This document shows positions 1 through 43,862 of a DNA stretch of 43,862 nt, one piece after another. Under the pieces are notes generated by a model that saw only the letters and a list, made by a program, of their open reading frames with translations, did no database searches and was not told where the DNA came from. Position numbers and translations under genes: made by a program. The stretch's first letter is position 1; each line of letters opens with the position of its first letter. The DNA comes from Alphaproteobacteria bacterium (GTDB taxonomy: Bacteria; Pseudomonadota; Alphaproteobacteria; CAAHEQ01; UBA3637), in NCBI GenBank assembly GCA_045118155.1, contig JBGUXS010000010.1, forward strand, positions 1 through 43,862, in the 5' to 3' direction.

Positions 1-1431
1 TTGATGTGCTTCGGCGGTCCATAGTTCAACAAGTCCCCCAGCCACTTGCCGGAAGGGGGTGTGTAAAATATCTTCCTGGGGCAGGGCAACTCCTTGTCTA
101 GCTTCAGGTAAAGAAAAAACTCGGTTGACCAAATCCAAGACTGCCTGTGTGGAACGGAAAGAAACGGAAAATGGAATTTCTTCAAACCGAATATGGGCAT
201 CTTCAATTTTTTTCTTAAAGACTTCCTTAAAATGGCTAAAATCTTCGGCGTTGACCCCTTGGAAAGAATAAATAGATTGCTTTTTATCCCCAACAGCAAA
301 AAAAGTTCTGATGTGATCGGAACGTCCTTCACCGGCAAAAAATTCTTCCACAAGTAAAGAAATAATTCGCCATTGTGCGGGATTGGTATCTTGGGCTTCA
401 TCTAATAAAATATGCTCTAGACCATTATCTAGTTTATACAAAATCCACGAAGCCATGCTGGTTTCATTTAATAAATTTTGCGTGCATAAAATTAAATCAT
501 CATAGTCCATTAAACCTAAGTAATGCTTCTTTTGAGTATAGGCTTGTAAAATTTCATAAGCAACTGTTAGTAATAATTTTGTTTGATTGAAAACCTGAAA
601 ATTTTTAAGAAGTTTAGCTATGTTAAAAGCTTCTTCGGCCCGTGCTTCGGCATTAGGTTCTTTAGGCAGGCGCTTACGTATGGCCCCTTCTTTTGTAAGA
701 TATTTGTCGGATTCTTCTAGCCATTTATTCGGTTCACAAAATGTTGAAATTAATGTATCTTCAGATGGATATTTATCAATCTTTAAGTTTTTCTTTATCT
801 TTTTTAAGGCCTCTTCTACCTTATAATTTCGTTTTAACTCTAAAAGGTTGCTTCTAGATTGAATCAACATATTAAACAAGTCATACAATGATTCTTCATT
901 CGCTTTTAAAGCGAGTTTTCCAATAATATATTTGAATTTTGATTTTTGAAAAGTACTTAAAATAGCTTGGGTTAGAACGGTTTTCGCTTGTTGTTCATCC
1001 ATGACATCAAAGTTTGGTGAAATGTTGGCTTCCAAAGGAAAATGCTTTAAGATAAAAGCACAAAAACTATGAATGGTCATAATTTTAAGTCCCCCTGGAA
1101 CAGATAGAACTGCTGAAAATAGATTTTTGGCTTTTTCTAAAAGAGGAGGGGTAATTTGTATATCAGAAAGAGATTGAATTTCTTGTGTTAAAGCATCATT
1201 TTCTAACGTACTCCATTTCTTAAGCAATCCCCGAATCCGCAAAGCCATTTCGGCAGCCGCTGCCTTTGTAAAGGTTAAGCATAAAATCTTCCCAGGATCT
1301 GTCCCCGTTAGCAACAAGTTCACAAACCGATCTGTTAGGACTTTTGTTTTTCCAGACCCAGCGGAGGCATTAACCCAAATACATGTGGTAGGATGTGTCG
1401 CTTTCTTTTGAAGGGCGGTGATATCAATCAT
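1..1431 (-). CDS. addA: Double-strand break repair helicase AddA (UvrD-like). N-terminal ~477 codons only; the C-terminus lies beyond the window edge.
   Basis: Open minus-strand frame from ATG (1431-1429) to position 1. It is absent from the ORF track because it has no in-window stop. My translation is MIDITALQKKATHPTTCIWVNASAGSGKTKVLTDR..., with Walker A GSGKT and the UvrD-type motif LLDEAQDTNP (around 380-410). Its start overlaps the addB stop by 8 nt, giving the alphaproteobacterial addB-addA order. Confidence 0.85.
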   Translation of the reverse strand, partial: MIDITALQKKATHPTTCIWVNASAGSGKTKVLTDRFVNLLLTGTDPGKILCLTFTKAAAAEMALRIRGLLKKWSTLENDALTQEIQSLSDIQITPPLLEKAKNLFSAVLSVPGGLKIMTIHSFCAFILKHFPLEANISPNFDVMDEQQAKTVLTQAILSTFQKSKFKYIIGKLALKANEESLYDLFNMLIQSRSNLLELKRNYKVEEALKKIKKNLKIDKYPSEDTLISTFCEPNKWLEESDKYLTKEGAIRKRLPKEPNAEARAEEAFNIAKLLKNFQVFNQTKLLLTVAYEILQAYTQKKHYLGLMDYDDLILCTQNLLNETSMASWILYKLDNGLEHILLDEAQDTNPAQWRIISLLVEEFFAGEGRSDHIRTFFAVGDKKQSIYSFQGVNAEDFSHFKEVFKKKIEDAHIRFEEIPFSVSFRSTQAVLDLVNRVFSLPEARQGVALPQEDILHTPFRQVAGGLVELWTAEAHQ

Positions 1432-4162
1432 GGGCCTCTCCTTGATCTGTTTCCAAAGTATATTGCCATTCTTGAACACGTTCTAGAGGGGCTACGGGGC
1501 TAGGGGTGTTATCATCAAAGCCGTAGACCCCAAAGGGAATATTTTGGGTTAAGTATGCCGTAATTAAGTCAATAAATCCTTGTTGGGTAGTGCTTAATAA
1601 ATCTGATAAATCTTTATCTGCTGTTGCAATTGTATTAAGATTATTTCCCCCATCTTTTCCTTTCAGTTGCCAATAGCTTAGGGCTTTTACTGTCTGGACA
1701 GAAATATCAGAAAAGGCCCCAGCTTTTAACATCAATGCTTCCAATGGCAATTGTGGTTCTAAACCTAATTTGACAGAATTTTTATTAGGAACTTGTCCTG
1801 TTTTATAGTCAATAATTTCAATCCCATCTGTATAAACATCCAATCGGTCTGCAATACAAGTTAGTTCAAAATGTTCTTTATCCAAAGGAACCTGCCAAGA
1901 CCCGTATGTTTCTAAATAACTTTTTTTCAAAGTTGGCAGACTTTTTAATTCTTGCTCAATAAACCAAAAGGCCACACGGGCAAAACGGGGAAAATAAAAT
2001 TTTAGATCTATGGAAGAAAAACCGTTGCGTCTTAAAACATGATATCCCATTCTTAATAAACGCCATAAGCTAGGGGGATGCTTGTCTTTAAGATATTGTT
2101 CTAAAACCTCATGAACAGTTGTGCCATAAATTTGATTTTTAGAAAGATTCTCAAGTTCTGGCAATTCCTTTAATTTTAATACTTTTTGAACATAAATGAC
2201 ATAAGGATTTCGCATTAAATAACGAATTTGAGTAACTGATAATTTGTGGGGTTTTAAATTATCTTTTAAATAAGGCATAGGCCGTGGGCAAGGGGTAATT
2301 TTTGAAGGGGTTAATAATTTTCGGGTAAGATGGGGTACTTGTGGGGACAAAACATCTTCCAAAAGTGAAAAATAACGACTGGAAAGCATGGGGGTTCCTC
2401 CAGCTTTCATACTGCGGGTTAAAAAAACCTCTTTTTTACACAGAAAGGAAAGGAAATCACGTGTTTCAATCGTATTTTGTTCTTCGGGTTGGGGTAACCC
2501 CAGTTGAGAGCGCATTGCCCGATTTAACCATACACCTGTTTCGGCCCGACTTGGCCAACTACCTTCGTTCAGACCAGCTAGGATAAAAGTATCGGCTTGG
2601 ACAAATCTTGCTTCAATGGGACCAAGAATATCTAAACGGGGATGCAGAGCTTTGGAATTTCTAAAAGTTATTTCTTGAAGTAAAATTTTAAAAATTTCTG
2701 GATAAAATGCTGGTTCTATTTCTCCAAAAATATCGGCATGTTCGTAAATATCTTGAACGCTTTGATAAAGCATTTGTCCAGCATCTGTTCCCCAAAGGTT
2801 TTCGGTTCCCGTTGCGTCGGCACTACGCGCTAATTCAAGTGCCGTTTGAATATGCAGGGCAAACATTTGTTTAAAAGAAACTTTTTCTTGAGTATAAAGA
2901 TTTAAAAAGGGACTTAAATCTGTTTTTAGACCATAAATCAGCTTTTTTTGATTTTCACGAGCTGTTTTTTCGGCTATCATAATTTCTTGAAGGACTTCAT
3001 CGTGTCCCCGGCCATCAGCGACAAATGGGTTTTTTAATAGGGATACAAGGGTCTTGTGATCCGATGGATCTGTCGCATAATCAGCTAGCAACATTAAATA
3101 AATCCCTAAAGTTGTTTTGGTAAAAGGAATGCCCGCTGAATCATCTAAAATAACTTGAAAACGTTTCATATGACTGATGACTCGGCGACTGAGCATCCGA
3201 TCATTGGTAACCAATACTGCCCGTTTATTTGGGGTTTCTAAAACTTTTCTTAGAATTAAGGCACAAGACAGAGCTTCTTCCTCGGGATTCTGGGCTTGGA
3301 TATAGGAAATATGTTGACAAGGAACAGAATCCGTTTTTTCTTGTGCCAATTTTTTAGAAAGAAATTGTTCGATGGCCGATGGGGAAAAATTACTCTGTAC
3401 CTCTTTGGGATTTAGATTTAAATAACTAAAAAGATTTGAAAAAATTGATTGATGATGTTCGGTGGGCAGAGCTTTTAAATCATTTAAAGACAAGGTTGTA
3501 TCTACGCCTTGCAGAAAAATGTGGCCTTTGGGAGCATGGTGGATTGCTTGGCACAGGTGAGCCACAGCGGGTAGGGTGTGGTCAAATCCAGCAATAATTA
3601 ACAGGTTTTGAGGGGGATCTTTTTCCCATAAGGCAGCCCTGGCATGCAATTGTTTGATTTCATAATCTTTTTGATCTAAAAAATTGTTTTCTTTTAAAAT
3701 CGCTGGCCACGATGTTTTTATAATATCCAAAAAACGTAATGTTTCGTTCCAATGTTCGGCAAAATTTTGATCTACAAGATCGGACAAATGGGAAAAATCA
3801 ACTTCGTACTGATAGATTTCATCTAGAAGATGACTTAAAGAAAGGGCAATTTTTAAAGCTCTATCTGGGTTTTTAACCAAAGCCCTAGCCATTCGGCTTA
3901 AAGAAAATAAACGATTATAGGGGGGAATAGGTTTGACCGATCCTAAAAAGTTCATATCTGCCGTCAAAGAAATAATTCTGGGTAAAACAGTGGCTTTACC
4001 CTGTATGGAAAAAAAGGTTTCTTTTAGTTGCTGACACGCCCGATGGGTTGGTAAAATAACGGTTGTTTTCATTAATTCTTCAATATCCCCGCCTGTTTCT
4101 TTAAAGATAAAAGGAACCAGAACCTCTAACAAAGAACGGGAAAAGGGGATGGTATGAATCAT
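1424..4162 (-). CDS. addB: Double-strand break repair protein AddB (alphaproteobacterial type, C-terminal PD-(D/E)XK nuclease)
   Basis: 912-aa ORF. The C-terminal nuclease-like motif is IADRLDVYTDGIEIIDYKTG. It is translationally coupled to tsaE upstream (4-nt overlap) and addA downstream. Confidence 0.8.
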   Translation of the reverse strand: MIHTIPFSRSLLEVLVPFIFKETGGDIEELMKTTVILPTHRACQQLKETFFSIQGKATVLPRIISLTADMNFLGSVKPIPPYNRLFSLSRMARALVKNPDRALKIALSLSHLLDEIYQYEVDFSHLSDLVDQNFAEHWNETLRFLDIIKTSWPAILKENNFLDQKDYEIKQLHARAALWEKDPPQNLLIIAGFDHTLPAVAHLCQAIHHAPKGHIFLQGVDTTLSLNDLKALPTEHHQSIFSNLFSYLNLNPKEVQSNFSPSAIEQFLSKKLAQEKTDSVPCQHISYIQAQNPEEEALSCALILRKVLETPNKRAVLVTNDRMLSRRVISHMKRFQVILDDSAGIPFTKTTLGIYLMLLADYATDPSDHKTLVSLLKNPFVADGRGHDEVLQEIMIAEKTARENQKKLIYGLKTDLSPFLNLYTQEKVSFKQMFALHIQTALELARSADATGTENLWGTDAGQMLYQSVQDIYEHADIFGEIEPAFYPEIFKILLQEITFRNSKALHPRLDILGPIEARFVQADTFILAGLNEGSWPSRAETGVWLNRAMRSQLGLPQPEEQNTIETRDFLSFLCKKEVFLTRSMKAGGTPMLSSRYFSLLEDVLSPQVPHLTRKLLTPSKITPCPRPMPYLKDNLKPHKLSVTQIRYLMRNPYVIYVQKVLKLKELPELENLSKNQIYGTTVHEVLEQYLKDKHPPSLWRLLRMGYHVLRRNGFSSIDLKFYFPRFARVAFWFIEQELKSLPTLKKSYLETYGSWQVPLDKEHFELTCIADRLDVYTDGIEIIDYKTGQVPNKNSVKLGLEPQLPLEALMLKAGAFSDISVQTVKALSYWQLKGKDGGNNLNTIATADKDLSDLLSTTQQGFIDLITAYLTQNIPFGVYGFDDNTPSPVAPLERVQEWQYTLETDQGEAHD

Positions 4163-4593
4163 TGAACGCCTTCTATGGTAACTAGACGTTCTGTCCCTAA
4201 CACCTCAAATGTAATTTTAATATGTTTTTTAGGAAGGTATTTCCCAATTTTTTCGGGCCATTCCAAAAAACTAATCCCAGAAGAAAACGCCTCATCAATA
4301 TTAAGTTCTAAAGCTTCTTCTGGGGATTTTAAACGATAAAAATCATAGTGATAAATATCCCCTTGATCTGTGGAATAGGTTTGAAGAAGGGTAAAGGTGG
4401 GACTCGGCACTTCTTCCTCAGTAAGGGCTTGAATAAATCCCCGAACAAAAGTGGTCTTACCTGCCCCTAATGTGCCATAAAGGGCTATAACTTGTGGGGC
4501 TTTCAGGTAAGAGGCTAATTTAGCCCCCAAAGTCTTCATTTCCTGTTCAGTCTTAACAGGAAATGAAGACTTTATAAGGGGACGATTAATCAT
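4159..4593 (-). CDS. tsaE: tRNA t6A37 threonylcarbamoyl-transfer ATPase TsaE (YjeE)
   Basis: P-loop GTLGAGKTTFVRG and the HYDFYRL motif. I prefer the start at MINRPLIK (4593), which overlaps the secB stop by 8 nt. The longer track ORF (to 4665) would run into secB. Confidence 0.85.
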   Translation of the reverse strand: MINRPLIKSSFPVKTEQEMKTLGAKLASYLKAPQVIALYGTLGAGKTTFVRGFIQALTEEEVPSPTFTLLQTYSTDQGDIYHYDFYRLKSPEEALELNIDEAFSSGISFLEWPEKIGKYLPKKHIKITFEVLGTERLVTIEGVQ

Positions 4594-5050
4594 CTGTTTT
4601 TCTTCCCTTTTCTTGTTGCGCTTCGGCTTTTTGGCGATAAAGTGAAGCAAAATCCACGGGGGCAATTTGTAAAGCAGGGAATCCAGCTTCCCGTGTCATG
4701 TTAGCTACTAATGCCCGTGCAAACGGGAAAAGTAAGTGGGGAACTTCAATTAAAAGAATGGGTTGCTGCATATCATCTGGGACATGAATTTCCACCACTG
4801 CTGCATAAGCTAATTCACACAAAAAGACGGTCTTTTTATCATCCGCATTAATTGCATGTGCTTTCATGTTTAAAATAACTTCAAAGACATTATCGTCTTT
4901 TGTTTTATGGGCAGCCACCCCAATATTTACATCAATTTTTGGGGGCTGAGTTAAGTTTTCTAAAATTTGGGGTAGGTTAGGGGCCTCAAATGATAAATCT
5001 TTGACATATTGTGCTTTAAATTGGATACCGACATCTTGTTGTTCTGTCAT
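4586..5050 (-). CDS. secB: Protein-export chaperone SecB
   Basis: 154-aa acidic protein. The stretch QYVKDLSFEAPN...LLFPFARALVANMTREAGFP is typical of SecB. Confidence 0.9.
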   Translation of the reverse strand: MTEQQDVGIQFKAQYVKDLSFEAPNLPQILENLTQPPKIDVNIGVAAHKTKDDNVFEVILNMKAHAINADDKKTVFLCELAYAAVVEIHVPDDMQQPILLIEVPHLLFPFARALVANMTREAGFPALQIAPVDFASLYRQKAEAQQEKGRKTDD

Positions 5051-5148
5051 AAAAAAATCCTCTTGTTAAAATTAAAAAATGAACTATACTTCAAAACACC
5101 AAACACACTAGTACATTTTTTTTAGAAAGTAAAGAAAAAAGGATTGAA

Positions 5149-5715
5149 ATGTTATACTTATGGGTTCTTCTTGGGTTAGGATGGATTTTGTTTTGGCGCT
5201 GTGGGGGGATAAATTCAAAAGATGGTTTGAGAAAAAAAGGTCCTCAGGCGGTGGAGTTTGTCTTAGACCAGAAAGGAAAAATTATTAAAATGCGTCTTTG
5301 CCCCGAGGCAGAAGCACAGGTCAATAAAAGTCAAGCCCTGCTAGATGAAGCTAAAGGGATGTTTGAACGCATTATGAAGGCGTTTAGTGCTGGGGAAGTG
5401 GCACAACTTGAATCTTTGGTATCTCCTGAATTGTGGCGGATTCTAAAGGCAGATATTGAAAATCGTAACATTCAAAAACAAACGTTAGAATTTAGTTTAT
5501 TAAACTTCCTTTCTGTTTCTTTATTGGCGTGTACAGCCCAAAAAATGACTGTTATGTTTATTTCTGAACAATACAATGTCTTAAAAGATGAACAGCAAAA
5601 AATTTTGGAGGGGGCAAATAATCAAGTGACCCGCATGAAAGATGTATGGACTTTTCAAAAAGAAGGAAAAAAATGGCGTCTGATGACGGCTGAAAGTGAG
5701 CCCGTAAATGTTTAA
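5149..5715 (+). CDS. Tim44-like domain membrane protein
   Basis: N-terminal TM segment, then a C-terminal segment (FSAGEVAQLESLVSPELW...DVWTFQKEGKKWRL) that resembles the Tim44 C-terminal domain. Its position between secB and mltA matches conserved alphaproteobacterial synteny. Confidence 0.65.
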   Translation: MLYLWVLLGLGWILFWRCGGINSKDGLRKKGPQAVEFVLDQKGKIIKMRLCPEAEAQVNKSQALLDEAKGMFERIMKAFSAGEVAQLESLVSPELWRILKADIENRNIQKQTLEFSLLNFLSVSLLACTAQKMTVMFISEQYNVLKDEQQKILEGANNQVTRMKDVWTFQKEGKKWRLMTAESEPVNV

Positions 5716-6688
5716 ACAAATTCTTATGGCTTTGTGTTTATCTGGGTGTGTATCTCATGATGTTTCCTATAAACAGGTATCTTTTAGAGATATTCCAGGA
5801 TGGACAGAAGATTCTATGTTAGAGGCCGTCCCCGCTTTAAAACGATCTTGCCAAAAAACACCAGGGACAAAAATGTGTCAAGGATTGCTTTTTAGAACCT
5901 TTGAAACGGATGAAGATGTACGGGAGTTTGTTGAAGAATATTTTACCCCACGCCTTGTAGCATCATCTTCGGGGACAACGGGGTTAATTACGGGATATTA
6001 CGAAGCATCTTTAACTGGGACACGTTCTCAAACTTCTCCTACCCAAGTGCCTATCTATGGGTGGCCTGAAAATTCCTCTTTCCAAACAAAAACGCGGGAA
6101 GAAATTGAACAAGGACCTTTTTTAGCTCCGATTATCGCGTGGGCAGATGATCCCGTGGATTTGTTTATTTTACATATTCAAGGATCTGGCCGCTTGATGA
6201 CCCCAACAGGTGAGGAAATTCGCTTAGGTTACGCCGGTAATAATGGTTGGGATTTTAAGGGGATTGGTTCCATTTTAAAAGAAGAGGGGTTAATGGCACC
6301 AGGTATGGGATCTATGCCGGCGATGCGGGCATGGTTGCAAGCACATCCTAAAAAAGCAAAAGAACTGATGCAAAAAAATCCCCGTTATATTTTCTTTAAG
6401 GAAATTTATGGAGAATCCCCAATTGGGGCGGCTGGGGTTGTGTTAACGCCGGAAAGAACATTGGCTGTGGATACGAGTTATACCCCCTTAAATACACCAT
6501 TGTTTTTGGTGACGACTGATCCCGATGGAAGGCCTATTCGGCGTTTGATGGTAACGGCTGACACAGGGGCAGATATTAAAGGGGCTATTCGTGGGGATTA
6601 TTTTTGGGGGCATGGGGAAAAAGCGTTTTCCAAAGCCGGTCGGATGAAAAATCAAGGGAGTTTCTTTGTTTTATGGCCCAAAAAGTAA
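5708..6688 (+). CDS. mltA: Membrane-bound lytic murein transglycosylase A (lipoprotein)
   Basis: Lipobox LSGC at the N-terminus. MltA/3D-domain motifs are present: DLFILHIQGSGRL, LAVDTSYTPLNTPLFL, ADTGADIKG. Confidence 0.85.
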   Translation: MFKQILMALCLSGCVSHDVSYKQVSFRDIPGWTEDSMLEAVPALKRSCQKTPGTKMCQGLLFRTFETDEDVREFVEEYFTPRLVASSSGTTGLITGYYEASLTGTRSQTSPTQVPIYGWPENSSFQTKTREEIEQGPFLAPIIAWADDPVDLFILHIQGSGRLMTPTGEEIRLGYAGNNGWDFKGIGSILKEEGLMAPGMGSMPAMRAWLQAHPKKAKELMQKNPRYIFFKEIYGESPIGAAGVVLTPERTLAVDTSYTPLNTPLFLVTTDPDGRPIRRLMVTADTGADIKGAIRGDYFWGHGEKAFSKAGRMKNQGSFFVLWPKK

Positions 6689-7101
6689 CGGATTTATATT
6701 TATGGAAGGCCTTAGCCGAAACGGTGACTCCTTTGAGTGAAGCCGAAAAACAAGTTTCAAGTGTTATGAAAAAGTCTTTGAAAAGCTATAAAGTTTCTGC
6801 AAAAGTTGTTCGATGTAGGGCGATTTCCAGCGTTTTGGATTTACATGGTTTTACGGTTCAAGAAGCTTTTGAAGCATTGGAGGGGTTCTTGAACCATCAC
6901 AGCCAAATAAAAACAGCTAAAGTAGAAGTTATTACAGGGAAAGGGCGGTCATCACAGGGGCTTATTAAGTCAGAAATTTTTAAATGGTTAGATAATCCTA
7001 AAATTGGGCAATATATCAAGGAAATGACTTTAAGCCCAGATGGGGGAGCCGTTTTTATCACATTAAAAAAACGCTTGCATCCTGAAAAAAAGGAGGTATA
7101 A
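6673..7101 (+). CDS. Smr (MutS2-like small) domain protein
   Basis: LDLHGFTVQEAFEALEGFL...VITGKG is the Smr signature. I prefer the start at MAQKV (6673, overlapping the mltA end). The track ORF begins at 6604 inside mltA. Confidence 0.75.
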   Translation: MAQKVTDLYLWKALAETVTPLSEAEKQVSSVMKKSLKSYKVSAKVVRCRAISSVLDLHGFTVQEAFEALEGFLNHHSQIKTAKVEVITGKGRSSQGLIKSEIFKWLDNPKIGQYIKEMTLSPDGGAVFITLKKRLHPEKKEV

Positions 7102-7196
7102 TACCCCTATGATTAGAAAGGATTTTAACAGCAACCGAATGATGATGTGCTTTGTTAAACAAGCGCCTTAAGGTCCTGTTGTCTTTTTTCAAACAT

Positions 7197-7222
7197 AGGC
7201 TCCCTTAAGGGGGCCTTTTTTG
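7197..7222 (+). terminator. Rho-independent terminator-like hairpin
   Basis: aggctccc-ttaa-gggggcct stem-loop followed by a T6 run. Confidence 0.5.
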
Positions 7223-7247
7223 TTAACTAAAACTGAAAGGATAAAAA

Positions 7248-7745
7248 ATGACAGAAGAAATCAAAGGTATTGATTGTAATCCCCATTTAAAAACACAAAA
7301 AGTCTTACCTACAGAAAAACTGACCACAAAAAGGGGAATTCAGATACAAGAAAATGAAACAACAGTTTATTTTAAATCATCCGAAGGCAAAGAGTTAGGG
7401 ACTTGGAAAAAAACAGCTATTTTTGATTTAACAGCCCTAACGAACACCACGATTTTGGATACATTCCAATTGGCTGAAGGGGTTACGCAAGAACAACGTT
7501 TTGATATTATTGAAACACTTGCTGAACATAAGACAAGAATCGCTATTGGGCGTATTAATGACTTTCTGCAATTAAAGGGGGATAATAGACTTTCACAGGA
7601 AGGGGGAAACCTTTATCAGATCGGGGCAGAATTGGTTTTAGGAAGTCCTAAAAGTCAATATTTGGTTTTGCGCAAAAACCCAAATGCTCCAAAAATCGTA
7701 AGTCATCATGAAAGTGGACGAACAAGCCAACGTGAAGTAGATTAA
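7248..7745 (+). CDS. Hypothetical protein (165 aa), no recognisable family
   Basis: Clean ORF with AAAGGA-type RBS spacing. No signal peptide or motif that I recognise. Confidence 0.5.
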   Translation: MTEEIKGIDCNPHLKTQKVLPTEKLTTKRGIQIQENETTVYFKSSEGKELGTWKKTAIFDLTALTNTTILDTFQLAEGVTQEQRFDIIETLAEHKTRIAIGRINDFLQLKGDNRLSQEGGNLYQIGAELVLGSPKSQYLVLRKNPNAPKIVSHHESGRTSQREVD

Positions 7746-7818
7746 GCCTCTAAAGTTTTTATTGACAGAGGGAAAAAGCTATTTTAAACTTTTCTTGAAA
7801 AAGGGGAAGGAGTTTTAA

Positions 7819-8469
7819 ATGGCTATGTCACTTTTTGGACGTACAAAAGTACTGGAAAGCCAGATACATGATTTTTTTATAAACCTAGTCCAAGCAGGGG
7901 ATGTGTTTAAGCAGGCTTTTGGTTTTTACTTATCTAAAGGGGCAACTCCTGATTTTACAGGAACCGTTACGACCATGAGTTTATTAGAAAGTAAGAACGA
8001 TTTGTTGCGTCGGGAAATGGAGCAAACCGTTTATGGAAAACTGATCTTGCCAGATATGCAATCTGATATCTTGAAATTGTTGGAAGGAATGGACGAAATC
8101 CTTAACCAATATGAAAAAGAACTTTTAGATATAAGTACTGAAAAACCCTTTATTTACAAAATATTAAAAGATGATATTATGTCTATAGTTGAACTTGATA
8201 TCTCTTGTGTACAAGCCCTTGTAGAAGCCGGACAATCTTTTTTTATGTGTGCTGAATTTACGGAAAAAGTAAAAACTGTGCGGTCTTTAGAACATCAAAT
8301 TGATTTAATCGCTTTGCGTTTGAAGAAAAAACTTTTTGATACTAAACAGATTTCTTTGGATAAAAAGATGCAACTTAAAAACATGATTGAAGAGATAGAA
8401 AAAATATCTGATTTGGCTGAAGATGTTTCTGACAACCTAACCATTATGGCTATTAAACATAGGATATAA
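7819..8469 (+). CDS. DUF47/PhoU-like Pit accessory protein
   Basis: 216-aa helical protein immediately upstream of a PiT gene (2-nt gap), matching the B. subtilis ykaA-pit type arrangement. Confidence 0.7.
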   Translation: MAMSLFGRTKVLESQIHDFFINLVQAGDVFKQAFGFYLSKGATPDFTGTVTTMSLLESKNDLLRREMEQTVYGKLILPDMQSDILKLLEGMDEILNQYEKELLDISTEKPFIYKILKDDIMSIVELDISCVQALVEAGQSFFMCAEFTEKVKTVRSLEHQIDLIALRLKKKLFDTKQISLDKKMQLKNMIEEIEKISDLAEDVSDNLTIMAIKHRI

Positions 8470-8470
8470 C

Positions 8471-9448
8471 ATGTTTTATCTTTTAGGGGCGTTGTTTTTA
8501 GGGTTTAACTTGGGCAGAAATAACCTAAGCAATGCTTTTGGGACAGCAATTGCGTCACGAATGCTATCAAAAAAAACAGCGGCAGGAATAGGGGCTATTT
8601 GTGTGGCCTTAGGGGTTATTTTTAACAGTGCCACAACCACCACAACAGTGGCATCTTTGGGGGAAATTCAATTTCCTTTTGAAGCTTTTATGATCTGTGT
8701 ATCGGCGGCTTTGACTATGATAGGATTGACCCATTATGGTATTCCAGTTTCTTTGTCTCAATTAACGATTGGGGGCTTTTGTGGGCTATTGCTTTTTTAT
8801 GGACGGGGTATAAATCAAGATGTTTTTAAAGAAGTTGTGAAGGCTTGGGGACTTTCCCCCTTGATTTCTTTAGGAATGTCCTTTTTGGTATTTTTTATTC
8901 TAAAAGGATGTTTAAAATGGGGGCATATTCGTTTACTTTATCGAAACGTGATCGCTAGATGGGGGTTGATGGTTGTTGGGGGGATTTCTTGCTATGCCCT
9001 TGGTTCTAATAATGTTTCCAGTATTTTGGGGCTATATGCTGGGGTTATGCCTGTTTCATCGGGACTTATCTTAGGATTGATTATTTTAGTCTTAAGCTTG
9101 GGCTTTTTTTCGTGTAGTATGCAAGTCATCAAAACCGTTGGGAAACGCTTGTTTCCTCTCACGCCTTTGGAAGCATTTGTTGTAGTTGTTTCATCTTCTT
9201 CAACCCTTTTGTTATTTTCTTCAAAAATACTTTTGTGGAAGGGGCAAACTGTATTACCTGTAGCACCTCTTCCTACAGCTATGGTATTGATTGGGGCCGT
9301 TTTAGGGGTTTCTTTATTAAATGGGATTCGGGGAATTCATTATAAAGTCTTGGCAAAAATTCTATTTTCGTTTATAATGGCTCCGTTTTTATCAGGAATG
9401 GTTTGTTATACGATGTTAAGTATGATACAAAGATGGGTTCAAGGATGA
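8471..9448 (+). CDS. PiT-family inorganic ion (phosphate-type) transporter, atypical signature motifs
   Basis: 325-aa polytopic protein. It carries two PiT-signature-like motifs, GRNNLSNAFG (8513-8542) and GSNNVSS (9002-9022), and is paired with the DUF47 gene. Confidence 0.75.
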   Translation: MFYLLGALFLGFNLGRNNLSNAFGTAIASRMLSKKTAAGIGAICVALGVIFNSATTTTTVASLGEIQFPFEAFMICVSAALTMIGLTHYGIPVSLSQLTIGGFCGLLLFYGRGINQDVFKEVVKAWGLSPLISLGMSFLVFFILKGCLKWGHIRLLYRNVIARWGLMVVGGISCYALGSNNVSSILGLYAGVMPVSSGLILGLIILVLSLGFFSCSMQVIKTVGKRLFPLTPLEAFVVVVSSSSTLLLFSSKILLWKGQTVLPVAPLPTAMVLIGAVLGVSLLNGIRGIHYKVLAKILFSFIMAPFLSGMVCYTMLSMIQRWVQG

Positions 9449-12400
9449 AAAAAATATTAAAAACATTGCACTTTATCCTAAAAATCTGCAAGATCCTATT
9501 GGTGTGTGGGGTAATCATGCTTGGCTTTTTATTTGCCCATTTTTATCACAACCCAAAAGATGTTAAAGCTATTTTTCCAAGAATTGTTAATGTTTTGAAT
9601 TTACCGGAAGATATGTCCATTGCGGTAGAATCTGTTCATATGCAGACCGATTTTGATAGGGATGGTTTTATTTTGTTAACCATCAAAGGATTGACCTTGA
9701 CAAATAACAAATTAGGAAAAGAAATCTTTTCTTTTCCAGAAATTCAGATGAATTATGGTTTAAGGGCATTATTGCGATTAGATTATCGGCCTAATGTTTT
9801 GGAAATTGATGGGGCCAAGATTGATCTAATTCGGAATGAACAAGGACATTTTTATGTTCAAAACGTGGCCTCTGTTACAGAACCCGAAAGTATTCAAGAT
9901 GTTTCTAAGGAAGAAATGGAAACTTCTATTTTAGGGCATGTAGAATCTGTGTTTTATTATCTGTTTACCTTTAAGCAAGTGGTCTTAGAAAATGCCACTA
10001 TTACTGTGGAAGATTCTATAAACAATAGCCATTTCGTTTTAGAAAACACATCTTTACTTCTTCAGAAAAAAGGAAGAAATATTCATCTTTTTAAAGGGAA
10101 TACCAAACTTAAAAATAATAAGTTTGTAACCGTTTTATCGGGGCAAATGGCCCTAAATCATAAAACACATCAAGTACCTTTCCAATTGAAATTTGATGAT
10201 CTAAATTTAGCTATGCTTCAAGGGGTCTTACCAGAAGATTTTCCAAAAACAGATATGCTTCTTTCAGGAGAAGTTATCGGACAAGCAGATTTCCTTAGAC
10301 CTGGGGGATGGCAGAATTGGATCCAACAAGGTACCGTGGATATTAGGCAACATTCCAAGGGGCAGATTATTTTGCCAACCCCTATTGATAAGACCTATCG
10401 TATTCAGGATTTGTTGTTATCATTAAAACTAAAAAAAGAACTGGAAGGTTGGGACTTAACGGGAACAGCTATGGTGGAAGGGGTCCCAACCCAAATCGTT
10501 GCCGAAGGAATACTGTCTAATTATTGGAAAACGAAAACACTAAAAGATATGTTAACGTTGGTTAAGATTAAGAGTCAAAAAATACCGATTGAAAGCCTGA
10601 AAGTTTTATGGCCAAAAGCCTTAGTTCCAGTTGTTCATACATGGATTCAAGAAAATATGGAAGGGGGGCTTATTCCCACAGCTAACTTCAATTTTGCGTT
10701 CATGGGATTAGATTTAACCAAACTATATGGAGAAGTGGCCGTTGAAGGATCTAAAGTTAGTTATCTGGGGGAACTTCCCCCAATTCAAGGGGCTAAAGGC
10801 ATGATTTATTTAACCCCGACCCAAGTTGATATTAAAGCTAATCAGGGGAAAGTAAGTGGGGGGTTGGATTTAATCCAAGCACACTTAAAATTTTATGATT
10901 TGGATACGGATAAAGAACAAGCATATATTTCTCTGAAAACAGCAGGGCCCCTATCTGGGGTGTTGGCATTATTAGAGCAAAAACCCTTAGAGTTGACGAA
11001 AAATTTTGGTGTTGATCCCAAAGATACGCATGGGGAAACAGTGGCAGAAACGGTTTTGATGTTCCCCTTATCGCAAGATCTGTCTCCACAACAAGTCAAA
11101 GTTAAGGTGTTGGGGACCTTAACTCAAGGACAACTGCCTTTGCCGATTCAAGATAAAATACTTCAAGACATTACTTGTCAAGTTGCCGTTACAGAAGAGG
11201 GAATGGAAATTCAAGGAAGTGGTGTTTTTGAAACAATCCCCTTGCAATTTGAATGGAAGGAAAAATTTACAGGTGGTCCTGTCCATTCAGTTTATAAAAT
11301 TTCGGCCGAACCAAAGGTGGAAAATTTGGTTCCCTTTTGGGCAGATATTACAAAAATTGCTAAAGGAAAACTTGGGTTTGATGTATTTATCCAAAACAAT
11401 AATAATGACGAACAACTTATTGATATAAAAGCAAATCTTAAAAACGCATCTATTAACATATTCCCCATTAATTATGAAAAAGCCTTGGGGCAAGACGCTG
11501 ATTTACATCTTCGGTTAGATAATTTGAAAAAAGGAAAAAATTGTTCTTTTGATTTAAAAAACAAGAAAGGTCTTTTAATAGAAGGTACTGCCTCGTTTGA
11601 TCCAGATTTTGCTTTAACCTTTAAAAAGATAAAAAGTTCTGAAAATGATTTGAGTGCTTCATTGCGTTTACCTAAAAAAGGGGGAATTTACTTACAAGTT
11701 AAAGGAAAAAAATGGGATGCCACTAAATTGATGGATAATCCGCTTAGCAAAAAAACACCAGAGCCTAAGGAATTTGAAGATATTAAGAATCTTAATAAGA
11801 TACCTCAACCTTTACACATTGATATTGCCCTAGATAAATTAACCTTAGCGAAAGATTTTCCCTTTACACCGGTACATATTAATATTCAACGCCAAGGATA
11901 CTTGTATCAAAAACTTGATTTTTATCTGCAAGGGAAAGACAGATTTTATGTACGTTTAAATGAGAAAAATCGTCTAGTTGGTGGAACGGAAAATTTAGGA
12001 GATATTTTAAAACGTCTAGGTTGGACAGACAGATTATTAGGAGGGGTAGCAGATATTACGGGTAAGCAAGAACGCCAAGGGGGAATCAAGGCAGATATTG
12101 AACTAAAAAATATGACTTTAAAAGATTCGGGCTTTTTGACGCAGGCATTGACTATTTTAGGAATTATTGATGCTTTTCAAGGAAAAGAATTAGAATTTAC
12201 AGAAGGGGAAATCCCCTTAGAATTGACTCCACAGCAATCTTTATTCATAAAAGACGGTTATATTGCTGGGCGTAATTTAGGTATTACATTTGAAGGACGC
12301 TTATCCACGCAAAAGGTTGCCTTATCTGGTTCAGTTATTCCGGCTTATGCAATTAACAGTTTGCCTGGAAAGATACCTGTTATTGGGGCCTTGTTCAGAG

Positions 12401-12525
12401 ATTCAAATAAAGGGGGAATTTTTGGAGTTAAGTATGATGTGACAGGAACACCAGCTAATAGAACGATTTCTTTTCATCCATTAAGTTCGGTGGCCCCTGG
12501 TATTTTAGGAAGGTTTTTAAAATGA
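9445..12525 (+). CDS. AsmA/YhdP-like large envelope protein (N-terminal anchor, DUF3971-like C-terminus)
   Basis: About 1026 aa with one N-terminal TM segment, a long beta-rich body and a conserved-looking C-terminus (GGIFGVKYDVTGT...P). I chose the start at MKKILK (9445, ATGA overlap with PiT). Confidence 0.55.
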   Translation: MKKILKTLHFILKICKILLVCGVIMLGFLFAHFYHNPKDVKAIFPRIVNVLNLPEDMSIAVESVHMQTDFDRDGFILLTIKGLTLTNNKLGKEIFSFPEIQMNYGLRALLRLDYRPNVLEIDGAKIDLIRNEQGHFYVQNVASVTEPESIQDVSKEEMETSILGHVESVFYYLFTFKQVVLENATITVEDSINNSHFVLENTSLLLQKKGRNIHLFKGNTKLKNNKFVTVLSGQMALNHKTHQVPFQLKFDDLNLAMLQGVLPEDFPKTDMLLSGEVIGQADFLRPGGWQNWIQQGTVDIRQHSKGQIILPTPIDKTYRIQDLLLSLKLKKELEGWDLTGTAMVEGVPTQIVAEGILSNYWKTKTLKDMLTLVKIKSQKIPIESLKVLWPKALVPVVHTWIQENMEGGLIPTANFNFAFMGLDLTKLYGEVAVEGSKVSYLGELPPIQGAKGMIYLTPTQVDIKANQGKVSGGLDLIQAHLKFYDLDTDKEQAYISLKTAGPLSGVLALLEQKPLELTKNFGVDPKDTHGETVAETVLMFPLSQDLSPQQVKVKVLGTLTQGQLPLPIQDKILQDITCQVAVTEEGMEIQGSGVFETIPLQFEWKEKFTGGPVHSVYKISAEPKVENLVPFWADITKIAKGKLGFDVFIQNNNNDEQLIDIKANLKNASINIFPINYEKALGQDADLHLRLDNLKKGKNCSFDLKNKKGLLIEGTASFDPDFALTFKKIKSSENDLSASLRLPKKGGIYLQVKGKKWDATKLMDNPLSKKTPEPKEFEDIKNLNKIPQPLHIDIALDKLTLAKDFPFTPVHINIQRQGYLYQKLDFYLQGKDRFYVRLNEKNRLVGGTENLGDILKRLGWTDRLLGGVADITGKQERQGGIKADIELKNMTLKDSGFLTQALTILGIIDAFQGKELEFTEGEIPLELTPQQSLFIKDGYIAGRNLGITFEGRLSTQKVALSGSVIPAYAINSLPGKIPVIGALFRDSNKGGIFGVKYDVTGTPANRTISFHPLSSVAPGILGRFLK

Positions 12526-13238
12526 CAAAAGAATTGCTTTTATACGGACTTCATGCGGTAGAAGAAGCCCTTAACAATCCCGCAAGATGTGTTATAGAGG
12601 TTTTATCTTGTGGAAATCCCCCCTTTAAGATAAAAGGGATTCCTTTAAAGAATGTTCCTCGGGGACAACTGGATAAGCTGTTGCCACAAGGGGCTGTACA
12701 TCAAGGTATTGTGGCCCGGGTCAAACCCCTGACACAACCTTCCTTGGAAGAAGTTTTAAGCACCTTAGATAAAAAATCCGAAGCCCAAGTTTTGGTTTTG
12801 GATCAGGTAACAGATCCTCACAATATAGGGGCTTTGTTACGGTCAGCTTTGGGATTTTATGCATCGGCCTTGATTGTGCCAGATGCCCATTGCCCTGAGG
12901 AAACAGCAACATTAGCTAAAACGGCTAGCGGCGCTTTGGAACATGTACCGTTGGTGCGGGTGGGTAATTTAGCCCGAGCTTTGGATACTTTGAAACAGCA
13001 TCATTTTTGGTGTGTGGGGTTGGCTGGAAATTCTCAAACAAATTTATCTACCTTAAAGCTTCCTGCAAAAACGGCGTTTGTCTTAGGAGCAGAAGGGCAG
13101 GGGTTAAGACCACTAACGATTAAAAATTGTGATTATATAGGATTTATCCCTATGAATCCCCAATTAGAAAGTTTTAATGTTTCTAATGCAGGGGCAGTCA
13201 TGATGTATGAATGGATTAAACAACATCCCGTGGCTTAA
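12522..13238 (+). CDS. rlmB: 23S rRNA (guanosine-2'-O)-methyltransferase, SpoU/TrmH family (RlmB-like)
   Basis: LYGLHAVEEAL N-terminal substrate-binding motif. SpoU motifs are present: DQVTDPHNIGALLRSA, LGAEGQGLR, SFNVSNA. Confidence 0.8.
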   Translation: MTKELLLYGLHAVEEALNNPARCVIEVLSCGNPPFKIKGIPLKNVPRGQLDKLLPQGAVHQGIVARVKPLTQPSLEEVLSTLDKKSEAQVLVLDQVTDPHNIGALLRSALGFYASALIVPDAHCPEETATLAKTASGALEHVPLVRVGNLARALDTLKQHHFWCVGLAGNSQTNLSTLKLPAKTAFVLGAEGQGLRPLTIKNCDYIGFIPMNPQLESFNVSNAGAVMMYEWIKQHPVA

Positions 13239-13301
13239 AAATGCTTGCATTTATCCTTTTTATTTTATAGAATCCCTTTTAAGTTTAAAAAAGGAGGTCA
13301 T

Positions 13302-14288
13302 ATGCATAAAAAGCCATGGCTCTTGGGTGCTGTTACCTTGGATGGGAAGGGGGGGGCAAAGCGCCTAACGGAATTTGATATAGAAAAAAACGGTTCTATT
13401 TTAAAAGAAGGAACCCAATGGATTAATCTAAATTTAAAAAAATATGATTCCATTAATTGGTTGCAAAAAAAAGCTAAATTAGAGCCATGGGTTTCTGAAA
13501 TTTTAACCGATACACAAGAATCACGCCCTAGGACGTTATTTCATAAAAATGCATTACTTTTGGTGTTAAGAACGGTTCCTGTTGGATCGCGTTTAGATCC
13601 AGATGACATGATTATTTTACGATTGTGGGTAACCCGTTCTCGCGTGATTACGGTTCAAACAACCCCGGTTGTTTCTCTACAGGGCATTATCAGTGATTTG
13701 GAACGTAGGAAAGGACCACGCAACGGGGGCGAATTGTTGGAATCCATTTTAGATGCCGTTTTGACGGATATTTCTAGAACAGTTTCTAATTTAGAATATG
13801 AAATGGATGATCTGGAAGAAGAAATTATTGCCCATATGGAAGATAAACAAACAATGCCAGAACTGGCAGAATTACAACGGCAACTTGTGGGAATTAGACG
13901 ATATCTGGCCCCTTCTAAAGAGGCTTTTGATGCTTTTTCTAGGGGACGAACTCTCTGGTTTAACGAAGATATTATTCACTTAGCTCAAGAAAGTCAACAT
14001 CGGATGCAACGCATTTTAGAAGATGTAGATTTGCTTAGGGAACGGGCACGTATTAACCAAGAAGTATTACAAGCAAATTCTGCTAAACAGAATCAAAAGA
14101 ATATGTATATGTTGTCAGTTGTGGCAACATTGTTCTTGCCATTGTCTTTCCTAACGGGGCTTTTTGGAATGAATGTAGGGGGTATCCCCTTTGCAACACA
14201 TGGATTTGGATTAGCTATCGTTACTTTATTCATTGCGTTGATTGGGATTGTGTTAATTTTTGTTTTTAAGAAATTAAGATGGATGTAA
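13302..14288 (+). CDS. CorA-family divalent cation transporter, ZntB-like
   Basis: C-terminal two TM helices with FGMNVGGIP (the GMN motif in its ZntB-like form). There is a strong RBS, AAAGGAGG, before the ATG at 13302. Confidence 0.8.
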   Translation: MHKKPWLLGAVTLDGKGGAKRLTEFDIEKNGSILKEGTQWINLNLKKYDSINWLQKKAKLEPWVSEILTDTQESRPRTLFHKNALLLVLRTVPVGSRLDPDDMIILRLWVTRSRVITVQTTPVVSLQGIISDLERRKGPRNGGELLESILDAVLTDISRTVSNLEYEMDDLEEEIIAHMEDKQTMPELAELQRQLVGIRRYLAPSKEAFDAFSRGRTLWFNEDIIHLAQESQHRMQRILEDVDLLRERARINQEVLQANSAKQNQKNMYMLSVVATLFLPLSFLTGLFGMNVGGIPFATHGFGLAIVTLFIALIGIVLIFVFKKLRWM

Positions 14289-15199
14289 TTGATAGAGCGG
14301 CTAAAAATATTCGTCAAGGGAAATTAGTTATCTTCCCCACTGAAACGGTGTATGGTTTGGGGGCAGATGCAACTAATTCTTTGGCTGTACGGGAAATTTA
14401 TGCTGCCAAAGGTCGCCCTAGCTTTAATCCCTTGATTGCACATGTGACTGGGCCAGAGATGGTAGGGCGCTATGCAGATATACCGGATACGGCCTTAAAA
14501 CTGATGGAAACGTATTGGCCAGGGCCTTTAACATTGGTATTGAATAGAAAATCAAACTGTGCTATTGCCCCTGAAGTCAGTGCTAACGGGAAAACTGTTG
14601 CTATGCGGTGCCCGAATCACCCGATAGCGCTAGCTTTGATTCAAAAAGCGGATTTACCCATAGCAGCACCTTCGGCCAATCCTTTTGGAAAGCTGAGTCC
14701 AACACAAGTGGAACATTTAGCACCTTCTATTTTAGAAAAAACATCTTGTGTCTTAGATGGTGGACCTTGTCAAGTGGGGGTAGAATCAACGGTGGTCTTA
14801 ATGACCGAAGAAACACCCGTGATTTTAAGACCAGGATATATTACAAAAGAACAAATAGAACAAACTCTATCATGTTCGGTACGTTTATCTTTAACAGATG
14901 AAACGGCCCCTAAATCGCCAGGGCAATTATTGTCGCATTATGCCCCCCGAAAACATCTTAGAATTAATGTAAAACACCCTGAAAAGGATGAAGTACTCCT
15001 TTCTTTTGGGCCTATTTTAGGATATCTTAACTTAAGTCCTAAGGGGGATGTGGAAGAAGCCGCCCATAATTTATTCAATTATTTAAAACGCTTGGACGAA
15101 GATCCGGCCGTTCAAAAGATTGCCGTCAGTCCTATTCCTAATACAGGGGTTGGAATGGCGGTAAACGACCGTTTATTTCGGGCTAGTACAAAAAAATAA
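14279..15199 (+). CDS. tsaC: L-threonylcarbamoyladenylate synthase (Sua5/YrdC type)
   Basis: KLVIFPTETVYGLGADA, PLIAHV and SANPFGK motifs. The 306-aa length implies YrdC plus the Sua5 C-terminal domain. Confidence 0.85.
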   Translation: MDVIDRAAKNIRQGKLVIFPTETVYGLGADATNSLAVREIYAAKGRPSFNPLIAHVTGPEMVGRYADIPDTALKLMETYWPGPLTLVLNRKSNCAIAPEVSANGKTVAMRCPNHPIALALIQKADLPIAAPSANPFGKLSPTQVEHLAPSILEKTSCVLDGGPCQVGVESTVVLMTEETPVILRPGYITKEQIEQTLSCSVRLSLTDETAPKSPGQLLSHYAPRKHLRINVKHPEKDEVLLSFGPILGYLNLSPKGDVEEAAHNLFNYLKRLDEDPAVQKIAVSPIPNTGVGMAVNDRLFRASTKK

Positions 15200-15209
15200 A
15201 GGAGAACCT

Positions 15210-17168
15210 ATGATTGAACCTAATGCTTTAAGATTTTTAGCAGCTGATATGGTGGAACAAGCTAAATCTGGTCATCCAGGAATGCCAATGGGAATGGCAA
15301 CGGTTGTTAGTGTTTTGTTTTCTAGATTTTTAAAGTTTTATGCCCCGGATCCCTTATGGCCAGATCGGGATAGGTTTGTCCTTTCTGGGGGGCATGGTAG
15401 TGCATTATTATATGCCCTAATGTACTTAACCGGGTATCCAGATGTGTCTTTAGATACCCTAAAATCCTTTCGACAACTAGACAGCCCCGCGGCCGGTCAT
15501 CCAGAATACGGGGCATTGATGGGGGTAGAAGTATCTACAGGGCCTTTGGGGCAGGGGCTTGCAAATGCGGTTGGAATGGCCCTTGCAGAACGGATGCTTA
15601 ACGCCCGTTTTCAAGAGCTAGTTAATCATAGGACTTATGTCGTTGTTGGTGATGGGGATTTAATGGAAGGTATTTCTGAAGAAGCAATTTCTTTGGCGGG
15701 ACATTGGCGTCTAAATCGGTTAACGGCATTATGGGATGATAATGGCATTACCATAGACGGGTCAACCAGTAAGGCAACTTCCACGAATATGCGCCTTAGA
15801 TTTGAAGCAAATGGGTGGAATGTGACAGAATGTGATGGGTTAGATGAAGCATCTATTACAAAAGCTTTGGCGTTTACTCAAACATCTGATAAACCAACTC
15901 TTGTGATTTGCCATACGGTAATTGGATATGGAGCCCCTACAAAAGCAGGAACGGCAGCAGCTCATGGGGCACCTTTGGGGACAGAAGAACTCCAAAAAGC
16001 TAAAGAAAATTTGAATTGGCCCTATGACATGTTTGAAGTTCCCGAAGCTGTTTTAGAAGCTTCTCGTCAAGTTGGTTGCCGACAAGAATCCGCCTATAAT
16101 AATTGGAAAAACAACTTAAATAGCAGTATGTTAAAAGAAGAATTTCAAGCAATGCTTGATGGAAAACTTCCCATAGATTTTGAAGAAAAACTAAAGAATT
16201 GGACGGCCAATTTCATCAAAGAACATTCCGAACCTATCGCCACCCGTAAAACATCGGCACTGGTATTGGAAGAGGTGACTAAGCTCTGCCCTAACTTAAT
16301 CACAGGTTCAGCGGATTTAAGTGGATCTTGCTATACAAAAGTAAAAGGATCCGCGGATATTCAAGCTGATAATTTTTTAGGTACCTATATCAATTATGGA
16401 ATTCGGGAACATGCAATGGCGGCCATTATGAATGGGATGGCGGTTCATAAAGGATTTGTTCCTTTATCAAGCACCTTCTTTTCCTTTGTGGACTATATGA
16501 AACCATCAGTTCGTCTTGCAGCGTTGATGAAATTACGGGTTTTATATGTCTTAACTCATGATTCTATTGGGGTCGGGGAAGATGGGCCCACTCATCAACC
16601 GATAGAACAATTAGTGTCGTTGCGGGCGGTTCCGAACTTATATGTTTTTCGTCCCTGTGATATGGTGGAAACAGCCGAAAGTTATGCTTGTGCATTAAAG
16701 GCCGACCATACCCCCAGCGCCCTGGTCCTTTCACGGCAAAACTTGCCTTTATTACGAACAGATGTCACAGAAAATAAAGTCGCTTTGGGCGGATATGTTC
16801 TAAAAGAAGGGCCCACAAGGGATCTCACCCTAATCGCAACGGGATCTGAAGTGGCCTTAGCAATGAAAGCGGCCGAATTGTTGGAATCTGAAGGGATACA
16901 TGCGGCGGTTGTCTCTATGCCGTGCACCGAACTTTTTGAGGCCCAACCTGTTTCTTATCAACAAAAGGTTTTGGGGGATACCCCGCGCCTAGCCATAGAA
17001 ATGGGCAGTTCCCTTGGTTGGTATAAATATCTAGGGGGGGCAGGGGCTGTCTTAGGGGTAGATCAATTTGGGGCCTCAGCACCGGCGCAAAAATTGCTTG
17101 AAAAATTTGGCTTTACCCCGGAACACGTCGTCCAAAAGGCAAAAGAATTGCTTTCTAAACCTTTCTAA
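15210..17168 (+). CDS. tkt: Transketolase
   Basis: SGHPGMPMGMA, GDGDLMEGISEEA and THDSIGVGEDGPTHQP motifs, 652 aa. Confidence 0.95.
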   Translation: MIEPNALRFLAADMVEQAKSGHPGMPMGMATVVSVLFSRFLKFYAPDPLWPDRDRFVLSGGHGSALLYALMYLTGYPDVSLDTLKSFRQLDSPAAGHPEYGALMGVEVSTGPLGQGLANAVGMALAERMLNARFQELVNHRTYVVVGDGDLMEGISEEAISLAGHWRLNRLTALWDDNGITIDGSTSKATSTNMRLRFEANGWNVTECDGLDEASITKALAFTQTSDKPTLVICHTVIGYGAPTKAGTAAAHGAPLGTEELQKAKENLNWPYDMFEVPEAVLEASRQVGCRQESAYNNWKNNLNSSMLKEEFQAMLDGKLPIDFEEKLKNWTANFIKEHSEPIATRKTSALVLEEVTKLCPNLITGSADLSGSCYTKVKGSADIQADNFLGTYINYGIREHAMAAIMNGMAVHKGFVPLSSTFFSFVDYMKPSVRLAALMKLRVLYVLTHDSIGVGEDGPTHQPIEQLVSLRAVPNLYVFRPCDMVETAESYACALKADHTPSALVLSRQNLPLLRTDVTENKVALGGYVLKEGPTRDLTLIATGSEVALAMKAAELLESEGIHAAVVSMPCTELFEAQPVSYQQKVLGDTPRLAIEMGSSLGWYKYLGGAGAVLGVDQFGASAPAQKLLEKFGFTPEHVVQKAKELLSKPF

Positions 17169-17410
17169 TAATCCCGATATTTTTGGGAAGAGTTTTCCTG
17201 AAAAACCAAAGGAAATCCGAAGAGGTTTTCCACAAAAATCTTATATCTTTTTAAGGCCCGGGAAGCAACCTCTTCCAGCTTTTTTTCTTTTTCGGAACTT
17301 TCTCGTGCCAGGTGACGCCGCCGGGCATAAATAAACTTTCGGATTTTAATCAGCTTTTTTAAATCAGATGTTCGCATTGGCATATTCTATTCTAGCTTTT
17401 ATAAGAAAAA

Positions 17411-17432
17411 AGCAGGGGTTTTAGCCCCTGCT
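17411..17432 (-). terminator. Rho-independent terminator of the autotransporter gene
   Basis: agcagggg / cccctgct 8-bp stem with a 6-nt loop. It is followed on the minus strand by a T-run (complement of the a-run at 17406-17410). Confidence 0.6.
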
Positions 17433-17439
17433 TTAAAAG

Positions 17440-20400
17440 TTAAAAAGCGTATTTAGCTTTTAACATACCGGTATGACTTTGATAATCTTTCCGGAAATTC
17501 CCCGTATATTCAAGACCAACCGTCCAATCTTTCAAAGTTGTTTCAAGACCGACCCCTGTTTCAACCCCAAATCGTTTTAGGCGTTCTCCAACGATTTGAT
17601 AGCTACTGCCACCAGGTAATGTCACATGGGCAGTAGAATCGGAACTATGTAGATCATAGGTAGCAGCTAAACGCAAAGTAGGCTTAAAGGTCCAATCCTT
17701 TGCTTGAACGCTTGTTTTGTATTTAACGCCTACAACTCCAGTCAAGACATCTGTATTATTTGAAGCAACTCGTTGCAATCCATCAAAATAGGCATCTTGT
17801 TTAGCTAACAAATATCTTGCCCCAATTTCTGGACTTAACCCATTTGCGAAATCATACCCCGTCATAACATTAAGAGCATAAGTACTTACGTCATACTTAG
17901 ACTTGAAAGTAACACCCATTGGGGCTTTCTTTTCTTCATATGGGTTAAATCCATAGGCCGCTAAAGTATGTACATACCAAGCATCTGGTTGATAGGCCCC
18001 ATACACAAAGACATTGTGTCCATCAATATTAAGGCGTCTAGATCCTGCATGCGAATGGGTATATGTATATCCATACCCAACCCCAAGGGTTAAGGCGTCA
18101 TTAACTTTTCCATCTAACCCGAAAGCAACCCCAGCGGTGTTGGCTTTAAATCCTGTTGTGGATTGGGAAGCATCTTGTTTGCTGTGGTTATACAAACCTT
18201 GTACCCAAACATTGCCCCCTGTGAAAGTATCCCCCCCAGAACGACCTAAAATATCTATTCTGTTGGTGGCGGCATCAGCAATTAAGGTAATAACTGCCTG
18301 GGCGACCCCCATGACATTATCAGATGTATCTGGTGCTAATTCTTCTGCTGCTTTGGTGGCCTCAGAAGGATTCGTTTGTAAAGATTCAGACAAGGCTTGT
18401 GCCACAGGATGATCTGAATCAGAAGTAGCAACCGCCGCTATTGTGGCTGCCTGATTAGCGGTTCCCCCCGCTTCTACAACGGCTTCGGCGATATTCTCTG
18501 AAGATTTCTTGGCAATTGCATAGGTTCCATTAGTATCTGTCGTTGTGATATCAAACAAAGCATTACTGTTTAATGTAAATTCGGTATCTAAAGAACCAGT
18601 CACTAGCTGATAAGTATCTTCAGAAAAATTCTTATCAAAGACGAAACTTAAACTAGCCCCTTGGTTTTCAACGGTATTTGAAATTGTGGTTGTGCCCCCA
18701 TTTACTGTTAAGGAAGCTGTATCTGTAAAGATAGTCGTCCCGCTCCCGGCGATACCACCATCCAAAGTCGTATTTCCTTTAAAGGTTAAGGTCCCTTGGT
18801 TATTGTAGATATCGTTAAGCTCTCCTTGATCTTTGTTGCCACTAAAAGTTGCATCACTTTCAAAGGTAATTGTTCCTTTGTCGTTAAAGATAGCAGATCC
18901 AAAAGCAGCTGTATTATTTTCAAATATGGCCTTTTGGTTAAACGCTATTTGCCCTTTGTCATTAAAGATAGCCCCCCCACGGTAATTTGCATTGTTTCCT
19001 GTAAAAGTGGCATTCCCGTTAAAGGTTGCTGTCGGAGCAAAAGATCCATAGCGGTTTCTTAAAGCCCCACCATCCCCGTTGGTAGAACTGCCATTTCCGG
19101 CAGCATTGTTATTTTCAAAAGTGGCATCTCCATCAAAAATAATATAACTCCAGTTTTGAATAACCCCGGCATTTTGGTGCACTAAGTTGTTACGGAAAGT
19201 GGAACTACCCAAAAATTCAAATGTGGATTTTCCTTTCCCGTTATAGAGCAAAGCAAAATTATCAGAGGAACTAGTACTTATATTTTCATTATTTTGTAGG
19301 GTGAAGCCATCCCCAATTCTGACCGTTGCATTAGAACCATCATTTGTTGAAAGGGTCCACGCTGGGTTATTTTCAAATAACGCATTCTTCCCCAAAGTGA
19401 ACGTGGTTCCCGTGCTGTGGATATTAATAGAACTCCTATTATTGGTAAATATTGCATTATCCCCAATTACATGAGTTCCTCCCCCAACAACAACAGCCTC
19501 TTTAATACCAGTAAATTTAGCGTTATTCCCAATAGTAACGTCCCCCCCATTAGGACTGTATATAGCACAATCATGTCCTGCGGGAACACTTGTCCGTTCA
19601 ACAGTCAAGTTATCCCCAATAACAACGATTCCGTGATCATTATAAATATCAGATCCATGTCCAAGGGTAGACCCTTCACCTAAAGAGATGTTATCTTGGA
19701 AGAAAGCCCCATCTCCAATGGTTAAAGTGCCAGAGTTATAAATCGCCCCCCCTTTTAAAGTGGCCGTATTTCCTATAAACTTTTGTGTTCCAGATAACGT
19801 CAACGTCCCCTCATTATAAATAGCACCCCCAGCCGTCGTGGCGGTGTTATCTGTAAAGGTTGTATTACTGAGGTACACGCTACCTGTCTGAGATGTCCCT
19901 TTATGATTATAAATGGCCCCCCCATTTTCTGCGGAATTAGAGGTAAATGTTGAATCCGTCACCTTAACATATCCATCCCCAGCCGCATCATTATAAAGGT
20001 AATTGCTAATAGCACCACCATTTGTCCCAGCCGTATTTCCAGTAAAGGTTGTCTTGGAAATATCCAACTTTGCCCCAGAATCATCACCGACTTCATGTGC
20101 CCGTGTTCCAATAGCTCCACCGGCTAAGGTGGCGGTGTTGGAATCAAATATAGCACCATTAATGATGACTTGCCCTTGAGCCCCCACAAATGCAGCCCCA
20201 GAACCACCATTTATTGCACTGTTAGAAATAAATTGGACATTGTCTAAAGTAGAAGTGGCATTCTTTGAATATAAACCAAGCGCCCCAACAGAGTTGGCAT
20301 GGTTATTCTGAAATATCGTGTTTGTAATACACATACCACCAGTGGCTCCACTCGTATCTGTAACGGCCCCATCTTGGGCTGCGCTATTACCGTCAAAAAT

Positions 20401-21183
20401 AGAATCTTTAATTGTTAATGTCCCATCCGAATAAATACCCCCCGCGTATGATGTAGCGGTATTTCCCGTAAATGTGGCGTTATTAATGGTTAGATCTCCA
20501 CCTGTATACCCAATTATGGCCCCTCCATAAACGGTTGCGTTATTATTTTTAAAGGTATCAACCCCATTAACCCCAGTGATTGTCGTTGTCCCAGAAGAGA
20601 ATAAGCTACCTCCATAAGAGGCCTCATTACCTTCAAAAGAAGCCCCAGTTATGGTTGCTGTTGTTGCAGTATAGATAGCCCCGCCATTTGTGGAGCTGTT
20701 ACCCGAGAAACTGGCCCCTTCATTGATTGTTAAAACGGCGGAACCGCCATCATTACTAATGGCTCCCCCTACACCGTTTGTTATGGGGGATGTGTTTCCC
20801 GTAAAAGAAGATTGTCCACTAATTGTAACCGTCCCCCCGTAATTATCAACTGCTCCCCCATACCCTGCGGTTGCTGTGTTCCCTGTGAAGGTAAAATCGT
20901 TAATATTTAATGTGCCACTATTTTCAATGGCTCCCCCATAACCAGCAGATAACCCTTCGGCATTGGCCCCAGTAAATTCAACCGTTTTCCCCGAAGCAAT
21001 TTCATAAGAATCCGTTAAGTCTGTATCAATAACGGCCCCATCTGCCGGATAAATTGTCGCTTTTGCGCCAGTAGTTAAAAGAGCAGAACTCATAAAAATT
21101 AATGCATTTAAATAAGCGCATTTTTTTAAAATACGTGTGTAGCTAGCGGATAATTCCCGTAAAGTTGTTTTTGAATATCTCAT
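17440..21183 (-). CDS. Autotransporter with Pmp-type (GGAI / FxxN) passenger repeats and a C-terminal beta-barrel
   Basis: At least a dozen GGA[ILV] motifs alternate with F(T/S/E)GN motifs across ~900 aa. The C-terminal ~280 aa is beta-barrel-like and ends ...KAKYAF. I prefer the start at MRYSKTT (21183), which is followed by a signal peptide ...LLTTGAKA. Confidence 0.85.
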   Translation of the reverse strand: MRYSKTTLRELSASYTRILKKCAYLNALIFMSSALLTTGAKATIYPADGAVIDTDLTDSYEIASGKTVEFTGANAEGLSAGYGGAIENSGTLNINDFTFTGNTATAGYGGAVDNYGGTVTISGQSSFTGNTSPITNGVGGAISNDGGSAVLTINEGASFSGNSSTNGGAIYTATTATITGASFEGNEASYGGSLFSSGTTTITGVNGVDTFKNNNATVYGGAIIGYTGGDLTINNATFTGNTATSYAGGIYSDGTLTIKDSIFDGNSAAQDGAVTDTSGATGGMCITNTIFQNNHANSVGALGLYSKNATSTLDNVQFISNSAINGGSGAAFVGAQGQVIINGAIFDSNTATLAGGAIGTRAHEVGDDSGAKLDISKTTFTGNTAGTNGGAISNYLYNDAAGDGYVKVTDSTFTSNSAENGGAIYNHKGTSQTGSVYLSNTTFTDNTATTAGGAIYNEGTLTLSGTQKFIGNTATLKGGAIYNSGTLTIGDGAFFQDNISLGEGSTLGHGSDIYNDHGIVVIGDNLTVERTSVPAGHDCAIYSPNGGDVTIGNNAKFTGIKEAVVVGGGTHVIGDNAIFTNNRSSINIHSTGTTFTLGKNALFENNPAWTLSTNDGSNATVRIGDGFTLQNNENISTSSSDNFALLYNGKGKSTFEFLGSSTFRNNLVHQNAGVIQNWSYIIFDGDATFENNNAAGNGSSTNGDGGALRNRYGSFAPTATFNGNATFTGNNANYRGGAIFNDKGQIAFNQKAIFENNTAAFGSAIFNDKGTITFESDATFSGNKDQGELNDIYNNQGTLTFKGNTTLDGGIAGSGTTIFTDTASLTVNGGTTTISNTVENQGASLSFVFDKNFSEDTYQLVTGSLDTEFTLNSNALFDITTTDTNGTYAIAKKSSENIAEAVVEAGGTANQAATIAAVATSDSDHPVAQALSESLQTNPSEATKAAEELAPDTSDNVMGVAQAVITLIADAATNRIDILGRSGGDTFTGGNVWVQGLYNHSKQDASQSTTGFKANTAGVAFGLDGKVNDALTLGVGYGYTYTHSHAGSRRLNIDGHNVFVYGAYQPDAWYVHTLAAYGFNPYEEKKAPMGVTFKSKYDVSTYALNVMTGYDFANGLSPEIGARYLLAKQDAYFDGLQRVASNNTDVLTGVVGVKYKTSVQAKDWTFKPTLRLAATYDLHSSDSTAHVTLPGGSSYQIVGERLKRFGVETGVGLETTLKDWTVGLEYTGNFRKDYQSHTGMLKAKYAF

Positions 21184-21272
21184 TTGTTCACTCCCATTTT
21201 CTGAATCAGACACCCTGATAGGGGGCATTATACGGTCAGAAAAGTAAATAAACGGTTAATAAAATAAAAAAC

Positions 21273-21301
21273 TTTACATTTTTTTCTAGAAAAGATATAC
21301 T
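21273..21301 (+). promoter_or_regulatory. Candidate sigma70-type promoter of gltX
   Basis: TTTACA-17 nt-TATACT, 25 nt upstream of the gltX ATG. Confidence 0.35.
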
Positions 21302-21325
21302 CTAAAGAAACTGAAAGGATTTTTT

Positions 21326-22969
21326 ATGACACCGGAAATTTTAGATTTGCTTTTTCCTAATAAATTGCCCTCTGTGGAAGAAATTGAAAGCCGTTATCCT
21401 CCACGACCAGAAGGGCAAATGGTGGTACGTATTGCCCCTAGCCCCACTGGCTATATGCATGTGGGAACCCTTTATGTGGCCTTATTGGATGAAAGAACAA
21501 TTCACCAGCGGGGAGGGGTGTTTTACCTGCGAATAGAAGATACCGATCAAGAACGGTATGTACCTGAAGCTGTCCCTATTATCTTAAAGGAGTTGGATCG
21601 TTATGGTTTAACCATAGATGAAGGACCCCAATTAGATGGAACAGAAAAGGGGGCTTATGGGCCCTATACCCAAAGCAAACGTAAAGAGATTTATCAAGCT
21701 TTTGTGAAAAAGTTGGTGGCTGAAGGCAAGGCCTATCCTTGTTTTTGTACACCGGAAGAACTTAACGTAACAAGGAAAGTTCAAGAAAAATTAGGGGTCC
21801 GACCAGGATATCACGGAAAGTATGCCAAATGCCGGAACTTAAGTGATTCCCAAATTTTAGAAAAGTTACATCAAGGTCTCCCTTTTGTAATTCGGTTGCG
21901 CACAACTGGGGATTATAACAAAAAACGTTCTTTCAAGGATTTGTTTAAAGGTGTTGTACAAATGCCTGAATATGATTTAGATATTGTGATTATGAAACAA
22001 GATGGATTGCCGACCTATCACCTTGCGCATCTAATAGATGATCACTTGATGGGAACGACGCATGTGACTAGAACTGATGAATGGCTGTCGTCTTTACCCC
22101 TGCATGTGCAATTGTTTGAAACAATGGGATGGAAAGTTCCAGAATACGCCCATTTTGCCCCAATTCAAAAGTTAGATAACGGGAACAAACGTAAGATTTC
22201 TAAACGTCATGATCCCGAAGCCAATGTGGCTTTCTTTGCCGAAAAAGGGTATCCCACCGGGGCATTGATAGAATATTTAATGAACTTAATTAGCTCTGGC
22301 TTTGAAGATTGGCGTAAGGCCAATCCAGATACCCCAGCCTTTGATTATCCTATTGGGTTTGATAAAGTAACCAATGTTGGGGGGGCTTTGTTTGATTTTG
22401 TGAAATTAAACAGTGTTTCTAAAGAAGTCATTGCCCGTATGACGGCTGAGGAAGTCTATCAAAACTTGCTAACTTGGGCAAAGGATTATAATCCAGAATT
22501 TTTAAAACGCCTTGAACAAAATAAGGATTATATCATACGTATTTTAGGAATTGAACGCCTTATTGGACCAAAATCAAGAAAAGACCTTATTAAATGGGAA
22601 GATGTACCGGCAGATATTGCGTTCTTTTTCAAGGAAGATTTACCATCTTATAAAGAACGGATTGCCGTATTGGAAGGTTTTGACTTGGTAGACATTCAAC
22701 AAATTGCCAAAGATTTTATAGCTACCTTTGATATAAACGACGATAAAGATACCTGGTTCGCTAAGGTTAAACAAGTTGGGGAAAGGTGTGGTTTTGCCCC
22801 CGATAACAAAACATATAAGCAAAATCCAACGGTTTATAAGGGCAACGTTTCGGATACTGCCAAAATCTTGCGGGTATTGGTAACTGGACGTACTCAAACC
22901 CCGGATTTGTGGTCTATTATGCAAATTTTAGGGAAAGACGAAGTCACAAGACGTTTAACGGCCGCTTAA
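21326..22969 (+). CDS. gltX: Glutamate--tRNA ligase (long form, 547 aa)
   Basis: Class I signatures RIAPSPTGYMHVGT and KISKR. The stretch YLRIEDTDQER is also present. Confidence 0.85.
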   Translation: MTPEILDLLFPNKLPSVEEIESRYPPRPEGQMVVRIAPSPTGYMHVGTLYVALLDERTIHQRGGVFYLRIEDTDQERYVPEAVPIILKELDRYGLTIDEGPQLDGTEKGAYGPYTQSKRKEIYQAFVKKLVAEGKAYPCFCTPEELNVTRKVQEKLGVRPGYHGKYAKCRNLSDSQILEKLHQGLPFVIRLRTTGDYNKKRSFKDLFKGVVQMPEYDLDIVIMKQDGLPTYHLAHLIDDHLMGTTHVTRTDEWLSSLPLHVQLFETMGWKVPEYAHFAPIQKLDNGNKRKISKRHDPEANVAFFAEKGYPTGALIEYLMNLISSGFEDWRKANPDTPAFDYPIGFDKVTNVGGALFDFVKLNSVSKEVIARMTAEEVYQNLLTWAKDYNPEFLKRLEQNKDYIIRILGIERLIGPKSRKDLIKWEDVPADIAFFFKEDLPSYKERIAVLEGFDLVDIQQIAKDFIATFDINDDKDTWFAKVKQVGERCGFAPDNKTYKQNPTVYKGNVSDTAKILRVLVTGRTQTPDLWSIMQILGKDEVTRRLTAA

Positions 22970-23428
22970 TTATTTTTTACCGGCCAGTGATTTAGCTAAT
23001 TCCAAAAGATGTTTTTTGACGGCATCTTCTTTGATTTGTAGGTAAGCGCGGATAAGCTCAGTCAATTCATCTTCTTTTTCAGATTCTGATTGAGGGGACG
23101 TGTTTTTATTGCCCTTTTTAGGGGCTGCAAACTGTAAAACATCCCCGTTTTGAACAAGATCTTCAAAGAAAAAGGACACAGGAACATCTAGGGCATTAGC
23201 TAAATCCCATAAACGAGAGGAACTAACCCTGTCTTTTCCGGTTTCGTATTTTTGAACCTGTTGAAAAGTGATCCCTAACTTTTTAGCCAATTCTTCTTGA
23301 GTGAGGCGCAACATACCTCGCCGCAATTTAATCCGAAATCCAACTTTTCCATCCACATGATTTTCTAGCATCTTTTTGTTAAAAGAAGTAGGGGATTCTT
23401 TAGTTGATGGTGTTGTTTTAGTAGTCAT
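22970..23428 (-). CDS. XRE-family helix-turn-helix transcriptional regulator
   Basis: LTQEELAKKLGITFQQVQKYETGKDRVSSSRLWDLANAL is a canonical HTH_XRE segment. The gene is convergent with gltX with no spacer. Confidence 0.8.
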   Translation of the reverse strand: MTTKTTPSTKESPTSFNKKMLENHVDGKVGFRIKLRRGMLRLTQEELAKKLGITFQQVQKYETGKDRVSSSRLWDLANALDVPVSFFFEDLVQNGDVLQFAAPKKGNKNTSPQSESEKEDELTELIRAYLQIKEDAVKKHLLELAKSLAGKK

Positions 23429-23530
23429 TTGATATCCTTCCGCCTAATATCAGTTAAGAAAAACATACAATATAACTCATCCCCTGTCAATACGATTTTA
23501 TGTATTTTAGACGAAAGTTATAAAAATGAC

Positions 23531-23558
23531 TTGATTTTAAAAATATTCCTGTTATGAT
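23531..23558 (+). promoter_or_regulatory. Candidate promoter of tRNA-Pro
   Basis: TTGATT-16 nt-TATGAT, ending 11 nt before the tRNA 5' end. Confidence 0.4.
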
Positions 23559-23569
23559 GAGTGGATAAT

Positions 23570-23646
23570 CGGAATGTAGCTCAGCCTGGTAGAGCACTAC
23601 GTTCGGGACGTAGGGGTCGTAGGTTCAAATCCTGTCATTCCGACCA
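23570..23646 (+). tRNA. tRNA-Pro (anticodon CGG), CCA encoded
   Basis: Hand-folded cloverleaf: acceptor CGGAATG/CATTCCG, D arm GCTC..GAGC, anticodon stem CTACG/CGTAG with loop TTCGGGA (CGG, G37), T arm GTAGG-TTCAAAT-CCTGT, discriminator A, CCA. Total 77 nt. Confidence 0.9.
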
Positions 23647-23650
23647 TAAT

Positions 23651-23683
23651 ATAAAAGGCGGTGTTAAACACCGCCTTTTATAT
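23651..23683 (+). terminator. Terminator hairpin after tRNA-Pro
   Basis: aaaaggcggtg-ttaaa-caccgcctttt stem-loop with a T-rich tail. Confidence 0.6.
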
Positions 23684-23801
23684 TATGAACGCAGTGCGTT
23701 AGGTTTGAACCTATGAAAGAAGTAGGTTCCTCCCGCCGAAAAAAGGCGATTGAAAAAGCGCCGTTTTTACAAAGTAAAATTTTTCAAGGGTAGCGAAGCA
23801 T

Positions 23802-23820
23802 AATCCTGTCATTCCGACCA
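23802..23820 (+). repeat. Exact 19-nt direct repeat of the tRNA-Pro 3' end (att-like core)
   Basis: aatcctgtcattccgacca is identical at 23628-23646 (inside the tRNA) and at 23802-23820. Confidence 0.85.
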
Positions 23821-23858
23821 CTTAAAAAGGCCACCAAAGCGTGGCCTTTTTAAGTGGT
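23817..23858 (+). terminator. Long hairpin following the second tRNA-3'-end copy
   Basis: accacttaaaaaggccac-caaagc-gtggcctttttaagtggt, an 18-bp stem. It occupies the same position relative to the repeat as the terminator after the intact tRNA, but has a different sequence. Confidence 0.5.
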
Positions 23859-23903
23859 AAGAAGGGTAGGTGAATGAACCTACTGTTCGACCGAAGTCCA
23901 TAA

Positions 23904-23971
23904 GGACGTAGGTAACGCCGTCAGGCGGCCCCGAGCAAAGCGAGGTGAGGGGGGCTGAATAAATCCTGTCA
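23904..23971 (+). pseudogene. Degenerate tRNA-Pro 3'-half remnant
   Basis: ggacgtagg (matches tRNA 23606-23614), then ~48 nt of unrelated GC-rich sequence, then aaatcctgtca (matches tRNA 23627-23637). Confidence 0.4.
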
Positions 23972-24047
23972 AAAAAAGCCATCTAGCCATAACAATCCCC
24001 CTATAAGTATTTTTTTATCCCCTGTTAAAACATCTTATAAATAATGC

Positions 24048-24076
24048 TTGATTTTTAGGGGCTCTTTGGATATCAT
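24048..24076 (+). promoter_or_regulatory. Candidate promoter of the NifU-like/GGGtGRT operon
   Basis: TTGATT-17 nt-TATCAT, about 30 nt upstream of the ATG at 24109. Confidence 0.35.
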
Positions 24077-24108
24077 AGGCTTGTTATTTTTTTAGAAAGG
24101 ATGCAAAT

Positions 24109-24813
24109 ATGGATTGTAAATACCAATGTACACCGGCTGTGGCAAATATGTGCCCTATTGCCAAAGGTGTTCATCATAAAAGCGCCCCTATCCCAGAAGA
24201 AGGGAAGTGGGTCAGTTCCAAACAAATCAGTGATATTTCCGGTTTAACACATGGATGTGGGTGTTGCGCCCCGCAACAAGGGACATGTAAATTGACCCTG
24301 AATGTTAAAGATGGGGTAATTCAAGAAGCTTTGGTGGAAACAATTGGGTGTTCTGGGATGACACACTCAGCGGCAATGGCGGCTGAAATTCTGCCAGGTA
24401 AAACTATTTTAGAAGCATTAAACACAGACCTTGTTTGTGATGCTATCAACGTTGCTATGCGAGAATTGTTCTTGCAAATCGTTTACGGGCGGACACAAAC
24501 GGCATTTTCCGAAAATGGGTTACCTATTGGGGCCGGTATGGAAGATTTAGGTAAAGGTTTGCGTTCTATGGTTGGCACAATGTATTCCACGACCGTCAAA
24601 GGACCACGGTATTTGGAAATGACCGAAGGGTATGTGTTAGAGCAGGGCTTAGATGAAAACAATGAAATCATTGGGTACAAGTTTGTCCATGTTGGTAAGA
24701 TGCTAGAGGCCATCCGTAATGGTGTTTCCCCAGAAGAAGCCTTTAAGCAAAACGTCAAAACCTATGGACGTTTTGATGAAGCCGTTAAAAAAGTTGACCC
24801 GAGAAAGGAGTAA
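24109..24813 (+). CDS. IscU/NifU-N-like Fe-S scaffold-type protein with extra N-terminal Cys cluster and C-terminal extension
   Basis: The core GCGCCAPQQGTCKLTLNVKDGVIQEALVETIGCSGMTHSAAMAAEILPGKTILEAL aligns by eye with IscU (GAPACGDVMKL..DG.I.DA.F.T.GCGSAIASSS...GK...EA). Additional Cys residues are at C3, C7 and C15. Confidence 0.7.
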   Translation: MDCKYQCTPAVANMCPIAKGVHHKSAPIPEEGKWVSSKQISDISGLTHGCGCCAPQQGTCKLTLNVKDGVIQEALVETIGCSGMTHSAAMAAEILPGKTILEALNTDLVCDAINVAMRELFLQIVYGRTQTAFSENGLPIGAGMEDLGKGLRSMVGTMYSTTVKGPRYLEMTEGYVLEQGLDENNEIIGYKFVHVGKMLEAIRNGVSPEEAFKQNVKTYGRFDEAVKKVDPRKE

Positions 24814-24816
24814 ATC

Positions 24817-25815
24817 ATGGTGGAATTTGAAGGTTATGAACGTCGGATTGATAAAATCAATCAAATTCTGGCGGAAAATGGATTTAAAGATTTGGAAGAA
24901 GCCAAAGCTTTATGCGAATCAAAAGGGATTGATGTTGCTAAATTAGTTAAAGGAATTCAACCCATTGCTTTTGAAAATGCCGTTTGGGCTTATACTCTTG
25001 GGGCAGCCTTAGCAATTAAAAAAGGTGTTAAAACGGCCTCAGAAGCGGCTAAAATGCTAGGGATTGGGTTACAAGCTTTCTGTGTTCCTGGTTCTGTTGC
25101 TGATCAACGAAAAGTTGGCTTGGGGCATGGTAATTTAGCCGCTATGCTTTTAAGTGAAGAAAGCAAATGCTTCTGCTTTTTAGCTGGGCACGAATCCTTT
25201 GCCGCGGCCGAAGGGGCTATCGGTATTGCTAGATCTGCAAACAAAGTTCGCAAAGAACCCCTTCGCGTTATTTTAAACGGGTTAGGGAAGGATGCAGCCT
25301 ATATTATTTCCCGTATTAATGGATTTACTTTTGTTGAAACAGAGTATGACTATTATACAGGCGAATTAAAAATCGTTTCCGAAAAGCCTTTTTCAACTGG
25401 AGATAAGGCCAAAGTTCGTTGTTATGGTGCCGATGATGTGAACGAAGGGGTCGCCATTATGATTAAAGAAGGTGTGGATGTGTCCATTACTGGAAATTCA
25501 ACTAATCCAACACGTTTCCAACATCCTGTGGCAGGAACTTATAAGAAGTGGGCTACAGAAAATGGTCGGAAGTACTTTTCAGTGGCCAGTGGTGGTGGTA
25601 CAGGTCGGACCTTGCATCCAGATAATGTAGCCGCTGGTCCTGCATCTTATGGGATGACAGATACCATGGGAAGGATGCATTCAGACGCACAATTTGCGGG
25701 ATCTTCATCGGTTCCAGCACATGTGGAAATGATGGGGCTAATCGGTATGGGAAACAACCCAATGGTCGGGGCCTCGGTAGCGGTCGCTGTTGCTGTTGAA
25801 GAAGCATTAAAGTAA
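24817..25815 (+). CDS. GGGtGRT-family protein (function unknown)
   Basis: Contains the eponymous motif SVASGGGTGRTLHPD. Its 332-aa length is typical of the family. It lies 3 nt downstream of the NifU-like gene. Confidence 0.8.
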   Translation: MVEFEGYERRIDKINQILAENGFKDLEEAKALCESKGIDVAKLVKGIQPIAFENAVWAYTLGAALAIKKGVKTASEAAKMLGIGLQAFCVPGSVADQRKVGLGHGNLAAMLLSEESKCFCFLAGHESFAAAEGAIGIARSANKVRKEPLRVILNGLGKDAAYIISRINGFTFVETEYDYYTGELKIVSEKPFSTGDKAKVRCYGADDVNEGVAIMIKEGVDVSITGNSTNPTRFQHPVAGTYKKWATENGRKYFSVASGGGTGRTLHPDNVAAGPASYGMTDTMGRMHSDAQFAGSSSVPAHVEMMGLIGMGNNPMVGASVAVAVAVEEALK

Positions 25816-25834
25816 AGGTTTGATGTTATAAAAT

Positions 25835-25866
25835 GCCCCCTAATCTTAAGGGGGCGTTTTTTTATA
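25835..25866 (+). terminator. Rho-independent terminator of the GGGtGRT operon
   Basis: gccccct-aatctta-agggggc followed by a T-run. Confidence 0.7.
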
Positions 25867-25870
25867 AATA

Positions 25871-25899
25871 AAAAAAACAGGTCATCAAAAGATGACCTG
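25871..25899 (-). terminator. Rho-independent terminator of the FadL-like gene
   Basis: caggtcatc-aaaa-gatgacctg stem. The a-run at 25871-25877 gives a T-run on the minus strand. Confidence 0.7.
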
Positions 25900-25917
25900 T
25901 TTTGATAAAAAGTCCTG

Positions 25918-27150
25918 TTAGAACTTATATTGGAATTGAAGGGCATAAATATTAGCCCGCAATTTTTTGAACTTAACGGCCCGTGTTTGACCCAAAGTAT
26001 CTGGTTCATAAGCCGTTGCTGTTCGTCCGAACATGTGAGCATACCCCATATCAATCTGCCATGTATCCATAATATAGGATAACCCACAAGCCGCCCAAAA
26101 CCGGTCATTATCTGGAATCCGAATTGTCCTGCGGTTAGCATTATGAGACGGGCTTTCATCCCATCCCCCCCCGATACGGAAGGTCCAATTTGGATTGTAA
26201 TAATAATCCACCCCCCCTAAGAATGTCCAACTGCTTTTCCACTTGTAATGTGAAGTTCTGTTTCCAATAACGGGATTTTCAGATTCAAGTGTAAATCTTT
26301 TGAAAGATCTAGTCCAATCCGTCCATTTAGCCGTTGCTGAAAGCCCAAACTTATTAATCCGATGATAACCAGAAAAGGTAATAAATTGGGGTAAATCAGG
26401 GGAAGCCCGTCCAGTGTACGTTCCATTCATAAGCGAAGCATAAGGGCTTTGGTTACCACGAGTTTTATGATCGCCTTTGGCTTGTTGAGTACTTCTAGCA
26501 TGATACGCCAAGCCAAAACGGGTATTTTCTGTAGGTTGATATAAAACCCCGAAACTACCAGTTACGGCCCATCCATCTAGGTCGTAATCTGTATATCCGC
26601 CCCCGACAGCTGGATTAATATTAGAGGTCATATGCCCACGAATATACCGTACAATAGCAGCCGCCCCAATTGACCAATGTTGATTGAGCTTATATGAAAT
26701 AGCCGGTGAAAAGTCAATCATTTCTAGCTCTGAAAACCTAGCCATATCTGACACAAACGAATCGTGTTTGTATCGTGTGGCAAGACCGTAAGGGGCATAA
26801 ATACCAAATCCCACGTCTACCCGATCATTGATTTTGTATTGAGCAAAGATATGGGGCACAGGCGCATACACTTTCATTTGTGTATGTCTGTGTGGTGGTG
26901 TTAATTCCTTCACGTTCGTTTTTAAATTAACAAGCGTCACACCGGTTTGAAAACCGCTTTTTTTCATCAGGCTCATCCCCGCGGGATTAAAAGCTAGGGC
27001 AGAATAATCATCCCCTACAATCCCTTGGCCAGCAAATGCCCGACCCAACCCTGTGACAGAGTATTCTTGGAGCTGGTACCCCCCTGCGTGGACAGCTGAA
27101 CAAACAAAAACCAGCCCCGTTGCAAAGAGTTTATTGATACATTTTTTCAT
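25918..27150 (-). CDS. FadL/OmpP1/Toluene_X-family outer-membrane transport protein
   Basis: Signal peptide ending AVHA, the N-terminal hatch motif GGYQLQEYSVTGLGRAFAG...NPAG, and a C-terminal aromatic residue (..FQYKF). Confidence 0.8.
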   Translation of the reverse strand: MKKCINKLFATGLVFVCSAVHAGGYQLQEYSVTGLGRAFAGQGIVGDDYSALAFNPAGMSLMKKSGFQTGVTLVNLKTNVKELTPPHRHTQMKVYAPVPHIFAQYKINDRVDVGFGIYAPYGLATRYKHDSFVSDMARFSELEMIDFSPAISYKLNQHWSIGAAAIVRYIRGHMTSNINPAVGGGYTDYDLDGWAVTGSFGVLYQPTENTRFGLAYHARSTQQAKGDHKTRGNQSPYASLMNGTYTGRASPDLPQFITFSGYHRINKFGLSATAKWTDWTRSFKRFTLESENPVIGNRTSHYKWKSSWTFLGGVDYYYNPNWTFRIGGGWDESPSHNANRRTIRIPDNDRFWAACGLSYIMDTWQIDMGYAHMFGRTATAYEPDTLGQTRAVKFKKLRANIYALQFQYKF

Positions 27151-27263
27151 TGTTTTTTCCTTATATTAATTAAAAACATCAAGGAAAATAACACATCCAA
27201 AAGGGCTTTGCAACAAAAATTTCATATTTTTGTCATAAAAAAGACATATTTCAGTATAAGACC

Positions 27264-27854
27264 TTATTTTTTCATAATTTTTTTTAGGTCTTCGGCAATG
27301 TTATAAACGGGCAACCCAACAATGTTTGGATAAGAACCGTGTATACGTTTAACCAAAGCCGATAGCATGCCCTCTATCTTATAAGCAGCGACATTTTTCC
27401 ATTCACCGGCTTGAATTAAAGCTTCAATTTCATCTTCAGTCATCTTTTTTAAAACAACGCGAGTTTTAATAACCCGATTAATAGGTTTATGACCGGGGGC
27501 ACAAATGGCATACCCCGTCATAGCAATATGGTGACTTCCTGACAAAAGATGTAAGTTATGCCGGGCTTCTTCAGGGGAATCCGCTTTACGGATAATCTCT
27601 TTTCTGGCAACAATAACAGTATCCGCCCCAATAACAAAAGCGTCTGGGTTTTTCTTAGCAACTTCTTGTGCTTTAGCCAAAGCAACACGTTTAACGTAAT
27701 GTGTAGCCTTTTCTTTGGGAAAGATATCCTCATTAATATCAGCATCTTGCGTAGAAACAGGAGAAAAACCTGCGTTTTCAATTAACCTTTTTCTAAAAGA
27801 TGATTTAGAAGCCAAAATTAGCTGTCCTTTTAGCCCCCAAGCATTTTGTATCAT
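27264..27854 (-). CDS. maf: Maf-like nucleoside triphosphate pyrophosphatase
   Basis: LILASKSSFRKRLIENAG, GADTVI and AYKIEG motifs, 196 aa. Confidence 0.85.
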   Translation of the reverse strand: MIQNAWGLKGQLILASKSSFRKRLIENAGFSPVSTQDADINEDIFPKEKATHYVKRVALAKAQEVAKKNPDAFVIGADTVIVARKEIIRKADSPEEARHNLHLLSGSHHIAMTGYAICAPGHKPINRVIKTRVVLKKMTEDEIEALIQAGEWKNVAAYKIEGMLSALVKRIHGSYPNIVGLPVYNIAEDLKKIMKK

Positions 27855-30056
27855 TTAATCCTCCGTTATTTCTTCTAAGAAGCGAGCCATGACTTTTTTT
27901 ACCCCAAAATTATCAAAATGGACTTCTAATCGGCCATGATCATCCCGTAAAATTGTGCCTTGACCAAACGTTTCATGAAAAACCCGACGCCCTAAACGGC
28001 TTGATTTTTTAGGGTAAGAAAAAACTTTTGTCGGGGGCGCCACAGCCAACGGCCCATCCCCCCATTCAAACGCATGCATTTTTGAAGGAGTAAACACATT
28101 AACGGCCTCTAGATGTTCTTTTGGTAATTCCTCTAAAAAACGGCTGGGCAGGGGATGTTGCCATGATCCATAAACTCGGCGACTACTCGCACACGAAATA
28201 AACGCTTTAAACCTAGCCCGTGTCAACCCGACATACGCCAATCGCCGTTCTTCCTCTAGCGCCATTTCCCCGCCTTCATCTAAGGCTTTTTGATGCGGGA
28301 ACAAACCTTCTTCCCACCCTGGTAAAAAGACGGTTGAAAATTCCAAGCCCTTAGACGCATGTAAGGTCATCATTTGAACTTTATCTGCTTCTTCTTCCTC
28401 ATCCTCATCCGTCAATAAGGCAATGTGATCCAAGAATTCTTGCAGAGTTTTAAAGTCAGCAAGAACATTAAATAATTCATTTAGGTTTTCTATTTTACCT
28501 TCTGATTCTAAAGTTTTTTCTTGTTGCCACATAGCTATATACCCACTTTGGGTTAATAAGGTTTTTGTGAGGGGTTGAAGCGGGGTAATTTCCAATTCTT
28601 TTCGGGCGTTTAAAATGGTTTCTTGAAAGGTATCTAAGGCTTTTTGGGCACTAGGTCTTAATTGGGTTTCTTGGATTGCATCAAACAAGCTAATGTGTTT
28701 GTGCATAGCCGTTTCTTGTAACGCTTCTATCACGGCGGGTCCAATCCCTCGGCGAGGTTTGTTCACAATTCGGCCAAAAGCTAAATCATCGCCGGAATTT
28801 AAGACCAAACGTAAATACGCCACGGCATCTTTAATTTCTTCCCGTTCATAGAACTTAAAGCCCCCAATGATTTTGTATGCCAATCCCATACGCATAAAAA
28901 CGTCTTCAAATTCACGTGTTTGAAAGGAAGCCCGTACGAGAATGGCAATGGCATTTAAGGGAATCCCTTTTTGGTGTTCCTGGACAATAAGCTCGGCAAT
29001 TTTTTCGGCTTCTTCCAAGCCATTCCAATACCCCGTTAATCCAACTTTTTCCCCAATAACGGCCCGTCCATCTGCCACATATAGGTTTTTCCCTAATCGC
29101 CCATTATTATGTGAAATAAGCGCCGATGCACACGCCAAAATCTGTGGAGTAGAGCGGTAATTTTGTTCCAAACGGATAATTTTAGCTTCTGGAAAAATCT
29201 TAGAAAATTGTAAAATATTTTCAACTTCGGCCCCACGCCAAGAATAAATAGATTGGTCATCATCCCCCACACAACAGATGTTTTTGCGTTGTCCCGCCAA
29301 CAGACGTAAGAGCAAATACTGAACCGTATTAGTATCTTGATATTCATCTACCAGAATATATTTAAATTGTTTTTGATAGGATGCTAAAATATCTGGATGT
29401 TGTTGAAACAGGATTAAAGGTAATAACAACAAATCCCCAAAATCAACCGCATTCATATCTTTTAATTTTGATTGGTAAATTTTATAGATATCATCCATTT
29501 TATTCATAGCAAATGTGCTTTTTAAAGTCGCTGGCACCGTATTGGGGGTATAACCTTTGTCTTTCCAAGATGCAATAATTTCTTGAGCAATGGCGGGCTT
29601 GTGCTTTTTTACATCTATTCCTAAATCCGTCATAATATTTTTTAACAGGCGTTCTGCATCATCTGTGGAAATAATGATGAAATTTGGATTTAAACCAGCT
29701 TCTAAAGTATGTCTACTTAAAATTTTTACCCCAATTCTGTGGAAAGTTCCAAGCCATACAGAGCCCGCTTCCCCCCCAATCATTGCCCCAAGACGTTCTT
29801 GCATTTCACGTGCTGCTTTATTGGTAAAAGTAACCGCTAGAATTTCCCAAGGGAAGGCTAAATTTTTTGCAATAATATAAGCAATCCTCGTCGTTAAAAC
29901 CCGCGTTTTGCCCGTACCGGCCCCAGATAAGACCAACAGAGGCCCTTGAGTCGTTTTAACAGCTTCTTTTTGCTGAGGATTGAGCTCGGTCAAAAAAGGA
30001 AACTCCTCCTGTAAAGGGGGGAGATCATCATCAGTCAAATCAAATATACCATTCAT
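27855..30056 (-). CDS. uvrD: ATP-dependent DNA helicase UvrD/PcrA family
   Basis: LNPQQKEAV..GPLLVLSGAGTGKT, ILVDEYQDTN, FTNKAAREM and TLHASKGLEF motifs, 733 aa. Confidence 0.9.
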   Translation of the reverse strand: MNGIFDLTDDDLPPLQEEFPFLTELNPQQKEAVKTTQGPLLVLSGAGTGKTRVLTTRIAYIIAKNLAFPWEILAVTFTNKAAREMQERLGAMIGGEAGSVWLGTFHRIGVKILSRHTLEAGLNPNFIIISTDDAERLLKNIMTDLGIDVKKHKPAIAQEIIASWKDKGYTPNTVPATLKSTFAMNKMDDIYKIYQSKLKDMNAVDFGDLLLLPLILFQQHPDILASYQKQFKYILVDEYQDTNTVQYLLLRLLAGQRKNICCVGDDDQSIYSWRGAEVENILQFSKIFPEAKIIRLEQNYRSTPQILACASALISHNNGRLGKNLYVADGRAVIGEKVGLTGYWNGLEEAEKIAELIVQEHQKGIPLNAIAILVRASFQTREFEDVFMRMGLAYKIIGGFKFYEREEIKDAVAYLRLVLNSGDDLAFGRIVNKPRRGIGPAVIEALQETAMHKHISLFDAIQETQLRPSAQKALDTFQETILNARKELEITPLQPLTKTLLTQSGYIAMWQQEKTLESEGKIENLNELFNVLADFKTLQEFLDHIALLTDEDEEEEADKVQMMTLHASKGLEFSTVFLPGWEEGLFPHQKALDEGGEMALEEERRLAYVGLTRARFKAFISCASSRRVYGSWQHPLPSRFLEELPKEHLEAVNVFTPSKMHAFEWGDGPLAVAPPTKVFSYPKKSSRLGRRVFHETFGQGTILRDDHGRLEVHFDNFGVKKVMARFLEEITED

Positions 30057-30105
30057 GGTTCTACGCTAAATCTCTTTTAAAAAAAAGTCAATGTGATTTT
30101 TGCTG

Positions 30106-30134
30106 TTGACAAGGGAAAAAATACACGTTATGGT
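30106..30134 (+). promoter_or_regulatory. Candidate promoter of the 30188 ankyrin gene
   Basis: TTGACA-17 nt-TATGGT. Confidence 0.4.
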
Positions 30135-30187
30135 AAAGAGGTTTCCAACGAAAATATGAAACCAGACGTTATTTAAAGGAGAAGAAT

Positions 30188-30817
30188 ATGTCTGAGTCTA
30201 CTGTGATGTCCCAAAAAGAATTTGGGGACATGTTGTTGTTCCGTCCAGGAATAAAAAAGATGAAAGAAGCTATCCTAAAAGGATTTGACCTTCATCAATT
30301 TGAAAAAGACCAAAAAATTTCAGTTATTGCCCAATTGATGTTAAGAAATCCCGAAAGGGATTTTTTTTATAGGGAAATTCCTTTTTTTGCAGAACATGGG
30401 GCATCCTTGGGGGGACTGCCAGACACTATTGGTGAAAACCCTATGAGTGTGGCAGTTAGCTTAGGAAATCAAGAATATGTGGAGTTCTTTTTAGAAAATG
30501 GTACAAATATCAATAGACAACGTCCTTATTGGGGGGGATATCTAAACGATGCCGTGCGTTATGGTCATCCAGAACTTGTTCCGTTTTTACTAACACTAGG
30601 GGCGGATCCCACGCTTGCCCCTAGTGATGGGAAAAGTTTTTTTGAGTATCTTAAAACACTCATAAAAAAAGCTGCCAAAAAGGACAAGTCTAGTGAAGAA
30701 AAGCTATACTTTCAGTTATATAGAAAAACACAAAACTTTGTTCGGAAAAAGAAGAGTAAAAGAACTAAGGGGTACCGGGATTTAAACAAATTGCTTTATG
30801 TAGGAAGAAACCGGTAG
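30188..30817 (+). CDS. Ankyrin-repeat protein with a basic C-terminal tail (no signal peptide)
   Basis: ANK-like units are visible: NPMSVAVSLGNQEYVEFFLENGTNIN and LNDAVRYGHPELVPFLLTLGADP. The C-terminal tail is lysine/arginine-rich. Confidence 0.7.
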   Translation: MSESTVMSQKEFGDMLLFRPGIKKMKEAILKGFDLHQFEKDQKISVIAQLMLRNPERDFFYREIPFFAEHGASLGGLPDTIGENPMSVAVSLGNQEYVEFFLENGTNINRQRPYWGGYLNDAVRYGHPELVPFLLTLGADPTLAPSDGKSFFEYLKTLIKKAAKKDKSSEEKLYFQLYRKTQNFVRKKKSKRTKGYRDLNKLLYVGRNR

Positions 30818-30824
30818 TAAAATT

Positions 30825-31697
30825 TTATTCTCCTTTTAAGGCTTTTTTTAATTCAGGGGATAAGTCTGTACGCTTTTTAGCGTAATCGGCCGCCGTTTTT
30901 TCATTATTATCCCTAATATCCGTAAAGGCCCCGCGTTGTAACAGGACTTTGATAATTTCTGGGTTTTTGTTTTGTTTCACTGCGTAAAAAAGGGCAGTTT
31001 GCCCCATAGGATCTTGCTGATTAATCAAGGCCCCAGAACCTAACAACAAATCAATCACCAATGTATTTGGATTTTTGGCAGCGGCCATCATCAAGGGGGT
31101 AACTCCTAACATACCCGAATCATCTGCTTTAGCCCCAAAATGCAAAGCTTGACTAATTTGTTCTGGGGTAGCCTGTTCAATCATTGTTAAAAAGTTCACT
31201 TTGGGTTGAATTTTGATCAAACGCAAAGAAGCCGCTGGCATGGTTGGATTTGAAACGGCATAATCTAAAGCGTTTTTATTATCTATATCCAAAGCAAACA
31301 AATCAGCCCCTGCATCCAATAAAGTCGCAATGATATCAGAATTTGGGTTTTCAGAAGAAACCGCAATCAAAATAGGGGAGTTTTTATAAACATCTTGAGC
31401 ATTCACATTCGCCCCTTTTTCAATCAGCAAATTAACCAACTCTGTTTTTTTTAAAGCCACCGCCATCATTAGGGGAGTTCGGCCAAAAGAATCTGTTTTA
31501 TCTATGCTTGAAGAATTTTTAATAATATCTTGAATTTCATCAATATTTTTATTTTCTTTCATAGCAGCCAAAATATCTATTTCCGGACGTTTTGGGGCTG
31601 GCATTGGGATATCAGCCCCCGTTATCAAGGATTTAGGTTCCCCCCCAAAAACGCAAAAACTAACCCCGAATATTAACAGGAAGATTTTCTTCATCAC
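30825..31697 (-). CDS. Secreted ankyrin-repeat protein (about 6 repeats)
   Basis: Signal peptide MMKKIFLLIFGVSFCVFG. Repeated G.TPLM.A...(N)..(V/I)..LL..GA..N motifs follow. Confidence 0.85.
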   Translation of the reverse strand: MMKKIFLLIFGVSFCVFGGEPKSLITGADIPMPAPKRPEIDILAAMKENKNIDEIQDIIKNSSSIDKTDSFGRTPLMMAVALKKTELVNLLIEKGANVNAQDVYKNSPILIAVSSENPNSDIIATLLDAGADLFALDIDNKNALDYAVSNPTMPAASLRLIKIQPKVNFLTMIEQATPEQISQALHFGAKADDSGMLGVTPLMMAAAKNPNTLVIDLLLGSGALINQQDPMGQTALFYAVKQNKNPEIIKVLLQRGAFTDIRDNNEKTAADYAKKRTDLSPELKKALKGE

Positions 31698-31703
31698 GCC
31701 CCC

Positions 31704-32471
31704 TTAACGTGTTTTATAAATTTCCTGGCAAGCCGCTTTATATCCACTATTATGTGTGGCCTTGGGCACGACAGTAACCCGTTCTGGATCCTGCACAAAA
31801 TCCTCAATCAATTTCGGGGGAACAACATTATCCTTTCCCCCTGCAAAATGATGCTGAGGAATCATTTTAAAAACAGAACGATAAGCCAAAAGGTTATCTG
31901 AATCCGTTAAAGGCTTGTCCTTATGATAAGATGTCCAAGCTGCATGATCCAAAACCCCTGCAATAGTAATAATACCTTTGATATCTGACGGATTTTTAAC
32001 GGCGACCAAGCCAGCCAACTGTGCCCCCCCGGAATACCCAATCAAAATAACATCTGGGGCCTTAGCTTTCTTTTTTAAAGATTTGACAACTTGATAAGTG
32101 CTATTTACAACCTCTTTTGAAAAACGCCCCGTTGTCCAATCTTTTTGGGTGCATTGTCCTGCTTGTACATATTGACAAGGCCGGGCCAAATAAACCACAT
32201 TAGGGGCGGGGTCATTTGCCGCAATTTCTCGCAAAAAAGTACTTTGTGGGGTAGGGTTATCTGTTGGGTTCCCGCTAGCATCAAAGGCATGTCCATCCCC
32301 TTCAATATAAATCTTTAACGTTTCACCAGGTGCCGTGATTTTATGCCAGCTTGCAATCAAATAGGGTGGGGCAGGGTTCGTCTGAAAACGCATATCAGAA
32401 AGAACATTCGGTGTTTGACACCCCACCAAAAATAATAACAATCCAAGTGTAAAAATATGTTTTCTTTTCAT
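31704..32471 (-). CDS. Alpha/beta-hydrolase lipoprotein (GxSxG serine hydrolase)
   Basis: I prefer the start at MKRKHIFTLGLLLFLVGC (lipobox LVGC). The nucleophile elbow is GYSGGA. The longer track ORF (to 32564) adds a non-signal-like extension. Confidence 0.65.
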   Translation of the reverse strand: MKRKHIFTLGLLLFLVGCQTPNVLSDMRFQTNPAPPYLIASWHKITAPGETLKIYIEGDGHAFDASGNPTDNPTPQSTFLREIAANDPAPNVVYLARPCQYVQAGQCTQKDWTTGRFSKEVVNSTYQVVKSLKKKAKAPDVILIGYSGGAQLAGLVAVKNPSDIKGIITIAGVLDHAAWTSYHKDKPLTDSDNLLAYRSVFKMIPQHHFAGGKDNVVPPKLIEDFVQDPERVTVVPKATHNSGYKAACQEIYKTR

Positions 32472-32562
32472 AGCGTCCTTTATACCAGCTTTTGACCACG
32501 TTGACAAGAAAAAAATGCTTCTTAAATTAAAAATGTGTTTCATTTTTTCAAAGGAGGATACC

Positions 32563-32598
32563 ATGGGATGTGGTTGTGGTGATAAGAAAAAGAAATAA
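32563..32598 (+). CDS. Micro-ORF encoding MGCGCGDKKKK (11 aa)
   Basis: ATG preceded by AAAGGAGG at 5-nt spacing. A TTGACA-16 nt-TAAATT candidate promoter lies at 32501-32528. The TAA stop is followed by the strong bidirectional terminator at 32613-32647. Coding status is unproven. Confidence 0.25.
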   Translation: MGCGCGDKKKK

Positions 32599-32612
32599 AG
32601 GCCTTTTCTTAC

Positions 32613-32647
32613 AAAAAAAACCTTTCCGAAATGGAAAGGTTTTTTTG
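32613..32647. terminator. Bidirectional rho-independent terminator (rpsD on the minus strand, micro-ORF on the plus strand)
   Basis: a8-cctttcc-gaaat-ggaaagg-t7. Confidence 0.7.
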
Positions 32648-32660
32648 TAAATCATAAGGA

Positions 32661-33275
32661 TTACCGAGAATAATATTCGATAACCAAATTTGGTTCAATT
32701 TGCGTAGCATAAGGTACTTCCGCAAGTTGTGGAATTCGCAAGAATGTCCCTGTGTAATTTTTAGCATCCATTTCAATGTATTCTGGAACTTCCCGATCTG
32801 TTTGAGCCATGGCTTCAATCACAAAAGCCATATCACGGGCTTTATTCCGAACAGAAATCACATCCCCGGGCCGAACCAAATAAGACGGAATATTTACCTT
32901 TTTCCCATTAACCGTCACATGGCCGTGATTCACAAATTGACGTGCGGCAAAAACAGAAGGCACAAATTTCATCCGATAGACCAAAGAATCCAACCGGCAT
33001 TCCAAAATACCGATTAAGTTTTCTGAAGAGTCACCTTTCCGACGCACGGCTTCGGCATAATACTTGCGAAGTTGTTTTTCGGAAACATTCCCATAAATAC
33101 CTTTTAATTTTTGCTTAGCGTGTAACTGGACCCCATAGTCCGTCAATTTTTTACGTTCTTGACCGTGTTGCCCTGGGCCATAGTTTCTTTTATTAAAGGG
33201 GCTTTTAGCCTTTCCCCACATATTAACGCCCAAACGGCGATCAATTTTAAATTTAGAACTTAATCTTTTAGACAT
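32661..33275 (-). CDS. rpsD: 30S ribosomal protein S4
   Basis: [22 protein letters not shown]...GPGQHGQ... plus an S4 RNA-binding domain, 204 aa. The track ORF extends upstream from a non-ATG start. Confidence 0.95.
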
Positions 33276-33429
33276 TGTCTTCCTTTTGTTAAAGTTGTCC
33301 CCGATAGTCTTTATCCATACAACAAAGCGGGATATGATAGCCGTACCCACATTCTCAGGGAATAGGAGTAATTATACAGATAAAAAATCCCCATGTCAAG
33401 CAAAAAAACACTAAAAGATACAAAAAGGA

Positions 33430-33458
33430 TTGACAAAATGTCAAAAATATGCTATGAT
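33430..33458 (+). promoter_or_regulatory. Near-consensus sigma70 promoter with an overlapping palindrome
   Basis: TTGACA-17 nt-TATGAT, 32 nt upstream of the ATG at 33491. The -35 element is part of the inverted repeat TTGACAaaaTGTCAA (33430-33444). Confidence 0.5.
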
Positions 33459-33490
33459 ATTAGTATCTTCAATTCAGAAAGGAAAATAAA

Positions 33491-33895
33491 ATGAATAAAG
33501 AAAAATTAGTTATTCTCTTTGGTGGGAAAAATCATGTGGCCATGTACGAAAATGGTGCATTGGAATTATTTTTTACTCCCCAAGGGTCAAAGACTGAATT
33601 ATTTTATGAAACGACATATAGCAATGATGATATAAAGTATTTGGGAATAGAAGGCCATGCTAGATTTCATTTATCCCCTAACAAACACATTCTTGAAATT
33701 CGGCGTGATGATACAGGTAATTGGCAATTCCAATTTTTACAAAGGGTACCTTCTTCTTGTGCTGCTGGTGAAACCGATATCCTTATAGGGGAAACTAGAA
33801 CAATCCCACATGATGCATTACCTAATTGGTTTATAAAAAAATTAAATCAACCTATCGCATTGCAAGGGATTCTTGCTAACAGCAGAAGTAAGTAA
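33491..33895 (+). CDS. Hypothetical protein (134 aa)
   Basis: Clean ORF with an RBS (AAAGGAAA) and its own promoter and terminator. I recognise no family. Confidence 0.5.
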   Translation: MNKEKLVILFGGKNHVAMYENGALELFFTPQGSKTELFYETTYSNDDIKYLGIEGHARFHLSPNKHILEIRRDDTGNWQFQFLQRVPSSCAAGETDILIGETRTIPHDALPNWFIKKLNQPIALQGILANSRSK

Positions 33896-33902
33896 GAAAA
33901 AT

Positions 33903-33936
33903 AAAAACACCGGCTTTTTTTTAAACCGGTGTTTTT
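33903..33936. terminator. Bidirectional terminator between convergent genes
   Basis: aaaaacaccgg...ccggtgttttt inverted repeat. Confidence 0.65.
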
Positions 33937-33947
33937 CTTTTACCCCT

Positions 33948-35429
33948 TTATACTTTTAATAAGCCATGACTAAACGCATATAAGGCATAGATAGCTATAA
34001 TTAGCAAGCCATACGCCAAAATAGCTTCCCGATAAGTAAAAAACGGTTGAGATCTATCTTGCTGATATTTAGCCACCATATAAACCGGCAATCCCGCTGC
34101 GATAAAGACAATTGCCATCAATAAATAGCTTAATCCAGCCGCATAAATAAGCCACAAAGCATAAATACTTCCCAATACCGCTGTCAATAACGCTTCGGAA
34201 CGTCCAGGTAATTGAGGCACATTTTGATATTCGTGGTCAGTACAAAGTTTCCAAAGATAGGCGCAACTTGTAAAATACGCCGGCAATACCATAACCCCAG
34301 TGATGGAAAGCATTGTATTCCAAGCATTATTTGAAAAATACACCAGTATCATGGCCAGTTGCATCATCCCACTGGTAATCCACAAAGACGTGCAGGGGGC
34401 TTTGTGGGCATTTTCCCGCCCAAACATTTTGGGGAAAGTGCCATTTTGGGCCATTTGATAGGGCATTTCGGCAACAATCATGGTCCAAGCTAACCAAGAA
34501 GCCAAAACCGCTACAATCAGTCCAAAATTCATCAACCAAGCACCCCAATGTCCAACTGCGGCTTCTAAAACACCAGCGGTGGAAGGATTAGCAATGGTAG
34601 CCAATTTTTGTTGCGACATAAAGCCGTAAGGTAAAACCGATAGTAAGACATAAATCCCCAAGCACCCTAAAAAGCCAATGAATGTGGCGCGTCCCACGGA
34701 TTCTTGTGATTTGGCGCGGCCTGATAACACAACGGCCCCTTCAATCCCAATAAAAGCCCATAATGTGACCAGCATTGTGCTTTTAATTTGTTCTGGGATA
34801 GATCCTAATCCTTTAAACCCTTTAAGACGTTCCCCCCAGAAATCAAAATCAAACCGATCGGCTTTAAAAAGGACGGCCATAATGATAATAAATAGAATTA
34901 AAGGTACAATTTTAACAACTGTTGCAACTAGGTTGATAAAACTTGCTTGTTGAATGCCGCGCAGGACCAAACAATTAAAGAACCAAATCAGGATAGAACC
35001 ACCAATAATAGAATTCAGGTTATTTCCCCCCGTAAAGACACCAGGAAAGAAATAATCTAAAGCATCCATAGTAATAACGGCGTACCCGACATTTCCACAA
35101 ATCTGACAGAGCCAATAGCTCCACCCAATATTGAACCCCATGTAGGATCCAAAGCCGGATCTAGCATACATATAGATACCGGCGGTTAAATCCGGTTTGG
35201 CCACAGATAAAATTCGGAATGTATTTGCAATAAAGTAAATACCAATACCCGTAATCAACCAAGCCACTAAAACGGCCCCAACTGAAGCCGCCTGAGCCAT
35301 ATTTTGGGGCAGGGAGTAAATACCCCCGCCAATCATGGAACTAATGACAATAGCCGCCAATCCCATAACCCCCAACCCAGTTCCGCTAGACGGGTTTTTA
35401 GGGGATAAGTTTTGTTTTTGTTTCACCAT
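33948..35429 (-). CDS. aaxC: Basic amino acid/polyamine antiporter (ArcD/AaxC-type; likely arginine/agmatine exchanger)
   Basis: 493-aa, ~12-13 TM APC-superfamily permease. The motif GGGIYSLPQNMAQ is typical of the ArcD/APA family. It lies directly downstream of the pyruvoyl arginine decarboxylase. Confidence 0.75.
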   Translation of the reverse strand: MVKQKQNLSPKNPSSGTGLGVMGLAAIVISSMIGGGIYSLPQNMAQAASVGAVLVAWLITGIGIYFIANTFRILSVAKPDLTAGIYMYARSGFGSYMGFNIGWSYWLCQICGNVGYAVITMDALDYFFPGVFTGGNNLNSIIGGSILIWFFNCLVLRGIQQASFINLVATVVKIVPLILFIIIMAVLFKADRFDFDFWGERLKGFKGLGSIPEQIKSTMLVTLWAFIGIEGAVVLSGRAKSQESVGRATFIGFLGCLGIYVLLSVLPYGFMSQQKLATIANPSTAGVLEAAVGHWGAWLMNFGLIVAVLASWLAWTMIVAEMPYQMAQNGTFPKMFGRENAHKAPCTSLWITSGMMQLAMILVYFSNNAWNTMLSITGVMVLPAYFTSCAYLWKLCTDHEYQNVPQLPGRSEALLTAVLGSIYALWLIYAAGLSYLLMAIVFIAAGLPVYMVAKYQQDRSQPFFTYREAILAYGLLIIAIYALYAFSHGLLKV

Positions 35430-35495
35430 ATAAAGAATCCTTTCATAACAATAAAGGAAAGGAAGAAAAAATCTTCCTTTCTATTTGTAAATAAA

Positions 35496-36089
35496 CTATT
35501 TTTTACGATGTTCTGGCACTGGCGGGGCATATTCAAAATTCAAAAACCCTAAAGCCGTCAAGGAATACCCAAAAGCTTGGGTAATATTCACATAATTATG
35601 GAAAAATTGGAAATCAGAATGTTGTTGCATTCCCCGAATAGATAATTCATGGTTTAAGGATTTTGTCAGCCACATTTCGGCATGGGCTTTGACGATATCA
35701 TCATCAATAAAGGTATCAAAGAATTCCACATATTCAGCGGCCCAGCCCCCGACAAAACGTCCTTTTTTATCTTTACCCCAAACGATACCAACCCCAGTTC
35801 CAATCGCCTTATGTTCTGTGGCGGCGGCCCCATGTCCTGCCATAATCACTTCCAAAACAGCCCCGTGTTTGAAGTATTTTGTAACTGTATCCACTGGAAC
35901 GATATTATTAAGTAATTCTGGGGGTAAAACGGATGTGTAAGGGATCACATTAAAATCTTGGATTTTAGCTTGTAATAAAGCCGAATCATAGCAAAATGTT
36001 TCAAACGGTTGTGGGGGGATCCCATCATCAGACAAACCAGCGCCCCCCGTGTGAAAAGCCAGTGTTGGATATCTTGTCCCTTGTATCAT
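35496..36089 (-). CDS. aaxB: Pyruvoyl-dependent arginine decarboxylase (AaxB/PvlArgDC type)
   Basis: Start at MIQGTRYP with an AGGAGG RBS. The self-processing motif NVIPYT52-S53VLPPE (codons at 35931-35936) matches the Chlamydia AaxB Thr52/Ser53 cleavage site. Length 197 aa. Confidence 0.8.
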
Positions 36090-36250
36090 AATTTCCTCCT
36101 TTTTTATAAAAGACAACAAGTTGTTTCCTCTTGGGAAGGTAAGGGGGCAGGGTGGGGGGTGCAACCTGCCTTAAAGTATAGGATTGAATCTATGCAAACC
36201 CTTCGTTATATAAGGCATGTAGCTTTTTTATTTAACCAAGGAGAATTGTT

Positions 36251-36589
36251 ATGCGTAAATTTTTAATACTATCCGCCGTTTTTGCGGCTATCTGCGCCTG
36301 GGGCTTTCAAGCACAAGCGGAAACAGCTCAAGGAAAAATTAAGTCCCAAAAAGGGGATTATATTGTCATTCTTATGGATGATGGGAACGAAATGAATCTT
36401 GTTGCCACCGATAATACCACTTACCGTAAGAAAAAGATTCAGCGTTATAAAAAAGGAAAGAGTATGCGGCAAGAAAATGGCTATTTTAAACCGCTTATGG
36501 AGCAAGATGATTGGGTGGAAATTACCTATTCGCCTTCGGGAACACCGACCGAATACATCATTGAAGATGTCATTATCTATGATGATTAA
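36251..36589 (+). CDS. Small secreted hypothetical protein (112 aa)
   Basis: Signal peptide MRKFLILSAVFAAICAWGFQAQA, RBS AAGGAG, terminator downstream. Confidence 0.5.
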   Translation: MRKFLILSAVFAAICAWGFQAQAETAQGKIKSQKGDYIVILMDDGNEMNLVATDNTTYRKKKIQRYKKGKSMRQENGYFKPLMEQDDWVEITYSPSGTPTEYIIEDVIIYDD

Positions 36590-36611
36590 GCTATCATAAC
36601 CATTTTTATTC

Positions 36612-36642
36612 AAAAATCCCTGTTTTTTCAGGGATTTTTTAT
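36612..36642 (+). terminator. Rho-independent terminator
   Basis: aaatccctg-tttttt-cagggattt followed by a T-run. Confidence 0.7.
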
Positions 36643-36670
36643 TGACATTTTTATAACAATTTGCTAAAAT
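36642..36670 (+). promoter_or_regulatory. Near-consensus promoter of rnpB
   Basis: TTGACA-17 nt-TAAAAT, ending 6 nt before the predicted RNase P RNA 5' end. Confidence 0.6.
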
Positions 36671-36676
36671 CTGTCT

Positions 36677-37036
36677 ATCAGATGGTCGGATAATCGCTGG
36701 TACACCAACCAGAGGAAAGTCCGGGCTTCCCGAAAGCACGATACCGGATAACGTCCGGGCAGGGTAACCTGACGGAAAGTGCCACAGAAAACAAACCGCC
36801 AAGGATTTCCTTGGTAAGGGTGAAAAGGTAAGGTAAGGGCTTACCGCGTGGATGGTAACATCTCACGGCACGGAAAACCCTATCGGAAGCAAGTCCAAGA
36901 AACGGCAGTCCATGCAAGTGGGAAAATGGGGGCTTTCGCCCAAGCTGCGATGAGGTAGGACGCTTAAGATAAGCAGCAATGCTTATATAAGATGAATGAT
37001 TATCCTAGACAGAACCCGGCTTACAGACCATCTGAT
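36677..37036 (+). ncRNA. rnpB: RNase P RNA, bacterial type A
   Basis: Conserved blocks GAGGAAAGTCCGGGCT, AGTGCCACAGAAA and ACAGAACCCGGCTTA are present. P1 is formed by atcagatggtc (36677-) and gaccatctgat (-37036). Confidence 0.9.
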
Positions 37037-37169
37037 TTTATTTCACAAAAATTTCAAGGCGCTGATCCTGTGACAATACATATTTTTATCCTCAGCGGGC
37101 TGAAAAACGGTGTTTTAATTTTGCCCCAGCGTCATAAAATTATCCTTTAAAGCCATGACGGGCATCAAA

Positions 37170-37200
37170 TTATAAACAGTTATAAACAGACTTATCCACA
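37170..37200 (+). promoter_or_regulatory. Cluster of three DnaA-box-like 9-mers
   Basis: TTATAAACA (37170), TTATAAACA (37180) and the perfect consensus TTATCCACA (37192), all in the same orientation. About 110 nt of very AT-rich DNA follows. Confidence 0.3.
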
Positions 37201-37387
37201 GGCACTTATAATATATTGATTTTAAAGAAAAAACACACATTTTACCTTAAATAAAATTGTCGCATAATTTATATTATGTATAGTTTTATAGAACAGAAAA
37301 TGGGGGGGATTTTCGGGTCACGATGTTGCCATGGCGTTTTTCAGGCCGCATTTTTTTGCTAAATGTGTTAGACTAAATTCGCGTCGT

Positions 37388-37449
37388 TCTCTGGGCGCCT
37401 AAAATTTTTATATTGCAATCTCTGGGCGCCTAAAATTTTTATATTGCAA
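37388..37449. repeat. Perfect 31-bp tandem duplication
   Basis: tctctgggcgcctaaaatttttatattgcaa occurs at 37388-37418 and again at 37419-37449, 55 nt upstream of the pgi ATG. Confidence 0.95.
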
Positions 37450-37503
37450 TTTAAAAATCTTTGTTTTACTATGCCTGATATATAATAAATAAGGACACAT
37501 GAC

Positions 37504-39099
37504 ATGGACATTTATCAAAGATTACTTTCCCACACAAAAACACTAAAAACCTTGCATATGAAGGATTTATTTCAAGCCGATCCCGATCGTTTTGATAAGT
37601 ATCATGTGGAAGTTGGCGATTTCCTATTAGATTATTCCAAGAACATTTTCACGGACGAAACATGGGATTTATTGTACGAACTAGCAAAAACGCACGATTT
37701 AGCCGGCGCTACGGACGATATGTTTTCTGGGCGGCGAATTAATTTCACTGAAAACCGCCCTGTTCTGCATACGGCATTAAGGAATCGGGCGAACACACCT
37801 GTTTTAGTGGACGGTCAAGACGTGATGCCGTGGATTCACACAGAACTTGAAAAAATGCACGCTTTCACGGATGCGGTGCGTCAAAAAATCTTTTTAGGGG
37901 CAACGGGCAAACCCATTACGGACGTTGTTAACATTGGGATTGGCGGGTCAGACTTAGGGCCCTACATGGTGGTTCATGCCCTGGAAGATTATCGGATTAA
38001 GGACATCAATTTTCACTTTGTGTCTAACGTAGATGGCACGGATTTACATTTAACCTTGGAAAAATGCAATCCAGAAACCACCCTATTCATTATTTCATCC
38101 AAGACTTTTACGACCATTGAAACATTAATGAACGCGCGTTCTGCCCGTTCTTGGTTAGTTAAGGCGCTTGGGGAAGCGGCGATTGCGCACCATTTTGTGG
38201 CGGTTTCCACGAACTTACCGGCGGTGGAAGAATTCGGGATAGACCCCAAGAACACCTTTGGTTTTTGGGATTTTGTGGGTGGTCGGTACTCTGTATGGTC
38301 GGCCATAGGTTTATCCGTCATGTTATCCATTGGATATGATAATTTTATTCAGTTTTTAACGGGGGCCTATGACATGGATACGCATTTCAGGTCTGCCCCA
38401 CTTAACAAGAACATGCCGGTCATTATGGGGCTTTTAGGGGTTTTATACACGACATATTTTGGGGCCGAATCGTACGCCGTCTTACCGTATGATCAATATT
38501 TAAAAGACCTGCCCGCTTATTTGCAACAACTAGACATGGAAAGTAACGGCAAAGGGGTCAATAAATCTGGGCATTTTGTGGATTATGCCACGGGTCCGAT
38601 TTTATTTGGGGCGGCAGGAACGAACGGGCAACATTCGTTTTATCAGTTAATTCATCAAGGGACCCACCTGATTCCGTGTGATTTTATTGCCCCGATTGAA
38701 CCGCTTCATGACGATGGCGACCATCACAAGATGTTATTGGCGAATTTCCTTGCTCAGCCCGAGGCCTTAATGATGGGGCGGGATGCGGCGCAATTAAAAG
38801 CCGAAAATGTGCCAGAAAACCTGATTCCCTATCGGACATTTTTGGGCAACCGGCCAACAAACACCTTACTTTTCAAGAAATTAACGCCTAAAAATTTGGG
38901 AATGCTGATTGCCCTGTATGAACACAAAGTTTTTGTGCAAGGGGTGATTTGGCGCATTGACAGTTTTGATCAATGGGGGGTGGAATTGGGTAAGAAGTTA
39001 GCGACCTCGGTTTATGAAAAATTAAATGATAAAAATCAAGAACTTAATTTTAGTTCATCAACCAATGCATTAATTAAAAAGATCCAAGGAAATGGATGA
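37504..39099 (+). CDS. pgi: Glucose-6-phosphate isomerase
   Basis: [27 protein letters not shown] and [11 protein letters not shown] motifs, 531 aa. Confidence 0.95.
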
Positions 39100-39142
39100 A
39101 GAAGTGAGGGAACGAATCAGCTTTTAACAAGGGGGATATGAT

Positions 39143-42100
39143 ATGTTGGCATGGTTTTCATTTTTTATGTTATTAATCGGGGGACTACTTTACACCTTTC
39201 TATCCCCAGATTTAAGAAGTGCCGATGAACGGAATCTGCCTTATGCACGGGCGGCGATCATGCAACTTGTTTCCCGGCACCAAGGGGCGGTCAAGCTAGC
39301 GACCCTTAACTTAGCCAATATCAAGGTGCAACTAGGTCTTTCTGACGCAGATTTTTCCACCAACGAAGCGTACGGCAAGAATTTGTTTACAACGTCCCCA
39401 GTAAACACGGCCCTTGTTGGGATCTTAGCGCCCCACAAGATGGCGGAACTGATGCCATCGGGGTTAGGCAAAAGTTTTACCGAAATCCGCACCCTGCCCT
39501 TACCTGATTATCACAGTTATAACAGTGTCTTTGCCTGTTTAGACGACAGGGGCGAAATCACATCCACCTGTGCGCAAAACAAATCGTACGTATTGACTTA
39601 TGGGTATCAGCAAGATTGGTGGGACGAACGGGCGAAAAAGGATAATTTATGGCAAAAGGCCTTGGCAAAAGAAACCGAAGGGGCTTGTGGGGTTTTGTCT
39701 TGTACATCCACATCCTGTCAAATCAAATCCGGCACCAAGTTAACCCCCTTCCCTAATGCCTTATATCGCTTACTGGTCAATGATGCCCTTGTTCACACGG
39801 GGGGCAGATATCCCCTAGTGGGCTTAACGGTGTGTTTAACCCAAGTATCTGTGGGACCAGATAAGTCCACCCCACCAGAATATGGCAACGGGACGTCTGA
39901 TATTGGGGTAGAATGTCTTGAAAATGAAGATTGTACAGAACCTGGGAAAACCTATTGCAACCCTGCCACCTTTCGGTGCGAAGAGTTAGGGTCGGTGGCA
40001 GAATGTCAAGCGGCTCATTCCAAAAAGCCCCATTACATAGAAAATTTTGGATGTGTAGAATGTTTAGAAGATTCTGATTGTCCGGCCGCCACCCCCAATT
40101 GTGATCTCAATGGGGGGCATCAATGTGTAGGATGTTTTTCCAATGCTCAATGTCATACGGGGATGATTTGTTCAGATGGTATTTGTATAACCTGTCCGGC
40201 GGGAACCCATTATAAAGATGCGACGGTGGGCTGTGTAGCGTGTTTAGACAACACCCATTGTGCCGCCCAAGGGATGGTTTGCACAGCCAATATGTGTGTT
40301 CCCTGTGCTGAAGGGACGTATTATAAAGATGCGACAGCGGGCTGTGTATCCTGTACGGCGGACAGCCATTGCCCCGAAGTATGTGATACCACGCAAAATA
40401 TGTGTACAACATGCGCCCTAAAAACCCCGTCCACCCCGCATTACAACGACATAGACGGCACGTGTGTGGCGTGTTTAGAAAATACCCACTGCCCCAATGC
40501 CACCCCCTATTGTGTCCCAACGACCCACACCTGCAAAGTACCAGAGACCAATGAAGAATGTCAGTCTGTGGACCCCACCAAGCCCATTTATGACACGCCC
40601 ACGGGCACCTGTGTAGAATGCCACAGTAACAGCCATTGTACAAACGAAAAGCCCATTTGTGATACGGTGGCACACACCTGTCGGGCGGGCAGTGGGTTGC
40701 CTTACCCGTGTGAAGGGAATGGCGATTGTTCGGGCACACAAGTTTGCCAAAACGGCATTTGTACCTTGTCTTGTCGGACGCAAAGCGACCCAGATGGCTA
40801 TTGCCACACCCTGTTCGGGGCGGATTGGGCGTGTGATATGAGCAGCTCTACCACCGCCACCTTAGTGGGGGGATATTGTCAATATTGCCTGTACACCTAT
40901 GATGGACAGGTTCAAGATTTGCGGGATATTCGCCTTGCCACATCCACGGGGGTGACGGCCCAGCAATTTACAACCTCGGGTCAGGTGTATAACTATTGGC
41001 ATAATGACACCGCCACAACCTATAAGAATGCGTGTTTAGTGAATGTAACGACGGCGGATACCGATTGCCCGTCTGTCCGACCGGATTTATGCGGGGATGC
41101 GTATTATTGGATGCCCTATGGGCAATTGCCCGCTGAAATTAACATAACGGATAACCGTGGGGTCAGCACCTGGCGGGCATGCACCAAAAATTCGGCGACA
41201 ACAACAGCCGGTAAATACGGCATGTTTGCCACCACCGGTACCAATCCCGTGTATATGACCAAGGTAGATGGAGACGGATGGCTCATTCACCGTGACAGTG
41301 TGTACAGTTATCCGTTGGGGATGGCGTATTACCCCTTATGCACACCGGCGTGTTGGCATGGCACAGAAAGTGCCACTACCCCAACCTGTTATAAAATGAC
41401 CCATACCTGGGGGCCGGCACCAACATCCACGGCGGATTGTCAGAATATTGCCCCGTCCTTGGTGTATGATACGGCCACAAACAAGTGTGTTAATGCCACC
41501 GACCCCGCGGCCACTTGTCGTAAAGCAGGGAAAGTGTATGATGAAGGAACGGGCGCTTGCCGTGTTCCCGAAGACGATACCGATTGCGCGTGGATTGACC
41601 CGTTAAAGCCGACCTATACCAATGGCACCTGCACGGATGCGTGTGCCACCTGTGCCGACGGGGTGTGTGATCCCACCGGTCAATGCGTGCTTAATCAAGA
41701 AGAAATCACCTGTGATGAAGCCGCTGATTGTCCGGCGGGATATACATGTGCGGGGCATATGTGTTCGCTGTATTGTTATAATAAGGGGAATAACAAGACA
41801 AATCGGGATGCCTATTGCCATAACATGTTTGGGGAAAATTGGGCATGTGATCCGAATTATGTTCTCGGGGGGTATTGCTGGCCGTGTGTGGTGGATTACG
41901 ACGGGGGTACCATGGACATCCGGGACTTTAAGTTTGCATCGTCCGTGGATGGGTCTGACGGGGGGGTGAACGCCAATGCCGGTGTCACGGCGGGTGCCAT
42001 TCAGACCTTCTTTACGGATCCCAACGATAAAATGAATTCCCCGTGTCTTTATGGGGCGTATAAGGTGGGGGTAAATACGGCCGGTAACTATAACAACAGC

Positions 42101-43237
42101 ACCTATATGACAGATCGGGATACCGATTGCCCCGTGGTGCATCCGGGGTTGTGCGGAACGGATCACGAATGGGTGCCGTTAAAGTTCCTAAAAACCCTGA
42201 ATCCTGCCCAAGATTACGGGAACGATTTTCAGGGCCTTGCCGCCCGGATGCGGGCATGCACGATTAGGACAAACTCTGGGACAAATTTAGTTGCGGGCAG
42301 TTGGACACGGGTACGCCAAGATTACGCCTATGCGAAATATTTCCAGAATAGTGGCCGAGTACTCCCTGCGTCAGATATCACCGGGAATTATTACATCATG
42401 TGTATGCCGGCCTGTTATAAAAACGAACCGGATGGAAACAATACCTATTGTTATAAAGACCTGCATGAATGGGGGCCGGTGCCGACGTCGCACGCCATGT
42501 GTCAAGCGGCGGATCATACCCTGCCCTATTATGACGCCCAAACACACAAATGTATTGCCCCAACCGATAATGCAGGATGCCGGGCGGTGGATGCGACCAA
42601 GCCCTATTATATCGCGGGTCGGGGCTGTGTGCCGTGTACATCCACAACCCAAACCACCGATTGCACGGATCCCGCCAAACCCGTTTGTGATCAAATGATA
42701 TACGAATGTGTGGGATGCACGAATACCTATGATGCGGATGGAATCGCAACGGGGGATACTTGCCCCGCGGGGAAATATTGCCGGCACGATACGATATATG
42801 AATATAATGGGGAATCTCGTTCGTGTGACAAGCGTCAACCATGGCCCGGGGTTTGCCAAAACATTCCGACATATGATACGGCCGTCATAAACGGCGAAAC
42901 GTGGGTCGCAACGCGGTCATCTTCTAATATGCGGTGGTGGAACGCGATGAGCTTCTGTGCCAAAATCGGCGCTAAACCCGTCACACGTGCCGATATTTGT
43001 GATGGGGGGACCACGACGGCAGAGTGCCTGAACAGCCCTACTTGGAAGGAATTACACCGTGTGTTTAACACCGAAGCCAAAGCCATTTATGGGTCATCTA
43101 GCACGGCACGGACATATTGTTGGACAAAAGAAGATTATCCCTCCTATTCCTGCAACGCCTATAACGTCAATCTGTCTACTGGTACTGTTGGCAACTCCAA
43201 TCGGACTAGCAGCTGCTATGCTTTGTGTAAGTATTGA
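39143..43237 (+). CDS. Giant cysteine-rich membrane-anchored mosaic protein (1364 aa), family unknown
   Basis: Single long ORF with RBS GGGGGA and an in-frame TAA 15 nt upstream of the ATG. It has an N-terminal hydrophobic segment (residues 3-19). The first ~250 aa are Cys-poor, followed by about 100 Cys in CxxC-type repeats, two paralogous ~250-aa modules and a lectin-like C-terminus. A terminator lies downstream. Confidence 0.8.
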   Translation: MLAWFSFFMLLIGGLLYTFLSPDLRSADERNLPYARAAIMQLVSRHQGAVKLATLNLANIKVQLGLSDADFSTNEAYGKNLFTTSPVNTALVGILAPHKMAELMPSGLGKSFTEIRTLPLPDYHSYNSVFACLDDRGEITSTCAQNKSYVLTYGYQQDWWDERAKKDNLWQKALAKETEGACGVLSCTSTSCQIKSGTKLTPFPNALYRLLVNDALVHTGGRYPLVGLTVCLTQVSVGPDKSTPPEYGNGTSDIGVECLENEDCTEPGKTYCNPATFRCEELGSVAECQAAHSKKPHYIENFGCVECLEDSDCPAATPNCDLNGGHQCVGCFSNAQCHTGMICSDGICITCPAGTHYKDATVGCVACLDNTHCAAQGMVCTANMCVPCAEGTYYKDATAGCVSCTADSHCPEVCDTTQNMCTTCALKTPSTPHYNDIDGTCVACLENTHCPNATPYCVPTTHTCKVPETNEECQSVDPTKPIYDTPTGTCVECHSNSHCTNEKPICDTVAHTCRAGSGLPYPCEGNGDCSGTQVCQNGICTLSCRTQSDPDGYCHTLFGADWACDMSSSTTATLVGGYCQYCLYTYDGQVQDLRDIRLATSTGVTAQQFTTSGQVYNYWHNDTATTYKNACLVNVTTADTDCPSVRPDLCGDAYYWMPYGQLPAEINITDNRGVSTWRACTKNSATTTAGKYGMFATTGTNPVYMTKVDGDGWLIHRDSVYSYPLGMAYYPLCTPACWHGTESATTPTCYKMTHTWGPAPTSTADCQNIAPSLVYDTATNKCVNATDPAATCRKAGKVYDEGTGACRVPEDDTDCAWIDPLKPTYTNGTCTDACATCADGVCDPTGQCVLNQEEITCDEAADCPAGYTCAGHMCSLYCYNKGNNKTNRDAYCHNMFGENWACDPNYVLGGYCWPCVVDYDGGTMDIRDFKFASSVDGSDGGVNANAGVTAGAIQTFFTDPNDKMNSPCLYGAYKVGVNTAGNYNNSTYMTDRDTDCPVVHPGLCGTDHEWVPLKFLKTLNPAQDYGNDFQGLAARMRACTIRTNSGTNLVAGSWTRVRQDYAYAKYFQNSGRVLPASDITGNYYIMCMPACYKNEPDGNNTYCYKDLHEWGPVPTSHAMCQAADHTLPYYDAQTHKCIAPTDNAGCRAVDATKPYYIAGRGCVPCTSTTQTTDCTDPAKPVCDQMIYECVGCTNTYDADGIATGDTCPAGKYCRHDTIYEYNGESRSCDKRQPWPGVCQNIPTYDTAVINGETWVATRSSSNMRWWNAMSFCAKIGAKPVTRADICDGGTTTAECLNSPTWKELHRVFNTEAKAIYGSSSTARTYCWTKEDYPSYSCNAYNVNLSTGTVGNSNRTSSCYALCKY

Positions 43238-43276
43238 GTTTTCGCTTTTTAAATTTACTTTAAACTTTTTCACTTT

Positions 43277-43309
43277 GTGTCCGCCGTTTCCGGCGGGCAC
43301 TTTCCTTTG
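43277..43309 (+). terminator. Terminator-like GC hairpin after the giant gene
   Basis: gtgtccgccg-tttc-cggcgggcac 10-bp stem followed by tttccttt. Confidence 0.55.
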
Positions 43310-43332
43310 TCGCGAAGCGACCGCGCCGCCCT

Positions 43333-43862
43333 GTCATCCCTCGCCGACGGCCCGATAGGGACGGCGCGTCAAGGGATCCCTTTCCCCCATCTGGGGAATC
43401 TATACGTTCGTGTAAAATAAGGCATTGATTGTTAGAGACCCCTGGACGTTGGGCTTACGCCCAACGAGGGGTGACAGGAAAGACGGATTGTCATCCCTCG
43501 CCGACCTTCCGTTTCAAGGTCGGCGTCAAGGGATCCCAAACATGAAAGGCCTTTTACTTGTCATCCCTCCCGACGGCCCGATAGGGACGGCGCGTCAAGG
43601 GATCCCAAACATGAAAGGCCTTATTTTACGGTTAGTAGGGCCGTCCTTTCTGTGGAAAAAGGGACCCCTGGACGTTTTCTTTCAGAAAACGAGGGGTGAC
43701 GGGAAAAGAATGTCATCCCTCGCCGACCTTCCGTTTCAAGGTCGGCGTCAAGGGATCCCAAACAACCAATACCACCTTGTCATCCCTCGCGGGGGGGCGT
43801 GGGGCATTTTGCCCCACGAGGTCCCTTGACGCGCCACCTTTTCAAGGTGTCGGGAGGGATGA
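43333..43862. repeat. Array of at least 8 GC-rich imperfect-palindrome (REP/BIME-like) elements in both orientations; truncated by the window end
   Basis: Consensus GTCA[T/C]CCCTCG-(variable stem-loop)-CGTC[A/C]AGGG[A/G]TC. Forward copies are at 43333-43378, 43490-43535, 43560-43604 and 43712-43757, plus a hybrid at 43779. Inverted copies are at 43437-43475, 43663-43700 and 43821 to the window end. Confidence 0.85.

Follow-up and report, generated by a model that had tools for sequence, protein, structure and literature searches.

The open reading frame at 39143..43237 very probably encodes the variable (target) protein of a chromosomal diversity-generating retroelement (DGR). The window analysed here is a whole contig of 43,862 nt from an alphaproteobacterium, and this frame is its longest, at 1364 aa against 1262 aa for the second longest. 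A preliminary description of this DNA had noted its length and its 106 cysteines, which the ORF list and our recount bear out, but had presented it as a family that could not be named and a candidate for an undescribed system. We do not agree with that part: the gene reads as a DGR target, a known system with the usual layout (PMC8144416, PMC5758913). Cellular DGR targets usually combine an N-terminal transmembrane segment or signal peptide, adhesion domains and a C-terminal variable repeat (PMC8144416), and reported sizes range from 44 to 2697 aa (PMC5758913). Bacterial proteins whose binding tip is hypervariable form a known class, and the giant protein is a large member of it with an unusual build. 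The features discussed below are as follows.

39130..39136, + strand: Shine-Dalgarno-like AGGGGGA, read from the sequence, 6 nt before the ATG
39143..43237, + strand: gene for the probable DGR variable (target) protein, 1364 aa, 106 Cys; orthologue P0001 is 94% identical
39143..39214, + strand: N-terminal hydrophobic segment, aa 1-24, the sole hydrophobic 19-mer of the protein, conserved in P0003
39215..39892, + strand: orphan N-terminal domain, to aa 250, 6 Cys
39893..40702, + strand: Cys-rich repeat region 1, aa 251-520, 38 Cys, unit roughly CVxCxxxxxCPxxxPxCDxxxxxC
40703..41452, + strand: orphan module copy A, aa 521-770, 17 Cys, paralogue of copy B
41453..41704, + strand: Cys-rich linker repeats, aa 771-854, from sequence comparison
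41705..42517, + strand: orphan module copy B, aa 855-1125, 17 Cys, paralogue of copy A
42518..42853, + strand: Cys-rich repeat region 3, aa 1126-1237, from sequence comparison
42854..43234, + strand: C-terminal C-type-lectin-like domain, last 127 aa, from an AF2 model, Foldseek and a family profile
43142..43253, + strand: variable repeat (VR), homologous to the template repeat (TR) of sister strains
43154..43216, + strand: hypervariable core, codons 1338-1358, matching a stretch of the TR with 11 in-frame AAY codons
43217..43253, + strand: invariant 3' end of the TR/VR homology, with the stop codon (43235-43237) inside
43277..43300, + strand: GC-rich hairpin, 10-bp stem (8 GC), 4-nt loop TTTC, 23 nt past the end of the homology

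The evidence that carries this conclusion lies at the 3' end of the gene. In a sister contig (L001), whose flanks are 98% identical to those of the window, a 113-nt inverted repeat links the 3' end of the orthologue, its VR, to a TR in the spacer between the genes for Avd and a reverse transcriptase (RT). The VR of the window spans codons 1334-1364 and 16 nt past the stop. Compared with the TR of L001 and L093, which comes from sister strains and not from the window, it has 12 mismatches, and all 12 fall on TR adenines; adenines make up 37 of the 113 TR positions, which puts the chance expectation at about 0.33^12 ≈ 1e-6. The VR of L001 differs from its own TR in the same way (15/15), for a pooled count of 27/27, and the TR, once its adenines are masked, aligns to the window without a single mismatch. 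Three strains have an identical TR, while their RTs differ and so do the VRs.

The consequences for the protein are concentrated in the hypervariable core, which has 10 amino-acid differences from the sister strain. The dN/dS ratio of the gene against the sister strain is 5.7 in the VR (16 non-synonymous changes and 1 synonymous) and 0.23 outside it, compared with 0.07 for pgi. Judging by these ratios, the gene outside its tip is under purifying selection. The preliminary description had also made a point of the even number of cysteines. The count is right, but it is not a conserved property: the codon of Cys1358 is DGR-variable and the sister strain has Tyr there, which leaves 105 conserved cysteines.

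Beyond the core, the segment 43217..43253 is identical in the TR and all VRs despite containing adenines. It sits in the position of the IMH and may well function as one. The hairpin downstream of it is a candidate element of DGR target recognition, but it also looks like a terminator, and it could be one or both. The recognition element described by Guo et al. 2011 (PMC3240598) is a GC-rich hairpin whose 4-nt loop reads GRNA and which lies 4-34 bp past the VR; the window hairpin fits the stem, the loop size and the distance, but its loop is TTTC on the sense strand and reads GAAA only on the other strand. GC-rich hairpins also lie downstream of the VRs in L085 and L086.

The cassette can be read directly in the sister contigs. 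In L001 it lies 2.2 kb downstream of the orthologue, between it and enolase, and the order after the orthologue is GIY-YIG, RVT_1 (393 aa), bAvd and then enolase. The cassette itself has the order avd–TR–RT, with the TR exactly between the other two. RVT_1 is present in L001, L090 and L093; the RTs of L001 and L093, as well as P0060, have the IGNLTSQ and YVDD motifs. Avd is found in L001 and L093 by Pfam (bAvd), and it matches NCBIfam DivGenRetAVD with E = 6.4e-18 and a sub-threshold score (65 bits, where the cutoff is 80). A search for viral relatives of the RT found none. The window contains no RT, Avd or TR; the contig stops at 43862, among repeat elements and 625 nt past the gene, which would leave the cassette outside it. 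An NCBI-sourced RT with intact motifs is 98.5% identical to the RT of a sister strain and an NCBI-sourced Avd is identical to the sister strain's. In the cluster of the giant protein, the window's own sequence is the sole NCBI member. Genes for ankyrin-repeat proteins and PMP-repeat autotransporters also lie near the target gene.

The domain that bears the VR, which the preliminary description had called lectin-like, models as a C-type-lectin fold. The AF2 model, built on a 45-sequence alignment, has a pLDDT of 76.5 and a pTM of 0.74, and a Foldseek search of the PDB gave C-type lectin-like domains in all 50 of the matches listed, including the C-terminal domain of Legionella Lcl (8q4e) and Bdellovibrio Bd2740 (8oks). 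The family profile found only C-type lectins among PDB sequences, and matches in a viral library include phage DUF1566 proteins. Sequence families are less forthcoming. The match to Pfam PF07603 Lcl_C (DUF1566) spans profile positions 11-115 of 117 but stays below the gathering threshold (16.1 against 34.9 bits, E = 0.014), and weak Lcl_C matches occur in 8 of the 45 family members. PF00059 Lectin_C gives no match for the window's domain and weak ones in 14 of the 45 (best E = 2e-4); the likeness to Lectin_C is at the fold level only.

About 50 small homologues of this domain exist. The one whose surroundings are fully readable, P0048 from another alphaproteobacterial MAG, adjoins bAvd and RVT_1 and has its own TR/VR pair, in which 9 of 10 mismatches are on TR adenines and the tenth lies beyond the stop codon. 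At the related loci L085-L087 the small CLec targets adjoin proteins with a prepilin-like N-terminus; these signals are type IV in style, though sub-threshold. An hhalign comparison of the giant protein with the pilin-like proteins was negative, and the giant protein shows no pilin signature.

The remainder of the protein was well outlined in the preliminary description, and our results support its single N-terminal hydrophobic segment, its cysteine-poor first 250 residues and its twice-present module of about 250 aa. A Kyte-Doolittle scan of the whole protein exceeds 1.4 in one 19-mer window only, within aa 1-24. There is no Cys or lipobox near this segment, and we infer that it is a signal-anchor. 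Searches of Pfam, NCBIfam and the PDB gave no match for the N-terminal domain, and P0003, at 62% identity, is its sole relative beyond the orthologues. Cysteine makes up 7.8% of the protein, which has 14 CxxC motifs, and the last 127 aa contain 8 Cys. The two modules are clearly paralogous (aa 523-767 against 857-1121, 30% identity, E = 1.5e-39). A profile of the module searched against 1.84e9 representative proteins found real relatives only in P0001, P0054 and P0056, and the AF2 model of copy A failed (pLDDT 36.5).

The closest matches of the repeats, as far as sequence can tell, are bacterial. Repeat region 1 weakly matches the repeat region of Myxococcus TraA, the sole NCBIfam match of the giant protein (E = 3.3e-8), with 32.6 bits against a cutoff of 750 and over the repeat region only, which places it outside TraA (NF033759)/TIGR04201. 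P0002, named a Cys-rich repeat protein by its source, has 32% identity over 18% of the query. Pfam over the whole protein found no family at E ≤ 1. The preliminary description had likened these repeats to furin and VSP proteins and proposed envelope cross-linking of the Chlamydia OmcA/B type. Neither likeness held up: whole or by segments, the protein had no Pfam match to OmcA/OmcB, Giardia VSP or furin-like repeat families apart from GF_recep_IV in the segment searches (E = 0.068), and no OmcA/B-type family came from NCBIfam. No PA14 domain or C-terminal sorting-tag family was reported for the whole protein by Pfam or NCBIfam. The scaffold of about 1200 residues, made of the orphan N-domain, the TraA-like repeats and the two modules, probably forms a long stalk by analogy with TraA.

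We believe these parts fit together in the following way. In DGRs a TR is copied, errors are introduced at its adenines and the copy replaces the VR. Here the hydrophobic N-terminal helix would hold the protein in the inner membrane or start its export, a disulfide-bonded scaffold would follow this anchor, and the C-type-lectin-fold domain would stand at the far end. An Avd–TR–RT cassette, whose presence and activity we infer for this genome, would lie just past the contig end. Its TR would be transcribed and then reverse-transcribed with random misincorporation opposite adenines, and the gene's final ~100 nt would be replaced by the cDNA. On the binding face of the lectin domain as many as 11 residues templated by AAY codons, and a few more, would be rewritten in this way, with the scaffold left constant. 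AAY codons cannot mutate to a stop, so the theoretical repertoire would be about 1e13-1e14 sequences. The protein would probably serve to bind, in an adjustable way, an external ligand that itself changes, for instance the surface of a host, a protist, another microbe, a phage or a particle.

It is important to ask whether the retroelement still works in this genome. The gene could be a relic, once diversified, whose retroelement has since been lost or inactivated here, leaving an adhesin or receptor of fixed sequence. The lack of an RT, Avd or TR in the window fits this, as does the sharing of one VR allele by 3 of the 4 recovered contigs, among which there are only two alleles. Loss does occur in the lineage: the distant relative L082/L083 has pgi, a short frameshifted target and eno with no cassette between them. 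However, the VRs of the window and the sister strain differ at TR-adenine positions only, despite flanks that are 98% identical, which implies homing after the strains split. The frame is also intact and shows purifying selection, and the NCBI-sourced RT and Avd come most simply from the same assembly. We therefore consider a relic unlikely. That the TR likeness is a coincidental repeat, and that ordinary positive selection, or recombination, at a binding site produced the VR differences, is hardly credible. The patches at aa 251-300, 901-950 and 1051-1100 also differ between strains more than average, as this would lead one to expect, but the adenine specificity of the mismatches refutes it, and it would have to explain a repeat placed exactly between Avd and RT, a TR rich in AAY codons and a like pattern at the independent locus of P0048.

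The idea of a new family of disulfide-cross-linked envelope or host-interaction proteins that is not diversified at all, possibly acquired from a eukaryote, would surprise us greatly. The conserved cysteines speak for it, as does the lack of any Pfam family across some 90% of the protein. So does the raised GC3 of the gene, 0.52 where most window genes have about 0.28-0.41, and the ankyrin and autotransporter neighbours suggest a host-associated organism. Yet it leaves the adenine signature, the conserved TR and the sister-strain cassette unexplained, the eukaryotic and chlamydial families it calls for were not detected, and the best repeat matches are bacterial. As for a possible lateral acquisition, the pgi–target–eno position is kept in a divergent relative whose N-domain is only 62% identical, and the GC3 of the adjoining glycolytic genes pgi (0.46) and eno (0.49) is similarly raised. 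Contamination by mis-assembled eukaryotic DNA, which the preliminary description had allowed for, is excluded: in independent assemblies the gene has bacterial genes on either side. As an alternative the non-diversified reading is largely refuted, and all that is left of it is its account of the scaffold. From the earlier proposal of a surface or secreted host-interaction protein we would keep an extracytoplasmic, disulfide-rich protein with an N-terminal anchor, whose lectin-like C-terminus most plausibly binds something outside the cell; envelope cross-linking is not supported. An inner-membrane anchor in a diderm cell leaves the export of such a giant to the surface unexplained.

Among the closest known systems are Legionella pneumophila LdtA and the 'category d' (DUF1566/CLec2) targets, about half of which have N-terminal adhesion-type extensions (Wu et al. 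2018, PMC5758913). Like the giant protein, they have a chromosomal DGR, a VR in the last codons of a C-terminal C-type-lectin-type domain and conserved cysteines that suggest extracellular disulfides, and the sub-threshold Lcl_C similarity points the same way. However, LdtA is an outer-membrane lipoprotein, whereas the giant protein lacks a lipobox and its hydrophobic N-terminus looks uncleaved, and nothing in this category corresponds to its scaffold with two orphan modules. Mtd of Bordetella phage BPP-1 and TvpA of Treponema denticola, the most closely studied DGR variable proteins, share the C-terminal CLec-fold VR and, if the hairpin here is its counterpart, the inverted repeat downstream of it (PMC3240598, PMC2408619), and the mechanism appears alike (Avd–TR–RT, adenine mutagenesis, AAY codons). 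They have no sequence similarity to the giant protein; the BPP-1 element is on a phage while this one is cellular, between housekeeping genes, and here target and cassette lie on opposite strands and the hairpin loop is not GRNA.

TraA of Myxococcus xanthus offers a parallel for the stalk. It combines a PA14 domain, TIGR04201 Cys-rich repeats and MYXO-CTERM, and its repeats have been proposed to form a rigid stalk presenting a polymorphic lectin-like recognition domain (PMC3325183). The tandem CxxC-type repeats are alike, but the giant protein lacks PA14 and MYXO-CTERM, its orientation is reversed, with the anchor N-terminal and the recognition domain C-terminal, and its variation comes from a retroelement rather than allelic polymorphism. 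The adhesins of Bacteroides Type V pili (bioRxiv 10.1101/2024.11.15.621889), from gut-associated DGRs, carry a diversified tip on an extended surface structure; here it is the small CLec targets of L085-L087, not the giant protein, that come close to such an arrangement.

No new mechanism is revealed by this work; it is a known DGR system with unusual orphan scaffold domains. What was an apparent orphan giant becomes a testable object, with its variable residues, template and enzyme defined. The catalogue of DGR targets gains an extreme scaffold, with 105 conserved cysteines and a doubled domain seen in three other sequences among 1.84 billion representatives. The results also point to a small clade of uncultured Alphaproteobacteria in which the lectin-type tip would be either fused to a giant stalk or made as a small secreted protein. 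A bolder reading, improbable but a little less so than a relic, is that the scaffold is a new envelope structure, with new folds in the N-domain and modules and a rigid disulfide-stapled stalk under a DGR-programmable lectin tip, and that the stand-alone domains are DGR-diversified tips of type IV-like pili. If true, this would be a lineage-specific family of programmable adhesins undescribed for Alphaproteobacteria. The CPAGKYC unit of repeat region 3 weakly resembles repeats in the pilin-like neighbours of the small CLec targets (E about 0.2-0.5).

We confirm the 1364-aa open reading frame at 39143..43237 (+), the longest one in the window, and a good Shine-Dalgarno sequence lies upstream of its ATG. 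Its cysteines are laid out much as the preliminary description had them. They number 106 (7.8%): aa 1-250 contain 6 and aa 251-520 contain 38, each of two ~250-aa modules has 17, and the C-terminal 127 aa have 8; 14 CxxC motifs are present, and aa 1-24 is the sole stretch hydrophobic enough for a membrane segment. Judging from its sequence, we believe this giant protein to be the target of a diversity-generating retroelement (DGR), of a known class, and what appears to be new about it is its unusual scaffold. The cassette itself was read in sister strains.

The orthologue P0001 (94% identity) sits on L001, a 230-kb sister-strain contig with 98% flank identity to the window. After the giant gene come a small GIY-YIG gene, an RVT_1 reverse transcriptase (RT, 393 aa), the accessory variability determinant bAvd (119 aa) and enolase (eno), the RT and bAvd genes both lying on the opposite strand. 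A 113-nt inverted repeat pairs the 3'-terminal 97 nt of the giant gene and 16 nt past its stop with the spacer between Avd and RT, where this template repeat (TR) ends 14 nt ahead of the RT start codon. The order avd–TR–RT is that of a DGR. The RT carries the motifs IGNLTSQ and YVDD, and Avd has a match to NCBIfam DivGenRetAVD (E = 6e-18, below the family's score cutoff). Viral contigs scanned with the RT gave no match.

The mismatches carry an adenine signature. Every mismatch between the L001 TR and its own variable repeat (VR) falls on a TR adenine (15/15), and so does every mismatch with the window's VR (12/12). Since adenines make up only 37/113 of the TR, the probability of such a pattern by chance is about 1e-6 or less. 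With all adenines masked, the TR pattern matches 43142..43228 with 0 mismatches and nothing else in the window. An identical TR is shared by L001, a second sister strain (L090, a partial copy) and a third (L093, whose RT differs at several residues), so it is conserved while the VRs differ. Read in frame with the giant gene it holds 11 AAY codons, each of which can give 15 amino acids and no stop, and together with the other adenine-containing codons they set a theoretical repertoire of roughly 1e13-1e14. When the window is compared with L001, dN/dS comes to 5.7 for codons 1334-1364 (16 non-synonymous changes and 1 synonymous), 0.23 for the remainder of the gene and 0.07 for pgi. C1358 comes from one of the variable codons, and the sister strain has Tyr at this position, so the conserved cysteine count is 105 rather than 106.

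The C-terminus was called lectin-like from the outset, and this is correct. Searching with a profile of the giant protein's last ~165 aa brought up ~50 small proteins (125-250 aa). A signal-peptide-like N-terminus is seen in most of them, and a precomputed Pfam domain in none. Conservation runs through their alignment (MNWWSAFxWC … VNLSSGAV … R … YALCE) and is lost at exactly the VR positions. Against PDB sequences the family profile returns C-type lectins only (CD69, E = 0.002), and against Pfam there are weak matches to Lectin_C in 14/45 members and to Lcl_C in 8/45; the window's own domain scores 16.1 bits against Lcl_C, where the threshold is 34.9. An AF2 model built from the family alignment (pLDDT 76.5, pTM 0.74) has C-type lectin-like structures as 50/50 of the Foldseek PDB matches listed, among them the C-terminal domain of Legionella Lcl and Bd2740 of Bdellovibrio, and a viral library returned C-type lectins and phage DUF1566 proteins. 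The C-type-lectin fold is the standard fold of DGR variable regions. One small relative, P0048, is encoded in the alphaproteobacterial MAG GCA_017453485.1 (locus L085) next to bAvd, RVT_1 and GIY-YIG genes and has its own TR/VR pair, in which 9/10 mismatches fall on TR adenines and the remaining one lies past the stop codon.

In three related loci carrying such small DGR-type lectin genes, a gene for a Cys-rich protein of 445-483 aa lies upstream of the lectin gene (L085 2281-3663; L086 4536-5987; L087 4652-5989). The N-terminus of these proteins resembles a prepilin cleavage/methylation motif, G|RSMIEML plus a hydrophobic helix, which TIGR02532 scores at 14.4 bits (cutoff 16.3). The two genes may encode a pilus-associated, DGR-diversified adhesin. 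A relationship between these pilin-like proteins and the N-domain of the giant protein (aa 1-250) was considered and rejected (hhalign probability 0.3%). In L085 (1-2264), a protein of 1560 aa that combines teneurin-type EGF repeats with a BigA-like domain immediately precedes the pilin-like gene and the cassette; tblastn found no similarity between it and the giant protein.

How does the giant protein compare with known DGR targets? Cellular targets typically begin with a transmembrane segment or signal peptide, continue with domains for adhesion or carbohydrate binding and carry the VR at the C-terminus (PMC8144416). Targets as small as 44 aa and as large as 2697 aa have been reported, and Legionella LdtA belongs to a class whose C-terminal domains are of a weak DUF1566 type (PMC5758913). 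The mechanism and layout seen here fit that class. The scaffold is unusual, with 105 conserved cysteines, orphan domains of two types and no lipobox.

Pfam gave no match to the whole giant protein, and its search with seven separate segments produced nothing significant, only Lcl_C below threshold. A search of 5.8 billion protein clusters with the full-length protein yielded two proteins, the orthologue and a soil-type 'Cys-rich repeat protein' whose similarity is confined to the repeats. No relative of the whole protein turned up in a scan of the GTDB species genomes, neither aa 1-520 nor the C-terminal 165 aa matched any PDB sequence, and a metagenome-contig scan added no contig to the one already found. 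The sole NCBIfam match is weak (32.6 bits, cutoff 750) and aligns aa 248-390 with the Cys-rich repeat region of Myxococcus TraA. The Cys-repeat unit of the giant protein, CVxCxxxxxCPxxxPxCDxxxxxC, resembles the TraA repeats, which have been proposed to form a rigid stalk presenting a recognition domain (PMC3325183). By analogy, the repeats here likely serve as such a stalk.

The two modules (aa 523-767 and aa 857-1121) are paralogues with 30% identity (E = 1.5e-39). Against 1.84 billion representatives the module profile found as real relatives only the orthologue and the fragments P0054 and P0056. It also matched nine short stretches of P0055, a 2645-aa eukaryotic Ig-repeat protein, which we judge to be a repeat or composition artefact. 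The contig of P0054 (L088 1-2917) holds a fragmentary mosaic in which Cys repeats are combined with one module and two lectin-like domains, both internal rather than C-terminal; it has an in-frame stop, and a separate small lectin gene comes after it. An AF2 model of the first module from a 7-row alignment (pLDDT 36.5) is not usable.

Outside the orthologues the N-domain has a single relative, P0003 (62% identity). Its gene also lies after pgi and encodes ~570 aa, made up of the N-domain, a few Cys repeats and the lectin domain, with no modules. It is frameshifted (L082 575-2296, the same in L083) and enolase follows directly, with no RT or Avd after it in either contig. From this locus it follows that the pgi–target–eno position is old in the lineage, that the modules are an insertion in the giant gene and that the DGR can be lost. 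The frameshifted gene is apparently either a decaying target after DGR loss or an assembly artefact common to the two assemblies.

The neighbouring genes are bacterial and include pgi, RNase P RNA, rpsD, uvrD, transketolase and a FadL-type outer-membrane protein. Other features are as follows.

17440..21228 (-): autotransporter, 1262 aa; Chlamydia PMP-type repeats, beta-barrel domain at the C-terminus
24109..25815 (+): GGGtGRT-family protein (E = 7e-197)
30188..30817 (+) and 30825..31697 (-): two ankyrin-repeat proteins, recognised through synteny with annotated L001 genes
33948..36164 (-): amino-acid permease adjoining pyruvoyl-dependent arginine decarboxylase (PvlArgDC)
36678..37039 (+): bacterial class A RNase P RNA (290 bits)

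The ankyrin-repeat proteins suggest a host-associated lifestyle, and the permease and PvlArgDC may form an arginine/agmatine system. A 234-aa ORF upstream of the GGGtGRT gene has no Pfam match, and the long minus-strand ORFs 36269..36802 and 36678..36917 are spurious because they overlap the RNase P RNA. The best transketolase matches in the GTDB species genomes reach 50-56% identity and are spread over many alphaproteobacterial orders, so this is a divergent alphaproteobacterium with no close representative there. The names of the related contig records (XIEF21…, TONG22…) suggest what we take to be ruminant-gut metagenome catalogues. Lateral acquisition of the giant gene had also been raised. 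Within 37504..43237 its GC3 (0.52), like that of pgi (0.46), is raised over most window genes (0.28-0.41), and downstream in L001 eno (0.49) and a SIS gene (0.48) are raised and the RT is low (0.30). Composition does not decide the matter because the GC3 of the giant gene is close to that of pgi and eno.

Past the giant gene's stop the window is near-identical to L001 but lacks the GIY-YIG insertion. Its last 530 nt (43332..43862) hold five copies of a short repeat element (TGTCATCCCTC … GTCAAGGGATCCC) found nowhere else in the 43.8-kb contig; pattern searches gave 5 and 4 copies, all within 43332..43788. The contig stops inside these repeats, 625 nt past the giant gene, and the cassette is therefore missing from the window. 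The RT cluster includes an NCBI-sourced protein, P0060 (393 aa, six substitutions, motifs intact), on a 24,211-nt contig, Avd has an unchanged copy from an NCBI source, and the cluster of the window's giant protein has no other NCBI member. These findings are most simply explained if the predicted cassette of this genome sits on that 24,211-nt contig. In L001 the same repeat elements flank the 101-aa GIY-YIG gene that is missing from the window, and the L085 locus has similar elements and a GIY-YIG gene too.

A further feature follows the VR.

43277..43300 (+): hairpin, 10-bp stem containing 8 GC pairs, 4-nt loop, 23 nt past the end of the TR/VR homology

The target-recognition element of BPP-1 and other DGRs has a stem of 7-10 bp and a 4-nt loop and lies 4-34 bp from the VR (PMC3240598). 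The hairpin fits in size, GC content and distance, but its sense-strand loop is TTTC, not GRNA. A T-rich, terminator-like tract comes after it, and GC-rich hairpins lie downstream of the L085 and L086 VRs as well.
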